From IMG/VR virus record IMGVR_UViG_3300005289_000052, positions 1 through 64,000 of that record: a stretch of DNA of 64,000 bases; one strand, 5' to 3'. The position numbers and the translations under genes were made by a program. This document shows positions 1 through 64,000 of the stretch, piece by piece. Position 1 is the stretch's first letter. Each line of letters begins with the position of its first letter. The notes below the pieces were generated by a model that worked only from the letters and a program-made list of their open reading frames with translations, made no database searches and had not been told where the DNA came from.

Positions 1-1
1 A

Positions 2-592
2 ATGCAATCGTTCATGGAGAAGATGGGTGGACGTCCGTTCACCATGACTGTCGTGAGCGCAGAAGGAAGTACCGAGACTCCTCAAGGTACCCAAGGGGCT
101 CCTGCTCAGGAGCAAAGTCAAGTATCGCCTCTGGCAGCATCGGTTGCGGCTCCAATGCCAACGCCTTCGCCGTCAGCGCCGACTGCTGCGCCTACCTTGG
201 CTTCTGTAAGCAATAGCTTCAGTGCTGGCTCTGGTGGTGGTAGTGCTGAACCACAACTCAACGTTGCCTCGGCTGCGTTGTACTCCAAAGCCCAAGCAGA
301 GAAGCAGGCTAACGCTGTAGCGGTCCAAGACCGTGAGAACAATAGCCAGCTTCAAACTAACGTGGGGTCGATTACCGACTACTTGAAACAACAGTTGGAA
401 ATGCAGACCAAGATGGCTACGTCGCTGGATAACATCGACAAGAACATCCAACACTTGGTTGAGTCCGAACCTGCTCAAGGTCAGGCTCCTGCTGAGAAAC
501 AAGCACAAGCGCCACAAGGTAACACCGCATCACGACCTGCCGAAGTCGCTGTTCGCAGCACTCCGATCAGCCTGAGACGTATGAAGGCATAA
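2..592 (+). CDS. C-terminal end (truncated by window edge) of a large tail protein, likely phiKZ gp181-like lytic/tape-measure tail protein
   Basis: Open frame from window start; Ala/Pro/Gln/Ser-rich low-complexity tail; followed by a terminator and a gp182-like gene. Identity inferred from synteny only. Confidence 0.55.
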   Translation: MQSFMEKMGGRPFTMTVVSAEGSTETPQGTQGAPAQEQSQVSPLAASVAAPMPTPSPSAPTAAPTLASVSNSFSAGSGGGSAEPQLNVASAALYSKAQAEKQANAVAVQDRENNSQLQTNVGSITDYLKQQLEMQTKMATSLDNIDKNIQHLVESEPAQGQAPAEKQAQAPQGNTASRPAEVAVRSTPISLRRMKA

Positions 593-594
593 AC

Positions 595-624
595 GGAGAG
601 GGGGCAACCCCTCTCCTTTCTTTT
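595..624 (+). terminator. Intrinsic terminator
   Basis: GGAGAGGGG-GCAA-CCCCTCTCC followed by TTTCTTTT. Confidence 0.85.
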
Positions 625-635
625 GAGGTCAGTCT

Positions 636-2603
636 ATGGCTACCGCCACACAGATTAAAGACACAGACTGGATCAGACAATCGTTTATGTTGCCCCGAAA
701 GGCCATTGCGAATGCGGACTCGATTCGACGCACGTTAACCGATGCTCGATTCAAGTTCACAGACACACGCCTGGGTGGTAACTTTGCGATTAACCCTCCT
801 CCCCAGTTCACTCGCTATGCAGACTTGGTGGTTCCGAGTTTGTACAGTGGGTCAACCGGACAGGGTCGCTACTACAGTGAGGCCATTGACGACAACGCAC
901 AATTGATCCATATGCGTTTTGGTGTCCCGGAGTTTAACTCCCTCACTAACTTCTTCTTCAACTTCTACAACCCACAGGCTGCTACCCTTGCACGTACGGG
1001 TCGGGCTAACCCCCTGTCCTTCGCATTGGGTAAGTTGTTCGGTACAGTAATCACCTTGCCTCTCCAGTTGTTAATCACTGGCGGTGCAGCGTTGAGCTTC
1101 TTCTTAGGTCGTCCTACGTCGAAGTACTACTACCTCAAGCCTGCCATGCCATTGTACTGGAACGCAGTGAATACCATCGCCAACGGTATCGCTGTAAACA
1201 TGGGTCTCACCCCACGTACCTTCCAGGACGATGAAAAGAAATCCATGCCGGGTACTTTAGAGAACACGGCAGAAGCGTCGAGAACTTACCACGCATTCAA
1301 CCCAGGCATCTGGCACGAATCAGGTCAGATCGACGTCTATTCGTTGGCAACCAATGCTCAGCGTCTGGCAAACGATCAACGAGCGAAGATGGAGGAGATC
1401 CTTGAGACCCGAGAGTCTCCAGCGGCTATCCGATCAGCCATCTTGCAATACCGTGAGAAACCACAGATCAACGACAGTCGTGTCTTCAAGGACTTTGAGT
1501 CTTACCTGTCAGCCTATCAAGGGTTGAACAAGAAGGACGCAGAGACCGACGACGGTAGTGCCGAGAAGACGGGTGATACACGAACCTATGAGAAGTCGCT
1601 GTTGGACTTTATGGAACGTGAGCACAACGACGGTGGTCAATGGGTCACCTTCAACGTAGAACACACTGGTACCGCAGCAGAGAGCTTCCAAAGTTCTACC
1701 CGTGAGTCAGACATCTCGTCTAAACTTAACGGTCTGTCTGCTACTGGTCGTTCTGCACGTTTCTCCACCGCTGATGGTCAAACTGGTATCAACCCAATCG
1801 ATAGCGTTATGTCGATGGTTGGTAGCTTTATCGACGGTGCATTGGACTCTATTAAGCTGTCAGGCTTGATGGCGTTCTCTGGTATGGCGATTGCTGACAT
1901 TCCAAAGATGTGGGAATCCTCCTCGGCTCAACTGCCACGGATGGACTACACCATTAAGCTGCGGACTCCGTACGGGAACAAGTTCTCTCGGTTCTGTGAC
2001 CTGATGGTTCCACTGTCGATGCTGTTGGCTGCTGCTCTGCCAATCTCCACGGGTAAGCAATCCTACACCGCTCCGTTCCTTTGCGAACTCTACTCCAAAG
2101 GTCGTGCGCAAACACGTCTTGGTATTGTTGAGTCGTTGAGCATCACCCGTGGTACGGGTAACTTGGGTTGGACGCAAGACCAGGAACCTCTGGGTATTGA
2201 CGTGACCTTCTCTGTGGTAGACCTGTCTTCTATCATGCACATGCCAATCAACGCAGGGTTCTCCTTGAACGATGCGGTGGCAACTGGTCTGGGTGTGGGT
2301 ACTGCACTGTTGGGTGGCGGTGGCGTTAAGTCACTGGCTGCTGGTGCGTCGATGATTGCAGGTACTGACTTCGCTAAGGGTGTGTTCTCTGAAGACACCA
2401 TGTTCTCCGACTATCTGGCTATCCTGTCGAGTATGTCTCTCACTGAGCAGACGTACACGTATCAGAAGCTCAGGGTCAACTTGGCGAAACAAATGGGCTC
2501 GATGAATACCTGGTTCTCGAAGTCTCACTTTGCCAACTGGTTCATGAACACCACGCCTGCGCGGTTGTTCTCTGGATTCGCAATTGGTACAGGGCTTGGA
2601 TGA
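636..2603 (+). CDS. Virion tail-tip/baseplate protein, phiKZ gp182-like
   Basis: 655 aa, GAGGT RBS at 625; motifs GGNFAINPPPQFT, LRTPYGN, ESLSITRGTG as recalled for phiKZ-like tail-tip proteins; synteny. Confidence 0.7.
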   Translation: MATATQIKDTDWIRQSFMLPRKAIANADSIRRTLTDARFKFTDTRLGGNFAINPPPQFTRYADLVVPSLYSGSTGQGRYYSEAIDDNAQLIHMRFGVPEFNSLTNFFFNFYNPQAATLARTGRANPLSFALGKLFGTVITLPLQLLITGGAALSFFLGRPTSKYYYLKPAMPLYWNAVNTIANGIAVNMGLTPRTFQDDEKKSMPGTLENTAEASRTYHAFNPGIWHESGQIDVYSLATNAQRLANDQRAKMEEILETRESPAAIRSAILQYREKPQINDSRVFKDFESYLSAYQGLNKKDAETDDGSAEKTGDTRTYEKSLLDFMEREHNDGGQWVTFNVEHTGTAAESFQSSTRESDISSKLNGLSATGRSARFSTADGQTGINPIDSVMSMVGSFIDGALDSIKLSGLMAFSGMAIADIPKMWESSSAQLPRMDYTIKLRTPYGNKFSRFCDLMVPLSMLLAAALPISTGKQSYTAPFLCELYSKGRAQTRLGIVESLSITRGTGNLGWTQDQEPLGIDVTFSVVDLSSIMHMPINAGFSLNDAVATGLGVGTALLGGGGVKSLAAGASMIAGTDFAKGVFSEDTMFSDYLAILSSMSLTEQTYTYQKLRVNLAKQMGSMNTWFSKSHFANWFMNTTPARLFSGFAIGTGLG

Positions 2604-2640
2604 CGGCATAGAGGGAGGCCACCAGGCCTCCCCTTATGCT
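2602..2640. terminator. Bidirectional hairpin between convergent genes, flanked by GCATA/TATGC
   Basis: GACGGCATAGAGGGAGGCC-ACCA-GGCCTCCCCTTATGC. Confidence 0.8.
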
Positions 2641-3647
2641 CAGTCGAACTTGGCCAGTGGATACCACTGTTTTAAGAACGAGGTCAAAGCTGCTGACCGG
2701 TACGTCGGTGCAATCATGATCGGAAGCTTGTAGGCTTCCATGCGACCCAACAACACCACAGCGTGTGTCGAGGCGTACGTGAACATCTCAAGGTTATCCA
2801 CCACAGCACCGTTGCGGGTGTAGTTCGCCCAATTAGGGTCGATGTGGTTTAAGACCTCTAGCAGCTCCGTAGCGCGCTGATCGTACTGAGCCGGTGTGGT
2901 ATTGTCCGCGAACTTGTAAAACATCAGGATACGCTTGCAGGCGTCTGGTAGCGTGCCTAGCACACCCCCTGGCGTCAACGTGTCACCCATCTTCTTCAAA
3001 GCATCGATGTTGCTCGTCAGAACAGCTACTGGGTAGTTGGTTCGGTAGGCGTAGTAACCCACAGACTTGTCACTGGTGGACTTGATTGCTTCATCCAACA
3101 GATCAGTAGCACCAGACCTGATCGCGTAGTCAATGATGGTGGATGCCATCGCTGCTTCTGCTGCCAAGTCAAAGACGTTGAACACATCGGACTTACCAGT
3201 TAACTCTTTAGCCAAACGAGCCAAACCAGTAGCATCATCGAGATTACCCGACATGTACATCTTCACACCAGTCTGGGTAGCCCCCATAATGGAGCTGACT
3301 GTTTCCTTCGACACCCCAAACTTGTCAAAGGTTTCAAACATGGTGTTCTGCATCCCACCAGTTAGGGTCTTGATTAAACCACCCGAACCTAAGGACTTAC
3401 CGATACGCAACAACGCATCAGTCTTAGACAACTTGCCCGACGCAGCATTGGTCACATCTTTAATGATGGACTTCAACGCACCAGGGTTTTTCCTCAATGT
3501 CGCAGCAGCATCGGCACTGAAGTTCTTCAGAATGTCCGGCAACTGGTTGAGGGTAGTGTTCGCTTTCTGTTTGTAGTGGTCAACCGTGAGGAGAGCATCC
3601 ACCGGTCCAGACTTAAACAGGGAAGACGCTACTTTATTCGCAGACAT
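2640..3647 (-). CDS. Hypothetical protein, probably virion structural
   Basis: Long ORF; start moved to MSANK (3647), which has a G-rich RBS; codon usage like neighbours. Confidence 0.6.
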   Translation of the reverse strand: MSANKVASSLFKSGPVDALLTVDHYKQKANTTLNQLPDILKNFSADAAATLRKNPGALKSIIKDVTNAASGKLSKTDALLRIGKSLGSGGLIKTLTGGMQNTMFETFDKFGVSKETVSSIMGATQTGVKMYMSGNLDDATGLARLAKELTGKSDVFNVFDLAAEAAMASTIIDYAIRSGATDLLDEAIKSTSDKSVGYYAYRTNYPVAVLTSNIDALKKMGDTLTPGGVLGTLPDACKRILMFYKFADNTTPAQYDQRATELLEVLNHIDPNWANYTRNGAVVDNLEMFTYASTHAVVLLGRMEAYKLPIMIAPTYRSAALTSFLKQWYPLAKFD

Positions 3648-3666
3648 ACTGAGCCCCCCACGAGAC

Positions 3667-3700
3667 AAAAAAAAAAGAAGGGACCGAAGCCCCTTCTTTT
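3667..3700 (-). terminator. Intrinsic terminator with cUUCGg loop
   Basis: Minus strand GAAGGGGC-TTCG-GTCCCTTC followed by a 10-T run. Confidence 0.85.
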
Positions 3701-3704
3701 CGTG

Positions 3705-4226
3705 TTAACGCTTCCTGAGGAATTCACGGATCTCAGTGAGGTCCGTTACTAACCGTCCAGGATTCTTTGGGGCAACGACCTTACAGTTTCCTGAGTCCGG
3801 GTCCCCATAGTAATAGTAGTGCGTTAACGGCTCGCAACTGTCCATGAACAGCTTGAACAACTTAGGGTTTTGTGTCACCTTCGCAAGGAGCCCTAAGCGC
3901 ATGTGGTAATCGAAGTCGTGGTTGAGCACCATGTGGGTACGGCTTAACTCCACACCCCTTCGTTTGGCTTCGATACCCCAGAGAGTTCGAAACTCTTCGA
4001 ATCGCTTTACCTCGCCGGTCGCTTTGTTTTCTTCGCCGACTTTGAGGTAGTAGTGCAATCCTTCTGCCGATTGAAAGTACCCAAGGATCGGATGCTTAAT
4101 CGGTGTCTGTGCAAAGTTGGTGAGCAGTCTCCCCAACTCCGTGCGTCCTTTTGTATAAACGTTACAGTGAGTAACGCCGTCCATCATTGGATTTGGTTCC
4201 ATTACGTTCTCTTTCTGTTTCGGCAT
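3705..4226 (-). CDS. NADAR (YbiA / T4 gp30.3-like) family protein
   Basis: LTNFAQTP..F.SAEG...LK near the N-terminus and AKVTQNPKLFKLFMDS..LTH later parallel the NADAR motifs LSNF..F...E...Q..K and AKF.Q...L...L. Confidence 0.6.
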   Translation of the reverse strand: MPKQKENVMEPNPMMDGVTHCNVYTKGRTELGRLLTNFAQTPIKHPILGYFQSAEGLHYYLKVGEENKATGEVKRFEEFRTLWGIEAKRRGVELSRTHMVLNHDFDYHMRLGLLAKVTQNPKLFKLFMDSCEPLTHYYYYGDPDSGNCKVVAPKNPGRLVTDLTEIREFLRKR

Positions 4227-4253
4227 ACAGCCGCCCACACGGAGCGGCCATAA

Positions 4254-4733
4254 CTACTGCTTATTACCCAAGCTTGGATCGATTGCTTCCAGCGCTCTAA
4301 CCAGACTTTCGACGGTGGGCCCAGCATGCTTCACTGGGATTCGGGATTCATCATCGGCTGGTTGTTCAGCTTCCGACAAATGGATGATGGTAGAGTACTC
4401 GGTCTTAAGACCTGTTCGCCACTCAAACTCTAACGTCATCTTTACACGCAAAGGATTTAGAAATCGCAACGCCTTCTCAAAGACCCCCCACGTCATGGTT
4501 GGGCGCAAGAGTTCCTTAGAAAGGTTCCCTCGGGCTGATGACATGTCGCGTGGGTTCTGTGGGATACGATTTCGTGGGTCCTTCAAATAACGCAACATGT
4601 TCCGGTTCCAAACGTTCTTGTTAAACGTCTGGTCAGCCATGATGCGTCGAAACAACTTACTCAGGGTGCCGCTGGCTTCGTCGACCGCTTTGTTCTTCGA
4701 GTCGAGTATCCGAGTGAGATCCTTGTTTTGCAT
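4254..4733 (-). CDS. Hypothetical protein
   Basis: ORF; start MQNKD has a TGAGG RBS; basic helical N-terminal half. Confidence 0.7.
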   Translation of the reverse strand: MQNKDLTRILDSKNKAVDEASGTLSKLFRRIMADQTFNKNVWNRNMLRYLKDPRNRIPQNPRDMSSARGNLSKELLRPTMTWGVFEKALRFLNPLRVKMTLEFEWRTGLKTEYSTIIHLSEAEQPADDESRIPVKHAGPTVESLVRALEAIDPSLGNKQ

Positions 4734-5229
4734 ACAGTTGGGCCTCAATTAGTGCTAGGGTAACCGCCTCGGTTTCACCCATCAAGTGAGTGAACTGGCG
4801 AACGTAGTAGTCAACGTTCCCTTTTGTATCGGCACTCTCGGATAGCAGCGCTTTCTGGAGTGTCTCCAGTTGAAGCTGGATTGCATTATAAACCTCCGCA
4901 GGCTTAAGTTGATGTCCGTTGTCAGTGGTCAGGTAATCGTCTAAGAGAGCTACCCGCATGTTCACAGGAAGATTCCTGCTGCGTTGTAGCTTCTCAGTGA
5001 CGACCAACCTTTCTCGGACTAGACGTGATGCTTCGTTCAGAAGAACGAGTAGCGCATACATGTTCGGGTGAGCAACCTCAAGTGTGACCCTGAGCCCGAC
5101 CAATGGTGTGTACCGATGCAATACCTTCTCATCTACCAGTTTGAGCAGAGACAGACAGTAGGTGACGTCCACTTCAAGGATGTCATCTGTAGTGTGCTTA
5201 GCTTTGACGGCCTGAATACGGTCTTGCAT
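4657..5229 (-). CDS. Hypothetical protein
   Basis: ORF; start moved from 5322 to 5229 because an early-promoter-like motif lies at 5272-5304. Confidence 0.65.
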   Translation of the reverse strand: MQDRIQAVKAKHTTDDILEVDVTYCLSLLKLVDEKVLHRYTPLVGLRVTLEVAHPNMYALLVLLNEASRLVRERLVVTEKLQRSRNLPVNMRVALLDDYLTTDNGHQLKPAEVYNAIQLQLETLQKALLSESADTKGNVDYYVRQFTHLMGETEAVTLALIEAQLYAKQGSHSDTRLEEQSGRRSQRHPE

Positions 5230-5271
5230 AGTAACTTCTTTGGGTCCACTGAACAAGTTTCTCAGACGACG

Positions 5272-5304
5272 TTCACTGGAATAATATACATTTGTAATAT
5301 TTTT
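5272..5304 (-). promoter_or_regulatory. Early (virion-RNAP) promoter-like motif, copy 1
   Basis: Minus strand AAAAATATTACAAATGTATATTATTCCAGTGAA; ~26/33 match to 10531-10563; core resembles phiKZ early TATATTAC. Confidence 0.65.
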
Positions 5305-5320
5305 GATCAGGGTGCGGAAC

Positions 5321-5734
5321 ATGGCTCAAGACCTTATGACGGATGACGACATCCTGCGGTTTACTCAAGGACAGCGCAGGAAGTTGGAGGCCCACCTATT
5401 ACAGAACGGGTGGCCTCAGGATGCCGATGGACAAACTCAGTTGATGAGTCTCTGGAACGACATGGATCGTCAGGCGTTGGGCAACAAGCGAATCGGTGTC
5501 GAGCAGAAAGCTTCCGAAGCCGACCGGATGATCGCTACGGTGATTGCCGACGTTGCGAAACGTTTTGGTGCTCAAGTTCCTTTCGCTCAAGGCGAAGGTG
5601 GCTTGGTCATCGACCACAATCCGCCAGATGGTGCGGAAATGTTGCCACGCATCAGCACTGTTCCTGGTGAGATGGACATTGGTATCGAGACTCAAAACTT
5701 CAACGACTTTGTCAAGAAGTTCGAAACCGAATAA
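5321..5734 (+). CDS. Hypothetical protein
   Basis: ORF from MAQDL, divergent from 5229, ends before a bidirectional hairpin. Confidence 0.7.
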   Translation: MAQDLMTDDDILRFTQGQRRKLEAHLLQNGWPQDADGQTQLMSLWNDMDRQALGNKRIGVEQKASEADRMIATVIADVAKRFGAQVPFAQGEGGLVIDHNPPDGAEMLPRISTVPGEMDIGIETQNFNDFVKKFETE

Positions 5735-5770
5735 TGCCATAGTATCATCATACTCTGTAATTTCTGACTT

Positions 5771-5808
5771 GGGCATAAGGGGAGGCTCAGGCCTCCCTCT
5801 ATGCTGTC
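5771..5808. terminator. Bidirectional hairpin with GCATA/TATGC flanks
   Basis: GGCATAAGGGGAGGC-TCAG-GCCTCCCTCTATGCTGTC between convergent genes. Confidence 0.8.
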
Positions 5809-6520
5809 AGTTCACTGGACAGAAGAACTTCAAGTCCAGTAGGTGCATGTCAACAAAGAGCTTGGCAGAACCTTCCACCAGCTCAAACGGAGACACCACA
5901 CCGTAACCTTCGATGGTAATGTCTTTCTCAGTAAAGTCCTTTACAAAGGACATCGCTGGGGCAAACACGGTAACTGTCGGCGCACTTACCTTCTCGAAGT
6001 TCTTAGACTGCACACCCAGCCAGTAGTTGTAGTCGTAGAGGATATAAGCCGAGTACTCAGCATTGAGCATGGTCGGAGTAATTTCCTCAGGACGATACCA
6101 CACCGCTTCCATCTTGGCCCGGTTGTTCACAAACACCGAGATGCTGGTCAGGTAGGCATCTTGTTCCTGTTGGGTTAGCGCGTATGGCCAGAAGTTGACT
6201 GTCAGGATCAAGTCACCCACGTGTGGCGAGTTTACCTGTTGGTCACCTAGCTCATCGAACAGCGTAGTCAGGATCAGACACATGTTGGTAGCCAAGGCTC
6301 CACGCAGAGTGTCTTTGTCCCGCTTGGCGTACTGCTCTTTGAATGCGGCGTTAGTGACCAGTCCCTCAGTGTACTTCTCAAAGTCGTCTGAGAGGCGCTT
6401 CCAATACGACGGCTGCATCATCAACTTAGCAGCATCGGGGTTACAACGAGCCAGACTTGGGATACGAGTATCCAGCAGGGCGTCTAGCTCAACGAGGACG
6501 TTCTGGTCATTGTCACTCAT
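5807..6520 (-). CDS. Hypothetical protein, possible degenerate HAD-like fold
   Basis: 237 aa; N-terminal VLVELDALLDT resembles HAD motif I but with E for the nucleophilic D; overlaps the upstream stop. Confidence 0.65.
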   Translation of the reverse strand: MSDNDQNVLVELDALLDTRIPSLARCNPDAAKLMMQPSYWKRLSDDFEKYTEGLVTNAAFKEQYAKRDKDTLRGALATNMCLILTTLFDELGDQQVNSPHVGDLILTVNFWPYALTQQEQDAYLTSISVFVNNRAKMEAVWYRPEEITPTMLNAEYSAYILYDYNYWLGVQSKNFEKVSAPTVTVFAPAMSFVKDFTEKDITIEGYGVVSPFELVEGSAKLFVDMHLLDLKFFCPVN

Positions 6521-7008
6521 TCAGGTTCTCCCTCAGCCAACTTTTGGAGTTCCTCAGCCGACACGCCCAAAGCTTTCTGGAGGTCAGTCATGTCGATCAA
6601 CAGCGTAGCCTTCAACCACGGATAAAGACTAATGAACTTCTTGAGGTTTTCCTTGGAAGACATGCGCTCCAAGGTTTCGTCACCAATCGGTGCGTCTATC
6701 TCAATGCTGGCTTCGTAGACAATCGAGTAGGCTCGACTCAAACGCTCTACGATATCGGCCCACTGTTCATCATCAACGTGGAATGCTAAGTCCTGAGTCA
6801 CCAAGAACAGGAAGTCTGTCAGAACCTCCTCATCCCGAATGTGTTCCCAGAGAGCAGCCACCTGAGTATCACTGGCAACCTGATTCAACCGCACGTCGTT
6901 TTGAACGAAAAAAAGAAACTCGACGACTTGCAGCTTTTGTTTGTCATCCAACATTGCCTCATACCGACGGCGAACGATGGAGGTGAAAAGATCCAGTAAT
7001 GCTTGCAT
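6517..7008 (-). CDS. Hypothetical protein
   Basis: 163 aa ORF coupled to neighbours. Confidence 0.7.
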   Translation of the reverse strand: MQALLDLFTSIVRRRYEAMLDDKQKLQVVEFLFFVQNDVRLNQVASDTQVAALWEHIRDEEVLTDFLFLVTQDLAFHVDDEQWADIVERLSRAYSIVYEASIEIDAPIGDETLERMSSKENLKKFISLYPWLKATLLIDMTDLQKALGVSAEELQKLAEGEPE

Positions 7009-7009
7009 G

Positions 7010-7681
7010 TTACTTGTCCAGTGTGTTGTCCAGGTGGATGGTCTTGAGCAACACGGACAGTGTAGTCACAGACTTCACTTTGGTGCCAAACTGAGACAGG
7101 TACTCAAGGTTCACAGTACCCGTGTCAATGATAGACCGGTTCATGGCGTTGAACGCCTTGGAGTCACCACCCCGGAACTTAATCAGCTCGGTAATGGTTG
7201 AATCCAATCCCTGAGCAAACAACACCTGGAGTTCTGGGAAGGAGATCTTCGAGCCCTTGGAAGGACCAGTCGATTGTCCCGACAACTCGTCGATGTGTTT
7301 GTTGTTCTCAGGAATGGTGGACTTACTTTCCAGCAACTGGACCTGACGACGCAACGGCAGATCGATCACGAGATACTTTACAGGCGTCTGGTAGAGCTGA
7401 CCGGTGGTAGGGTCAGTCAAGAGAAGGTGTTCGAAGAATTCGTGTCCCAACTCTTTAGCAATCGCCAAGTTGCGCTGTAGGTCCAGTTTGTACTTACCCA
7501 GGTTCGGTACGTTGATAGTGAGAGTTTCCTCACCCGAGTCGAGCCTGTCGATGAAAGCACCGAATGCTTTATCAGACATTGCCGCAAGGCTAGTCCGATA
7601 GAACTCAGTGTTCGGGCTTCCCGGCAAGATCTTGTCAATGTAGCGCAAGATCATATCGGTTGCAGCTTTGCGGTTTGCCAT
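7010..7681 (-). CDS. rpoB: Virion RNA polymerase beta subunit, C-terminal fragment (phiKZ gp149-like)
   Basis: GSKISFPELQVLFAQG and TITELIKFRGGD..AFNAMNRSIIDTG parallel the beta C-terminal GQRFGEMEVWALEAYG and LQEMLTVKSDD regions; start MANRK. Confidence 0.8.
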   Translation of the reverse strand: MANRKAATDMILRYIDKILPGSPNTEFYRTSLAAMSDKAFGAFIDRLDSGEETLTINVPNLGKYKLDLQRNLAIAKELGHEFFEHLLLTDPTTGQLYQTPVKYLVIDLPLRRQVQLLESKSTIPENNKHIDELSGQSTGPSKGSKISFPELQVLFAQGLDSTITELIKFRGGDSKAFNAMNRSIIDTGTVNLEYLSQFGTKVKSVTTLSVLLKTIHLDNTLDK

Positions 7682-7713
7682 GATTGCAGTCCTGATTCTT
7701 AATACCCATAGAA

Positions 7714-8340
7714 TCAGAGTGTCAGAGCGAACTTCAAGTAAGAAACACCATGGGTCCACGCTGTTTGTGCAAACGTCGAGGTCACTGAATCGGTGTGGTT
7801 CGTACGGGAAGCAAACTCCACCGCATGAGTCACATGCTTGAACGAGTGGTCCAAGGCTTCCAATGCCAACTCAGGATCACGAGGCAAACGCACACTGCTA
7901 AACGGCAAACGACGACGGTGGATTACCGATGTCATAGCGTTGATGAAAGCTGGATCGCCCATGAAGTGAACCGCAGCACCTACACGAGGTTCTTCCGGGT
8001 CCCAACCTAGGTCTTCCAGCAATTTGAGGACGGTGTTCTCGATGTAGGTCATCTCACCGGTGAAGCGTGGGCAGTAGACCATCAAGTGAACGATGGAGTA
8101 CATCCCTTGGGTGCAATGACGCACGTCAGAAGAAGGTTGAGGTTCACCACCGCGAGTGATGCTCTCAGTCTCACCGTCCCGACTGAAACCCGCATCGCCA
8201 GTTCCCCGAGTGATGGAGATTGACTCGATACTGCAAAGACGCCTGTAGCCTCCGTTGGCTAGGTCTTGTACGTGATAGTCAACCCCTGGGTGGGGATTAA
8301 TGGGCAGGTGGAGAATCGCCTGCAATGCTGAATAGTCCAT
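7714..8340 (-). CDS. Hypothetical protein containing a tail-tip-like motif
   Basis: 208 aa ORF; residues 34-57 resemble a segment of the 636..2603 protein. Confidence 0.55.
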   Translation of the reverse strand: MDYSALQAILHLPINPHPGVDYHVQDLANGGYRRLCSIESISITRGTGDAGFSRDGETESITRGGEPQPSSDVRHCTQGMYSIVHLMVYCPRFTGEMTYIENTVLKLLEDLGWDPEEPRVGAAVHFMGDPAFINAMTSVIHRRRLPFSSVRLPRDPELALEALDHSFKHVTHAVEFASRTNHTDSVTSTFAQTAWTHGVSYLKFALTL

Positions 8341-8343
8341 AAC

Positions 8344-8622
8344 TCATTTCCAAGCGGGGAGTCCGTACGTAACAATCGTTTGGACTACGTGTTTATTGAA
8401 GAGGCGCATCCACTCTTTCTCGCTGACATCGTCCATCAAGCACTCACGTTCTTGAATGGTCGGTACAGGCAACAGCCCGAGTTGCATACGCAGGTAACGG
8501 TTCATATGGATGAGCGCATCAGCCTGCACTGGGGTCGGTTGATAGTGAGCAACAAACTTGGTAGCGCAATCGGGACTACGTTTGTTAATGGAGGATACGA
8601 CTGAGTTGTAAAGGGAATTCAT
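8344..8622 (-). CDS. Hypothetical protein
   Basis: 92 aa ORF downstream of an AT-rich intergenic region. Confidence 0.6.
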   Translation of the reverse strand: MNSLYNSVVSSINKRSPDCATKFVAHYQPTPVQADALIHMNRYLRMQLGLLPVPTIQERECLMDDVSEKEWMRLFNKHVVQTIVTYGLPAWK

Positions 8623-8693
8623 TTTAACACCTGTAAAGTAATGGACACATGGTCTTATATAGTTCCTCCACTCATTAAAGAATTACTACGTAC

Positions 8694-8724
8694 AAAAAAA
8701 TAACCCAGTCGAAACCGGGTTATT
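8694..8724 (-). terminator. Intrinsic terminator ending the small-gene cluster
   Basis: AATAACCC/GGGTTATT stem with a 7-A run on + (T-run on -). Confidence 0.7.
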
Positions 8725-8737
8725 AAAGGGGCGGTGC

Positions 8738-9124
8738 TCAGCCGCGTTGAATCGTTTTCTCCAACTCCATGATCTCTAACATGAGAGGTTCATAGCGGAG
8801 ATTCAGTCGATCACCGATTGTAAGCAGGCGGTCAACTTGGTGTCTGTGTAAGATCTCGCGGCGGATCTGTCCTTCAAGTTCAAGTTTGATTTGACCCGTG
8901 AACTGCCAGAGCCAGATCATCACCGCGAGGTTGTGTTGCAGTGCACCCATGAAGAACATCTTGAAGAGAACCTCCAAGTGTTCGTCAGTTACGATGCAGT
9001 CTTCTTCTTTGTCACGCACGATGTCTAGCAATCGCTTGATGCGATGGAACTGAGCTTGCATCTTGCGAGCTTCTTGCACTTTACCGACAATCAAGACTTT
9101 TGCAGCATAGACTTTAGCAGACAT
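8738..9124 (-). CDS. Small hypothetical (early) protein
   Basis: 128 aa, co-oriented cluster. Confidence 0.7.
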   Translation of the reverse strand: MSAKVYAAKVLIVGKVQEARKMQAQFHRIKRLLDIVRDKEEDCIVTDEHLEVLFKMFFMGALQHNLAVMIWLWQFTGQIKLELEGQIRREILHRHQVDRLLTIGDRLNLRYEPLMLEIMELEKTIQRG

Positions 9125-9154
9125 TCTTAGTTCTCCGTAGAACCTGAGTTTAGA

Positions 9155-9499
9155 TTAGTGTGCGACGTTGAGTACGTCCCAGACTTTGTGGTGCTCCCAA
9201 TCACGGTAGGTTTCCACACGGTCAGCCATTGGCATGTTCTCACCGTTCAGTTTGTTACCTACAGCGTTGCGGCTCAGTACCAGTTGGTTGTTCATGAACT
9301 CGATGGCACAGAGGTTGGTAGCGACACCATCGATCAAACCAACTACCGTTTCCCATTCGCCTTCGTGGCCGAACAGGGCAACGTGAGTCAGGCGGATGGG
9401 GCGCCGGGTTGCAGCGTCGATCACCAGGCCTTTTTCAGCCAGGATAGTTTCGATGATCGAAGTGTTACGCAGACGCAGAGTGTCGATTTTGTTTTCCAT
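9155..9499 (-). CDS. Small hypothetical (early) protein
   Basis: 114 aa, AAGGAGAG RBS. Confidence 0.75.
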   Translation of the reverse strand: MENKIDTLRLRNTSIIETILAEKGLVIDAATRRPIRLTHVALFGHEGEWETVVGLIDGVATNLCAIEFMNNQLVLSRNAVGNKLNGENMPMADRVETYRDWEHHKVWDVLNVAH

Positions 9500-9523
9500 G
9501 GTGTCTCTCCTTGAGGTTTGTTT

Positions 9524-9841
9524 TTATGCTTTCGCTTTGTTGTCCCACGATTGGTAAAGCTTGATGGTCTTGGTGCGACCTTCAATAGCTTCGAGCCGAC
9601 GCGCCTGATCACGCTTGATGCAGCTCAAGTCGGAGTTCAGGGAGTTCAGGTAAATGCGGGCCATCTCGTTATGTTCCGGTTGATCTTCGCGATTCACGCG
9701 ATCGATCTCGTCAACAATGTCGTTGTACTTCACATTCTCCGCCACGACCAAGCGGTTATGTTCTTCTTGAGCCTGATCGATCAGGTTCAGGTCTTCTTGC
9801 CACACAGCTTCGTTGATCAGTTTCCAGAAGTGATTCATCAC
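9524..9841 (-). CDS. Small hypothetical (early) helical protein
   Basis: 105 aa, AAGGAAAG RBS. Confidence 0.7.
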   Translation of the reverse strand: MMNHFWKLINEAVWQEDLNLIDQAQEEHNRLVVAENVKYNDIVDEIDRVNREDQPEHNEMARIYLNSLNSDLSCIKRDQARRLEAIEGRTKTIKLYQSWDNKAKA

Positions 9842-9848
9842 GCTTTCC

Positions 9849-10067
9849 TTAACGTCGGCTTTTGATCATATCGAGATTGGTGAGTCCTTCGAGGAACACC
9901 GTGGTTTCGGTTGCGGCAGTGATAGGTGCTGCCACCGCAAAGGAACCTTTACTTGGGTCGCGATAAATCGTGTGGGTACGAATGATCGTACCACGAGGAA
10001 GCACCATGGCGTAGGTAGTGGTATCGCCAGCTTCTTCCAATACAACCCAAAGACTTGATTGTGCCAT
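9849..10067 (-). CDS. Small hypothetical (early) protein
   Basis: 72 aa, AAGGAA RBS. Confidence 0.65.
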   Translation of the reverse strand: MAQSSLWVVLEEAGDTTTYAMVLPRGTIIRTHTIYRDPSKGSFAVAAPITAATETTVFLEGLTNLDMIKSRR

Positions 10068-10081
10068 TGCTACATTCCTTC

Positions 10082-10483
10082 TTAGGAAGTGAGTTTAGAA
10101 ATCTCAGCGTTCAGCCGAGTTTGTTCATCCATTACTTGATTGTAGTGGATGGTCACGCGGTGCATGCACTCCATCGTTTTACGGACGAAGTGTTGGGTAC
10201 GTTTCTGACCCGCTATCGCCTTATCGATATCGCTACCGATTTTATTGATGACAGCAGTCCAGTAAGCAATCCGCAGTTGATCCATTTCGGCTATCGCGCA
10301 GATGACGATCTGGAGGCAGGTCCTCATGTCTTCTTCGGTGTAGTGTAGCTCACGTGGAAGACCGGCAACCTTCTCTAACAACTTCCTGATCCGTTTGATC
10401 TTTTGGTGATCTTGAATCAGGATTTCATGATTCTGTTGAACTTGGTTAGCAAGTTGTTTCACTTGGGCTAAGCTCATGGTCAT
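10082..10483 (-). CDS. Small hypothetical (early) coiled-coil protein
   Basis: 133 aa, GAAGGAA RBS, first gene after the early promoter motif. Confidence 0.7.
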   Translation of the reverse strand: MTMSLAQVKQLANQVQQNHEILIQDHQKIKRIRKLLEKVAGLPRELHYTEEDMRTCLQIVICAIAEMDQLRIAYWTAVINKIGSDIDKAIAGQKRTQHFVRKTMECMHRVTIHYNQVMDEQTRLNAEISKLTS

Positions 10484-10530
10484 TTCCTTCTGAGGACAAA
10501 TAGATTAGATGAAAGGGATTTGGTATCCTA

Positions 10531-10563
10531 TTCACTGGAGTAATATGTATCTGAGATTTTTTT
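10531..10563 (-). promoter_or_regulatory. Early promoter-like motif, copy 2
   Basis: Minus strand AAAAAAATCTCAGATACATATTACTCCAGTGAA upstream of five small genes. Confidence 0.7.
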
Positions 10564-10574
10564 AATTGGACTTT

Positions 10575-10611
10575 GACGGCATAAAAGCCTAGGGGTCCGA
10601 AAACCCCTAGG
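10575..10611 (-). terminator. Terminator with trailing TTTTATGCCGTC
   Basis: CCTAGGGG/CCCCTAGG stem, then TTTTATGCCGTC on the minus strand. Confidence 0.8.
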
Positions 10612-10613
10612 AC

Positions 10614-10859
10614 TCAGTGTCGCTTGAAGATGAAGGCTTGGTAGTTGCTACCGTCCCACCAGATCCACTGGCCAGACGACTTGTCCCGCTTGATGAACTT
10701 CCAACGTTTCCCAGTGCGACGACTTATCCCACCGTTCCACATTATCTTCTCATCAACCCACAGGGCACCCACGATCAACAGACCCATCGCCACTAGGGCG
10801 AGTAAGACTGATGCTGACATTTGGGCTGCCCCCAGAAGTCCCTCCAGGGAAATCTCCAT
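10614..10859 (-). CDS. Small membrane-anchored hypothetical protein
   Basis: Hydrophobic N-terminal helix, then WNGGI..W; start uncertain (10880 or 10859). Confidence 0.5.
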   Translation of the reverse strand: MEISLEGLLGAAQMSASVLLALVAMGLLIVGALWVDEKIMWNGGISRRTGKRWKFIKRDKSSGQWIWWDGSNYQAFIFKRH

Positions 10860-11006
10860 GCCTTGCTCTCCGTGACGCAATGGTCAGCAACCAGTTCAGG
10901 AGCTTCCCACCACGCTTGTTCGTTTGCTCGAGGTTGGCGATTCGATCAGCCGTCACTACATCAAAGGTCCGATCGTACAATTTCTGACGTGGACTGCGAA
11001 AGTCCA

Positions 11007-12407
11007 TTACGCAGCCTTCTTGGCAGGTTTGTACCAGTAAGGTACGTACTCGCCTTTAGCCATGCGCAGCAGATCGAGAGTGGACAAGAAGTTCTTCGGG
11101 TTCTTGTTCTCTTCGAAGTCCCAGTAACCACGAGTGTCCAGGATCTCGTCCCAGTCGTAGCCCAGTTCTTTGATCTTGAGGTACAGGTCTTTCGGGTCCA
11201 TCAGGTAGCCACGGGCTTGGATGAAGCCGAGGTTTTCCATCTGGCACATTTCAGACGTGATTTCCATTGCTCGTTGCAAACGAGGGTTATCACGGATCTT
11301 GCCACGGACTGTAGTGCGCTGCATGGTGACGTCAGGACACAGTTCCATGTAGTACGCACGGTCGTGACCGCCGATCCCGTACTTGAAGAACTTGCAGTAG
11401 TTGAACTCAGTGAGGCCAACCAGCAAACCTTCGCGCTGGGAGTAGATCACTTCGAACGGCATGCCGGTAGGACCAGACTTGGCCCGCAGGTTCTGAATGA
11501 CCAGCAGGTTCAGGTCGGTATCACCTTTCAGATCGTCGTCAGGACCAGCAGGGAACTCTGGACCTTTGGTGGTCTGGTTCTGGAGTACCGAAACGCTGTT
11601 GCAGTACCAGAGGTTGTTGGTGAGGAAGGTGAACTTCTCGGGAACGTTCTTGAAGACCGTCTTGCCTTTGAGGTGAGCCAGCTTCTTCGGATCTGGTGCG
11701 TACTGATCGAGCTGGTGTTTGTCACCGGCGTGAGCAGTTGCGATCACGAGGTTGTTGGCACCGGCAGTCAGGTTTGGCATCTGCATCAACATCTGCGTCT
11801 TCGCAGCAGCAGAGCGCAGGGCGTCGGTGTTAGCAGCCGAGTCGCCGATCTCGTTCTTGTCGTAAATGCCTTCGACCGAGTCGGTGATGAACATACTGAG
11901 GGAGTCGATTTCGAACAGGTGCGGGAAGATGCACTTGATGAACTCGTCTTTGTTGTCGATGAACGGAGTCGTCTTGAGCAGCGACTTCTGTTCTTTCTTC
12001 TTCATGTTCGACATGTCGCGGAACTTGTCGAACCACTTGTTGCCCGAGATCATGGTCGAGTCGGTCAACAGCAGACGCTTCTCTTCGGCCAGGTCGATGC
12101 CCATCAGCTCTGGGAACTGCATGGCCAACTGGTACAGGCGCTCCAACGTCATCGAAGTTTCGGTGTCGTAGAAGTTGGCACGTGCCCAGTAACGAGCCAT
12201 GATCCGCAGAATCATGAAGTGAGCAATCAGGGACTTACCCATGTTGCCGCGACCAGCAATACCAGTGAAGGATGCCAAGCCGCCGCAAAGAATCATTTCC
12301 CCATGCTTGCCTTTGTAGTAGCGCCCAGTGGGGATATCGAACAGGCAGCCCAAGTTATAGATGGGGCGCAGACGCGGGGCCTGTTCGAAAAAGTCGTCTA
12401 ATTCCAT
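11007..12407 (-). CDS. uvsX: UvsX/RecA-like recombinase (phiKZ gp152-like)
   Basis: Walker A GRGNMGKS, FYDTE, Walker B FEIDSL; 466 aa; synteny with RNase H. Confidence 0.85.
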   Translation of the reverse strand: MELDDFFEQAPRLRPIYNLGCLFDIPTGRYYKGKHGEMILCGGLASFTGIAGRGNMGKSLIAHFMILRIMARYWARANFYDTETSMTLERLYQLAMQFPELMGIDLAEEKRLLLTDSTMISGNKWFDKFRDMSNMKKKEQKSLLKTTPFIDNKDEFIKCIFPHLFEIDSLSMFITDSVEGIYDKNEIGDSAANTDALRSAAAKTQMLMQMPNLTAGANNLVIATAHAGDKHQLDQYAPDPKKLAHLKGKTVFKNVPEKFTFLTNNLWYCNSVSVLQNQTTKGPEFPAGPDDDLKGDTDLNLLVIQNLRAKSGPTGMPFEVIYSQREGLLVGLTEFNYCKFFKYGIGGHDRAYYMELCPDVTMQRTTVRGKIRDNPRLQRAMEITSEMCQMENLGFIQARGYLMDPKDLYLKIKELGYDWDEILDTRGYWDFEENKNPKNFLSTLDLLRMAKGEYVPYWYKPAKKAA

Positions 12408-12410
12408 GCG

Positions 12411-12458
12411 TTGAACTCACTGAGATAGATGGATGGATACTTTGAACTCACTAGATAG
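12411..12458. repeat. Imperfect 17-18 bp direct repeat in a divergent intergenic region
   Basis: TTGAACTCACTGAGATAG (12411-12428) and TTGAACTCACTAGATAG (12442-12458). Confidence 0.7.
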
Positions 12459-12517
12459 GTCCTAGGAGTTTAATTTTATGTGTCTTTGCTCTAACTTGAG
12501 CTTTCCCTATTTACAGG

Positions 12518-13336
12518 ATGGAAACCATGCAGATCTCCCTTGAACAACAGGCCAGCGTCCTGTCGATGGAAGCTTTCAACCTGCGAGCGTCTCTGACGGC
12601 CTTAACCAAGGTCTTCCCAGCGTACGCTCGTGGTATCAGCGACACCATTCAATCGTACCTGGCTAATGACCAGCAAACCATTCCACTGGTTCGTGTAAAG
12701 ATCAAAACCAAGATCGCACACAATATCGATTACAGCGCACACCGAAAAACTGTGATCTACGGACCACAAGGTTTGAAGGTGACTTATCTTGAGTATCTCG
12801 AGGCAATCGAAGCGTCGGTAGACATCGCCAAACACGTCCACGACAACCAACTGGTTCCGTTCAATGGTTGGGTGACCAAGCTGTTGGGTAGCCCAGAGGA
12901 ACTGGGTAGCATCAACCTCAAAGACATCCTCAAGATGGACGAGTCCGATCTGGACAAAGCCAAGGGTCGCTTGGAGCGTTGCGTTAACCGTTCCAACTCC
13001 CAGACCTCTCACGAATACGGCAAGCTGGTTAAACAGAACGCCGAGTGGGATCTGATCCTCGAGAAGACCAACGCCCTGATCGTCACCTACCAAGCAGTGG
13101 ACCGTAAGAAGCTGCTGGATGAAGTCGAGCTGTTGAACGAACAACTCCTGCGTTTGGCTGAGCGCATGAAAGAAGACCCGGACACCTACAAGGCTTCTGG
13201 TGTAACCATCTCCGAACTGGCCAAACGTTGCCTGCTGATGGCTCGCTTCGTTGAGTTCTATTCGATCACCGGCTTCCTGTTGACCGAGCTGTCCTCCACT
13301 GTACAAAGCTCCTTCGACGCCATCGAGCGTCTGTAA
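12518..13336 (+). CDS. Virion head protein, phiKZ gp153-like
   Basis: N-terminal ISLE and LSME match the S/A/G-x-E prohead-protease motif; synteny. Confidence 0.65.
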   Translation: METMQISLEQQASVLSMEAFNLRASLTALTKVFPAYARGISDTIQSYLANDQQTIPLVRVKIKTKIAHNIDYSAHRKTVIYGPQGLKVTYLEYLEAIEASVDIAKHVHDNQLVPFNGWVTKLLGSPEELGSINLKDILKMDESDLDKAKGRLERCVNRSNSQTSHEYGKLVKQNAEWDLILEKTNALIVTYQAVDRKKLLDEVELLNEQLLRLAERMKEDPDTYKASGVTISELAKRCLLMARFVEFYSITGFLLTELSSTVQSSFDAIERL

Positions 13337-13338
13337 GC

Positions 13339-13390
13339 GTCATAAAGACTGACTCCCCAGGATCACCTTGGGGAGTCAGTCTGTTATGCT
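13339..13390. terminator. Bidirectional hairpin with CATAA/TTATG flanks
   Basis: AGACTGACTCCCCA/TGGGGAGTCAGTCT 14-bp stem between convergent genes. Confidence 0.85.
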
Positions 13391-13395
13391 GGGAG

Positions 13396-13803
13396 TTATG
13401 CTAAACCCAGTTTTGCCGTTTGCATCACAACACGGGCATCGTCCAGCATTTGCTTGACATCGTCGTATTGCAACCACTTCGGCATTTGTTCCACTACCTT
13501 CAACGAGCACGCATCGAGTGATCCTGTTGCGACTGTTTCGTCCAGGTTACAACCGCCCCAAATCGTTCGAGACAGTAGTGCCGGGATTTCAAGAGCTTCT
13601 GAGGAAGACGACAAAGCCATCTTCTCATTCAGCACTTCCAGCTCTTGCAGTTCGTTGTGGGTAAGGTGCTTGAGACCGGCGAAGAGACTAACTGCAAACA
13701 GCAGTCTCTTACCGTACCGAGGCAACCCCACCCGAAGAAGACGGAGCAGCAAACGCCGGTTAAGACCGGCCACCGTCTTCGTAAGGGAGGTAATAGGGTT
13801 CAT
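13396..13803 (-). CDS. Hypothetical protein
   Basis: 135 aa ORF coupled after RNase H. Confidence 0.65.
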   Translation of the reverse strand: MNPITSLTKTVAGLNRRLLLRLLRVGLPRYGKRLLFAVSLFAGLKHLTHNELQELEVLNEKMALSSSSEALEIPALLSRTIWGGCNLDETVATGSLDACSLKVVEQMPKWLQYDDVKQMLDDARVVMQTAKLGLA

Positions 13804-13815
13804 AGGTCATTCTCT

Positions 13816-15369
13816 TCAACTGGTCAGTAGACAGATGTTGGAATAGATGCCAGCCCAGATCCCGATGTCATCATCCGTCTTGATGATGGTAGCGTAACGG
13901 AAGGCCGTATCGCTTTCACGCCATGTGATCAGGTACACCCGTGGATTGTTTCCTGCCAGCGCAGACAAAGTATTGCGGTTGGCAATGTCCAGCCCTAAGG
14001 TGATTGGCAATTTGAACTGGCCCGACTTCGCACCTGTGTGGTATGGAGCCTCAATCTCAATGCGCTTGAGCGCACTGTTGATCGTAGACCGGAGTTTCGT
14101 AACAGACTTATTCTTCTTGACTTCCGTCTCGTAGAACAGATCAGTGATCTCATGGTGGACGAAGGTCTGGCCAACAGGCACGCAGATGGCTTTATCGCTG
14201 ATGAAATCAAGAAGCATGTTTTCCATGACGGCCATGGACTGCATGACACGGAAAGCAATGCGCGGAGGTTTCAGGTCTTTGGTCAACTGGAGAGCAGACT
14301 CACCAGGCATGAACAGGTCCATCTTCCCCCAGTTTTTGCAATGGAGGAACTGGTCACCATACTTATCCAGCTCAGCGTAAACTTTACCGCCTAAGACGTT
14401 GTTCAGACGCCCCACCACCATGCTATTGAAACCGCCGGTGTCGAGAGAGTCTTGATACTTCGTCAACATCTCCATTACTGGGTCACGTTCCTTGAGGAAC
14501 AGAACCGAGAACGAAGCATCGCTGATCTTCTTCCCACAGAAGTCGTCTTCCGACCCGTGGTCGCCCAAGTAGTAAACCACACGTCCGTCAGGCGCAACCT
14601 GAGTTCCACCCACATTGGTATTGAAGTACCAGTACGGGAGAGAGAACATGCGATTGTACGTGGACTTGACTGCCCAATAACCTTTGGCGTCAGTGAAGAA
14701 GACGTCGCGCACTTTCAACTGTTTCTTACCAGCGTTAATTGCGCCGCCAGCCAGATAGTCTACAGTGTCATTACCGAGATCGTTGGAATGTCCACGAACC
14801 CAACGAGTGTAGATCTGTGTACCACGCGATTGCAGAACATCAACCGCAGCAACGATCTGTTGCCACAACTCTTTGTTCGCAACAGGAGTCTGGTCAGGTC
14901 TGCACCAGTTGTTGGTCTGCCATTTCCGAGACCAGTTCAGCAAACCATTCAAGGCGTACTTACTGTCAGGGATCAGCATGACCGACGCCACCTTCTCCTG
15001 AATAGCCACTTGTAAGGCTTCCAGAAGCGCCGAGGTTTCTGCTTCGTTGTTTGTCGATTCGGGAATCAACGATCCATACCCCGAGACATAACGTAGGGGT
15101 GTAACCGTCTTGATTTGAATCTCGTCGTACCGCTCAACCTCTGGATCACGGTCGGTCGGTTTGTAGTTAAAGAAGGCCATCCCAGGCTGACCTTCGTCTG
15201 GGTCGATATACCCAAAGTTAGTAACCAGAGCAGGTGCACCGGTCCCTTGCTTCGACTTCTCAGTCGTGTAGATGTAACCATGAATGGCCCACCCACCAAT
15301 GCCACGCGACGGCTTGCAGCCACCGTCGGTGTAGATAACGGCATGCACCGCTTGGTCAACGTTACTCAT
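13816..15369 (-). CDS. rnhA: Ribonuclease HI with a long C-terminal extension (phiKZ gp155-like)
   Basis: IYTDGGC, STNNEAE, DSKYAL.G...W..N.W, VANKELW, WVRGHS..GND.VD.LA. Confidence 0.92.
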   Translation of the reverse strand: MSNVDQAVHAVIYTDGGCKPSRGIGGWAIHGYIYTTEKSKQGTGAPALVTNFGYIDPDEGQPGMAFFNYKPTDRDPEVERYDEIQIKTVTPLRYVSGYGSLIPESTNNEAETSALLEALQVAIQEKVASVMLIPDSKYALNGLLNWSRKWQTNNWCRPDQTPVANKELWQQIVAAVDVLQSRGTQIYTRWVRGHSNDLGNDTVDYLAGGAINAGKKQLKVRDVFFTDAKGYWAVKSTYNRMFSLPYWYFNTNVGGTQVAPDGRVVYYLGDHGSEDDFCGKKISDASFSVLFLKERDPVMEMLTKYQDSLDTGGFNSMVVGRLNNVLGGKVYAELDKYGDQFLHCKNWGKMDLFMPGESALQLTKDLKPPRIAFRVMQSMAVMENMLLDFISDKAICVPVGQTFVHHEITDLFYETEVKKNKSVTKLRSTINSALKRIEIEAPYHTGAKSGQFKLPITLGLDIANRNTLSALAGNNPRVYLITWRESDTAFRYATIIKTDDDIGIWAGIYSNICLLTS

Positions 15370-15423
15370 TGGTCCCTACCCAAAATTGGCTTTACTCAAG
15401 AGATTACTGTTTCGAGTAATCAC

Positions 15424-15849
15424 TTACTTCCGGCCAGGTCTGCGGCTACGCTCAAATTCTAGGCTCGCTTGGGTGTCGACTAAGCGCTGCTCAAGAACTG
15501 ACTGAGTTGCTTTTGCCGATGCCAAGTCCACTTCTAATTGATGAGCTTGTCCACGGTTGATTTCATACTTACCCACCAGCTCCGCATGGGTAGTGGTGAG
15601 TTGTTCGTATTTGGCAGTAGTCTCCCGACTTTCCCGCAACAGACGATCGTACAAGCGTGAGTACTCTTCTGCCGTGCGAGCGTTACCGATGGTCAAAAGA
15701 AGAAGAACCAACGATGACGCTAACAAGGTCACGATACTTTTGTTGCTACGAACTGCGAGTTGGAAGTCCTTGTTCCTGAAGAACACTTCCCTCAGAAAAG
15801 GCCACAGTTTCAAAAGAAACTTAAAAAGAAGGACAGTATTCCCGATCAT
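15424..15849 (-). CDS. Membrane-anchored coiled-coil hypothetical protein
   Basis: Hydrophobic segments, then heptad-rich C-terminus. Confidence 0.65.
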   Translation of the reverse strand: MIGNTVLLFKFLLKLWPFLREVFFRNKDFQLAVRSNKSIVTLLASSLVLLLLTIGNARTAEEYSRLYDRLLRESRETTAKYEQLTTTHAELVGKYEINRGQAHQLEVDLASAKATQSVLEQRLVDTQASLEFERSRRPGRK

Positions 15850-15927
15850 CTTGGTTTGCTCCGTTCAAACCCCAAGAATGGTATAGGTAATTTACTTTAC
15901 TTACACCCTCCCCTCGAAGAGGTTTCT

Positions 15928-17247
15928 ATGTATAGTCTCAAAGCGTTTATGATCTACGCGCCGTTGGCTGACAACGCAGTAGATGTGATTGCGCCCTTAG
16001 GGGAGCTGTCCACCCACTGTCGTACTTTCTCGAAAGAGAAGGGTCAGTACATCAGCAGCGATTACAAAGACTCGAAGCTCATCAGCTTTGTGAGTCAGAA
16101 CATCGCCACCAACGGCACAAAGACCTTGGTCAAAGTTCCAGCCGCACATTCTAACGCTGCTCTGAACTTAGGTCAATGGATTTATGCAAAAGCCATTGCC
16201 AGTGAAATCCGTGATGACCGTGATGCACTCACTGTAGCACTGAACACCGCATTCGGTGGTCTGCTCACTGACCTGACTTTCGGTGAGATCGTCAGTGACG
16301 GTGTGCGTTGGATGCCAGAGTGGGTCACCTACTCCTTGGCCGGTCAACCCGAGAACCGGGTACGGATCTGGTTTGCTGATGACTCGATGCGTCGTCAGTA
16401 CGACGAATACGAAATCGCATTCGTTGCCCCCATTGCTACCCTCGACGATTTCTTCCGTGACCCCAATGAGGTCAAGGCACTCGTTGATGCGTACAAGTTG
16501 GAAACGGCGTTGGCAAAAGGTGATGCGGTCAAGGACCGTAAACCAGAAACCGTCATGCTCAACCGTGTGTACAAGTACTACGCACAGAAGGCTCCGTTTA
16601 TCACCCTCGACACCAACTGGTTGGTAATCGTTTGGGGTCCAGCGGGTAACAACCCCGATATCATCAAACAAGAACTGGCTAAATGGATTCTGGCCAACTC
16701 ACAACATACCGAAGAAGAATGGATGGATATCTTCCCCGATATCTTCACTTCGACGGAGTTCATCATCACCCCTTTTTGGGATAACATCGCAATCGAACAG
16801 AAAGCGATCCTGTCCGGTGTCTACTCGCCAACTATGTTGCTGACTGACATTCGTGCAAAGTCCCTCAAGACCATCAAGGGTAAGAACTACACCACGGCCC
16901 ACATTGACCAGAACTTGGTCCAGACGGCGTTCCAATACGCATCGTTGTGTGCATCCGTTTGCGGTGGTCCATACAACCGTGGTGGGGTGAAACGTTTCGA
17001 CGACCAATGGCCTGACTACATCAGTGTGGCATACGACTCGCTCGATGCTGGCCGTATGAAGTTGGCGACTCAGAACTGGTTGACCTTCATGGTTGCGATG
17101 TTGATCCAGGCTGAGAAGGCTACGTTGTTCTCTGACTTGCCTCAGGGGATGGCTCGTGTAACCCGTGATGGTATCGTCTACATCGGTTCGACCCACGAAG
17201 ACATTCTGTATCTGGTGGTCACCAAGTACTCGATGCTCGACATCTGA
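15928..17247 (+). CDS. Virion structural protein, phiKZ gp157-like
   Basis: Start moved to MYSLK (GAGG RBS); ~439 aa; synteny. Confidence 0.65.
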   Translation: MYSLKAFMIYAPLADNAVDVIAPLGELSTHCRTFSKEKGQYISSDYKDSKLISFVSQNIATNGTKTLVKVPAAHSNAALNLGQWIYAKAIASEIRDDRDALTVALNTAFGGLLTDLTFGEIVSDGVRWMPEWVTYSLAGQPENRVRIWFADDSMRRQYDEYEIAFVAPIATLDDFFRDPNEVKALVDAYKLETALAKGDAVKDRKPETVMLNRVYKYYAQKAPFITLDTNWLVIVWGPAGNNPDIIKQELAKWILANSQHTEEEWMDIFPDIFTSTEFIITPFWDNIAIEQKAILSGVYSPTMLLTDIRAKSLKTIKGKNYTTAHIDQNLVQTAFQYASLCASVCGGPYNRGGVKRFDDQWPDYISVAYDSLDAGRMKLATQNWLTFMVAMLIQAEKATLFSDLPQGMARVTRDGIVYIGSTHEDILYLVVTKYSMLDI

Positions 17248-17255
17248 GGTGAGTT

Positions 17256-17867
17256 ATGGCTGGAGTAACCCCACCTCTGTTAACCAGGGGTCGATACACC
17301 CTCATCACGCCCTTCACGGCGCTCCCTACGTCGCTCTATAACTGTGCGGCTATCCGTACCATGCAGGAGTGTCAAATCCACGGTGAGGACGTCTTAAACG
17401 ACATCTACATCAAAGCGGGTTTGACCAAGGCTGACTACGACCGGGACTCCAAAGCAGGTTCAAAGATCGTTACCCTGTTGTCTGATGACTCGGTGCCGAT
17501 CTATGTGCCAGACTCCTACATCGAGTCGTATCCGAACTATGACGCTGTACCGTATTCTCACACGGTGCTGTCGATTGACTTGGGTGCACTCCCTGACTAC
17601 GTGAGTCTGGCTAACCTGCAACTGGAAATCTCTGCACTCACTTCTGATGTGGTGGGTAAAGAGTCCAAGGTTGCTGTACACCGTGGTGCGTCCACTGGTC
17701 TGGTTACTCCAGAACAGCATGAAGTGGCAGAGGTTGCTCGTGTTGCTGCTATCAAGCGTCGTACTACTTACCGGGCGGAGAACGTGCGCCTGGAGCGGGA
17801 GAAGACGGCACTGCTCGAACAGAACCAAGTACTGATGGATCTGCTCAAAGCAAACGGTCTGATGTAA
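17256..17867 (+). CDS. Hypothetical/virion protein, phiKZ gp158-like
   Basis: 203 aa, GAGGTGAG RBS. Confidence 0.65.
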   Translation: MAGVTPPLLTRGRYTLITPFTALPTSLYNCAAIRTMQECQIHGEDVLNDIYIKAGLTKADYDRDSKAGSKIVTLLSDDSVPIYVPDSYIESYPNYDAVPYSHTVLSIDLGALPDYVSLANLQLEISALTSDVVGKESKVAVHRGASTGLVTPEQHEVAEVARVAAIKRRTTYRAENVRLEREKTALLEQNQVLMDLLKANGLM

Positions 17868-17908
17868 GACAGCATAGAGGGAGGCCCAAAGGCCTCCCCT
17901 TATGCCGT
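17868..17908. terminator. Bidirectional hairpin with GCATA/TATGC flanks
   Basis: GACAGCATAGAGGGAGGCC-CAAA-GGCCTCCCCTTATGCCGT. Confidence 0.8.
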
Positions 17909-18436
17909 TCAGATGTTGTATCGGAACACGGTGATCCAGCGACTGTAGGCGATTTCATCCGCAAACAGAAGCTCATGTAACTGCGCCGTAAAGACTTCAT
18001 CAGTAGCATCTTGCAAAGTCCGGGTTAGGAACTTCTCAATATCTTTCCGACGAGCCTCACGACGGTTGTTCTGGATCGGGTACAACACCAGAATGAACTG
18101 GACGGCCAGGGTGGTTTGAATGTCCACAGGGCGTGGATCATCATCACTGAAGGTCCGCATGAAGAGGTCGTGTGCCGTCTCCAGTTGGTTCTTCACTGTT
18201 GCAGGAGTCGGGAACAAAGCCCGGACACCACCCTCGGTGAAGTGATGCAGAAGAGCATTGACCAAGTTGGGCAGAGTGAACGGCTCCAACAGCTTTGCGT
18301 TCACAGCGAACTCGAGATCCTTGTGGGCAAGGAACAAGTCGGCCATCACTCGGCGGTAAGCTTTGTGTTCCCGGACCATTACAGTCCGTTCAACGCGTTC
18401 GTGGAGGAATTCACTCATGAGATCGTAATCTCCCAA
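17909..18436 (-). CDS. Hypothetical protein
   Basis: 175 aa ORF; start may be 18418. Confidence 0.65.
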   Translation of the reverse strand: MGDYDLMSEFLHERVERTVMVREHKAYRRVMADLFLAHKDLEFAVNAKLLEPFTLPNLVNALLHHFTEGGVRALFPTPATVKNQLETAHDLFMRTFSDDDPRPVDIQTTLAVQFILVLYPIQNNRREARRKDIEKFLTRTLQDATDEVFTAQLHELLFADEIAYSRWITVFRYNI

Positions 18437-18786
18437 CGGAGGTCTTGTTCAACCCAGCGCGAGAACCACCCCAGACAGTTAGCATTGAGGTTTGCACCAT
18501 CAAAACCAAACGCTGCGGTGGCACTCCCCATTTTGCCGTTAAAGATGCAGACTGCAAAGCGATCCCACTCAGCCTCCGAACAAGGAAGAACCTTGATACC
18601 ATCCAGCGGTGTTGGGGAGAAGCAGTAGTTAAACGCCTCCACAATATCGCATTCGGCAATCGAACAGATTACCCCGTTACGTTTAGGGAGATAGAACAGA
18701 GGTACGCCACTGATCAGCTCGTGTTGCTCAAGCTTAAAGTCGCCTACCTCGGTAATAACTCCCAATGAATGTAGATCGCTCATCAT
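18415..18786 (-). CDS. Hypothetical protein
   Basis: ~123 aa, GGTGG RBS, overlaps the next start. Confidence 0.55.
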   Translation of the reverse strand: MMSDLHSLGVITEVGDFKLEQHELISGVPLFYLPKRNGVICSIAECDIVEAFNYCFSPTPLDGIKVLPCSEAEWDRFAVCIFNGKMGSATAAFGFDGANLNANCLGWFSRWVEQDLRWEITIS

Positions 18787-18795
18787 CACGCCACC

Positions 18796-19545
18796 TTAAA
18801 CGTCGTTGGAACCGGGTTCATCTTCCTCTTCTTCTTCTTCGTCTCCATCAGTGTTTCCATCGTCACCGTCGGAGCCGTCGCCTTCATCACCTTGGCCATC
18901 ACCGGCGTCTCCCTCACCACCGTCGCCAGCGCCCTCGGAGCCACCGTCATCGCCGCCAAGATCGTCAGCACCAGTATCATCACCAGTGCCATCGCCTTCA
19001 CCCGCGCCGTCCGCGCCCGTATCGCCGCCTGAGGTGTCGCCAGCTTGGTCACCGTCTGCTGCGCCACCGGCCGAGCCGTCGTCGTATCCACCATCACCGG
19101 AACCCTCTCCGCCTTCACCACCTTCACCGCCCTCGCCTTCTGGCAGGCCGGTACCTGGCTCGTTCACGCCTTCAGGACGTGGGTTCTTGTCATCCTCGGT
19201 CAGGACGAGTTGACCATCAGCCATGGATTGCTCCATCGACTTGACGATCATGTTCTTGGCTTCACCAACGGCGACAGGATCGCCGATACCAGCCAGAGGA
19301 ACACCACGGTCACGCAGCAACTCTACAGCCGCCAAGATCTCGTTCATTTCTTTGATTGCTTTGAGGACCAGGGGTTGGCCCATGGCGTCACCCGCGCCTT
19401 CGTCGCCGTCTTCTGCGGAAACGATTGGTGCGGAGTCAGTCTGATCGACAGCTTTCGGACCCATGGCAGCCAGTTGAGCGAAAACGGCTACGAGTTCACC
19501 GGCTTCCTGAGCACCCCGTACAAACAGAGATTGAATAAGGTTCAT
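18796..19545 (-). CDS. Acidic Gly/Asp/Glu-rich protein, probably a head/prohead component
   Basis: C-terminal ~100 aa almost entirely G/D/E/A; VSAED cleavage-like site; the overlapping Arg-rich and Ser/Pro-rich ORFs are shadows. Confidence 0.65.
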   Translation of the reverse strand: MNLIQSLFVRGAQEAGELVAVFAQLAAMGPKAVDQTDSAPIVSAEDGDEGAGDAMGQPLVLKAIKEMNEILAAVELLRDRGVPLAGIGDPVAVGEAKNMIVKSMEQSMADGQLVLTEDDKNPRPEGVNEPGTGLPEGEGGEGGEGGEGSGDGGYDDGSAGGAADGDQAGDTSGGDTGADGAGEGDGTGDDTGADDLGGDDGGSEGAGDGGEGDAGDGQGDEGDGSDGDDGNTDGDEEEEEEDEPGSNDV

Positions 19546-19673
19546 CAGTGTTACCTTTACAGTTGGTTACAAAGAGTGCCGCACCGCCCAAACCTTGGGT
19601 GGTAATGAGCGGCGTTTGACGCTACTACACCCTATATGGGAGACGAGCTTATCAAACCATACGGCACCCAAAC

Positions 19674-22136
19674 CTACTGAATTGTAACGTGCTGATTGTA
19701 TCGGGCTGGAAGTGTAACGTTGCTTGGGTCCATCACCAGAACCTCAGCATTGGTGAAAGAACCGTGACTAACGGCGTAGTGAGAGATCATAAAGACTTGA
19801 CTGAAACCTTTGGTCTCAACCAGATCCTTTACGAACAACATCACGTTCGCTTTGTGAGTCTCATCGAAGAAGTGACCCAACTCATCGAGGAACAGTGGGA
19901 ACTGATCCAGCCGTTTGTACAGCATCGCAACCAACATGAAGGCAAAGTCAATCATCTCCTTCTGACCCATGGAAGTCTTCATTACGTCAGGAGTAGGCCG
20001 CTCACCTTTCACAGAAACAGGGAAGCGATAATCCAACTCACCAGAGGACTCACCACACGGCAACACCTCCAAGCTGTAGGTCCACACGTTGTCAGTGACA
20101 GCGTTAATGTCTTTGGCCCACGACTTGATGAAGCCGATCATCTGTTCAGCAATGATACCGTCCTTAGGAGACAGTTCATCTGCGATAGCCTTAAAGATCT
20201 CGTGACGGGTTTGTGCATCAGCCCGAGAGATCTCCAAGTCGCTCAACAGATCCTCAATGGTCTTACGCTCACTGAGTTTGCTGTTCAGGAAGGCCAGACG
20301 AGATTGGTTAGTGCGGGTGATCTCTTGGATAGTGTCATCCCGAAGCTCCACCACGTAGTCCTTGAACGCCTCTTCCTTCTTCTGCGAACCTGCTTCCAGT
20401 TGACGCCCCAAGTCTTCCAACTGCGACGACTTCTGAACAATCACCTGCACTTCATCGTAATCACGACCCAACTTAATCAACTGCTCAGTAAGGGCCGCGA
20501 TCTTGTCAGAGTTCTGATCAATACGAGATTGCAACTCACCTTGACCGTTGGACTTCTTCATGGCCTCAACAGAGAGCTTGAGTTGTTCCAGACGACGGTT
20601 AGCCATCTCCCATTCAGAGTACGTCTCAGCATCCCGAGAGAATGCGTTGAACTTACGAATCCAACCTTTAGGGTCATTGTTGATCCCGTCGTGTTGGAGC
20701 ATGTCGTCCCAGAACGTACCCATGGTTGGGTTGTTAGCCACCAGCGCACGATAACGCTGATAGAAGTTGGAGAACTCCCCAGCCTCTTCCAGATACTTCT
20801 CACACACCTCCAGATCCAACAACGAGTCTTTTAGGCGTGCTTGGTACTGAGCCAAGTTTGCCTCTGCTGCCCGACGGATCTGCTCAGTGTTACCCGGCAG
20901 CCACTTGTGCTCGCAGTTGGGACATTCGTTGTGGTTAACCGTGGAGATATGTTCGAGGATGGATTCCTCTTTGGCGACCCGGTTCTGAAAGCCCTCAATT
21001 TCCTTTTTAAGGCTGGTTCGAGTATCCCGGTTGCCTTGTACCCGTTGCATGTTGAAACGCTTGTCAGAGTTGTCTGGGATGTCCCTGAACACCTCGGTGA
21101 CTTGCTCTCGTGCATTGTTGATGGCTTGGTTCAACGCAAGTCCATCTACCCCAACGATTTGCGGGTACTCAGTCATGCAACCGCGCAGGTACTCCGTCTT
21201 GCGGGTCAGGGAAGCCATTTCAATTTCAGCTTCTTCCAAAGAACCCACACCACCAGACTCTACAGCGGCTTTCAAACGTTGCAAGTCTTCCAGAGACTCA
21301 GTGGTCCATTGGATCGAATGCTTGACCAGCTCTTGCTCTTTCTGGATAGAGGTCAGGCGATCTTTGGCATGTTCCAACGAATGGAACTTACCAGCCACTG
21401 GATTACCCATATCCAAGATACGAGCAGCCATTCGACATTCCCAATCCAACATTTGCTGGATACGAGACTCGCCACCTGACAGATTACGGTTGGAACGGTT
21501 CAGGTACAGGATCTCCAGTTCTTGTTGGAGTTCCTCAGCCTCAGCAGCCCAAGCAACATAATCGTCACCCAAGGCCCGCAACTTGTTGGTCTCTGTCACC
21601 ATCCGGTCAGCCAGACCTTTGGAGTAACCCAAAGCGTCACGAGCAGAACGAGACATGTCGTTGAAGTAACCGACCACGAACGAGAAGTCAGTGTCGCACA
21701 ACAACGTGAACCATTTGCGACGTTCCGAAGTCGACATCTGCGAGAACTTGATTTGTCCTGTGATCAGTTCATGAATGTCATCGTCGTAACCAAACTCGAT
21801 CATCGCCAATTCACGACTGACGCTTTGAGTGCCACCCGGATTGAGTTCTTCCCCGTCTTTAACAAACGAGTGCTTACCAGCTTTGGTCTTGAAATTGGAA
21901 CTGATGACGTAGATGGAACCTTTGTGCTCCCACTTGGTTTCCTTGCTACCACCAGTCAAATAGTCTTTCGAGTCTGCCGGTAGCGGCGAGATCTCGTTCA
22001 CGATAGAACTCTTACCGCTGCCGTTAGTGCCCAGAATCAACTGGTACATCTGAGTCGGCTTAAACACGATGTGACGGATATTGGCTACCAGCATCAGCCG
22101 AATACATCCATCAATGGTCATCTCTAACAATCGCAT
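19674..22136 (-). CDS. sbcC: SbcC/Rad50-like SMC ATPase (phiKZ gp165-like)
   Basis: Walker A GTNGSGKS, coiled coils, zinc hook CPNC, signature variant TSMGQ, Walker B LFLDE, H-loop ISH. Confidence 0.9.
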   Translation of the reverse strand: MRLLEMTIDGCIRLMLVANIRHIVFKPTQMYQLILGTNGSGKSSIVNEISPLPADSKDYLTGGSKETKWEHKGSIYVISSNFKTKAGKHSFVKDGEELNPGGTQSVSRELAMIEFGYDDDIHELITGQIKFSQMSTSERRKWFTLLCDTDFSFVVGYFNDMSRSARDALGYSKGLADRMVTETNKLRALGDDYVAWAAEAEELQQELEILYLNRSNRNLSGGESRIQQMLDWECRMAARILDMGNPVAGKFHSLEHAKDRLTSIQKEQELVKHSIQWTTESLEDLQRLKAAVESGGVGSLEEAEIEMASLTRKTEYLRGCMTEYPQIVGVDGLALNQAINNAREQVTEVFRDIPDNSDKRFNMQRVQGNRDTRTSLKKEIEGFQNRVAKEESILEHISTVNHNECPNCEHKWLPGNTEQIRRAAEANLAQYQARLKDSLLDLEVCEKYLEEAGEFSNFYQRYRALVANNPTMGTFWDDMLQHDGINNDPKGWIRKFNAFSRDAETYSEWEMANRRLEQLKLSVEAMKKSNGQGELQSRIDQNSDKIAALTEQLIKLGRDYDEVQVIVQKSSQLEDLGRQLEAGSQKKEEAFKDYVVELRDDTIQEITRTNQSRLAFLNSKLSERKTIEDLLSDLEISRADAQTRHEIFKAIADELSPKDGIIAEQMIGFIKSWAKDINAVTDNVWTYSLEVLPCGESSGELDYRFPVSVKGERPTPDVMKTSMGQKEMIDFAFMLVAMLYKRLDQFPLFLDELGHFFDETHKANVMLFVKDLVETKGFSQVFMISHYAVSHGSFTNAEVLVMDPSNVTLPARYNQHVTIQ

Positions 22137-22229
22137 CCGTTTAGCCCCATCAAAAATTTACTCCACATACTCTAAAGACCCCGTGTGATAATTAACTTAT
22201 CCTCTGAATGCCCCTTACGGATTAAGACA

Positions 22230-22988
22230 ATGGACGCTACTTGCTTCAAGATCGTCTCCATTGGGATTGTGGCAGAGAATAAGTCCATGGTGAACATGGA
22301 TGGAAGCTGGAACCACGAGGTAGATGTAACTCCCATTGAAAGCATGAGCATGCTTGATGGGGAGATCAAGTCCAACCCAACCCAAGTAGAGAACAAAGGT
22401 GTCGATCGCACCGGCAAACAGTTCGGTAACTCGACCATCGTTGACCAAACAGTCAAAGCTACATGGTTGCCGCTCGGTACCAACCGAGTGACTTCCCCTG
22501 ACGTTCGTCGTGGTGAGCGTGTGTACCTCTGGCAGGCCGCTGACGACGATAAATACTACTGGACCATCTCTGGTCTGGATGATGACAAACGTCGCTTAGA
22601 AACGGTTGTCTTCGCGTTTAACGGCAGTCCTACCGAGGGAGGCCTGAACCTCGATAACTGTTATTACTTCGAAGTCTCCACCCACAACAAAACCATCACA
22701 CTGGAAACCAGTACGGCTAACGGTGAGTCACACAACTACACCATCCAGATCAACGCGGCTGAGTCGGTCATCACGATTCAAGACGACGCTGGTAACTACT
22801 TCCAGTTGGATAGTGAAGAACACAAACTGATTCTCCAGAACCAAGACCAGTCACACGTGATCTTGGACAAGACCCGTATCAGCATCAAGGCGCTCGATGA
22901 GATCGCTTTAGATGTGGGGGCGACTCAGGTCTCTCTTACTCCGGCTGGGACTATCTGGAAAACTCCAACCTTCAAGGGGTCTAGCTAA
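22230..22988 (+). CDS. Baseplate central spike (phiKZ gp164-like; gpV/gp5 OB-fold plus beta-helix)
   Basis: Start MDATC; P.V..GE.V OB-fold motif, beta-rich C-terminus, directly followed by PAAR. Confidence 0.75.
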   Translation: MDATCFKIVSIGIVAENKSMVNMDGSWNHEVDVTPIESMSMLDGEIKSNPTQVENKGVDRTGKQFGNSTIVDQTVKATWLPLGTNRVTSPDVRRGERVYLWQAADDDKYYWTISGLDDDKRRLETVVFAFNGSPTEGGLNLDNCYYFEVSTHNKTITLETSTANGESHNYTIQINAAESVITIQDDAGNYFQLDSEEHKLILQNQDQSHVILDKTRISIKALDEIALDVGATQVSLTPAGTIWKTPTFKGSS

Positions 22989-23251
22989 TGGGTGGTATTT
23001 CTCGAGTAGGTGTCAACTCCGCAGGTGGTGTCATCCAGGGGCCAGGAGAACCGACGTTCACCTTAGATGGTGCGGTGGTATCCGTTCTCAACGATGACGT
23101 CGCAGGACACGGCGTAGGCTCTCACGCAGGCCCTAAAATGGTGGAGGGGTCAGCGTGGATGAGTTGGAATGGTGTTCCGGTAGTTCGGGCTGGTAATAAA
23201 GCCTCGTGTGGTCACGAAGCAGACGGACATCCGACGTGGGACATTGAATGA
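22988..23251 (+). CDS. PAAR-like spike tip protein
   Basis: 87 aa; GH...H and NG.PVVRAG....CGH metal-binding pattern; overlaps the spike stop codon. Confidence 0.85.
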   Translation: MGGISRVGVNSAGGVIQGPGEPTFTLDGAVVSVLNDDVAGHGVGSHAGPKMVEGSAWMSWNGVPVVRAGNKASCGHEADGHPTWDIE

Positions 23252-23289
23252 CAGCATAAGGGGAGGCTCTGGGCCTCCCTCTATGCCGG
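23250..23289. terminator. Bidirectional hairpin with GCATA/TATGC flanks
   Basis: GACAGCATAAGGGGAGGC-TCTGG-GCCTCCCTCTATGCCG. Confidence 0.8.
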
Positions 23290-24534
23290 TTACAGGTCTG
23301 AACCAATTTTCAAGAAGTAAGCCTTCGAGTAACGGTTCGGGTAGTGACGATCTTGGGTCGGGTCGATAGAAACCCCTTCGGTCCAGTGAGTGGTCTCGAA
23401 GTTGTACTCAGGACGTCGGTTAGAACTCCCTGCCAGTACGTAGGTGTCGCCTTCACGCACAACCCAATAGGACATCAGCTCACCTTTGTCAATCACCACA
23501 GGCCAGAAAGGACGAGTCTTGGTGAAGTAACGGTCTGGGGTCTTGGAGACTTCCAGTTGCTCACGATCCACATAGATGTCGTTGTTGTTGATCACGACGA
23601 GGAAGGTTTGCGAAAGGGTGAACAGTTTGGTGATGACGTCATTGCTAAAGAACTCTTCCAGAGCAATCTGGTCGTAGTTCCCGTTCTTGATAGTCATCAG
23701 TGGACGAATCGACTCGAGGTTGATTCGCTTCTGTGCATGGAAGTACCACTCGACGAACACTTGGTTACGCAGATCGACAGAGAAGCTTTTCTCACCGATA
23801 CGTTTCAGTGCTCGACCCCAAGGTAGTAAGAAGCCCATAAAGGACAACATCACCGTCTTGTCGCTAAGGTCTTCCTCCACCGTGATGATGGTGTTGATCA
23901 GCAAGGAAGGATCACTACCGCCTGCTGCAATCATCTCAGTAGTAATCGGAATAGTCTTCACACCACCCACTGCTGAGAAGTTCAGGATGCCGACATGGTT
24001 GTCGTTACAGATCCGACCAGTCCTTCCGCCTTCTGGAATGTAGTTGGCTTCTGAGTCGTAGTCCACTCTGTGCAGTAACCCGTTAACTTCAACCAGACAG
24101 TTGTCATGGAAGTCTTTTGGTGACACGCCTTCACGCCACAGACGCAGGTCGTGTGCATCCGAGATCAGGTAGTCGTTACCATAAGCAACCCCTGGTGGCA
24201 CCGGAGCCAAACTGTAACCAGCAGCAATGGCGTCACGGTAGGTCACGTACTTCGGATTGATCTTGGGTACAGTCGTTGAGGTGGGTAGAGACTCATTCCC
24301 CAAACCTGCCAGCCACTGTTTAAGGGTGGTTCCTGGCATCACTTTGGTAATGCGACTGCGGACTTCATTGAGGTCCAAAGACAGGGGTTCTTCGTAGAGA
24401 GGAGAACTCAATACGAGGATTAAGTGGGAGTAGTCCGTCCAGAGTTTGAAGACGTCCATATCCGCCAAGTCTACTTGGGCCCAGCGACCCGTACGACCGC
24501 GCGTTCTGGCCAGCGTATAAAGGAGTGTGTACAT
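23290..24534 (-). CDS. Virion structural protein (phiKZ-like hypothetical)
   Basis: Start moved to MYTLL; ~414 aa; divergent from the fibre genes. Confidence 0.6.
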   Translation of the reverse strand: MYTLLYTLARTRGRTGRWAQVDLADMDVFKLWTDYSHLILVLSSPLYEEPLSLDLNEVRSRITKVMPGTTLKQWLAGLGNESLPTSTTVPKINPKYVTYRDAIAAGYSLAPVPPGVAYGNDYLISDAHDLRLWREGVSPKDFHDNCLVEVNGLLHRVDYDSEANYIPEGGRTGRICNDNHVGILNFSAVGGVKTIPITTEMIAAGGSDPSLLINTIITVEEDLSDKTVMLSFMGFLLPWGRALKRIGEKSFSVDLRNQVFVEWYFHAQKRINLESIRPLMTIKNGNYDQIALEEFFSNDVITKLFTLSQTFLVVINNNDIYVDREQLEVSKTPDRYFTKTRPFWPVVIDKGELMSYWVVREGDTYVLAGSSNRRPEYNFETTHWTEGVSIDPTQDRHYPNRYSKAYFLKIGSDL

Positions 24535-24637
24535 GGGCAAAATCTCTTGGAAGCCGGACCAGAGGCCGGGCAATAGTATGGTGCGTATTCTTTTACAGGC
24601 AACTATAACATTCGCTGTTTTCTGAGGAGTCAACGGT

Positions 24638-27160
24638 ATGGCCGCGACCTATACTTACCCATTTGACCCCACCGGTTCCGCGACTACGAACGCCGTTGCT
24701 AACGAGCGGCACGTACTGTCACCCCCGGCGTGGACAGACTTTTACTTCATCGTTCCGAAGTTTGCACCTTACTTTCGGGACTCGCTCCGGGTAATCCATC
24801 GTCCTTCCGGCAAGCTGTTGGTCGAAGGGCAAGATTACCACTGCACCCACTACTTCCACGCAGCGTCTCATGGCGTGGCTCGTCGGGTGTATGGTTCGAT
24901 CACGTTCTTGGACAAGACCCTCACCGGTGTTGCCGAGATCAGCTATCAGACCATCGGTGGCGACTGGATTCTGGATGCTTCGGCTGACCTCACCCGTCTG
25001 ACCAACACCCAGCTCAACCCGCGCATCACTACTTGGGAACAAGTGGTCGACGTGCCGTATCAATTCCCACCGATCGATCACGAGTGGAACCTCGAAGACC
25101 TCAAGGGCGTTGAAGCCATCCTCCCGATCCTGGAAGAGATGACCGAAGCGATCCGTGAGTCTGCTGGTAGCGACTTCGCGCTTCACATCAACGACAAGAA
25201 CAACCCTCACAACGTCACCAAGGCGCAAGTAGGGTTGGACCAAGTTCAGAACTTCCCATTGGCGAACATCTCCGAGGCGCAACAAGCCACGGTGAACACT
25301 CGCTACATGACGCCTGTTCGCACCAAGAACTTTGTCGACTTCTACGTTGTACCGTTGCTCGACGCCCACAAGAACGATCTGAACAACCCGCACTCCACTA
25401 CTAAGGCACAAGTCGGCCTGGGTAGCGTCCAGAACTACGGCATGGCAACTCAAGCCGAAGCCGAAGCTGGTTTGGTAGCTAACAAATACATGACCCCGCT
25501 GCAAACTAAGCAGGCGATTGAAGCGTTGGCGAATGCGGGACTTGCGACCCACATTGCAGACAAGTCGAACCCTCACGGAACCACGAAGGCTCAGGTTGGT
25601 CTGGCTCTGGTAGAAAACTTCCCATTGGCTACCGCTGCGGAGGCACAAGCTGCTTCTCGTAACGATCGCTACATGACTCCGTTGACTACTGCTTCGGCAA
25701 TCAACACGTTGGTTGGCGAGTCTCTGACTCTGCACATCAATGCCACCAACAACCCACACATGGTTAACAAAACCCAAGTGGGTCTGGGAAGTGTACTGAA
25801 CTACGGGATTGCTGCGGAAGCTGATGCTGCTGCCGGTACTCGTAACGACTTGTACATGACCCCGTTGATGACCAAGAAGGCTATCGAGTCTCTGGCCACT
25901 GGTTCCATCGCATCTCACTTGGCTGACGACCAAAACCCCCACGCCACTACCAAAGCTCAAGTAGGTTTGGGTAGCGTGCAGAACTTCCCAATCGCTAACG
26001 TGACGGAAGCTCAACAGGGTACGTCGAACATTCGCTATATGACCCCACTGTTGGTGGCCGCTGCGATTGAAGCCCGCGTTGGTGAGTCTGGTGTGGCTGC
26101 TCACATCAGTGACTACAACAACCCACACAGAGTGACTGCTGCACAAGTAGGTGCTCCAACTACCGCTGCGATGAACACTGCGCTGCTGAGTAAGCTGGAT
26201 GCAACTGCCCAAGCTAAAGACTCTGCTTTGCTGGCTGGTCAAACTGTAGATCAGATCATCGCTGCTGCTGGTGGTGTGAAAGCACCTGACTCGGCTAAAC
26301 TCGATGGCAAAACCTACAGCGAAGTACTCGCCGCTGCTGCCCTCCAGAAAGCTCCTGACAGCGCCAAGCTCGACGGTAAGACTCTGGCCGAAGTGATCGC
26401 ACAAGCGAACGCCGATGTTGGCAAGCAGGACGTCGCTGTCCAGTACATCTTCGAAGAGGTGTCTAACGACGCCGAAACGTGGGTGCGGTTGGGTCAAACC
26501 GGGTACACGCCTGAACAGTCCGTTACTGACGTGGTCTTGATGATCAGCGGTGCAACCCGTACTGACGGTACGCCGGAAGCAGCCAGCACGGTAATTGTTC
26601 GAATGGCGTCCCACGGTGGTTCTGGTGCTGCTGTCAACATCACCTCATCGGCCACTCCTTCGTACTCGTTGATTCGTCAGCAAATGCCAAACGCCACTGC
26701 TGCATTGTGGTTGAAAACGGCAGTAGGTTGCGGCCCTGTAAGTGTCACAGTACTGTCTGGTAAAGAGTTCTGGACCTACGACGTGGAAGCAGACAACGAC
26801 ATTGCAGCCCCTGTGGGTGGTGGCGTTACCATTCCTGTCAATAGCTACGCATCGTCCGGTCTCGTCCCACTGACTGCGGTGAATGAACAGGTCACGATCG
26901 GTGCCGGTACCGCTAAGTTCTACCGCCTGAACTCATTGGTTCCTGACATCACCAAGGTCAACGTCCCTGGTGCCAAAGTCGAGGTGCGGGTACTGGACCA
27001 AGTGGTTGGTTCTTCGACTAACGGTCGTTGGATTGACTCTGAGGCTCTGATCTTGACGTCGATTGCTACTGCAACCGCCAGTGACCAGCGCGTGTGGCTC
27101 AACAACCTCTCCGACAGTGCACTCACCGTGTACGTCCGTGTGGAGATTCCTCAATTCTAA
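24638..27160 (+). CDS. Tail-fibre-like protein 1 (phiKZ gp145/146 family)
   Basis: N-terminal YPFDPTG attachment domain; ~6 copies of H..D.NNPH.TTKAQVGL; three DSA.L.G.T repeats; beta-rich C-terminus. Confidence 0.8.
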   Translation: MAATYTYPFDPTGSATTNAVANERHVLSPPAWTDFYFIVPKFAPYFRDSLRVIHRPSGKLLVEGQDYHCTHYFHAASHGVARRVYGSITFLDKTLTGVAEISYQTIGGDWILDASADLTRLTNTQLNPRITTWEQVVDVPYQFPPIDHEWNLEDLKGVEAILPILEEMTEAIRESAGSDFALHINDKNNPHNVTKAQVGLDQVQNFPLANISEAQQATVNTRYMTPVRTKNFVDFYVVPLLDAHKNDLNNPHSTTKAQVGLGSVQNYGMATQAEAEAGLVANKYMTPLQTKQAIEALANAGLATHIADKSNPHGTTKAQVGLALVENFPLATAAEAQAASRNDRYMTPLTTASAINTLVGESLTLHINATNNPHMVNKTQVGLGSVLNYGIAAEADAAAGTRNDLYMTPLMTKKAIESLATGSIASHLADDQNPHATTKAQVGLGSVQNFPIANVTEAQQGTSNIRYMTPLLVAAAIEARVGESGVAAHISDYNNPHRVTAAQVGAPTTAAMNTALLSKLDATAQAKDSALLAGQTVDQIIAAAGGVKAPDSAKLDGKTYSEVLAAAALQKAPDSAKLDGKTLAEVIAQANADVGKQDVAVQYIFEEVSNDAETWVRLGQTGYTPEQSVTDVVLMISGATRTDGTPEAASTVIVRMASHGGSGAAVNITSSATPSYSLIRQQMPNATAALWLKTAVGCGPVSVTVLSGKEFWTYDVEADNDIAAPVGGGVTIPVNSYASSGLVPLTAVNEQVTIGAGTAKFYRLNSLVPDITKVNVPGAKVEVRVLDQVVGSSTNGRWIDSEALILTSIATATASDQRVWLNNLSDSALTVYVRVEIPQF
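25184..26160 (+). repeat. ~60-aa tandem repeats (5 full + 1 partial)
   Basis: Recurring NNPH.TTKAQVGL..V.N...YMTP. Confidence 0.85.
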
Positions 27161-27168
27161 GGTGAACC

Positions 27169-30141
27169 ATGGCTAACCTGTCGTTAAGCGTTGAACCGGG
27201 GTACTACCTCGAAGCGCAACATGCCAATTGGGTACTCAGCTCTGAAGTTGACTTCATCAGCTTTGCACTCAACGGTGCACAACCTGCCCTGTCGAAGTAC
27301 ATCGCTTACGACACCCTGAATCCTGCTAACCCATTTATCGCCGTTACGGAAGACGGCACTGGGCGAGTGGTGTACGACGGTGGGTTTCCTAAGTTCTACA
27401 ACACCTTCGCTCCTGCGGCTGGACTTGATCCATTGTTCAGCCTAGAGTTCCGAGGGACCACCGCTGGTAACACGTCGGGTACGAACTTTTTCTACTACGA
27501 CATGTTCTGTGATACCAAGGTGACCATCGCAGCCGGTGACAAGCTGGTATACGACATCTGGACTAACGATGCTAACGCTCGTGTCGGTCTGGATGGCGTT
27601 ACCGCCAATGACCCAGCGACATTCCGTTACGCTTTGCGTGACTGGATCGATCAGACCAACCGTATCAAGGATCAGAACGGTTTGGGTTGTCACCCCGCTA
27701 CGGACCTTTCGGCTTACGCGTTGAACAAGTGGTATCACCGCGAGTTTGACCTCACTCTGTGTGCCGGTTACCGCTTCGATAAGTGGTCATTGGCTTACGA
27801 GGGTGAGAAGGCCGGTACGTTCTACACCCGGTTCAAAGAGGTGTACATCCTGGACAAGAACGGGAAGGTGAAAGCCACCCTGTTCAAGGACAAGATCCTG
27901 ATCGCCAACTCTGCAAACATTGAGGGTGGTGCATCGGGGTATACGAACATCTCCAAGACTATCTACGATCCACGTTCTCACCTGAACGCTGCTTTCAAGT
28001 ATCTGTTCAACGCCATCCGTTGGGTGTCGAAGACTTCGATGTTGGAGGCAGGGGTCAAGAAGATCCTGATCTTGGGTGACTCCTCTGGTGCGTCGAACTA
28101 CAAGGTCAAAGGTACGGCTTCCACTGACTTCTTTACCAGTTTGACCAACCTCTGTACGGCGGTTGGTTTTACTCCCACGTTTAAAGACGTGACGGACTAC
28201 GCTGGTGGGTTGTTGAATGCTACCTTGGCTGAGATGAACCAGTACGACTGTGTGTTGCTGATGGGCTCACAGAGCGGTACAGGTGCACTGATCACCACGT
28301 CGATGATTCAGGACATCCAGACCTACCGGCAACAAGGCGGTGGGATTATCATGATCACTGACCATGGTAACGATGTTCCCAACATCGGTGCTGCTTACCC
28401 ACCAAGTACGAGTACTGCGTTCTTCCACATGGTGAACGCCGTAGCAGTCAACTTCGGTGCATGGTTCTCGGGTAACTTCGACCGAGTACCAGTGAACGTT
28501 GGGTTCCTTCGCACCAACTACGGGGATCACCCTCTGTACGATGGCATGGAGAATACCGAGTCTATTGCTGCGGGCGGTTCTGAATCCAAGGTGATCATCA
28601 CCAACCCTCCACAGTATCGAGATCCTGTTCCTCCCATCGACATCTCTAAGCAAGGGGTGAATACGGTCAAGGTCATGGCTTTGTTGAAAAACGGCACCAT
28701 GGAGGCTTACAGCTTTGTCTATGTGATTGCCACTGGACAGTTGCTCAAGTTCCTTGATCCTGATGGCGTAGAGATCAACGCCCTGCCTGCCTCGTTCTCC
28801 TCTAAGGTGGACTTCAACGTTGAGGTAGTGGGTGCTGGTCTGGGTACGATTCAAGGGGACATCCAGCTCAACGGTAAAACGGTGGGTAAGTTGGCCTACA
28901 GTGATTCTGAGGGGAGTTCGCAAGCGTGGATGGCAGGTGGTTCTAACCAACTGTTCGTTAACAAAGGCGACGTCTTTACCGCTCGGATTACCAGTCCGTT
29001 CCAGTTCACGCGTAACTTGCCTGTCAATCGGTATCAGCCTAACCTCACGGGTTTGGTCACGGTGCCTGCGGTGGTGAAAGCCATGCGTGCTGATGGGTTC
29101 GGAACCACTGAGCACAACAAAGTGGTGAACGCTGGCATTCGTCAGATGAACTTGGAGTACTCGCATCTTCAATACTTGCCTAAGGGTGACTACGCACGGG
29201 ACATCATCCAGTTGCGTTCATTCTTTGGTAGCCAGTTGGAGAAGCCAGGACAACAGGTTTACATCTACCAGACGTTGGCTCAAGCCCAAGAAGCAATGGG
29301 GCGGTTGACTCCTCCTTCGGCTCGGGACGTGTTCAATACCTGGGACCGCTTCACCAACAACGAGTACTTCGTTGGCGGTGTGGGGGCTACGGGCGATGCC
29401 GCTGCTTGGCAGTGGAACGATGCGTTAGGTGCTGCGGTGCAACCGTTGAACACGGCAACGTGGAACGGCTTCATCTCTCCTGACGTGGTGGACAACTACG
29501 AACTGGATGTGGTGATCAAGTCGGACAACGCGGACGATGACTCCAACGGTCTGGTGTTGGCGTTGAATCGCGATGGTGGAATCAACCACCGTTTGATCGT
29601 AGCGTTGAACCAAGGGGGTAACTCTCCTGCGGCTTCTCACTCGATCGGGATCTACAGTGGCGCAACTACCCAACACCTGGTCTTGAATGACTTCGCTGGA
29701 CGTAAGTCCAACGCAGCGTTCCCAACTGATGGTGGATGGCGTGGGAAGTTCAGCCGTGTGAAAGTTACGCGGTCAGGCAACTACTTCAAAGTGTTGGCCA
29801 GTCAGTGGAACTCGCTTATCTTGGACCCTGCGTCCTTGATGGAATTGACACTGAACGACACCGCACTGCAAGCACAGTTCAAAGGGGCTAAGCCCTGGGG
29901 TTTCATCAACCTCTCGCAAGCACAGTCCTACTTCACCCTGCGCGGCTATAAAGGCGGTCCTCTGAAGGACGTAGTGGTGGTTGGTGCGACTGGCGCTGTG
30001 TATTACTACACCAACGGGGGTTGGGCTTTGATTCCCGGTACGACTGCTAAGGATGTCTTCGGATACCCTCGCAAGCTTACGAACCCAGAAACTGGTGCGT
30101 CGTTCATGGTTAACGCGAACGGCACGATCACCGCACTTTGA
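27169..30141 (+). CDS. Modular tail-associated/receptor-binding protein
   Basis: 990 aa; GATase-I-like segments (GRVVYDGG..FYN..NAIRW; YDCVLL..GGGIIMITDH..HPLY), CBM-like insert, lectin-like C-terminal domain; lies between two fibre genes. Confidence 0.65.
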   Translation: MANLSLSVEPGYYLEAQHANWVLSSEVDFISFALNGAQPALSKYIAYDTLNPANPFIAVTEDGTGRVVYDGGFPKFYNTFAPAAGLDPLFSLEFRGTTAGNTSGTNFFYYDMFCDTKVTIAAGDKLVYDIWTNDANARVGLDGVTANDPATFRYALRDWIDQTNRIKDQNGLGCHPATDLSAYALNKWYHREFDLTLCAGYRFDKWSLAYEGEKAGTFYTRFKEVYILDKNGKVKATLFKDKILIANSANIEGGASGYTNISKTIYDPRSHLNAAFKYLFNAIRWVSKTSMLEAGVKKILILGDSSGASNYKVKGTASTDFFTSLTNLCTAVGFTPTFKDVTDYAGGLLNATLAEMNQYDCVLLMGSQSGTGALITTSMIQDIQTYRQQGGGIIMITDHGNDVPNIGAAYPPSTSTAFFHMVNAVAVNFGAWFSGNFDRVPVNVGFLRTNYGDHPLYDGMENTESIAAGGSESKVIITNPPQYRDPVPPIDISKQGVNTVKVMALLKNGTMEAYSFVYVIATGQLLKFLDPDGVEINALPASFSSKVDFNVEVVGAGLGTIQGDIQLNGKTVGKLAYSDSEGSSQAWMAGGSNQLFVNKGDVFTARITSPFQFTRNLPVNRYQPNLTGLVTVPAVVKAMRADGFGTTEHNKVVNAGIRQMNLEYSHLQYLPKGDYARDIIQLRSFFGSQLEKPGQQVYIYQTLAQAQEAMGRLTPPSARDVFNTWDRFTNNEYFVGGVGATGDAAAWQWNDALGAAVQPLNTATWNGFISPDVVDNYELDVVIKSDNADDDSNGLVLALNRDGGINHRLIVALNQGGNSPAASHSIGIYSGATTQHLVLNDFAGRKSNAAFPTDGGWRGKFSRVKVTRSGNYFKVLASQWNSLILDPASLMELTLNDTALQAQFKGAKPWGFINLSQAQSYFTLRGYKGGPLKDVVVVGATGAVYYYTNGGWALIPGTTAKDVFGYPRKLTNPETGASFMVNANGTITAL

Positions 30142-30156
30142 TAAACAGGAAAGGTT

Positions 30157-31785
30157 ATGGGCACTATCATTGTTAAGTACCCGGAAGACCCGACGGGGAT
30201 CAACCCCAACAACCTGGTCATCAACGAGCCTCACGATCTTGGAGCAGGGCGCAATCGCGCCTTTGTTCCTAACTACGGTTCCTACTACACGGAGTCGATG
30301 ATCGTTACTGAGCTTGCGACCGGGCGGGTCCTCAAGAAGGGCGAGCACTACATCGCTGCACAGTTGCAACAAGAAGCCACGCTGGCGATGGACAAAGAGA
30401 TTTGTGCCGTTGTTGTCATCACTGACCCAAGCGTGCAAAACCAACTGCTGTTCACTTACCAAGTTGTTGGTGGTGTGTTCAGTACGTCGGTCTCTGCGTT
30501 GCAGAAAATGATCGAAGACCTCGATCTGGACGAACGGGCTGTTGAGTGGGGCGCCATCATTGGTAAGCCTACCGCATTCCCACCTGCTCCTCACCTTCAC
30601 GATATCGGCGACCTGTACGGTTTCGAATACCTCGTGGAAGCGTTGGATGCTCTGCGTAATGCTATCCTGATCGGCGACGAAGCCGCGCACGATGAATTGC
30701 GTCAGTACATCCAGTACGAGGATGGTCTCCTGCGTGCGTCGATTGCTGAGCTGAAAGGCCAGTTCGATGCTCACGCGCAGGACAAGAACAACCCGCACGG
30801 TACAACCAAAGCTCAGGTCGGACTCGGTTCGGTCGAGAACTACGGTATTGCTACCACCGCCGAGGCTCAGGCAGGCACTTCCAACGCGAAGTACATGACT
30901 CCTCTGCGTACTGCCGAAGCGATTGCTCAGCAAGCGTTGATTCCTCTGAACGCACACATTGCTGACAAGAACAACCCTCACCAAACCACCAAAGCCCAAG
31001 TTGGCTTAGGTAGTGTGGAGAACTACGGGGTTGCGACTACAGCAGAAGCACAAGCGGGTGTGAGTGACGTCAAGTACATGACGCCTTTGAAAACCAAAGA
31101 CGCCATTGCCCAACAAGCGCTCATCCCACTCAACGCTCACATCAACGATAAGAATAACCCCCACCAGACTACCAAAGCTCAGGTAGGGTTAGGCTCCGTT
31201 GAGAACTTTGCGTTGGCGACCACTGCGGAAGCCCAGGCGGGGACTTCGAACCTTAAGTACATGACACCTTTGCTCACTGCTCAGGCGATTGCACAGCAGG
31301 CTCTGATTCCCCTCAACAACCACATCGCGGATAAAAGCAACCCACACCAAACCACGAAGGCACAGGTTGGGTTGAGCGATGTAGACAACTTCGCAACGGC
31401 AACTACCGCAGAAGCTCAGGCTGGCGTTCTGAACACCAAGTTCATGACTCCCCTGCGGACCAAAGAAGCCATCGCCTTCCAAGTGGGTAACGCGCTGACT
31501 GCTCACTTGAACGACATGAACAACCCTCACAACACGACTAAAGCGCAAGTCGGTCTGAGTCTGATTCCTAACTCGATCACTCGTAGTCGGGCAACCAACT
31601 CTGACGGTTCGTTGCTTACTGCCGGGGGTATGTACGACCACGTCAACTCAGCAGACCACGATGCACGCTATGCACCGAAGAACACTGCGGGTGTAGATTG
31701 CTCTGTTCACTGGAACGGTAGTGGTGTGTACGTTTGGGGTGGTGGTGCTTGGCGTCAGGTATGGCCTGCTCAGTGGGCTGCGTAA
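30157..31785 (+). CDS. Tail-fibre-like protein 2 (phiKZ gp146-like)
   Basis: N-terminal YPEDPTG domain paralogous to 24638; 61-aa repeats; ends W.QVWP. Confidence 0.8.
   Translation: MGTIIVKYPEDPTGINPNNLVINEPHDLGAGRNRAFVPNYGSYYTESMIVTELATGRVLKKGEHYIAAQLQQEATLAMDKEICAVVVITDPSVQNQLLFTYQVVGGVFSTSVSALQKMIEDLDLDERAVEWGAIIGKPTAFPPAPHLHDIGDLYGFEYLVEALDALRNAILIGDEAAHDELRQYIQYEDGLLRASIAELKGQFDAHAQDKNNPHGTTKAQVGLGSVENYGIATTAEAQAGTSNAKYMTPLRTAEAIAQQALIPLNAHIADKNNPHQTTKAQVGLGSVENYGVATTAEAQAGVSDVKYMTPLKTKDAIAQQALIPLNAHINDKNNPHQTTKAQVGLGSVENFALATTAEAQAGTSNLKYMTPLLTAQAIAQQALIPLNNHIADKSNPHQTTKAQVGLSDVDNFATATTAEAQAGVLNTKFMTPLRTKEAIAFQVGNALTAHLNDMNNPHNTTKAQVGLSLIPNSITRSRATNSDGSLLTAGGMYDHVNSADHDARYAPKNTAGVDCSVHWNGSGVYVWGGGAWRQVWPAQWAA
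30772..31570 (+). repeat. 61-aa (183 bp) tandem repeats (4 full + 1 partial)
   Basis: H..DK.NPHQTTKAQVGLGSVEN..ATTAEAQAG....YMTPL.T..AIAQQALIPLN. Confidence 0.9.
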
Positions 31786-31838
31786 AAGTTTAGTGTAGAT
31801 GACAATGGTATAGATTTTCTATACGTGGGTGAAAAGAA

Positions 31839-32345
31839 ATGGGTAATGTGAGTGGCTCTTTATTTGGCTGTATCACAGAGTCTACCCTACAGGTAGACGA
31901 CATCCTTAGTAGTCCTTACCCCTATGAGCAACAGCTTGTAAAGATTCTCACAGGGGACATTGTCATTGACGCTATGAGTGTTTCAGATGTCTTGGAACAC
32001 TCAGACAAGGTCATCAAGATTGAAGGGATCGAGAAACTCAATCGATCCCTGTACCAAGCTTGCAAAGACCTAGCAGAGGTTATGGAACATGATGGGCCTA
32101 TTACTTGCCATCTGTTCCTGTCTCCTGCTGGGGGTAAGAGCTTTCCTTGGCACGATGATCCCGACGACGTGTACCTGTACATGGTCGAGGGTGCTAAAAC
32201 TATGGCTGTGGGCAACGAAGTCCATAAGCTGACCAAGTGGGACCATCTCTTCATTCCACGAGGCACGCAACATAGAGCTGTGAACTATCACGCCTCGAAG
32301 ATGCTAAGCTTTGGGTTGGAGCGATTCATTGCTGAGAAGCTCTGA
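31839..32345 (+). CDS. JmjC/cupin Fe(II)-2OG oxygenase (YcfD/ROX-like minimal domain)
   Basis: FPWHDDPDDVYL..EG.K and LFIPRGTQHRA give the HxD...H triad plus a 2OG-binding Lys. Confidence 0.85.
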   Translation: MGNVSGSLFGCITESTLQVDDILSSPYPYEQQLVKILTGDIVIDAMSVSDVLEHSDKVIKIEGIEKLNRSLYQACKDLAEVMEHDGPITCHLFLSPAGGKSFPWHDDPDDVYLYMVEGAKTMAVGNEVHKLTKWDHLFIPRGTQHRAVNYHASKMLSFGLERFIAEKL

Positions 32346-33379
32346 TGACCAAAACTATTTACGTCAAAACCACCGGTACCTGTAACCTTGCGTGCAAGCA
32401 TTGCTTCACCAACGGCAAGAACGGTGATCGTACCCAATTTGATCCAGTGCAGTTCGGTGACTGGATTGAAGAGTACATGTCCAAACACCCTAAAGGGACC
32501 GAGTACCACCTCGAGTTCCATGGTGGTGAACCCTTCCTTGTTCCACTCCCTAAGCTGATCCAGCTCGCGGATCGTTTTTATGACCGTGACGGGGTGTCGA
32601 TGTGCGCCAACAGCAACTTGACGTTTAAGTTGACTGAGGAACTCATCGCCTTTATTAAGCATTACTTCTACGGACACATTGGCACCAGTTGGGACCACTG
32701 GATTCGTTGGGGTAATCAAAAACAGTTTGACCTTTGGCGGTCGAACTTGAAAACCTTGCGTGAGCGTGATGTCTGCATCTATCTCAAGGTGTCGGTGAGT
32801 CGTGAGTTGATCAAGACCACACCGGACTGGTTCTTGGACCAGATCGAAAGCTTTGGGGTAACTGAGGTTTCGTTGGAGCGTCTAACGATGGACGGCAGTG
32901 CCAACGAGAACTTGGACATCTTCCCTAACAACGAGGAACAGGACAACTGGTACCTCGAGCTGTACAAGCGATACAAGCAACGCAAACTCAACTTCAAGAT
33001 CCGAACCCTCGACATCCTTGAGCAGAAGCTTAAGTACAACGTGGTGAAGGTGGACACCAACTGTCGCAACTGTGAACAGAATCTGGTGACCATCAACTCT
33101 AACGGGACTTTGGGTGGTTGTCCGAACGTGGCCTCTGCAAGACAGCATGCTCGTTTGGAAGAAGGGGCTGATGCGTTTCTCTCCTCGGATGCTCGGGTAG
33201 AAGAGATCGCTAAGGAATTGACTTGGGGTGATGGTTGCTTGAACTGTGACGTGTTCGACTTATGCGGTGGGGATTGCCATCGCTTGCCTTGGCAGAAGGG
33301 TCGCTGTGGTGGCCTTAAGAACACGCTGAGGTATTTGTCGGGCCGTTCCACACAATCCAATTTGATCCTGAAGGTGTGA
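32345..33379 (+). CDS. Radical SAM/SPASM protein 1
   Basis: CNLACKHC, FHGGEP; C-terminal CRNC, GGCPN, CLNCDVFDLCGGDC, C. Confidence 0.93.
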   Translation: MTKTIYVKTTGTCNLACKHCFTNGKNGDRTQFDPVQFGDWIEEYMSKHPKGTEYHLEFHGGEPFLVPLPKLIQLADRFYDRDGVSMCANSNLTFKLTEELIAFIKHYFYGHIGTSWDHWIRWGNQKQFDLWRSNLKTLRERDVCIYLKVSVSRELIKTTPDWFLDQIESFGVTEVSLERLTMDGSANENLDIFPNNEEQDNWYLELYKRYKQRKLNFKIRTLDILEQKLKYNVVKVDTNCRNCEQNLVTINSNGTLGGCPNVASARQHARLEEGADAFLSSDARVEEIAKELTWGDGCLNCDVFDLCGGDCHRLPWQKGRCGGLKNTLRYLSGRSTQSNLILKV

Positions 33380-33380
33380 A

Positions 33381-33935
33381 ATGACGGACATTACAAGACA
33401 GATGGTCGCTGACCAAGCGAACGCTGTGATTCGAGGGAACGCCAACGCCGGTATCTCGTGGGGGACGAACAGCTTCCCTGCTGGTGCCCTGGCTGGTTGG
33501 TTTGGTGGGTCGACTGCGGGTAACCCCGTAGCCCTCAGTGCTGGTAGCATTGCTGCTGGCAACCTTTCGGCATCGAACGTGTCAGCGGTACTGCGTAACT
33601 TCACCAACCAGTTTGCTGCGATTCGTCGTACGCGGATTGTGGTTTATTACGCTAAGAACTGGGGTGAGGATTACATCTACTCCGGTGTTGATGTGCGCGT
33701 GGACTCTACGGCTATTGCCTATACGGCGTATCCTGCTGGCAGTCCCGGTAACAACGCAGCACTCCCTGGCTTGGCGGCAGGGGCCACTGCCTCGTGGGGT
33801 AATATGGCGGCGTGTATCAACAACCTGTGGGCACAGTACAACGAGATGTGTCGTAACACCACGTTGACACTGACCAACACCATCTGTCACTCGAGCTGCC
33901 ACGACAACTGTCACTGCAACCGTGGGCGTCGTTAA
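33381..33935 (+). CDS. Putative substrate: small Ala/Gly/Asn-rich structural-like protein with a Cys/His-rich C-terminal tail
   Basis: Ends ICHSSCHDNCHCNRGRR; sits directly after rSAM 1. Confidence 0.65.
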   Translation: MTDITRQMVADQANAVIRGNANAGISWGTNSFPAGALAGWFGGSTAGNPVALSAGSIAAGNLSASNVSAVLRNFTNQFAAIRRTRIVVYYAKNWGEDYIYSGVDVRVDSTAIAYTAYPAGSPGNNAALPGLAAGATASWGNMAACINNLWAQYNEMCRNTTLTLTNTICHSSCHDNCHCNRGRR

Positions 33936-33945
33936 GGAGTCCTCA

Positions 33946-34692
33946 ATGTCTGAAGAAAAACCTCTGGTCCAAGTTGAGGTCACTGCTCCGATTCCTCTGG
34001 ACGTGCTCAAGCGCAAGTTCAAAGAGAACATCGAGTTCGTTATCGACTACGATGCGAGCAAGCTTAAGGGTAAGGTGTTGATCACCTACCTGAGCAACCT
34101 CAAGATCAAGTGTCGCCTGAAACTGACTGACCAGTCTGTTGCACTGGCGTTGGTGGAAGAGTACCTGAACATTCCGGTACTGGTCGATATGTCAGACCTT
34201 GAAGACTTGGCGATGGACATTCTGTTGGCCTACACAGGCAAGCCGAACCGCATCGCTGTGGACCTGTCTGACTTCTTCGTTCGTAACAAGGAAGCACTGG
34301 ACCGTTGGGTACGTCGTCTGTACTCCATTCCTCTGTACGCTTTGTGGTCGATGGAGCAGTACAAGTCCGAGGTAGAGAAATTCCCAGTGGACGAGGAAGA
34401 TACCATTGCTGGTGTCAACTTCGTGATGCTGATCGCTCACCCTGACTTTGCCGTCTTCATGGAAAACGTTCAAGAGGACCAATACACTTGGTGCCCAACG
34501 TTCTTCAAGGAGTACGTGTTCCAGGGTAGCAACCTCTTCAACTTCTTTGCTGACGAGCGCAACCCGTTCTTCGTGGGACTTCTGGCCATCCAGAGTCCTG
34601 AAATGTTTAACGAGATCGCACCGAAAGTCCAAAAGGCTTACGACGATTCCGTGGCCCTCATGAAAGGTATCGAGCATGTACCATCTCTTTAA
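33946..34692 (+). CDS. Hypothetical protein in the rSAM operon
   Basis: AGGAG RBS, start MSEEK, overlaps the next gene. Confidence 0.8.
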   Translation: MSEEKPLVQVEVTAPIPLDVLKRKFKENIEFVIDYDASKLKGKVLITYLSNLKIKCRLKLTDQSVALALVEEYLNIPVLVDMSDLEDLAMDILLAYTGKPNRIAVDLSDFFVRNKEALDRWVRRLYSIPLYALWSMEQYKSEVEKFPVDEEDTIAGVNFVMLIAHPDFAVFMENVQEDQYTWCPTFFKEYVFQGSNLFNFFADERNPFFVGLLAIQSPEMFNEIAPKVQKAYDDSVALMKGIEHVPSL

Positions 34693-35731
34693 CTCGGTGT
34701 ATGTAGACCTCGAGCGCCGCATCAACCGCACGGTCGACAACATCACCATCTCGCCGTACATTGGTCTGGAGTATTTCCCAGGCCAGAACGAAACTGCTGG
34801 TCGTCAGATCGGTTACGCCAAGACCATGGAATCGGTTGAACCCGAAGTCCTGATCGGCTGGTTCAAAGAAGCCATGCTGTCCAAAGAGAAGACCTTCATC
34901 TTCTGCGACGGCACCACCTACATGCGGTTGTACTCCATGTTGGTGAAAGCGGTACTGCCCAAGGTGGACCTCGAAACCTTCAAGTGGATCTGGCTCTGCA
35001 AGAAGGCAACCTTCAACACTTCGTTGACCAACTGGAAACAGCCTGGCAACAACGTGCTGGATGGTTTGGAGATCACCACCGAAACCGTCGAGATGATGTT
35101 CAACCTCGACGACCCTCATCAAGAGGCCTTCACTGCACTGCTCGCCGGTAACGACGATGTAGTCTCACTGGAGTGGCATATCCTGCGTCTGGCGGCTATC
35201 GGTTACGTGGGCATCGTTCCTAAGCGTCTGAAACACATCCTGCGTCGTATCGCTCTGGCGAACACTCATGATGCACTCGATGTTTGGGGTCGTGTGATCA
35301 CTGATCCTGAACACTGGGAATACGCTGGCGCTGACCGTGACACCCTGCTCGATGCTCCTAGTGTGTTCCAAGGTGCACTGAACCTTCACTTTACCAACAA
35401 CCCGATCTTCTTGAAGCCTGGGCTGTTCGTGAAGCATCCTCAAGATGCGTGGCTCTGCAACCTGCTGGAAGAACTGCACCCGTTGCTCGAGCGTGTAGGT
35501 GAGGGTCCAACTGCCAAGCGTACGTTGAAGATCCTGAGCTTCCTGCGAGACCTCAACCCGCTGTCCGATCCAGGTAAGTGTCTGGAACGCTGCCGTGACT
35601 TCTTTGTTGGTATTGATCGGCTGGCCATGCCAAACCGTGACTCCAGCAAGTACGACGAAAACCTGATCCGTTATATCCTCAGTCGTGACCAGGCAGATCT
35701 GGCACGCATGTTTGAAGGGGCAACTTGGTGA
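34676..35731 (+). CDS. Hypothetical protein in the rSAM operon
   Basis: 351 aa, overlaps both neighbours. Confidence 0.8.
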   Translation: MYHLFNSVYVDLERRINRTVDNITISPYIGLEYFPGQNETAGRQIGYAKTMESVEPEVLIGWFKEAMLSKEKTFIFCDGTTYMRLYSMLVKAVLPKVDLETFKWIWLCKKATFNTSLTNWKQPGNNVLDGLEITTETVEMMFNLDDPHQEAFTALLAGNDDVVSLEWHILRLAAIGYVGIVPKRLKHILRRIALANTHDALDVWGRVITDPEHWEYAGADRDTLLDAPSVFQGALNLHFTNNPIFLKPGLFVKHPQDAWLCNLLEELHPLLERVGEGPTAKRTLKILSFLRDLNPLSDPGKCLERCRDFFVGIDRLAMPNRDSSKYDENLIRYILSRDQADLARMFEGATW

Positions 35732-36735
35732 ATTTAATCCCGGTGGTAGACGTACTAGCGGACAAGAAAGGCGCAACGAAAGAAGCACACCTGATCTTGT
35801 TCGAGAAGTGTAACCTGCGTTGTTCGTTCTGCCACCAGGACCACGATTCAACCGTAGGTTTGGATGCGGATGAGATCATGCGTAAAGGGATCAGGCTCGT
35901 TGAGTCCTCAGACCTTGAAGCACCGATCGTTATCAACATCACTGGCGGCGAGTTGTTTACCGACGACATCGAAGACTGGATGTTTGGGTACTACCTGTCC
36001 TTGGGTGAGTACCTGCTGCAAAACTTCAAACGCGCTAAGATTGTCTACGGGACGAACTTGGTGTACGAGAAGGTATGGCGTGTCGAGCGACTGATGACCA
36101 TGTTGAGCGCTCATAGCTCTCCTAGTCAAGGGGTTAGCTTGTCGACGTCATACGACCCCGCAGGCCGGTTCAATCCAGCACAGCGGGAATTGTTCTTCAA
36201 GAACTTGGAACGGGTTGGCCTTTGGGTTGACACGGTAAACGTGGTAATCACTAAACAGAACATCGACGTCTTCCTGAACGACCGTGAGGGCGTTGAGGTG
36301 AAAGATCTGGCGTACGACTACGATCTGTATTTTGATCATTACATACCAAGCGAAAGATATGAAGAGCACCAACCTACTGAGTCACAGATCCGTCAACTCT
36401 ATTTGAAGCTGGCGAAGAAGTATCCTCTCTCGTATCCCATTGCCTCCTGGAAAAACCAGCAGTTCAATGAGACGACTTGTCGTTCCACCAAGATCATCAA
36501 CAAAGATGGTGTGGTGACTACGTGCTGGTCGGAAGCGGGGAAGGATGCGATCCTTGACGAAGGTGAAGGGTTGGTTGCTAAACAATCGGCGGAAGAACGG
36601 TTTATCGAACATTACGGGTGTTTGTCGTGTGAGTATTACCAACGCTGCGGTTTGCGTTGTTTCCTCCACCACAGCTTTATCGAAGGCTCTTCCACAGAGT
36701 GTGAGATCAAGCTCCTGTTCGACGAAATCTTGTAG
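35725..36735 (+). CDS. Radical SAM protein 2 (twitch/SPASM-like C-terminus)
   Basis: CNLRCSFC, ITGGELF, TTCRS, TTCW, CLSCEYYQRCGLRC, EC. Confidence 0.92.
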   Translation: MVNLIPVVDVLADKKGATKEAHLILFEKCNLRCSFCHQDHDSTVGLDADEIMRKGIRLVESSDLEAPIVINITGGELFTDDIEDWMFGYYLSLGEYLLQNFKRAKIVYGTNLVYEKVWRVERLMTMLSAHSSPSQGVSLSTSYDPAGRFNPAQRELFFKNLERVGLWVDTVNVVITKQNIDVFLNDREGVEVKDLAYDYDLYFDHYIPSERYEEHQPTESQIRQLYLKLAKKYPLSYPIASWKNQQFNETTCRSTKIINKDGVVTTCWSEAGKDAILDEGEGLVAKQSAEERFIEHYGCLSCEYYQRCGLRCFLHHSFIEGSSTECEIKLLFDEIL

Positions 36736-36741
36736 CCCAGG

Positions 36742-36774
36742 GCCGGTGGATAAAACCACCGGCTTTGTGCCGTC
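36742..36774 (+). terminator. Intra-operon hairpin followed by variant motif TTTGTGCCGTC
   Basis: GCCGGTGG-ATAAAA-CCACCGGC-TTTGTGCCGTC. Confidence 0.6.
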
Positions 36775-36788
36775 ACTAAGGGGTTAGT

Positions 36789-37877
36789 ATGGATCTCATT
36801 ATAAAGCCAACCGTGAAATGTAACTTCAAGTGCACGTTCTGTTCGAGCACGCACTTGTCAGAAGAACCGAAAGACATTGTCGAGTTGGCTGATATCGAAG
36901 CCTTCTTGAAGCGTTACCCCGACACCCGGACCATCATCGTTAACGGTGGTGATCCATTGATGATGCCACCCAAGTACTACTGGGACATGATCGAGATCCT
37001 AGACCGTTTGGACATGGACACTGTCATCTCCTTTACCACGAACCTGTGGGCGTTCTACAAGAAACCTGAACTGTGGGCTCCGTTGTTTAAGCTGGATCGG
37101 ATTGGTGTCAACACCTCGTTCCAGTACGGCGACAAACGTCTCAAGGGAGACGGTACTCCTCTGACTGAGGATGAGTTCATTGCGATCTCTGATCTGTTCT
37201 TGGAGAAGGTTGGGTATCGTCCAGACTTCATTGCGGTGATTGACCAAGACAACGTTGACACGGTCATCCCGACGGTAGAGTTGGCTAAGCGCCTAGGTCT
37301 GGAGGCGAAGATCAACTACGTCTCTGCATCTGGTCCTGAGGTTGTGAATCGCGGTGTGGTAATGGGGAGCATCAACAACTTCTACACTCAAGCTGACATG
37401 TACGAACAATACATCAAGATCTACGACGCAGGTCTGATGGAGTGGGAGTACAACACCAAGCAGATGTCTCGTCGCTTGAAGTTTGGTAACACGACTTGTC
37501 CTTTGGCCCGGTCCTGCGATGAAGGCATCCGTGCGTTACAACCTGGGCAGACGTACTTCTCTTGTGGTAGTTTCGGGGATGATGGCGAATACCCGATTGA
37601 CTTCCAGAAAGAGATGGCGGGTGAGTTCTTCACGCCTTTGCAAGTCGTTCCTGAATTGGATTCGATGAAAGATGCGTGCTACACCTGCCCGATGTTCAGC
37701 ATCTGTAATGGATGTCGTAAGACTGTGGCTGACACTAAACGCTTTGGACTCACGGAGTACCACTGCAAGAAGATGAAGTCACTTGCTCCACGCATCATCG
37801 AGATCAACGGCATGACGGGGTTGTTGGAACCCACCCCTTACGTTGATGAATCCGTCCAGATCATTGCAAGGGGCTAA
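36789..37877 (+). CDS. Radical SAM/SPASM protein 3 (anSME-like)
   Basis: IKPTVKCNFKCTFC, NGGDPLMM, CPLARSC, FSCG, CYTCPMFSICNGC, HC. Confidence 0.94.
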   Translation: MDLIIKPTVKCNFKCTFCSSTHLSEEPKDIVELADIEAFLKRYPDTRTIIVNGGDPLMMPPKYYWDMIEILDRLDMDTVISFTTNLWAFYKKPELWAPLFKLDRIGVNTSFQYGDKRLKGDGTPLTEDEFIAISDLFLEKVGYRPDFIAVIDQDNVDTVIPTVELAKRLGLEAKINYVSASGPEVVNRGVVMGSINNFYTQADMYEQYIKIYDAGLMEWEYNTKQMSRRLKFGNTTCPLARSCDEGIRALQPGQTYFSCGSFGDDGEYPIDFQKEMAGEFFTPLQVVPELDSMKDACYTCPMFSICNGCRKTVADTKRFGLTEYHCKKMKSLAPRIIEINGMTGLLEPTPYVDESVQIIARG

Positions 37878-37878
37878 C

Positions 37879-38070
37879 ATGGCCGCACTCACCGAAGAGC
37901 AGGCGTTCCTCCATATCCAGACCATCCTGCGTGACGAGATCGGTTACCTTCAACGTCAATATGCGCAACGTGGTCTTCAATACAACCCAATCGACATGGC
38001 CGAGTTCGAGAAACAGGTTCGTGAAAAGTTGGTTGATATCTTACTTGAATGTGGCGGGGTAGCTGTATGA
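37879..38070 (+). CDS. Small hypothetical protein in the rSAM operon
   Basis: 63 aa from MAALT; ATGA overlap with the next gene. Confidence 0.65.
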   Translation: MAALTEEQAFLHIQTILRDEIGYLQRQYAQRGLQYNPIDMAEFEKQVREKLVDILLECGGVAV

Positions 38071-38447
38071 CTCACGAAGTAAAAGACAATGTTCACCTGA
38101 TCCATGGATTGATTGACACTCAGACCGGTGCCGACCCAATCTGCGTCTACATCGACAAGGAAAGCTTGGTCGACATGTTGGAGGACATCGTTCACAACGT
38201 GGTGACAGTGCGTTACTGGATCAGCAGTAATCCGCTGAAGACTGTGGAGGAAGCAGACATGCAAACCCTCGAACAGGTCAACGGTTATCTGGATGCTGAG
38301 ATCCAACATCGTTACTCAGACATCACCGGTTACTTGTGGACCGATGAACACTTCAAGGTGGGTGGTCATGACCTGATCCCAATCTTTGAAGAGGCCGAAG
38401 AGAAGTACCTCCTACTGGAAATCACGGTCCATGAAAAGTCCGATTAA
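38067..38447 (+). CDS. Acidic hypothetical protein in the rSAM operon
   Basis: 126 aa from MTHEV; coupled on both sides. Confidence 0.75.
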   Translation: MTHEVKDNVHLIHGLIDTQTGADPICVYIDKESLVDMLEDIVHNVVTVRYWISSNPLKTVEEADMQTLEQVNGYLDAEIQHRYSDITGYLWTDEHFKVGGHDLIPIFEEAEEKYLLLEITVHEKSD

Positions 38448-39366
38448 CCTCAGTCTCAACCTGACCTACTACTGTAACTTCAAGTGTGAGTTCTGTTACC
38501 TCACGCCTGAACAGTTGCGAGATCGTCAACGTCTGCCTCTGGACATTCTGGAGCAGCAGCTAGACAAGGTCCTGGAGCAATACGACGTACATCACGTAGA
38601 CATCTACGGTGGTGAGGTCATGGTGTTGCCGAAGGACTATCTGTTCCAAGTGCGTGACATCCTTCATGCTCGAGGCATCGACGACCTGGTGTTGATCACT
38701 AACGGGTCTGTCCTCAACGAAGTAACCTCGTGTATGGACTTCGACCTGAGCATCTCCTACGACCTCACAGCGCGTGAGAGAAGCGATTGGGTACTGGGCA
38801 ACATCTTTATGCTCGATCGTCCCTTCTCGATGCTTACGCTGGCTTCTAGGAAGTTCCTGGACACGGTTACGCCTGACGACTACGTTCAAGAGCTGAACAT
38901 GCTCAATGGGATGAAGTGTGCAGAGATCAAACCGTACTCTTCAAACCAAGCCAACCAACAAAGCGTGAGTTACAAAGAGTTCGAGGACTTCGTTTGGGCT
39001 GTGATCAATCACCCTGATCGACAGTTCTACTTCGAGAACCGCACGCAAGTCAAAGAGGCGGCAGAAGGTAAGCGTAACGCTTATAGTGACGATCACCTGT
39101 ACATCACACCGAAGGGTGAGTTTGCAGTGCTCGAGTTCGATCACAACGACCATGAGTTCTTCTTAAGGATGGACTCCCTCCATGACTACCGTAACTGGTG
39201 TCAGGTCGAACGATTCCGTGTGGAGGGCAACCTGTTCTGCGGTGCGTGCCCTTACAAAGGAGGCTGCCTGTCGGAACACTTACGCGACGTGAAGTCCTTG
39301 GACAACTCCTGTAATGGATTCCGAGGACTCCTAGACAGGTGGGTAGAACATGCAGGTTCAACATAG
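38431..39366 (+). CDS. Radical SAM protein 4
   Basis: CNFKCEFC, IYGGEV, CGACPYKGGC, SC; start MKSPI. Confidence 0.92.
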   Translation: MKSPINLSLNLTYYCNFKCEFCYLTPEQLRDRQRLPLDILEQQLDKVLEQYDVHHVDIYGGEVMVLPKDYLFQVRDILHARGIDDLVLITNGSVLNEVTSCMDFDLSISYDLTARERSDWVLGNIFMLDRPFSMLTLASRKFLDTVTPDDYVQELNMLNGMKCAEIKPYSSNQANQQSVSYKEFEDFVWAVINHPDRQFYFENRTQVKEAAEGKRNAYSDDHLYITPKGEFAVLEFDHNDHEFFLRMDSLHDYRNWCQVERFRVEGNLFCGACPYKGGCLSEHLRDVKSLDNSCNGFRGLLDRWVEHAGST

Positions 39367-40354
39367 GCAGCGTTTGGAAATCACCCTCGATATCTTTCGG
39401 GGGTGTGGTCATCACTGTGTCGGGTGTATGATCGACAAACAGTTGGGTGGTGAGGTCAGCGACATTCCTGAACTACTCCAACTGATTGAGGAAATGACAG
39501 CCGTGGGTTACGTCGCCTTTGACTTAGGTGTCGGACCTACTGACTACATGTCCTCTGACAACGTTCAAGACGTGATGGGCAATGAGACCTTCCAAGCGAT
39601 GGCTCAACTGTTCCATCAGGTTACGTTCAACGCAGCGTTCTTGGAAAAGGATCTGGAGAAGTACGAAGCGATGTGCCAAGACATTGATCTGGCGTGTCCT
39701 GGTAAACCGATCCGCTTCCTGATCCCTGCTGCACCGACCTTCTTTAAGAACGAGAAGTTCGGCAACATGATCGTGCAGAAGCTCGAACACATCAAGGCCA
39801 CGTTCCAATCAGCGTTCCTCAATGAGGCAGGCTTTGTGGTGACGTGTAACCATGAAACGATGGACGAGAACTTTGACGCTAACATGCGCAATGGATTTGA
39901 TGTTGAGTTCCCTGTGGACAAAGACGACATCTTAAACATTCCGTATGGTCGTACCAAGAACCTTGACCTGATGGTGGGTCAACGGGTCAAGCGGGTCTCG
40001 CACCAGATCAGTGAGTTCTATGCAGGACTGGAAGGGGAAGACGAGCGTCGCAAGAACCCAGATTTGCACTACGACACAGGCACGATGGTTAACCTGTTGT
40101 ACACTGGTGGAAAGCTGTACTGGGTTCCCTTCCTTAAAGACGACTGTCCGTTCATACACGACGAGTTTGTCGTTCCGAGGCCCTGGACTATGGATAACCT
40201 TCTGCGCGTGCGTAACAGCGCTATGGAGCGTTCTGTGGAGTATCTCCAAGGCACCGAGTGTCTGAACTGTGTGCACTTCGCCAGTTGCATGGAGAAAGGC
40301 ATCAGTACCATCATGCAGAAGCTTTCGATTCGCGATTGCCTAGTGGGGTTGTGA
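39350..40354 (+). CDS. Non-canonical radical SAM-like protein 5
   Basis: CGHHCVGC, GVGPTD in place of GGE, C-terminal CLNCVHFASC..C. Confidence 0.75.
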   Translation: MQVQHRQRLEITLDIFRGCGHHCVGCMIDKQLGGEVSDIPELLQLIEEMTAVGYVAFDLGVGPTDYMSSDNVQDVMGNETFQAMAQLFHQVTFNAAFLEKDLEKYEAMCQDIDLACPGKPIRFLIPAAPTFFKNEKFGNMIVQKLEHIKATFQSAFLNEAGFVVTCNHETMDENFDANMRNGFDVEFPVDKDDILNIPYGRTKNLDLMVGQRVKRVSHQISEFYAGLEGEDERRKNPDLHYDTGTMVNLLYTGGKLYWVPFLKDDCPFIHDEFVVPRPWTMDNLLRVRNSAMERSVEYLQGTECLNCVHFASCMEKGISTIMQKLSIRDCLVGL

Positions 40355-41406
40355 TGTTTGCGCTCAGGATTTCCAAATCGTTTAACCTCTCCTTAGAAAT
40401 CCTTAAGGGGTGCGGGTTCAGTTGCCCTGGGTGTACAGTTGAGAAGAACTTTGCTCCCATGGAAATCCCAGAAGCAGACGCTCAGGCTCTGTTGGCTCTC
40501 GTGGATGAATTGAAAGCTGATGACTTCCGACTGTTGGAATTGAAGTTAGGTCCCACTGACATCACCAGCTCTGACAACGGCTTTGCAGCAATGCAACACC
40601 CGTTCGTTAAAGAGATGGCGTTACGGTACAAAGCTTTGAACATCAGCCACCCCATGCTTCATGATCGTGGGTTTGTGGAACTGGCTCAGTTGATTGATGA
40701 ACTGATCCCAGGTAAAAAGCTCAGCGTCGGTGTTCCAATGACGTTGAAGAATATACAGAACCCGAAATATATGGCGCTGGTTAAACAGCACATCGCGTTG
40801 TTCAAAAGTCTGCTTAAGAAAGTCGACTTCAACCGTGTGTATGCAACCTTCAACGTGATCGAAGACAACTTGGAGAACCTGTCCGTAGAGAGTTACGAGC
40901 AGGCACACCAGATGGATTTAGGTGACGTTGGGATTGTGGTGGAGTTTCCTTTCGCCCACTCTCGCCAAGGGATGGATAACTTGCTGGTGTTGGACAGATT
41001 CCGTCGGGACCTGTACCACTTCACCGAGTTCATTAAAGAACGGGCTAACACTAAAAGCTTTCGACCACTGCAACCTGCTGTGTTGAGCGGGATTGAGTTC
41101 ACGTACCGGGCTGGGTCTTTGTACTCTACTCCGGTGCTGGTTGAGAACTTGCCGATCTTCCATCCTGATTTCGAGTTACCCAAACCTTGGAGCGCATCTG
41201 AACTGATGTCGTTCTTGGAGAATCGTTACTACGATAACCTCATCGAGTTTGCAGACCACCCTGAGTGTGGGAACTGCTGCTTCCTCGACAACTGTGCTCG
41301 TGGTGATGTTCACCGCATCATGAAGCTGGTAGGACGTGACACCTGTCTGACTGGCACTAAGAACCGCTGGGACTTGATCCTAGTAGAGGATGGCCTGAAT
41401 GATTAA
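40354..41406 (+). CDS. Non-canonical radical SAM-like protein 6 (paralog of 5)
   Basis: CGFSCPGC, KLGPTD, C-terminal CGNCCFLDNC..C; TGATG overlap; start MFALR. Confidence 0.75.
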   Translation: MFALRISKSFNLSLEILKGCGFSCPGCTVEKNFAPMEIPEADAQALLALVDELKADDFRLLELKLGPTDITSSDNGFAAMQHPFVKEMALRYKALNISHPMLHDRGFVELAQLIDELIPGKKLSVGVPMTLKNIQNPKYMALVKQHIALFKSLLKKVDFNRVYATFNVIEDNLENLSVESYEQAHQMDLGDVGIVVEFPFAHSRQGMDNLLVLDRFRRDLYHFTEFIKERANTKSFRPLQPAVLSGIEFTYRAGSLYSTPVLVENLPIFHPDFELPKPWSASELMSFLENRYYDNLIEFADHPECGNCCFLDNCARGDVHRIMKLVGRDTCLTGTKNRWDLILVEDGLND

Positions 41407-41854
41407 CCCAAACGATTGCTTTGCGATCATGGATCACATACCGGTTCCAGAAGAAATGGAACTGTGGTGCATGTGTCAACCTGACAAAACCACTGTGGAC
41501 GATGATCGCATTGTCGATTACGTTTGGGACGTTCTGCTCCCCGCTCTGCGTAGCCTGCCAAACCATCCGATGGACTTGGCTAACATCCGACCGTGTGCTT
41601 ACCACGTCAATCTGTCCACCAACGGAGTAACGCCCCACAATCACTTACCGCACGCTTTAACGACGGTGCTGTACGTGACAGACGCTGATGGCGCTCTCGT
41701 CGTAGAACCGTGTTCTGAGAAGCCTCACAAGGTGTATCCGCGCCGTGGTCGCATGGTAGTGATGCACGGTTCAACTATGCATGGTGTTGAGCCTTCCTTC
41801 GACGAACAATTCCGCATCTCACTGGTCGTTAGCTATGAATTCCCAACCACATAA
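41399..41854 (+). CDS. Fe(II)/2OG oxygenase (TIGR02466-like)
   Basis: PHNH....TTVLYV, GRMVVMHG...HGV, RISLV. Confidence 0.8.
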   Translation: MINPNDCFAIMDHIPVPEEMELWCMCQPDKTTVDDDRIVDYVWDVLLPALRSLPNHPMDLANIRPCAYHVNLSTNGVTPHNHLPHALTTVLYVTDADGALVVEPCSEKPHKVYPRRGRMVVMHGSTMHGVEPSFDEQFRISLVVSYEFPTT

Positions 41855-42272
41855 GCAGTACCAAGAGCTGTACCAGATGGTGGTCACCGACCACACCGAT
41901 GACTTCTCTCTGATGGAGTTCGTTGAAGACGACGAACTGTTGGAGAATGCCAAGAACTACTTCCGTAAGGCTGAGTTCCCTCTGGTGTATCCGGCGAAGT
42001 CGATGGCCGTGGCTGTGATCTACGCCTTGCTGCTTGAAGAAACCTACGCCATCAATCCGTTTGACTCGTTGCGAGACTTGGATCTGTTCTTAGGACAGGA
42101 CCAATACTTCCACGTTTATGACGAACATCCAGAAGAGTACGATGCCTTGCTCGAATGGGTACTCAGTCACGAGAACTGGAAGGAGATGGGTTGGGCTCCG
42201 AAGACTGTGGAATACTTCCGACTGGAGTGTACCGCAGAAGGCATTCAGGAAGTCATGGAGAAACTTGGATGA
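41835..42272 (+). CDS. Acidic hypothetical protein in the rSAM operon
   Basis: 145 aa from MNSQP; coupled on both sides. Confidence 0.75.
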   Translation: MNSQPHKQYQELYQMVVTDHTDDFSLMEFVEDDELLENAKNYFRKAEFPLVYPAKSMAVAVIYALLLEETYAINPFDSLRDLDLFLGQDQYFHVYDEHPEEYDALLEWVLSHENWKEMGWAPKTVEYFRLECTAEGIQEVMEKLG

Positions 42273-42829
42273 ACATCATTCAACCGTGGGAAACACCAAT
42301 CGGTCACTCGAACTTTGGTCAGTGTCTGGACCTCACTGCTTTGAAAGACGAGATCGGTGCACTGGCGTTGATGTCTGATCAAGAGGACGGTGGACAGCGT
42401 TACGTCAACGACTACGACACCTTCCCCAACATCGTACACCTGTTGCGTGACATCATCGACCACGAAGTCAAAGACTACATCAAGAAGATGTGGGACTACG
42501 GGTTGGGTGAGTTCCGCCGTGAGACCAATGCGAAGTGGATTCCACCGGGAGAGGGCTTGTACCCGCACTACCATCCTGGCTCCCAAGTGTCGGCGATCTT
42601 CTACCCTGAGGACTCTCCTTCTGGCTTGGCGATGTTTGACCCTCGTGGTAATGCGTGTCGTGGCTATCCCAAACAGATCCGTAACCGTTACATGGCTCCG
42701 CACCTGATCTCTCCGGCAGCAGGTGATCTGTGGATCTTCCCTTCGTTCGTACAACACAGCGTCTCCTACGTGAAAGAGGATACGCGGCTTTCTATGTTGT
42801 GTGAATACTACTTCTCTGACGAGCGCTAA
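42269..42829 (+). CDS. Fe(II)/2OG oxygenase (TIGR02466-like)
   Basis: PHYHP..VSAIFYP, FDPR, GDLWIFPSFVQHSV, RLS. Confidence 0.88.
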   Translation: MNIIQPWETPIGHSNFGQCLDLTALKDEIGALALMSDQEDGGQRYVNDYDTFPNIVHLLRDIIDHEVKDYIKKMWDYGLGEFRRETNAKWIPPGEGLYPHYHPGSQVSAIFYPEDSPSGLAMFDPRGNACRGYPKQIRNRYMAPHLISPAAGDLWIFPSFVQHSVSYVKEDTRLSMLCEYYFSDER

Positions 42830-42831
42830 CC

Positions 42832-43386
42832 ATGCAACTTATCCAACCGTGGAACACGTCGATCCTCAAGGTCAACTTGGCCGACATCGTAAACCTCGAG
42901 GAGATCTCTCAAGAAATCCTCAACCTGCACTGCATCGCTCCGCAGGAATCGAAGACTGCGTACAAGGTGACTCCAGAAGAGTTCCCTGCTCTGTGCGACT
43001 TCCGTGATCGGGTTGTTACGAACCTGGTGAAGGAATACCTCAAGAAGACCATGGACTACGACTTGACCGACTTCACTGTCGACACGTTCGGTAAGTGGTT
43101 TGAAGCAGGTACTGATCTGGGTGCTCACGTTCATGGTAGTACCGGAGTCACTTCCGTGTTCTATCCTGCCGACTACGAGTCGGGTATGACCATCTACGAT
43201 CCACGTGGTAACGCTTCTCGTGGCTACCCGCGTGAGATTCGTGACTCGTATTTCTCGCCGTACTACCACGCTCCAAAAGCCGGTGATCTGCTGATCTTCC
43301 CTGGCTACTTGCAGCACTACGTTCCGACTGTAAAGGACGCACTGCGTCTGTCGTTGATCAACGACTACATGTTCAAGAGCGTCTAA
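42832..43386 (+). CDS. Fe(II)/2OG oxygenase (TIGR02466-like), tandem paralog
   Basis: AHVH..VTSVFYP, YDPR, GDLLIFPGYLQHYV, RLS. Confidence 0.88.
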   Translation: MQLIQPWNTSILKVNLADIVNLEEISQEILNLHCIAPQESKTAYKVTPEEFPALCDFRDRVVTNLVKEYLKKTMDYDLTDFTVDTFGKWFEAGTDLGAHVHGSTGVTSVFYPADYESGMTIYDPRGNASRGYPREIRDSYFSPYYHAPKAGDLLIFPGYLQHYVPTVKDALRLSLINDYMFKSV

Positions 43387-43388
43387 TA

Positions 43389-43421
43389 AGGGGAGGGCTT
43401 CGGCCCTCCTTTTATGCCGTC
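43389..43421 (+). terminator. Operon-ending terminator with trailing TTTTATGCCGTC
   Basis: GGAGGGC-TTCG-GCCCTCC-TTTTATGCCGTC. Confidence 0.88.
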
Positions 43422-43459
43422 AATCTTATGTAGACTTTCATTCCTCAAGGGGATGCCTT

Positions 43460-44137
43460 ATGTATCAAGTAACCGATCGTAGTGAGATCAAAAAGACCCA
43501 ACAGAAGCTTAAAGACCGTGGCTTCTACACTGGCATCGTTGACGGGATCTGGGGTCCCCTGTCGCAAGCAGCACTGGAAGCCTCTCAAGGTGAGAAGGTG
43601 GTGAGTCCTGCCTTTGACACCACCCGGATTATCTGGGCAACCAAGGTGTCCAAAGAGTTCATCCTGAAAGTGCGTGACATTGCCAAGAAGCTCCAGATGC
43701 CTACCGAAGGCGCTAACTGGCTGATGGCGTGCATGGCTTTCGAAACCGGTGAGACCTTCTCCCCAACCATTAAGAACGGTGCTGGTGCTCCGTACTACGG
43801 TCTAATTCAGTTCGGTGCTGCTGCTGCCAAAGATGCTGGCACTACTCTTGACGCTCTGCTCAAGATGACTGCTGAGCAACAGCTCGACTACGTGTACGCC
43901 TTCTTCAAACCGTACACCGGTAAGCTCAAGACCCTGAGCGACATCTATATGCGCATTCTTTGGCCTGCTGCTGTCGGCAAGCCAGAAGACTACGTGATCT
44001 TCGATCAGCAGGTCCGTCCTACTGCGTATGTTCAGAACAAAGGTCTGGACATCAACAAGGATGGTAAAGTCACCAAGGCGGAGTGCGCAGCCAAGGTCCA
44101 AGAAAAATACGTGCGTGGACAAAAGTTCATCGCTTAA
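43460..44137 (+). CDS. Modular endolysin: N-terminal peptidoglycan-binding domain plus lysozyme-like/transglycosylase domain
   Basis: Q..L..RGFY.G.VDGIWGP.S..AL; MAFETG, GLIQF, QLDYV..F; EF-hand-like LDINKDGKVTKAE. Confidence 0.88.
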   Translation: MYQVTDRSEIKKTQQKLKDRGFYTGIVDGIWGPLSQAALEASQGEKVVSPAFDTTRIIWATKVSKEFILKVRDIAKKLQMPTEGANWLMACMAFETGETFSPTIKNGAGAPYYGLIQFGAAAAKDAGTTLDALLKMTAEQQLDYVYAFFKPYTGKLKTLSDIYMRILWPAAVGKPEDYVIFDQQVRPTAYVQNKGLDINKDGKVTKAECAAKVQEKYVRGQKFIA

Positions 44138-44146
44138 GGAAAAGTC

Positions 44147-45706
44147 ATGGGTGCATTAGCGAGTTACTTCCCTGCGATGGAGGAGGTCGAACAAGACTTC
44201 CTTAACGCCGGGTTACTGGTAGAAAGTCGTGTTGCTTCGGAACGTGCTGACGATGACGTAACTGAACTGGGCGAGATCCATGCTACCTTAGAAGCTTTGG
44301 CTGTTTCGATGGAAGCAACTCTGGAGGCCGATCCTTGGACTCCTGTCTTCATCAATCACGCACTAGATTCCTTCGGTCGCCGCACTGGCTTGAAGCTCCC
44401 TGTGGCGTCGTTGGAAGATGCTACTGTCACCATTTCGATGGAGAGCATTGGTGGCGCTATCAAGGCCATCTGGGATGCCATCGTCAAGGCAGTGAAAGCA
44501 GCTCTTAAAGCGGTGGCTGACTTCTTCCGTCGGATCTATGAACTGGTTGCTGGTAAGCGCAAGAAGATCGAAGCAGGTTTTGCTAAGGCCAAGAAAGAAG
44601 GTGACTCCACGCCTTCCAAGCTGGCTGACACCAACAACCTGTCGAAGGTCGCTGACGCAGAGATCGAAGCTTTCAAGAAGAAGCTCAAGACCCCTGAGTT
44701 GGTTAAGTGTCGCAAAGACCAATTGGTTGCACTGACTCCAGCGGCAGCCACAGTGATCGACCGGGCTAACATCTTGGATGGCAACCAAACCATCCCTAGA
44801 GAAGAGATCACCCACGGTGGTGAGGTCATCACCCTGGTGCGCCGTGAAGACGTCAAGCGCGCCAAATACGTCAAGCTCTGCCAAGCAGGTAATGACTTCA
44901 TCGCTCACGCCAGTGTTGCCGGTATCTCGTTGGCTGGTCTGAAAGAGCATCGCTGTGAGATCAGTATCGCTGACGTTACCGAAGTGGTCTGGGAGTGTCT
45001 GTACCGAGGTAAAGAGATCCGCGAAGTAGGTAACAACACTTCGACAGCGGTTCAGGAAATCTCGAGACTGGCTATTGCAAAGCTGAAAGGATACTTCGCT
45101 AAGGATCGCAAGAACAATCCTGGCGACTTCCATTTCAGTAGCCAAAGCGACGCTATGAATGCTGAGGTGTTGGCCAAATTCGAAGCGATTCGCAACGAGT
45201 TCAAAAGGATCACCGGTAAGGATGGTTGGATTCCTGCTGGTCGACGTGTGGTTAAGTTCCTGGAACCCAAGAACGTTTATCACTTGTTCCCTGAGTCCAA
45301 TGCGATGCCCGAGCTTGCCAAGTTCACCGAGAACGAAGTCTTGCTGAACATCCCAACTTGGTCTGAAGCCAAGAAGGCCTCTGATGGTGTAACCTCGCTG
45401 TTGATCCTCAACACGCAGAAGGACATCATCACCGTCATCAACATCGGCTTTGACCGAGCGTTGGATGAATGGAACGCAGCCATCAAGTGGGTTGGTGAAC
45501 AAGGGTATGGCGACAAGACCCCAGTAGTCACCAAGTACTTCACGGACTACTGCAAGCTGTTCTTCACTGATATCCAAACTCAGTACAACCGTTTCCTGCG
45601 CTCACAACTGGCAATGGAAGGTACGGCGATTCAATGGGCTAACGTTCTGTCTGGCACCATGGCTCGTTTGGCTGATGCCAAATCTCTCGTTGAGGAAATT
45701 GCTTAA
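44147..45706 (+). CDS. Inner-head/ejection protein (phiKZ gp93/gp162 paralog-family-like)
   Basis: Acidic propeptide with SMEA, SLED, SMES, then amphipathic IKAIWDAIVKAVKAALKAVADFF. Confidence 0.72.
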   Translation: MGALASYFPAMEEVEQDFLNAGLLVESRVASERADDDVTELGEIHATLEALAVSMEATLEADPWTPVFINHALDSFGRRTGLKLPVASLEDATVTISMESIGGAIKAIWDAIVKAVKAALKAVADFFRRIYELVAGKRKKIEAGFAKAKKEGDSTPSKLADTNNLSKVADAEIEAFKKKLKTPELVKCRKDQLVALTPAAATVIDRANILDGNQTIPREEITHGGEVITLVRREDVKRAKYVKLCQAGNDFIAHASVAGISLAGLKEHRCEISIADVTEVVWECLYRGKEIREVGNNTSTAVQEISRLAIAKLKGYFAKDRKNNPGDFHFSSQSDAMNAEVLAKFEAIRNEFKRITGKDGWIPAGRRVVKFLEPKNVYHLFPESNAMPELAKFTENEVLLNIPTWSEAKKASDGVTSLLILNTQKDIITVINIGFDRALDEWNAAIKWVGEQGYGDKTPVVTKYFTDYCKLFFTDIQTQYNRFLRSQLAMEGTAIQWANVLSGTMARLADAKSLVEEIA

Positions 45707-45745
45707 CGGCATAAAGGGAGGGCCGAAGCCCTCCCGTTTATGCCC
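45706..45745. terminator. Bidirectional hairpin with GGCATAA/TTATGCC flanks
   Basis: ACGGCATAAA-GGGAGGGC-CGAA-GCCCTCCC-GTTTATGCCC. Confidence 0.85.
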
Positions 45746-46148
45746 CTGAACTTCCGAGGAGCATCTTGACGAATTCCCATCCAGCCGAGAATACGCCACT
45801 AAGCGTCTCTTTATCCCAGGTCCCGAGTTCGGTATCCCAAGAAGTGATTACACCAATCACCACCATGGCCAACCCACTCACGACACCAACTGTTTTGAGT
45901 ACGTTCCCCCCACGGGATGAGCTTGATTCAACCCCTTCTAAGTTACCGATGTCCATGGTCAGGATAGCGATTTGGACAGCGTCTTCCATCGCTACGATCT
46001 TCTCCATAACCCCTGAACCTGTATCGGTCAAAGCGACTTGTTTATCCTGAGGCAAGTGGAAGTTGCAGATCTGTGCAACCATACTGCCCCATGAATAGGT
46101 TCCAAGGGTTTGATTCCCGATGGTCCCCAGAGCACCTCCGATGTTCAT
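45738..46148 (-). CDS. Holin candidate (membrane protein)
   Basis: Start MNIGG; C-terminal hydrophobic helices; directly after the spanin pair. Confidence 0.45.
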   Translation of the reverse strand: MNIGGALGTIGNQTLGTYSWGSMVAQICNFHLPQDKQVALTDTGSGVMEKIVAMEDAVQIAILTMDIGNLEGVESSSSRGGNVLKTVGVVSGLAMVVIGVITSWDTELGTWDKETLSGVFSAGWEFVKMLLGSSGA

Positions 46149-46504
46149 TTCGCTTTCCCCTTTTCTGCGATGCGTGCTTGCGTGTCGGCAATCCACTGAT
46201 TCAGATCGATAGTACGGATGTTACACGAACTGACGTTAGACGTCTGGCGCATGTAAAGTAGCCCTAGTACTTTCAACCGTTCTTCTACCGATAGCTTCAA
46301 GAACGCTTCCTTTGAAGGAGGCGGCTCGACTGAACTTAAAACCAACAGCTCACTTGGAGGAATCAGAAGCCTCTCTCTTTCCTCGTACACCGTTGTTGTA
46401 AGACTCCCACATGCCGTCAACGACAGCAGCGGAAACCCGATCAATAACAGCGGATGAACCACGGCTTTCAACAGGCGCTTCTTGAAGCAAAGTGGTAACT
46501 TCAT
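46145..46504 (-). CDS. Rz1: Outer-membrane spanin (lipoprotein)
   Basis: Basic N-terminus, hydrophobic stretch, lipobox LTAC, Pro-rich IPPS..PPP; overlaps the 3' end of the i-spanin. Confidence 0.7.
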   Translation of the reverse strand: MKLPLCFKKRLLKAVVHPLLLIGFPLLSLTACGSLTTTVYEERERLLIPPSELLVLSSVEPPPSKEAFLKLSVEERLKVLGLLYMRQTSNVSSCNIRTIDLNQWIADTQARIAEKGKAK

Positions 46505-46784
46505 GTTGCACCTTTTCTATTGCGACCGCTTGTTTAACGGCTAGCTCTCCCTGTGCCTTACCGTGTCCACTTGCGGTGTTGGTATCGATCTTGGTCTGTT
46601 CCCTCAAACCATCGATCTCGCCCGACAATCGCTCCCGAGTTTGCTTTAGTTCCTTGACCTCTTTACGGGCCTCGGTTAGGTTCTTTTCGGTCTGTGTATG
46701 TTTCCAATACAGACCACCCAAAACTATTACAACCAAGAGTCCTTGAAGGACATACTTCTTGAGAAACTCACCAATGATCAACAT
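46350..46784 (-). CDS. Rz: Inner-membrane spanin
   Basis: Single N-terminal TM, then coiled coil; overlapping lipoprotein gene. Confidence 0.7.
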   Translation of the reverse strand: MLIIGEFLKKYVLQGLLVVIVLGGLYWKHTQTEKNLTEARKEVKELKQTRERLSGEIDGLREQTKIDTNTASGHGKAQGELAVKQAVAIEKVQHEVTTLLQEAPVESRGSSAVIDRVSAAVVDGMWESYNNGVRGKREASDSSK

Positions 46785-47374
46785 ATCACACCACCTCTGC
46801 GCAACCAATCGATTAGCGACAGAATCTTGTAGTACCCTACCGCAATAGCGTCAGTGGAGTGTTCGTCCAGATCTTCGATTCTCTTCCCTGATTCGTTACG
46901 GTAGTTAGGCAACCGCAAGATCCCTTGCTGTACCTCTACTTTATTCTTGCTTTTACCAGGTACCCCGACCGCAATCTTGGCAGAGGGAGGGTCAACTGTA
47001 TCGAGGCGCATGTTGATGTCGTAGTTCAGCAGTGCTCGACGAATGAACACTTTGCACTCGACTAATGCCTCGAAGGCTTGAGGGAATCGCCCTAAGAAAG
47101 GGGATTCGCAGATCACGCCGTGGGGACACCAAAAACGGAGCCAGTTAATCAGCTCTATTTCGTGGGAATGAAGCTTTGCCCAGCGAGGACCGTGAGTGTC
47201 GATGACGTCAGGGTACTGTCGACTGTTCCTTTCCCCACGCAGGGTGTTTGCATCTCGCAAGATGACCTCCCCTGTGAAGAGGTCAAGGTCTTGTACCGCA
47301 GTACCCAAGGTATCAGTCCCTGGGTCGATCGAGTTGACACGAAAGTATCGACTCTGCTCTGGGATAAACAACAT
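46778..47374 (-). CDS. ruvC: RuvC-like Holliday junction resolvase
   Basis: SIDPGT..LG, VICESPF, P.SAKIAVG, EHSTDAIAV catalytic pattern. Confidence 0.88.
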   Translation of the reverse strand: MLFIPEQSRYFRVNSIDPGTDTLGTAVQDLDLFTGEVILRDANTLRGERNSRQYPDVIDTHGPRWAKLHSHEIELINWLRFWCPHGVICESPFLGRFPQAFEALVECKVFIRRALLNYDINMRLDTVDPPSAKIAVGVPGKSKNKVEVQQGILRLPNYRNESGKRIEDLDEHSTDAIAVGYYKILSLIDWLRRGGVIC

Positions 47375-47379
47375 AACCG

Positions 47380-48246
47380 TTAACCGTTGTTGGCACTCAC
47401 GTAGTTGGAGTCAGACAACAGAGGTTCGGTAGCACCCAGTTCGATGTCCTGAGTGAAGCCCTTGTTGGTGAACGCCACGGAGTGGTGGGTGGTAATGAAG
47501 CTGGCAATCTGTGCGCAAATCACTTCCTTCATGTTGAAGGTGGTGTTGCCCGGACCTTGAACCTGTGCGTTTCTATCTACACCAGATACCATGCCGATTT
47601 CAGAAATTACAGCGTAGGCTTCGTTGTCGTAAAGAATACGGCAAGCGTTGATCAGTTCCATCACGTCTTCGGCAGTGAACACGAGAGTGAGGATCTGAGA
47701 GGTCGACAGGTAGTCGCCGGAGGTGGTGATCACACCGGTGTTCGACATGGCTGGCGGCTGAGGGTTCAGGTTGGCCAGAGTCGGTACGTAGTCTTCGGTT
47801 TCTTTCTGAGAACCGTTGACGATGGTGTGGGTAATCGCTGGCGCAGTGTTGGCCATCGAGATACGCTTGAGGTAGTACGCGAAGTAGTTCACGCCACCAA
47901 TGTTGACCAGCTTACGCAGACCGTAACGCTGACGGGCCACAGGGTCAAGGTCGTTGTCGACACGACGCAGGACGAAAGGCAGTTGACGATACAACGCAGC
48001 GTCCCAAGCACGGTGAGGAATCGGACTGGTGTATTGAGCACCATCAGCACCTACCATGTTCTTGTGGCCACCGTTACCGATACAGTAGTACTGCATCGCA
48101 GGGCGTTCAGCGTCACCGAGTTTCTCGTCAACGAGAATACCGTGCTTCTCGTTCAGGGTGCTGTGTTCCAGAATGGTTGGTTTCTGGCCCAGCAGCAAAG
48201 AGGTTTGCAGCGATGAACCCCAGATGCTCCGGGTGATAGTCTTCAT
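47380..48246 (-). CDS. Virion baseplate protein, phiKZ gp139-like
   Basis: Start MKTIT; TLNEK.GI, YYCIGNGGH, LPFVLR, YYLKRI; synteny. Confidence 0.7.
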   Translation of the reverse strand: MKTITRSIWGSSLQTSLLLGQKPTILEHSTLNEKHGILVDEKLGDAERPAMQYYCIGNGGHKNMVGADGAQYTSPIPHRAWDAALYRQLPFVLRRVDNDLDPVARQRYGLRKLVNIGGVNYFAYYLKRISMANTAPAITHTIVNGSQKETEDYVPTLANLNPQPPAMSNTGVITTSGDYLSTSQILTLVFTAEDVMELINACRILYDNEAYAVISEIGMVSGVDRNAQVQGPGNTTFNMKEVICAQIASFITTHHSVAFTNKGFTQDIELGATEPLLSDSNYVSANNG

Positions 48247-48308
48247 AGATGAGTTCCTGTGGATAGTTGCTAGGCCAAGCGTACGTAAGCCAATACACAA
48301 TATACGGC

Positions 48309-48334
48309 GGCATAGCGGGCTCCCGAAGGAGCCC
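48309..48334 (-). terminator. Hairpin with TATGCC on the minus strand
   Basis: GGGCTCC-CGAA-GGAGCCC preceded by GGCATAG on +. Confidence 0.6.
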
Positions 48335-48341
48335 CTACACT

Positions 48342-48914
48342 TTAGGCATCCATCAGGGTGACATTACCCACGTTGCGAGTTGCAGCGAGGTAATCCAACT
48401 GACCACCATTCGGGTCCACAATCTTGATGAAGAAGCTACCGCCACCATTCGCTTTCGGTAAGAACCGAGGTGAGTTGTTGGCGATCTTCAACTCCAATAC
48501 GCCCGCTACAGTCATGGCTTCGTTGAACGCCGTGGCGTCCGTAACAGCCCCAGCAGTAGTTGGGTGCAGCACGTCTTGCGCTTCGATGACCAACCCGTAT
48601 TGGTTCTTGAGGTAGGTAGCCATGGTAGCGAAGGTGAATGGGTAAGCAGTCGTGAATGGGAACTCCACGTAACCTGCCAACAGGGTAGTCACGTTAGCCC
48701 GTTTCCACGTCACTGGAACTGTACCTTTATAACGACCCGGTACACCGCTGGTTGCAGTTACGCGAGCAGTCATGGTGCAAGTAACAGATTGTGCGTTACC
48801 GACGTAAGCCAAGTCCAGGTGAGCAACATCCAGATAGTGGTCGTTGTAATCCTGGAACAGTTTCACCAGCACGTCACTGCCAGTGCTCTTCAAAACTTCA
48901 CTGAGTTCTAACAC
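48342..48914 (-). CDS. Short virion protein, similar to the N-terminal domain of the phiKZ gp131 family
   Basis: GTG start with GGAG RBS; position after the gp130-like gene. Confidence 0.55.
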   Translation of the reverse strand: MLELSEVLKSTGSDVLVKLFQDYNDHYLDVAHLDLAYVGNAQSVTCTMTARVTATSGVPGRYKGTVPVTWKRANVTTLLAGYVEFPFTTAYPFTFATMATYLKNQYGLVIEAQDVLHPTTAGAVTDATAFNEAMTVAGVLELKIANNSPRFLPKANGGGSFFIKIVDPNGGQLDYLAATRNVGNVTLMDA

Positions 48915-48925
48915 CGCAGTGCTCC

Positions 48926-50188
48926 TTAAGTCAGTTTGCTCAGGTTGTAGTGGATCATCAAACTACCCCTGAGGTTGGTGCAATATTGATCGTTGAGTTC
49001 AATCACGGCGATGTAGCCCATGAACACGTTGTAAGCCTGGTCGTACTTACGGTTGAACCCGTTGAAGATCACCTTAGCTCCGTAGAGGTTGTTCTTCGAC
49101 GCACGGTTCACACACTTCCAACGGTTCTCGCCAGTTGCAGCCTCGTTGTTGAGGATGTAGTTGACGAAGTCTACGTCGGTGTTGTTGATGGTGAATTCGT
49201 AGTCGGTTGGGAACGCAGTAATCTTCGCTGGGTAGTTGTGACCATGGTACTGACCATTGTTCAACAACTCTGGAGGAGACTTGAACGTGATCGGGAACTC
49301 AGGCAGGATCTCTCCCAAACGAGAGCTGTAGTAGATCACAAGATCGCCAGCCACGTCAGTGCAATAGTGAGAAGACAGCTCAATAATCAGAGCTTTGGTT
49401 GCCGCACTGTTGTACGGAGACAGACCAATGTTCTCCACTCGACCATTGTACTTCACAGTCGCACCGAACAGGTTACGAGGTCCTGGGGTGTTCTGAGACT
49501 TCCACGTGGTCTGTACACCGATCGGTAAGTCACCATAGATGACATCCAGATACGACGCCAGAGTCACTGCATCGGTCACAGGACCTTTACGCAGGTTAAC
49601 CAAATAGCTACCGTAGAACAGACCGTCAGTGAACGGCTTGCGATGGGTAACAAATGGTCGACCTTGGTTCTCTACCACATCCAGTCCACCAAGATCAGAA
49701 ACCTTAGCCAGTGCTTCCAGAGAGTCACGAGGCAACAGGTTAACCATCATTTCACCCACCCAACGTTTAGAGCGAGGCGTGGCTCTGAGTAGATAACCGT
49801 GGGCGTTGGCAACCGTAATGATCTCCTCGTAGAAATCGTCACTGTCAAACACGTACCCGTACTCAGCAGCCAAGATATCAACCAGGGCGCTAGTGGTGGT
49901 GGGTAAGTCCAACGTTAGGTTGATCTTCACACCCTCAAAGAAAGTGCCTAAGTCCAACCGGTTATAGATGAAGATACTCTGACCTTCGAACGGTACGGGA
50001 GCAAACGGATCAAAGCTCTTGCGTACCTTAAGCGTTACTTGAGTCTGGCGTCCTGTTAAAGCAACGATGTCAGCAATCTGAATGATATCCTCACGGAGAG
50101 TCACATTGTTGCGGGCACCAGCAATCTCAAGCAAGGCTTTCGTAGGAGTCAGTTGAAGAAGACCGATCGTGTCAAGCACTGTCCTCAC
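48926..50188 (-). CDS. Virion baseplate/tail protein, phiKZ gp130-like
   Basis: ~420 aa; YNRLDL motif; internal repeat NLFGATVKYNG / NLYGAKVIFNG; synteny. Confidence 0.65.
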   Translation of the reverse strand: MRTVLDTIGLLQLTPTKALLEIAGARNNVTLREDIIQIADIVALTGRQTQVTLKVRKSFDPFAPVPFEGQSIFIYNRLDLGTFFEGVKINLTLDLPTTTSALVDILAAEYGYVFDSDDFYEEIITVANAHGYLLRATPRSKRWVGEMMVNLLPRDSLEALAKVSDLGGLDVVENQGRPFVTHRKPFTDGLFYGSYLVNLRKGPVTDAVTLASYLDVIYGDLPIGVQTTWKSQNTPGPRNLFGATVKYNGRVENIGLSPYNSAATKALIIELSSHYCTDVAGDLVIYYSSRLGEILPEFPITFKSPPELLNNGQYHGHNYPAKITAFPTDYEFTINNTDVDFVNYILNNEAATGENRWKCVNRASKNNLYGAKVIFNGFNRKYDQAYNVFMGYIAVIELNDQYCTNLRGSLMIHYNLSKLT

Positions 50189-50200
50189 TCCTTACAAGCA

Positions 50201-50242
50201 AAAAATAAAAGGGCTTGCACATCCCCGAAAGAATGTGCAAGC
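50201..50242 (-). terminator. Intrinsic terminator
   Basis: GCTTGCACAT/ATGTGCAAGC stem with an A-rich run on +. Confidence 0.75.
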
Positions 50243-50254
50243 ACCCCGTTAAGG

Positions 50255-53134
50255 TCACTCAGATGGTTTCAATACCAAGCCGTCTAACCGGATGAAAGGT
50301 CGAGGAGTCAATACCAAGCCAGGCAGACGGGTAATCACTACCATGTCAGCCAGTTCGTTGGAATACTCAAAGCCTTCTACCTCAGTAGCAATAGCCAGTT
50401 GCTCAGGTTGTTCACCATACTCCAACCCTTCCATCAGTGGGATCAGCGTCAGACGCTCATCTTCAAATGGTGGGTAGTCGAACGCATTGAACTCCAACGC
50501 AGGCAGTTCTTTGTATTCGTCATACTCGAAACCTTCCATTACTGGATTAAGGTTCAGAGGTTTACGTGGAGCAGGGTAGTCAAACCCAGGCATCTCTCCG
50601 ACCAATTGCAGGTCTTCTGGTTCTTCTGCGTAATCCAGACCAGTCAGATCAACTTCCAGCTCACGGACTACCAATGGTGCTGGATAGTCGAAGCCAGTTT
50701 GATCCTTAGTCAGAGCAAGCGGAATACCCAAGTCCTCGTATTGGAAACCATCCAGGTCAGGACGGAAATCAATTGGAGGTGGGGCTACTGGATAATCGAA
50801 ACCATCCAGATGTTGCAGCTCAATCTCTACCTCACGGAACGGCGAGTATTCAAACCCATTCATCGTCATGACAACGATTGGCGGCACTGTAGTCGGACTG
50901 TAATCGAAACCAGCCAGGTTGACCTTGGTCAACACAGTGTCAATGTGTTTGTATTCCCCGATGTTGTGCGGCGGGTTCTCTGGGTACAGATACTCTGGTA
51001 CTGGTGTCTTGTTAATGACGTCATCCAGATCCAGGGCCTTCACCTCAGGAACCGAGAAGTAAACCGTTGGGATCACATAACGAGTGTGGTAACGCGTGTA
51101 AGCATCCGAACCGAAGTTAACGGTTGGATCATAACCATCCCCGTGTCGCTCTTCTGAGCTAGTGGTCATCTCGAACGTGATTGAATCCAAGTCCGTGATG
51201 TCAACGTGTTTCCCTGTACCGCTCATGTCCTGCACGTACACGTTGGCGCTGTGTACGCGCATGGAACCAGCACCATCACCCGCTTGGTCACCCAAACGAA
51301 TAGCAGACCAGTTCAACGCAATCATGTTCGATCCACGCAGCTCTTTGAGGAACTGTACGGAGTAGCTGCTCAGTTGAGAGAGCAGTCGAATCATCGCGGC
51401 CTGGAGTTCTTCCAGGGAGACGGTAACGTGGAGACTAGTGCCAGTGCAAAGTGCTAACAGATTGTTGTACAACAGTTCGAACTCAGCTTGGCCGAAGTTC
51501 GTCACGTCGATTTGATGTTCCTTTAACCATTGGTCGTAGGACATCTTGTCGGCTAAGTTGCACTCCTTCATCATGTACAGGTGGTTAGCAGCAGCTTCCG
51601 CTTGTCCACGTGAGACATGGTGTTCCTGCGTGGTGTACAGCCAGTTATGCTCTCGCCAAGCCGCGTGGATTTCCACACACTTGTTATAGAAAGCATCAAC
51701 CGACATCACCTTATCGAGCACAGGCTGGTCACGCAACATCGCGTTAATCAACCCATCGGACACTCGTTCCTTCTCACAGATGTGTCGAACCTGATCAAAG
51801 GTAGGTAGCACTCGCTTACGAACAAAGAACGCGTCGATGTTCGGTACATAAGGCATCTCCTGTCCTAACGCCCTGTTGAGGGAATAAAGGAAGAGGATAA
51901 ACGCATCCTTAGCATTCATCCACACCTGATCGCCAGTCAACGGGTTGTCGAAGGAGATAATGGTGGAGTAGAGACCTTCTGTGGAGAAGTATAACCAGTG
52001 GTTCAACAATACGTCAGAGAACGTGACAGCGTAGTCGTTACTGCGGTCGACCACGGAGGACTCGAGGACTTTGGTCTTGAGTCGGTTCTTCGGACTGTTC
52101 TTCATCAAGTCCGTAACGTTGCGAACTTCTCGATCGGTTTCATTGTAGTTGCCTGGTGCAATACCAGACTCACGTTCAACGATACCTTGGATAGTCCACG
52201 TGTCTACAGGGTTGCCACTGGACAGTCGAGACAGCTCTTTTCGCTTAACCTCAACAGTCGGGTACAAGTTGCCCGGTTGATCACTTACGTTATGATGTAG
52301 GTTGTACTCTGCTACAGGAAGCATCCTGAGCGTCATCACTTTATTGACCAACCAGTCGAACGTATCCTGCTTACCAGCGTTGCGCTGGATGTACAGAATG
52401 TTCCGGTAGAAGAAGAGCATCTGCTCTTTGGTCATGTGAGTGATGAACTGATCCAACCGTCCATGCGACGCTAAGTACTCGCGGATATGGAAGCTATGAA
52501 CCTGCTCCGTCCGACAGTTCTCTAAGCGGGCGTTCTCGATGATTAGAGGCAATTCAATGTAGAGCAATGCCAAGAAGGCGGCCGGGTAAAGGTCGTCAAC
52601 AATGGCGTACTCAGGAATGTCCCATCGAGTATAACGGGCGTCAATCTTTTCTTGAATCTGGTCGATCAGACCGGTTTCGTTCTCCTCTATTAAGGAGCTG
52701 TCAATCCAGAGGATCTTCCCGTTGGGGGCGTCAATCGCCGTTTGAAGGTCAACTGGGTTGAGGATACCTAAGATCAGATCTTCTTGGTCTGGGTATCGCT
52801 TCACCAATTCGTTGTAGTAGCGAGTCCCGTAGGCGTAAGCTCTCAGGGTATCGCGGTGGATCGCAAGCGTCTCGATGTCGAAGGAAATCTCTTGTCGAGT
52901 CTCCAAGGACACCACAGTCATCTTCGTGTCGGTGGAGTGATAACGCCCAGCTAAATTCAGATAGTACTTCCATGTCGTCGGATCGTCTACGTTGACGTAT
53001 ACCTTCTTCTCGGACAGACCTGTATTTATAGCGTTAGCACTCGCTTCACTCTTGATGACAATCGTTTTCGCCATCGTGAGGATGGAGTCCACGTAAAGTC
53101 TGTAGTAAGCGTTGGACACGTCACGGTCCTCCAA
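50255..53134 (-). CDS. Baseplate wedge protein, phiKZ gp128-like, with a repeat-rich C-terminal extension
   Basis: WKYYLNLAG.YH, HSFHIREYLASH, YRNI.YI.RNAG..TF..L; divergent from portal. Confidence 0.78.
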   Translation of the reverse strand: MEDRDVSNAYYRLYVDSILTMAKTIVIKSEASANAINTGLSEKKVYVNVDDPTTWKYYLNLAGRYHSTDTKMTVVSLETRQEISFDIETLAIHRDTLRAYAYGTRYYNELVKRYPDQEDLILGILNPVDLQTAIDAPNGKILWIDSSLIEENETGLIDQIQEKIDARYTRWDIPEYAIVDDLYPAAFLALLYIELPLIIENARLENCRTEQVHSFHIREYLASHGRLDQFITHMTKEQMLFFYRNILYIQRNAGKQDTFDWLVNKVMTLRMLPVAEYNLHHNVSDQPGNLYPTVEVKRKELSRLSSGNPVDTWTIQGIVERESGIAPGNYNETDREVRNVTDLMKNSPKNRLKTKVLESSVVDRSNDYAVTFSDVLLNHWLYFSTEGLYSTIISFDNPLTGDQVWMNAKDAFILFLYSLNRALGQEMPYVPNIDAFFVRKRVLPTFDQVRHICEKERVSDGLINAMLRDQPVLDKVMSVDAFYNKCVEIHAAWREHNWLYTTQEHHVSRGQAEAAANHLYMMKECNLADKMSYDQWLKEHQIDVTNFGQAEFELLYNNLLALCTGTSLHVTVSLEELQAAMIRLLSQLSSYSVQFLKELRGSNMIALNWSAIRLGDQAGDGAGSMRVHSANVYVQDMSGTGKHVDITDLDSITFEMTTSSEERHGDGYDPTVNFGSDAYTRYHTRYVIPTVYFSVPEVKALDLDDVINKTPVPEYLYPENPPHNIGEYKHIDTVLTKVNLAGFDYSPTTVPPIVVMTMNGFEYSPFREVEIELQHLDGFDYPVAPPPIDFRPDLDGFQYEDLGIPLALTKDQTGFDYPAPLVVRELEVDLTGLDYAEEPEDLQLVGEMPGFDYPAPRKPLNLNPVMEGFEYDEYKELPALEFNAFDYPPFEDERLTLIPLMEGLEYGEQPEQLAIATEVEGFEYSNELADMVVITRLPGLVLTPRPFIRLDGLVLKPSE
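50258..50925 (-). repeat. ~17-aa repeats with core (L/M)xGF(D/E)Y
   Basis: About 11 GF/GL-(D/E/Q)-Y units plus two degenerate GLVL units. Confidence 0.8.
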
Positions 53135-53169
53135 TCAACTTTCTTAAATTGTCACTGGGAGCGGTATGT

Positions 53170-56043
53170 ATGGGCCCTAACTATGACGCCAACCAGATGC
53201 AGATGCTGGGGCTGGACAGTCAAAAACGGCGTTTCGAAAAACTCGGGTTGTTCAAGAAACGTCCGTTGGCAACCGCTGTCGTAAGTAAGCTGGTGCGGTC
53301 CGGTACTGATGTACTGGACATCAACACCGGTCAGAACAATCGTGGCGGTGCAGACATGCCCACGTCGAGTTACCTGAACAAGGTCTCGGACACTACCGCT
53401 GGAAACGTCACTGATGCTGCCAACCTGTACCAGATGTTGCCGGATACAGAACTGGCCGAGCAGATCCTGGTTAGTAGTATCCTGTCTCCGAAAGACATGG
53501 TTACCACGGAACTGAACTACCTCTGCAATGAATCCTCTTTGAAAGGGGAAATCACAGGGGTCTTGCTGTCAGTGGTCGAAGAGTTTTTCACCAAAGTCTA
53601 TAAAATAGATCCCCAACTGAAGACGATTCTCTCGGACGTTCTGTTCAAGAAAGGGTCGTACCCAGTCCTGATCATTCCTGAGTCCTCAGTTGATGAAATC
53701 ATCAACGGCGACAAACCGGGAACTGGTCTGGAATCCCTCAGCGGGAAAGGCTCGGATCTGTTCAACTACAGTATTGGTATCCTGGGTGACTCCAGCTTCG
53801 AGAACGGCAAGAAGGTTCCTCGTGCTCGTCAAAGTCTTTCTATGGAAGACATGAACCAGTACTACACGCAGAATTTCAGGATGCTGCGTCCCCGCCTTAA
53901 GAAAGGTAGCTTCGATACCAAGATCACGGTCTCGGACAACCCTGACGTTCTCAAGGCACCGTTTGCTCACGAACTGCAACGTCGCCAACATCTGGCTAAC
54001 ACGTTCCGTAGTCGTGGCTTCGGTATGGAATCGCAGAACGAAGTTTCACGTGACGATATCCAGATGTCGTTCTACCGCCCACGGACCAACCCAATGCGTC
54101 CTGTGGTAGCGATGAAGACCAAGGACCAGCTTAAGCGTGCTACGGTGGGTCACCCACTGGTCATGCGTCTGCCCTCGGAGTCGATCATTCCGGTACACGT
54201 TCCTGGTTCGCCAGAAGAACACATCGGCTACTTCGTAATCCTCGACCAGACTGGTAACCCAGTCGTGAAGGCCAACCGTTCAGAGTACTACAACGACCTG
54301 AACATGAACATGACGATTAACAAGGACATGGCGTCCCAGTTGATCTCACAAGGCCAACGTACAGTCGAAGGGTATCAACAACGTTCTGACGTGGACACCG
54401 AGGAAGCGACTCGGATCTACGCACAGCTCGTAGAAGAAGACCTGATCGCTCGTCTGCGTAACGGTATCTACGCTGACAACATCGAGATCTCACGTCCTCT
54501 GGAAGTGTATCGCATCATGCTGGCGCGTACCTTTGCCAACATGTCCACTCAGTTGCTGTTCGTACCGGCTGAATTGGTAACTTACTTTGCCTTCGACTAC
54601 AACCGTTGGGGCGTAGGTAAGTCGCTGCTGGAAGACAACAAAATCCTGGCTTCCCTGCGAGTCATGATGATGCTGTCTAACACCATGGCTGCCGTGAAGA
54701 ACTCTGTTCCTCACACCGGTCTGAACATTACCCTGGACCCGACTGACCCTGATCCGTCTGGTACTGTGGAGAAACTGGTTCACAACTACACGCAGACACG
54801 TCAAGCTTCGTACCCGTTGGGTGCGTCGAGTCCTGTGGACATCGTGAACTTCCTCCAGAACGCAGGCGTTGACCTTCATGTAACTGGTTCTCCGGCTTAC
54901 CCGGAAACCCGCATGGAAGTTGAAGACCGTCAACGTTCGGTAGCCAAGCCAGACACTGACCTCGAAGACAACCTCAAGAAGCAATTCTTGATGTCGCTGG
55001 GTCTGTCGCCTGAAACGGTGGACAATGGTTACAACGTTGAGTTCGCAGCTTCGATCGTGACCTCTAACCTGTTGCTGACCAAACGAGTGATGCTCTACCA
55101 AGATCTCTTCACTGAGCTGTTGGGTGAGTTCATTCGCAAGTACGTGTTCAACTCCGGTAACCTGCTCGACAAATTGCGCAAGGCTATTGAAGCCAACCGT
55201 AAACTGATCGAAGTAGACGACGGGGAAGAAGCACCAGAGACCGAAGCGATCCTGATGGAATTCGTTAACTCGATCGCGGTGTCCTTGCCACGTCCTGACT
55301 CGATCACTATCGAACGTCAGATGGAAGCCTACGACAAGTACGTAGAAGCACTCGAGAAGTGCCTCGACGCTTACTTCTCCAGCGACTTCCTGGACGGTAC
55401 TGCGATGGGTGAACAGCAGGAGTCTGTGGATGTTGTGAAAGCAGCTATCCTTGCGCACTTCAAGCGTAAGTGGATGCGTGAGAACAACATGCTCCCAGAG
55501 CTGGCAGACTTGGCCACGTTCACCGAAGACGAACACCCGATGATTGATCTGCTCACTGAGCACACTCAACACATCGACGCTATTGGCGCCAGTATCCAAG
55601 GGTACATGGTCAAAGTAGCAGAAGCCCAAGACGCTCGCAACAAACTCACCGAAGCAGTAGAAGCCGACAAACACATTGAAGTAGGTGGCGGTGGTGGTGG
55701 TGATTACAGCTCAGACGACTCCAGTGGAGACGACGACATGGGCGGCGATGATGATGGGATGGGTGACGACGAGTTCGGCGGGGACGAGTTCGACATGGAT
55801 GGTGACTCAGGTGGCGATGACACCGGAGACGATACCTCTGATGACGAGTCTCTCGAAGTAGATGACGCGGATGCTGCTGACGCTGCTGATGCAGGCGGTG
55901 ACGGTAGTAACGATAATGGTGGGGATACCGATGAGGATATCGGTGAAGAGGGTTCGCCTGACACTAGTGGTAGCACTGGTACTCTGGCAGAATTCTTAGA
56001 GTCCACTAAGCGTAATCGTCGCGACAACGAAAACCCGGCATAA
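53170..56043 (+). CDS. Portal protein (phiKZ gp129-like) with an acidic C-terminal tail
   Basis: QMLPD.ELA.QILVSSILSP, KLP.ES.IPVH.P, YFAFDY, GKSLLE; ~957 aa; GGAG RBS. Confidence 0.8.
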   Translation: MGPNYDANQMQMLGLDSQKRRFEKLGLFKKRPLATAVVSKLVRSGTDVLDINTGQNNRGGADMPTSSYLNKVSDTTAGNVTDAANLYQMLPDTELAEQILVSSILSPKDMVTTELNYLCNESSLKGEITGVLLSVVEEFFTKVYKIDPQLKTILSDVLFKKGSYPVLIIPESSVDEIINGDKPGTGLESLSGKGSDLFNYSIGILGDSSFENGKKVPRARQSLSMEDMNQYYTQNFRMLRPRLKKGSFDTKITVSDNPDVLKAPFAHELQRRQHLANTFRSRGFGMESQNEVSRDDIQMSFYRPRTNPMRPVVAMKTKDQLKRATVGHPLVMRLPSESIIPVHVPGSPEEHIGYFVILDQTGNPVVKANRSEYYNDLNMNMTINKDMASQLISQGQRTVEGYQQRSDVDTEEATRIYAQLVEEDLIARLRNGIYADNIEISRPLEVYRIMLARTFANMSTQLLFVPAELVTYFAFDYNRWGVGKSLLEDNKILASLRVMMMLSNTMAAVKNSVPHTGLNITLDPTDPDPSGTVEKLVHNYTQTRQASYPLGASSPVDIVNFLQNAGVDLHVTGSPAYPETRMEVEDRQRSVAKPDTDLEDNLKKQFLMSLGLSPETVDNGYNVEFAASIVTSNLLLTKRVMLYQDLFTELLGEFIRKYVFNSGNLLDKLRKAIEANRKLIEVDDGEEAPETEAILMEFVNSIAVSLPRPDSITIERQMEAYDKYVEALEKCLDAYFSSDFLDGTAMGEQQESVDVVKAAILAHFKRKWMRENNMLPELADLATFTEDEHPMIDLLTEHTQHIDAIGASIQGYMVKVAEAQDARNKLTEAVEADKHIEVGGGGGGDYSSDDSSGDDDMGGDDDGMGDDEFGGDEFDMDGDSGGDDTGDDTSDDESLEVDDADAADAADAGGDGSNDNGGDTDEDIGEEGSPDTSGSTGTLAEFLESTKRNRRDNENPA

Positions 56044-56091
56044 AAAAGCCAAAAAAAAGAGCCGGGGGAAACCCTGGCTCTTTATGCCGTC
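56036..56091. terminator. Bidirectional terminator with CGGCATAA / TTATGCCGTC flanks
   Basis: AAAGAGCCGGG/CCTGGCTCTTT stem, A-runs, motif on both sides. Confidence 0.85.
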
Positions 56092-56530
56092 AGTGAACGA
56101 CCCGTATGTCAGTAGCGCGACAGAACGCAGCCTGAGCATCACGAACAGCGTCTGCACCGCCATTGAAGCGTAGGATGCAGGTGTCTTTGATCATGTAGCC
56201 ATCGATTGCATCGGTGTTGATGGTTGCACGCACCGCACGTGCTGTTTCAGCCACGATCGGGTTGCCAGGGGTACCAACCCCGTACAGGACCATGTACAGA
56301 TCGTTGGTGTGGAATTGGTGGTCACGCATCGTAACGACGTAACCGTATTGGGTCTCGGCTTGCTTCTCACCAGTAGAGACCTTCTGGATTTCGAAGTTAC
56401 CGTGAACGACATCGCCTTTGAGCTGACGGCCATCGAGTACATCAATGAGGGTCACCAGTTCATCGAGATCTTTCCCATGATCCCAGTTTTCCCACGGGGT
56501 ATTCTTGAACATCAGGATAGTCAAAGACAT
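56090..56530 (-). CDS. Hypothetical protein
   Basis: Start MSLTI with GAAGG RBS. Confidence 0.65.
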   Translation of the reverse strand: MSLTILMFKNTPWENWDHGKDLDELVTLIDVLDGRQLKGDVVHGNFEIQKVSTGEKQAETQYGYVVTMRDHQFHTNDLYMVLYGVGTPGNPIVAETARAVRATINTDAIDGYMIKDTCILRFNGGADAVRDAQAAFCRATDIRVVH

Positions 56531-56557
56531 ATCGAACCTTCTTAGGCTTTTAGTTGA

Positions 56558-56592
56558 GGGCATAGTGGGAGCCCGAAGGCCCCCACTGTTGC
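56558..56592 (-). terminator. Hairpin after the 754-aa gene
   Basis: GCATAGTGGG..GCC-CGAA-GGC..CCCACTGTTGC. Confidence 0.6.
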
Positions 56593-56593
56593 T

Positions 56594-58858
56594 TTACAGC
56601 TTGGCGGTACGAACCAATACAGCTTTCATGCCCAAGTAGCCAGGCAGAACTTCCACCACGCGATCGTAAGCGTCTACGATGTAGTGACGGCTGAACTTCA
56701 CCGACTGCTTGCCAGTACGCTCCAGGATCGCTGCACACGCAGCATGCAGATCTGGTTGCACGGAGGCTTTGACGATCTGAGCTTGCTCGCCGTAGATCTC
56801 TACAGCCCACGGCACGTGAGTCACAGAGAACTTCTCGTAGCGCGCCAGGATCGAGTTCACCTTGGCTTTGTTCTCGCGGGTCATCTGGTCACCCAATTTC
56901 TTGAGGTAGTCCCAGTACTCGTCACCTTTGAGAATGTTGCTGACAGCCTTGATGATATCCTCAGCACGCTCTTGGTTCAGCAGGGTCCACATCAGACCCA
57001 TTTGATCTTCGAGCAATGCTTCACCCAGGGATTCGATGTCTGCCACGAAGTTTTCAATTTCGAGAGCATTACCGTAACCCAGGTTAACAGCCAGTGCTTC
57101 ATTCACACGGGCAGTCAGGGCATCGTTCAGGATGTTGTACAGGCGAGCGGTAATCTGCTCACGTTCCATATGGTCAGCCAAGAACTTCGCTGCGCCCACA
57201 AGGGTTTGCTTCTTGGCCAACTCCAGCATCACGCCAATCATGGCACCATCAACCGACACTGGCTGCATTTCACGGAAGTAGTACTCACGTACCTTACCGT
57301 CAAAGTTGTCAGCACCGAGCTTGATGATTTCGTTCAGGCATTTGATCTCGGCTTCCCGGAAGGAATGTGCCTCGATTTCCGTCGGAATGATCTTCACCTC
57401 AGGATTCTCCACAGGTGTTTCGCTGTGGTCCTCAGGATCGATGACCACCTGCGGTTTCGCCAGATCAGCCACATCGCGCCAGTTGGTAGGCAGCACCGCT
57501 TTGGTTTCATCCAGTTGGTACGGCTTACGTTGACGGATCTCGTGTTGCAGGTATTCCATCTTTTCCATTTCTGCCTCGGAGATTTCCTTCACGACTTCAC
57601 GAACGATGAAGGTACCGTCGGCATTGTTAACGCGAACGTGGAACTTCATGTGGGTGGTAGGGTCGAACGATTCCGGCCACGGGTTGTCCACAGACCAGGT
57701 GACATCCCAACCGCTCGAGTGAGCAGGACGGATCTCGTTCCCGTTTTGCAGACGCACGTAGTCGTAAGGACGTTCCTCGTTGACCGAGTTCATATCCACT
57801 GGACTTTGCAGTCCAGCGTTTCCGACGGTTTCCACTACCGGAGCCTCATTAAGTGGTTCTGGGGTGAGCGCCGCTTGAGCCCGTTGTTGTTCTACTTGTG
57901 CAGCGAATGCTGCTTGCTGTTTGTTGACGGGTGCTTGTTGCACGTTAGTGCCTGCCATGTCGTTGAACATTTCCTCGACAATGCTTGCGGGTTGTTCCGT
58001 AGGCTGCACCGGCCCTTGAGAACTACGCCCACGGGAAGCCACGAAAGCATTCGAGGTAGGAGCCGGGGTTTCCTGTTGCGCCTGTACCGGAGCAGGAGCT
58101 GCCCCGTGAGGGCGCAGGGCCGATCGTCCTTTGTACCCCGAGTTGGGGTTTTCGTCCATCGCATTGGCTTGCGCGATACTGCTTTGGGTGCCAGCGAAAC
58201 GACCCCAATTGATATTGGGATTCCCAGCCGGTTGGTTGTTGTTGCCACCGTTGTACGGCCAACCAGTCCCATGGCGCGCCGCTTGGAACGACGAACCTTG
58301 TTGCTGCTGGTTTCCAGGCCAGCTATTGTTCTGTTGCTGGTTGTTGGGCCAACCGCTGTTATTGAACGACGATTGGGGTTGCTGTTGGAGTTGCTGTACT
58401 GCTTGAGCCAACGCTTGTTGACGCTGGAGCAGACGCTGGATCTCGGCTTCAATGCCGACCCCCATCATCTGTTTCAGAATCGGGTTGTTCTGCGCGATAG
58501 TCGCCGTGAAGCAAGTGGTGACCTCGTTTGCAGCATTCGCCACGATTTGTTCCTGCGTTTGACCTTGACTTGCAGGCAACTTTGACATTGCCTCAGCCAA
58601 ACGCGTGGTGGTATCCAGCATCGTGTAGTACGTGTCGTTCTGCCAGGCGTTGTCCGACGCCATGTTGAACATGAAGCAACGCAGACAGTTCTTCTGCGCG
58701 TTATCTTGCAGCATCTTGATCACGTAACCGTTTACAATGGCAGGCCATTGGTTCTGGAAGGGGATCTGGTAAGGAGCCCCTTGCACATAGAACGTCGCGT
58801 TGGGTTCATTCGCAGAGTACGGCAGACCCTGGTTGTTTGGTTGGTTAAAGAACGACAT
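56594..58858 (-). CDS. Conserved phiKZ-like hypothetical protein with a central Q/N/P-rich disordered region
   Basis: 754 aa; GGAG RBS; follows the RNAP beta gene. Confidence 0.75.
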   Translation of the reverse strand: MSFFNQPNNQGLPYSANEPNATFYVQGAPYQIPFQNQWPAIVNGYVIKMLQDNAQKNCLRCFMFNMASDNAWQNDTYYTMLDTTTRLAEAMSKLPASQGQTQEQIVANAANEVTTCFTATIAQNNPILKQMMGVGIEAEIQRLLQRQQALAQAVQQLQQQPQSSFNNSGWPNNQQQNNSWPGNQQQQGSSFQAARHGTGWPYNGGNNNQPAGNPNINWGRFAGTQSSIAQANAMDENPNSGYKGRSALRPHGAAPAPVQAQQETPAPTSNAFVASRGRSSQGPVQPTEQPASIVEEMFNDMAGTNVQQAPVNKQQAAFAAQVEQQRAQAALTPEPLNEAPVVETVGNAGLQSPVDMNSVNEERPYDYVRLQNGNEIRPAHSSGWDVTWSVDNPWPESFDPTTHMKFHVRVNNADGTFIVREVVKEISEAEMEKMEYLQHEIRQRKPYQLDETKAVLPTNWRDVADLAKPQVVIDPEDHSETPVENPEVKIIPTEIEAHSFREAEIKCLNEIIKLGADNFDGKVREYYFREMQPVSVDGAMIGVMLELAKKQTLVGAAKFLADHMEREQITARLYNILNDALTARVNEALAVNLGYGNALEIENFVADIESLGEALLEDQMGLMWTLLNQERAEDIIKAVSNILKGDEYWDYLKKLGDQMTRENKAKVNSILARYEKFSVTHVPWAVEIYGEQAQIVKASVQPDLHAACAAILERTGKQSVKFSRHYIVDAYDRVVEVLPGYLGMKAVLVRTAKL

Positions 58859-58874
58859 CTTGGAGTAACTCCAC

Positions 58875-60536
58875 CTAAGCGTATTTCGTAAATTGGATTC
58901 GTCGTTGTACGTTGTCGATCAAAGCACGGAACTTCTCGTTCCTCACGACACGATAGGAATCATCGTATTGAACGTAAGGCGAAATGCGGGTACGCCCACT
59001 CGGGCTCGCCTTAGGCAGGTTGTTATAACTGCCTACTTCAACAATCGACGAGTGCAACAATTTGGACGCATCTCCAGCAGAAGACTTCCCGCTGTTGCGA
59101 CCGTTACCAGTAGCGCTGGTCTGTGGGACCAGGTTCGACGTGATCTTGAAGTACAGGTTATCTCCAGGACTGGAAACGCCTGCGACCTCGCCATGCTGCC
59201 GGTTGATTTTCATGATCGCATCTACAGTCAGATTCCGCCGTAGTGCATTGTTGATTTCCTCTTTAACTTTTGGTTTCCGTACCGCCTTTTGCAAAGCGAA
59301 TTTGAAGTGAGAAATCGCCTTGTTGATATCGAACAAAGCGTAACGCAATACCATCAACTCCTTGTCGTACATCGTGGACTCGACGTTGTCCGACTGGATG
59401 ACCATCTCTGAAAGCGCTCCAATGATGAACGCGAACAGTTGGTAAATGTCATTTGCGTGGATATTCTCACTGAGAAGGTCAAGCCGCGATCGTTCGTCCA
59501 GGGATTCGTCCAAAGACTCGATGTGGTTGTCAATCTCGTCTGCCAGCTTACCTTCGCTTTGACCTGGGCCAAAGATCAGGTGGCCGAGCAGGATGCGCCA
59601 GAATCGGGTGCTCTCAATGAACTCGGGTTCCACACGTTGCGGGAAATGATCCGTCACGTAGAAGAACCCTGCCACCAAACCGATGTTCTGCGTAGTCCAA
59701 GCCGTACGGCGAATTGCTAAGCGGATATTCGTTGGAATGTACCCGCTACGTCTAACGCCCCGAAGAGAGCGTGGGCAGATCTGCTTAGAGCCACAGATCA
59801 ACCATTCTTCCTTCGGGTAGATGTCGTAGTTGATTTCGTCGGGATAACCAACGAATACATCAGTGTTCGACATCATCTTAAACGCCTGGCTTACCCCATA
59901 CTTGCTGAAGAGGTAGTGCGCCATCGTGTGTTTCGCTGTGATGCGATTTCTGTTTCCAGTTCCCTGCGCAGGGTTTCGATTATAGACCGTGGCCCATGCC
60001 ACGTTCGCCGTCTCGTTCCAACTGGTCTCCAGGTTTCCCTCGTCGAGATCATAAATACGGAACGTGTGATCCAATCGCTCGAAGGTAAGTTTCGTTACCT
60101 GGAGTGGAATAAAGATCGTGTTTACCCCGTAGCTGATTGCACGGTCGGCCAGCACTGGGCTGATCGAGAACGTACTGCCACGGATCGTGATCAAACCTGC
60201 CTGGGTCATGTAAGGCAAGTACATATGCGGTTCGTACATAGGTTCCCCATTGTACGTGAACCGATACTTCATCAAGAACAGATTGTTCCGCGCGATGTCG
60301 AACACCGGCTTCCCGCTCCGCTTTGGCGTGACCACGTTGTACTCTTCCTGAGGTGTACAGCGTGTGCATCCTTCGTACCGCAACCCTGGTGGGAAGCTCT
60401 TTGAGATACTTCTGAACAACCCATCCACGTGACGCTCAACAACCCGCATTTGCTCTACGGCGAGGCCTCTCATGACCTTTTCATTCATACGGGGAATGGC
60501 ATTATGGTGAATCATGCCAAAGAGGTGGTTATCCAT
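58875..60536 (-). CDS. rpoB: Non-virion RNA polymerase beta subunit, N-terminal half (phiKZ gp123-like)
   Basis: YLPY....G.ITIRGS.F.ISPVL; HSS..EVGSY.NLPK..PSG..RISPY parallels beta H.SHYGR.CP.ETPE..G; synteny after capsid. Confidence 0.82.
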   Translation of the reverse strand: MDNHLFGMIHHNAIPRMNEKVMRGLAVEQMRVVERHVDGLFRSISKSFPPGLRYEGCTRCTPQEEYNVVTPKRSGKPVFDIARNNLFLMKYRFTYNGEPMYEPHMYLPYMTQAGLITIRGSTFSISPVLADRAISYGVNTIFIPLQVTKLTFERLDHTFRIYDLDEGNLETSWNETANVAWATVYNRNPAQGTGNRNRITAKHTMAHYLFSKYGVSQAFKMMSNTDVFVGYPDEINYDIYPKEEWLICGSKQICPRSLRGVRRSGYIPTNIRLAIRRTAWTTQNIGLVAGFFYVTDHFPQRVEPEFIESTRFWRILLGHLIFGPGQSEGKLADEIDNHIESLDESLDERSRLDLLSENIHANDIYQLFAFIIGALSEMVIQSDNVESTMYDKELMVLRYALFDINKAISHFKFALQKAVRKPKVKEEINNALRRNLTVDAIMKINRQHGEVAGVSSPGDNLYFKITSNLVPQTSATGNGRNSGKSSAGDASKLLHSSIVEVGSYNNLPKASPSGRTRISPYVQYDDSYRVVRNEKFRALIDNVQRRIQFTKYA

Positions 60537-60565
60537 TGGTTGTTACGCCCTGTCTATCAGACTAC

Positions 60566-61738
60566 CTACTTGAATGCTAGAAAGAGAGCCGCAAGTCCAG
60601 TTGCAATGGCGGGAACCCACTTGAGTAACTCCGAAGAATCTTTTCTCGCATAACTGCGCTCTTCGTAGTGATCTTTACGCTCGAGCGATGCCACTGCTCG
60701 AAGGTGTTCTACTCTTGTTTGTTCTTCTTTAAGTCTGGCACTAGCCTCGTTGATACGAGCTTCCTCCAAACGCCACCGGTGTTCCTGAGTCTTACGGTCG
60801 CTTTCCTCCGCGACGCGCCGTTCCTCGATGTTGCGTTTCCACTCTTCGTGTTCCTGATCTCTGGTGATCCGCTCCAACTTAAGACGATGTTCTGTCTCTT
60901 TCAAGTCGTGAGCGAACTGATCAAGTTCACGTTTCCTCTCAGCGGCGATGTCTCCCAATACCATCGCTTCCTCGTAGGACTTAAACATTCCCAAGAATTC
61001 CTCAGCTTCTGGGAAGGCGAAGTAATCAGACCTAGGTGCTCCAACACCCCCATGTTCGGATACAGGCGCGGTAGACGCCCGATAGACACCGGACTTACGT
61101 CCAGGATCTTTCGTGGGTTGGACTAGGAAGATTTCTTTGTTGATGTTAATGAAACGAGGTCCGAAGATGTCTTCATTGTCAACAATCTGTAGGAAGTACC
61201 CCACTGCTCCCACAGTGTTGATCGTTTCGTTGTTTGCTACTAGGCGGTTGCGAATACCTTCATCGCTGAAGGGATGGTGCGGGACATAACCCCCTTGCAT
61301 CGTGGAAACCACGACGTCAAGGTTAACAAGGTATAATGATCCTCCAGATGCGGCTACATCAGCCTCATCTACACCGTAGTCCACTTGGGCATGACACTGC
61401 CCCATTCGCTGTCGCACACTTCCCTGCAAGACTGCGTCCCTTAAAGCACGCATTCCATCAGAGGTAGCATTTGATAGGCGGTCTACGTCAATATTTACAC
61501 CGGACCGATACTTGATCGTGTATCGGACGATGAACTTGTTAAGAGCCTTCACATTCATTGGCTGAATGATCAGGGGCATTCCAGAACGGTCAACTAACGT
61601 AACGGGGGTACGAAACCCGTTATAAAACTCCTTCTCTATGGAAAGTTGCGCTCCCGGACCTAATTCAAGCACGCCAGGTACTTCGGTCAGGTGAGCTTCT
61701 CTGTTTATCAGTTGGTTGTTGTGGATATATTGGCTCAT
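60566..61738 (-). CDS. Hypothetical protein (phiKZ gp122-like) with coiled coil and C-terminal TM anchor
   Basis: Start moved to MSQYI, downstream of an early-promoter motif; E/R-rich coil; ends WVPAIATGLAALFLAFK. Confidence 0.7.
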   Translation of the reverse strand: MSQYIHNNQLINREAHLTEVPGVLELGPGAQLSIEKEFYNGFRTPVTLVDRSGMPLIIQPMNVKALNKFIVRYTIKYRSGVNIDVDRLSNATSDGMRALRDAVLQGSVRQRMGQCHAQVDYGVDEADVAASGGSLYLVNLDVVVSTMQGGYVPHHPFSDEGIRNRLVANNETINTVGAVGYFLQIVDNEDIFGPRFININKEIFLVQPTKDPGRKSGVYRASTAPVSEHGGVGAPRSDYFAFPEAEEFLGMFKSYEEAMVLGDIAAERKRELDQFAHDLKETEHRLKLERITRDQEHEEWKRNIEERRVAEESDRKTQEHRWRLEEARINEASARLKEEQTRVEHLRAVASLERKDHYEERSYARKDSSELLKWVPAIATGLAALFLAFK

Positions 61739-61801
61739 AGTTTCACACTGAGAAAGGGATAGCATTTGTAGATTTGTGTGAATGGCATTCCTCTGTGATT
61801 G

Positions 61802-61834
61802 TACACTTTGATAATATACACTTGAAATGACTTT
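61802..61834 (-). promoter_or_regulatory. Early promoter-like motif, copy 3
   Basis: Minus strand AAAGTCATTTCAAGTGTATATTATCAAAGTGTA; ~24/33 match to copy 1; lies upstream of the nvRNAP beta operon. Confidence 0.6.
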
Positions 61835-61839
61835 GAATA

Positions 61840-61948
61840 GACGGCATAAAAAGAAGGAAGTCCTCCTGAGCCCGAAAGCCCAGGAGGTTTCCTTTTGAGT
61901 CCCCACTTAAAGGACACTCCTCAGGAGCCGAAGCCCCTAAGGAGGTGT
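61840..61948 (-). terminator. Tandem terminators after the major capsid gene, ending TTTTTATGCCGTC
   Basis: Two CGAA(A)-looped hairpins (about 61853-61896 and 61914-61948). Confidence 0.75.
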
Positions 61949-62006
61949 TACCAACCGAAGACCATCAAGTCTCGTGGTTGTGACAAGCTCGGCCAACGTT
62001 TTTCGC

Positions 62007-64000
62007 TTATTGCTCTTGAGTGGCAACAACGATTTTGTTGGTAAGAACTTTATCCAACCCCTTCACTTTGATGATGGCCATGGCAGGGAGGTGGTTGATG
62101 TGCAGGTTACGCGGTTGCACCATGGCTTCCGGGTAAGTACCGCCATCACGTTGAACCATCATGCTGGAAGCCAGCTCAGGAATCCACGCGTGCACACCGA
62201 AGGTGAGCGGGTCGATGCCTTCGGATTGGCCCATGCGGGTCAGACCGATGATGATGGTGTCCTTCATACGGAAGTCGAAGGAGGACTCGATTTGGTATTC
62301 TGGGAAAGCAATACCGAAGGTGCGGCTGTCGCCGACGACCATCAGGTGACGCTGGAGAACCACGTCGGTACCGATCAGCAGCTTCGGCTGTTGCGAGCCA
62401 GTTACGGCAGCGTTCAGCGCAGGCTGGTAGCCGGTGTCGCGGTACATGCGGTAGGACACGTCACGGATGGCGTTAACCAGGATGGCGTTGATGTCTTGCG
62501 CACGGTCCATGTCACGGATGGAGTTGATCTCTTGCTCCAGATCAATTTCCTTCTCTTCGAAGAAAGGCTTGATCAGGAAGCGACCAACACCTTCCACTTC
62601 TGGGATGGTGTCTTGACGCTTGACGGCCTTGGCGTAGGCCTTCAGGGTTTCTGCGTAGTTCAACAGGCGGGTAACCGCGTTGTTGGTGTTACGCACGCGC
62701 ACGGCGTTGATCAGCATTTCCAGGTCGCGAGCGTCGCGGTTCGAACCGGCCGGGGAAGGCGCGGAGATCGGAGCACCCAGCGGGATGTGGAAACGGAAGG
62801 TGCGGTCGTTGGTGTCCAGCAGCAGACCACGAGTACGACGGTTGCTGTTGGTACGAGCAGCTTTCAGATCGTAAGCAACAACGGCAGCGCCTTTCAGCGA
62901 AGCAACGATTGGAGCACCAGCGCCGGAGACCAGGCTGATTTCTTTACCGTCGGCACCGACGATGGAGTCAACAGTCACAGGGGAGCTGTACACACGGCCG
63001 TTACCGAGCTGAGTGTCGAAGTCGCCGTTCAGGTTGACAGCCAGGCGCACGGTCACGTTGGCAGCGGTGATGGCAGCCAGCAGAGTAGGTGCAACGCCAG
63101 CGGTGGTGAGGGTGTCTTTGTCCAGGACCAGGTCAGCGGTCTTGAAGTTCAGGTTCATCTCACGGTTGGCGCCTTCAACCGACTTCACGAAGTGGCTACG
63201 AGCCAGACGTGCAGTCACATACTTCACAGCTTCGCCGTCGGCGAGCTGGATGTAGATGTTTTCCAGACCGATCGAGTTGTCGATCGCGTCGGTGTGGTCG
63301 ATGATGCCAGCGCCGATCAGGCCAGGGTGTTGGGACAGACCCAGCAGGTTCAGCTCAACGTTGATTGCCAGCGGGGCAGTCGGTACGTCGATGTTGCTGA
63401 TGCGGCGAACAACTGGGGCTACCAGTGCTTCGTCGATGAACTTGTCTGCGTTGCCGCCGTTGGCGAGAACGACAGGAACCAGGCTGGTGGATTCGTCGGC
63501 CAGGATTTTGTGGTCCATGGCAGCTTCGACCAGGTTCTTACGGTTCCAGTCAGTCACCTTACCGGTGTTGCTGTGCTGGATGGCGTTGTGAACCAGGGTA
63601 CGACGAACGGTGATGTCCAGGCCGCCTTGCTCTGGCGGTACGACGGTGGTCGGGTACCACATCTCGGAGAAGCTGTCCTGTACGGCAGCTTTCACGTTGA
63701 AGACGATGGAGTAAGGCAGGAACTTGGCCAGCTCACGTTCGTCGAACGATTCCAGGGATGGGGTGTCACGGGTGTCAACGACACCAGCAGCGCCGCTCGA
63801 ACCGATGTCGACGACGTTGTCACCGGAAGCCTGGGAGCGCATGGCGACTTCGGCGTATTCGGCCGGGTTACCAGCAGCCATGGCAGCGATCGCACCGGCT
63901 TGCAGTTGGGTATCGGTCAGATCTTCTTCGCCGTCTTCACCAGCTTCACCATCTTCCAGGGAAGGGCGCAGCGATGCGAAAGCGTCTTTGATCTCACGGC
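62007..64000 (-). CDS. Major capsid protein (phiKZ gp120-like), N-terminus beyond the window
   Basis: Frame stays open from 63881 to the edge (REIKDAFASLRPSLED); PSLESFDE maturation site; QD.F.E..YPT; strongly biased codons. Confidence 0.88.
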   Translation of the reverse strand, partial: REIKDAFASLRPSLEDGEAGEDGEEDLTDTQLQAGAIAAMAAGNPAEYAEVAMRSQASGDNVVDIGSSGAAGVVDTRDTPSLESFDERELAKFLPYSIVFNVKAAVQDSFSEMWYPTTVVPPEQGGLDITVRRTLVHNAIQHSNTGKVTDWNRKNLVEAAMDHKILADESTSLVPVVLANGGNADKFIDEALVAPVVRRISNIDVPTAPLAINVELNLLGLSQHPGLIGAGIIDHTDAIDNSIGLENIYIQLADGEAVKYVTARLARSHFVKSVEGANREMNLNFKTADLVLDKDTLTTAGVAPTLLAAITAANVTVRLAVNLNGDFDTQLGNGRVYSSPVTVDSIVGADGKEISLVSGAGAPIVASLKGAAVVAYDLKAARTNSNRRTRGLLLDTNDRTFRFHIPLGAPISAPSPAGSNRDARDLEMLINAVRVRNTNNAVTRLLNYAETLKAYAKAVKRQDTIPEVEGVGRFLIKPFFEEKEIDLEQEINSIRDMDRAQDINAILVNAIRDVSYRMYRDTGYQPALNAAVTGSQQPKLLIGTDVVLQRHLMVVGDSRTFGIAFPEYQIESSFDFRMKDTIIIGLTRMGQSEGIDPLTFGVHAWIPELASSMMVQRDGGTYPEAMVQPRNLHINHLPAMAIIKVKGLDKVLTNKIVVATQEQ

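What the first reader, a model, noticed from the sequence alone, without database searches (positions are those of the whole stretch)
39350..41406. Tandem pair of non-canonical radical-SAM-like paralogs
Both keep CxxxCxxC but have Gly instead of the aromatic residue before the third Cys (CVGC, CPGC). Both replace GGE with GPTD and keep a C-terminal CxxCx(5)C cluster. The other four rSAMs are canonical. The pair could be an obligate heterodimer, non-catalytic Fe-S scaffolds or a new rSAM subfamily.
Basis: partly seen in the sequence, partly recalled or inferred. Interest (0 to 1): 0.6.

Follow-up and report, generated by a model that had tools for sequence, protein, structure and literature searches.

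The report
Phage radical-SAM-like paralog pair, unnamed subfamily
Two neighbouring genes of a jumbo phage encode diverged copies of an unnamed, mostly phage-borne branch of the radical SAM iron-sulfur enzymes, and they sit in a conserved multi-enzyme cluster that probably modifies the Cys/His-rich tail of a co-encoded phage protein.

Summary
Genes A (39350-40354) and B (probable start 40354, end 41406) are full-length paralogs (24% identity, E 7e-33). Both carry CxxxCxGC, GPTD and a C-terminal CX2CX5C plus one more Cys.

These motifs define a small, discrete family. It gives 198 clusters among 1.84 billion protein representatives. In it the seven Cys and the Asp of GPTD are invariant, and the residue before the third Cys is Gly in 118 of 129 members.

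The window is the start of a 244-kb phiKZ-like jumbo phage. The pair lies in a conserved operon with four canonical rSAMs, a JmjC cupin, three 2OG oxygenases and a 184-aa protein ending in an invariant CHxSCHxxCHxxRGRR tail, the likely substrate.

Copy number of the family per cluster runs from 1 to 7, which argues against an obligate A/B heterodimer. Gly before the third Cys has a precedent in the proven rSAM HpnH.

Verdict: a real, uncharacterised variant of a known superfamily. It is probably catalytic, but its chemistry is unknown.

The parts
39350..40354 (+). Gene A, 334 aa: CxGC-type radical-SAM-like protein. CGHHCVGC at nt 39404-39427, GPTD at 39533-39544, CX2CX5C at 40259-40288, fourth auxiliary Cys at 40337-40339.
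40354..41406 (+). Gene B, 350 aa from ATG 40354, which overlaps A's stop by one base. Paralog of A. CGFSCPGC at nt 40411-40434, GPTD at 40549-40560, CX2CX5C at 41266-41295, fourth auxiliary Cys at 41344-41346.
38386..39366 (+). rSAM4 (CNFKCEFC, GGE, CX2CX5CX14C). Nearest canonical relative of the A/B family. Overlaps the start of A by 17 nt.
   Evidence: PF04055 35.3 bits. Family HMM E 1.2e-5. hhalign of the family against rSAM4 orthologs: probability 90.9%, E 1.2e-6, 276 columns. Cys layout.
36789..37877 (+). rSAM3 (CNFKCTFC, GGD), with a SPASM-type C-terminal Cys set.
   Evidence: PF04055 44.2 bits. phrog_1802 E 1.4e-52. Cys positions.
35725..36735 (+). rSAM2 (CNLRCSFC, GGE), with the seven-Cys SPASM pattern.
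34676..35731 (+). 351-aa conserved cluster protein with no family assignment.
   Evidence: A gene of similar size sits at the syntenic position in DT01.
33922..34692 (+). 256-aa conserved cluster protein (phrog_20767, function unknown). Also present in the bacterial version of the cluster.
   Evidence: E 8.9e-39. The bacterial 250-aa protein shows a similar sequence stretch, judged by eye without an alignment score.
33381..33935 (+). 184-aa protein with an invariant C-terminal tail (CHxSCHxxCHxxRGRR type). Proposed substrate of the cluster.
   Evidence: Alignment with DT01 and RSL2 orthologs. Tail found in every one of the 23 IMG/VR loci with the full 10-kb upstream flank and in other loci. 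Atlas model pLDDT 0.35.
32345..33379 (+). rSAM1 (CNLACKHC, GGE, full SPASM). Always lies directly upstream of the tail protein.
   Evidence: Weak, below-cut-off resemblance to anSME and PapB models, E 1e-12. phrog_1802 E 2.3e-53. Synteny.
31839..32345 (+). JmjC/cupin protein at the head of the cluster.
   Evidence: PF07883 and PF08007 above cut-off. Same position in DT01, FLC6 and L008.
41399..41854 (+). 151-aa 2OG-Fe(II) oxygenase-like protein. Its start overlaps the end of B by 8 nt.
   Evidence: PF13640 27.3 bits. Sequence.
42155..42829 (+). 2OG-Fe(II) oxygenase (PF13759). Likely start near 42269.
   Evidence: E 4e-10.
42832..43386 (+). 2OG-Fe(II) oxygenase (PF13759).
   Evidence: E 1.4e-8.

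Best explanation
**What they are.** A and B are two diverged tandem paralogs of an unnamed, predominantly phage-borne branch of the radical SAM / SPASM-Twitch superfamily.

**Predicted build (from models and conservation).**
- A (beta/alpha)6 partial barrel.
- One [4Fe-4S] cluster held by CxxxCxGC after strand beta-1.
- One auxiliary cluster held by a CX2CX5CX16C set in a SPASM-like C-terminal domain. By motif this is the Aux II ligand set. The Aux I ligands are absent.

**Proposed function (inferred).**
- Each works as a separate radical maturase.
- They act together with four canonical rSAM/SPASM enzymes, a JmjC cupin and three 2OG-Fe(II) oxygenases of the same operon.
- The target is the invariant Cys/His-rich C-terminal tail of the co-encoded 184-aa protein (33381-33935).
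- The two copies arose by duplication and now probably handle different sites or steps.

**Status of each step.** Shown: motifs, paralogy, family limits, predicted fold and synteny. Inferred: Fe-S binding, SAM cleavage, the identity of the substrate, and the division of labour.
For: **Fold.**
- pLDDT is 93.4 for A and 92.1 for B.
- Foldseek's top hit is EpeE, E 9e-6.

**Conservation.**
- Seven Cys and D65 are invariant. G25, G62, T64, N71 and R201 are at least 90% conserved over 106 members at 19% mean column identity.
- These residues lie on loops that follow the predicted barrel strands.
- The auxiliary spacing CX2CX5CX16C holds in 258 of 275 proteins. The X3C ligand of Aux I is present in 2 of 275. 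The motif definition is from PMC6231123.

**Relation to a canonical enzyme.** The family profile aligns with the rSAM4 type of the same cluster at 90.9% probability, E 1.2e-6, over 276 columns. That type has the same 3+4 Cys layout.

**Gly before the third Cys is compatible with catalysis.** HpnH (TIGR03470, 528 bits) has CNLACAGC.

**Context.**
- The operon is tightly packed, with overlapping stops and starts.
- The same cluster is found in DT01, in RSL2, in metagenomic jumbo-phage contigs and in one bacterial genome. In each the tail protein follows the first rSAM.

**Copy number** runs from 1 to 7 per cluster.
Against: - No biochemical data exist for any member.
- PF04055 is not reached, and profile searches of PDB sequences find nothing significant.
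- Two canonical SAM contacts are changed: the aromatic residue before the third Cys, and GGE. I could not inspect model coordinates, so SAM binding is unverified.
- The GPTD-to-GGE equivalence has an alternative register in the hhalign alignment.
- The link between A/B and the tail protein rests on synteny alone.
- The number of family copies does not track the number of CH repeats in the tail.
Confidence: 0.55

Rival explanations
1. A and B form an obligate heterodimer. One copy is catalytic and the other is a partner, and neither works alone.
For: - The A-then-B order is strict in 26 of 26 IMG/VR loci.
- A's stop and B's start share one base, which suggests translational coupling.
- The two evolve at unequal rates: A is 66% and B 38% identical to the DT01 orthologs.
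Against: - RSL2-type phages have a single copy.
- Other clusters have 3, 4 or 7 copies.
- Both copies keep every invariant residue.
- From background knowledge, not tested here: solved SPASM/Twitch maturases mostly act as monomers.
- The complex prediction gave no verdict and counts neither way.
Confidence: 0.12
2. A and B are Fe-S proteins that no longer cleave SAM. They would be derived from rSAMs and serve as an electron relay, a substrate chaperone or a scaffold for the four canonical enzymes.
For: - Two classical SAM contacts are replaced family-wide: the aromatic residue before the third Cys, and GGE.
- No rSAM sequence model reaches its cut-off.
- Every cluster also contains canonical rSAMs that could do the chemistry.
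Against: - The CX3CX2C triad, which leaves one Fe open for SAM, is invariant.
- Polar residues on the predicted active-site loops (D65, N71, R201) are also at least 90% conserved over deep divergence.
- An acidic residue is retained at the GGE position.
- HpnH shows that Gly before the third Cys is compatible with SAM chemistry.
Confidence: 0.2
3. The cluster, including A and B, builds or modifies a small molecule, nucleotide or DNA base rather than the 184-aa protein. In this reading the tail protein is a metal-binding accessory.
For: - Jumbo phages often modify nucleotides (background knowledge).
- The Cys/His tail could simply bind metal.
Against: - The top structural matches are peptide or protein maturases.
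- The first rSAM is always directly followed by the tail protein. In the bacterial cluster that protein shrinks to a precursor-like 104 aa.
- A locus with a second rSAM-plus-CQxx-repeat protein pair repeats the enzyme-substrate layout.
- The JmjC_2 family includes protein hydroxylases (plus background knowledge).
Confidence: 0.1

Closest known systems
anSME (anaerobic sulfatase maturase, PDB 4K36-4K39), a SPASM-domain radical SAM enzyme
   Same: - rSAM barrel followed by a beta-hairpin and helix domain with a CX2CX5C...C cluster site.
- No N-terminal RRE domain.
- Acts on a protein substrate.
   Different: - 7-15% identity.
- The NCBIfam anSME model does not match A or B.
- anSME has aromatic-Cys and GGE, and two auxiliary clusters from seven Cys.
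- A and B have Gly-Cys and GPTD, and only the four Cys that correspond by motif to Aux II (PMC6231123).
EpeE/YydG peptide epimerase (PDB 8AI1-8AI6), with a 'T-SPASM' domain
   Same: - Foldseek top hit, E 9e-6.
- One rSAM cluster plus a single auxiliary cluster in an extended Twitch-like domain (PMC13012085).
- Similar length.
   Different: - TIGR04078 does not match A or B.
- EpeE has canonical SAM motifs.
- Whether the auxiliary cluster occupies the same site was not testable here.
rSAM4 type of the same cluster (window 38386-39366 and its orthologs)
   Same: - The only family detectable by sequence: hhalign probability 90.9%, E 1.2e-6, 276 columns.
- Same 3+4 Cys layout.
- Same cluster, adjacent gene.
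   Different: rSAM4 keeps CNF(R/K)CxFC and GGE and passes PF04055. The auxiliary spacing is X14 rather than X16.
HpnH, adenosyl-hopene transferase (TIGR03470)
   Same: It has Gly before the third Cys (CNLACAGC in the G001 copy). This shows the substitution occurs in a working rSAM.
   Different: - It keeps GGE and has a different C-terminal Cys pattern.
- A and B do not match the HpnH model.
- No evidence of common descent beyond the superfamily.
CXXX-repeat peptide maturase systems (TIGR04115) and ranthipeptide/PapB systems
   Same: - Cluster logic: a SPASM rSAM next to a protein with C-terminal Cys-X3 repeats.
- rSAM1 resembles PapB (E 4.5e-12) and rSAM2 resembles TIGR04115 (E 0.004), both far below cut-off.
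   Different: - The substrate is 184 aa with a CHxx repeat and an RGRR end.
- Six rSAM-like enzymes plus oxygenases.
- Encoded by a phage.
- No curated model is met.

Membership tests
Radical SAM superfamily (PF04055) | CX3CX2C triad on the loop after beta-1, binding a site-differentiated [4Fe-4S] cluster. | tested here: met
   C19, C23 and C26 are invariant in 106 diverse members. In the models they lie between strand 8-13 and helix 36-51. Cluster binding itself was not measured.
Radical SAM superfamily (PF04055) | [quoted passage not shown] | tested here: met
   [not shown]
Radical SAM superfamily (PF04055) | Aromatic or hydrophobic residue before the third Cys (CX3CX-phi-C) contacting adenine. 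| tested here: not met
   G 118, D 9, N 1, A 1 among 129 representatives. HpnH also has Gly here.
Radical SAM superfamily (PF04055) | GGE motif at the end of beta-2, binding the SAM amino group. | tested here: not met
   GP(T/V)D occupies the position: spacing of 36-39 residues against 35-40, directly after beta-2. The Asp is invariant. hhalign gives an alternative register.
Radical SAM superfamily (PF04055) | Pfam gathering score of 29.5 bits. | tested here: not met
   A scores 13.6 bits (E 0.079). B has no hit.
Radical SAM superfamily (PF04055) | Reductive cleavage of SAM to a 5'-deoxyadenosyl radical. | not testable with these tools
   Needs an anaerobic enzyme assay.
SPASM domain (TIGR04085 / PF13186) | Seven-Cys motif CX9-15GX4C-gap-CX2CX5CX3C-gap-C, binding two auxiliary clusters. 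| tested here: not met
   Only CX2CX5C plus one Cys 17 residues later (258 of 275). X3C is present in 2 of 275. No conserved upstream Cys pair. No TIGR04085 hit. Motif definition from PMC6231123.
Twitch domain | Truncated SPASM domain binding one auxiliary cluster at the Aux I site, resembling the first half of SPASM. | tested here: inconclusive
   A single four-Cys site fits 'one auxiliary cluster'. By motif, however, the ligands are the second-half (Aux II) set.
anSME (TIGR03942), PapB, YydG/EpeE (TIGR04078) and HpnH (TIGR03470) equivalogs | Score above the curated NCBIfam cut-off. | tested here: not met
   No NCBIfam family at E <= 1 for A. For B only PFLA, at 14.8 bits against a cut-off of 231.
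phrog_31457 (phage protein family of unknown function) | Profile match. | tested here: inconclusive
   E 1.1e-7 for A and 9e-8 for B. The matches are weak, and for A partial. The single RSL2-type homolog scores 3e-34 against the B profile.

The most novel reading that the evidence does not exclude
Jumbo phages of the phiKZ-like group carry a complete, self-contained protein-maturation pathway: six or more radical-SAM-type enzymes plus Fe/2OG oxygenases. The pathway would turn the invariant CHxSCHxxCHxxRGRR tail of a phage protein into a heavily cross-linked, possibly metal-binding, structure. Within it the CxGC/GPTD family would use a SAM-binding geometry or radical chemistry not yet described. 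One example would be 5'-deoxyadenosyl addition, as in HpnH, the other known rSAM with Gly at this position. The family would also carry only an Aux II-type cluster, the reverse of a Twitch domain.
Probability: 0.2. Interest if true: 0.8.

Novelty: new variant of a known kind. Interest (0 to 1): 0.55.

Why it matters
- **For radical SAM enzymology.** The family keeps the Fe-S triad and the fold but changes two of the classical SAM-binding motifs in a strictly conserved way. By motif it retains only the second auxiliary cluster site. That makes it a natural test of which contacts are needed for SAM cleavage.
- **For phage biology.** The pair marks a large, widely conserved and uncharacterised operon in phiKZ-like jumbo phages of Pseudomonas, Ralstonia and Burkholderia. 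The operon looks like a RiPP-type maturation pathway for a phage protein. Phage-encoded pathways of this size are hardly documented: the papers found only list the genes.
- **For annotation.** 28 of 99 public gene calls for A orthologs start just after the third Cys and so hide the motif.

Tried and rejected
- **Complex prediction of A with B.** Score 0.25, under the mark of 0.32, so no verdict. It is not evidence either way.
- **Profile searches of PDB sequences with A1 and A5.** Only insignificant N-terminal matches (MiaB, GDGT-MAS), so no residue-level mapping onto a solved SAM pocket was possible.
- **hhalign of A1 against the four canonical window rSAMs.** Probability 47.6%, N-terminus only. 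It was superseded by the comparison with rSAM4 orthologs.
- **The search for related loci in genome contigs with A5.** The distribution in cellular genomes therefore rests on one bacterial genome and 60 of its relatives that lack the family.
- **Literature searches.** Searches for a characterised phage rSAM/RiPP system, for 'CXXX repeat' and for the cupin/rSAM/2OG cluster found only genome-annotation mentions.
- **Copy number against CH repeats.** I looked for a correlation between the number of family copies and the number of CH repeats in the tail. None was seen.
- **Model coordinates.** They are not exposed by the tools, so the SAM pocket and the position of the auxiliary cluster could not be inspected.
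- **ESM Atlas look-up of the 184-aa protein.** No usable relatives.
Full report
**1. Observation**

The window is the first 64 kb of a single 243,669-bp virus record. GC content is 52% and the two ends share about 126 bp.

Gene A runs 39350-40354 (334 aa). Gene B most likely starts at ATG 40354, which shares one base with A's TGA stop, and ends at 41406 (350 aa).
- CxxxCxGC near the N-terminus (CGHHCVGC in A, CGFSCPGC in B);
- GPTD about 36-39 residues after the third Cys;
- a C-terminal CX2CX5C followed by one more Cys.

A and B align over their full length at 24% identity, E 7e-33, so they are true tandem paralogs. The four other rSAM genes of the cluster have canonical motifs (CNLACKHC, CNLRCSFC, CNFKCTFC and CNFKCEFC, each with GGE or GGD).

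**2. The motifs define a family**

Word-indexed searches found 99 homologs of A and 48 of B. None had a precomputed Pfam domain, and they lie on contigs of up to 289 kb.

A profile of both paralogs, run against 1.84 billion representatives, returned only 198 proteins at E <= 0.001. The family is therefore closed and does not merge into the very large rSAM superfamily.

Conservation within the family:
- Among 129 full-length representatives the residue before the third Cys is G 118, D 9, N 1, A 1. GPTD or a one-residue variant is present in most.
- In an alignment of 106 diverse members (mean column identity 19%) the invariant residues are C19, C23, C26, D65, C304, C307, C313 and C330 (A numbering). 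G25, G62, T64, N71 and R201 are at least 90% conserved.
- The fourth C-terminal Cys lies exactly 17 residues after the third in 258 of 275 proteins. The X3C position, which supplies a ligand of Aux I in SPASM enzymes, is Cys in only 2 of 275.
- One B sub-lineage has GPVD instead of GPTD but keeps the Asp and all the Cys.

**3. Family assignment by sequence fails; by fold it succeeds**

Sequence models do not place the proteins:
- Pfam gives A 13.6 bits on PF04055, against a cut-off of 29.5. B gets nothing.
- NCBIfam gives nothing meaningful.
- PHROGs gives only the function-unknown phrog_31457, weakly.
- PDB sequence searches give nothing significant.

AlphaFold2 models built on a 70-sequence alignment are confident: pLDDT 93.4 and pTM 0.91 for A, pLDDT 92.1 and pTM 0.90 for B. 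Both show six alternating strands and helices, then a beta-hairpin and helices that carry the C-terminal Cys.

Structural matches:
- Foldseek's best PDB hits are EpeE, anSME, SkfB, SuiB, viperin, DesII and MoaA.
- Next come SuiB, ChlB, SkfB, TigE and CteB, all over the whole length.

**4. Which known motifs are changed**

GPTD sits directly after predicted strand beta-2 in both models. Its distance from the third Cys is 36 and 39 residues in A and B, and the family median is 38. The four canonical enzymes have GGE/GGD at 35-40 residues.

The only sequence-detectable canonical relative is the rSAM4 type of the same cluster (hhalign probability 90.9%, E 1.2e-6, 276 columns). That alignment puts GPTD opposite 'GHVD' and shifts GGE a few residues downstream. 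It needs a five-residue gap and has only moderate confidence there. I therefore regard the equivalence as likely, not proven.

By the published seven-Cys definition and the anSME ligand list (PMC6231123), the four conserved C-terminal Cys correspond to the Aux II set, and the Aux I set is missing. That is the opposite of a Twitch domain, which keeps the first half of SPASM. EpeE, with one auxiliary cluster in an 'extended twitch/T-SPASM' domain (PMC13012085), may be the nearest precedent. I could not check the cluster position without coordinates. rSAM4 orthologs share this 3+4 Cys layout.

**5. Gly before the third Cys has a precedent**

I surveyed the PF04055 hits of one bacterial genome as a control. 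They showed F, Y, H or M at this position. There were two exceptions: a member of the A/B family that turned up in a neighbouring frame of one locus, and one protein with CNLACAGC.

That protein is HpnH, adenosyl-hopene transferase (TIGR03470, 528 bits against a cut-off of 225). Gly at this site is therefore rare but compatible with SAM chemistry. From background knowledge, not tested here, HpnH adds the 5'-deoxyadenosyl radical to its substrate. A and B do not match the HpnH model.

**6. Context**

The nearest isolate is Pseudomonas phage pPa_SNUABM_DT01 (265 kb). A is 66% and B 38% identical to its orthologs, and the whole cluster is syntenic. Ralstonia RSL2/RSF1 and Burkholderia FLC6/S13, which are phiKZ-like, have a related cluster with a single family member. 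Published papers only list these genes.

In the window the operon reads, in order:
- JmjC/cupin (31839);
- rSAM1 with a full SPASM domain (32345);
- a 184-aa protein (33381);
- two conserved unknowns (33922 and 34676);
- rSAM2 (35725);
- rSAM3 (36789);
- rSAM4 (38386);
- A and B;
- three 2OG-Fe(II) oxygenase-like proteins, with one protein of unknown function between them (41399-43386).

Stops and starts overlap where I checked: at rSAM4/A, at A/B and at the end of B.

The 184-aa protein ends in an invariant CH-repeat tail of the form (V/I)CHxSCHxxCHxxRGRR. The tail is the same in the window, in DT01 and in RSL2. It is also present in every one of the 23 IMG/VR loci with the full 10-kb upstream flank. 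The Atlas model of this protein is of very low confidence (pLDDT 0.35).

The cluster also exists in one bacterial genome:
- It holds seven family members between 23 and 52 kb of one contig. I judged the contig bacterial from flanking genes such as AhpC and OsmC.
- Canonical rSAMs are interleaved with the family members.
- After the first rSAM comes a 104-aa protein ending ICHSNCY...SRSRR.
- Sixty relatives of that genome lack the family.

ESM Atlas clusters nearest to A are 99-100% viral. Another phage contig has a second rSAM followed by a protein with CQxx repeats. This is the layout of enzyme-plus-precursor RiPP systems.

**7. Copy number and the heterodimer idea**

The family occurs as:
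- one copy in RSL2;
- two in the window, DT01, L008 and L010;
- three in L027, L036 and L039;
- four in L006;
- seven in the bacterial genome.

Within the A/B clade the A-then-B order is strict in 26 of 26 loci. Variable copy number fits duplication followed by specialisation better than an obligate A/B complex. The complex prediction returned no verdict and is not used as evidence.

**8. Interpretation**

Most likely (about 0.55), A and B are functional radical-SAM-type maturases. Each would carry one SAM cluster and one auxiliary cluster. They would act with the other enzymes of the operon on the Cys/His tail of the 184-aa protein.

- Shown: motifs, paralogy, family limits, predicted fold and synteny.
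- Inferred: Fe-S binding, SAM cleavage, substrate and division of labour.
- Rivals: a non-cleaving Fe-S accessory (0.2), an obligate heterodimer (0.12), and a small-molecule or nucleotide pathway (0.1).

**9. Novelty and score**

The superfamily is known, and DT01's annotators already labelled both genes 'radical SAM protein'. The subfamily, however, has no curated Pfam or NCBIfam model and no characterised member that I could find. It has its own strictly conserved motif set. By motif it also has an unusual auxiliary-cluster arrangement, and it lies in a striking phage operon. I rate it a new variant of a known kind, interest 0.55.

No reads tools were used.

Noticed in passing
window 33381-33935 (also L001 6086-6622, L002 7134-7694): A 184-aa protein with an invariant C-terminal tail, (V/I)CHxSCHxxCHxxRGRR. 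It always lies directly after the first SPASM rSAM (motif CNLxCxHC). The Atlas model has very low confidence. It is the probable substrate of the whole cluster.
   Followed up: partly
G001:C4 about 23-56 kb (L003, L012, L013): A 3.4-Mb genome whose flanking genes look bacterial. It carries a homologous cluster with seven CxGC-family copies, several canonical rSAMs and a 104-aa precursor-like protein ending ICHSNCY...SRSRR. Sixty related genomes lack the family, which suggests horizontal acquisition.
   Followed up: partly
L010 17089-19039: A second enzyme-substrate pair in a phage contig: a 461-aa SPASM rSAM followed by a 187-aa protein with a C-terminal CQxx repeat run.
   Followed up: no
Public gene calls of A orthologs (28 proteins, from P0087 and P0094 to P0147): 28 of 99 A-family proteins lack the CxxxCxGC motif. 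Most of them are called from the Met just after the third Cys. In the IMG/VR DNA the motif is in frame upstream in 26 of 26 loci, so these are start-codon miscalls.
   Followed up: yes
L018-L028 and L039, B orthologs: One B sub-lineage has GPVD instead of GPTD. It keeps the Asp and all seven Cys.
   Followed up: partly
L042 1396-2409 (G001): HpnH (adenosyl-hopene transferase) has CNLACAGC. A proven rSAM family thus has Gly before the third Cys, but it keeps GGE.
   Followed up: yes
window 38386-39366: rSAM4 is canonical at the SAM motifs but has only four conserved C-terminal Cys (CX2CX5CX14C), like A and B. It is the only canonical rSAM that the family profile detects, so it may resemble the ancestor of the CxGC family.
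   Followed up: partly
window 44147-45706: A 519-aa protein with a phiKZ-like internal head protein domain (PF12699) lies downstream of a protein with a peptidoglycan-binding domain (43460-44137). This is consistent with a phiKZ-like jumbo phage.
   Followed up: no
window 61974-63998: GC content rises to 58% at the end of the window. Long open frames lie on both strands (+ 61974-63998, - 62007-63998).
   Followed up: no
G000:C1 ends: The first and last roughly 126 bases of the 243,669-bp record are the same sequence. This could be a circular assembly overlap or a terminal repeat.
   Followed up: no
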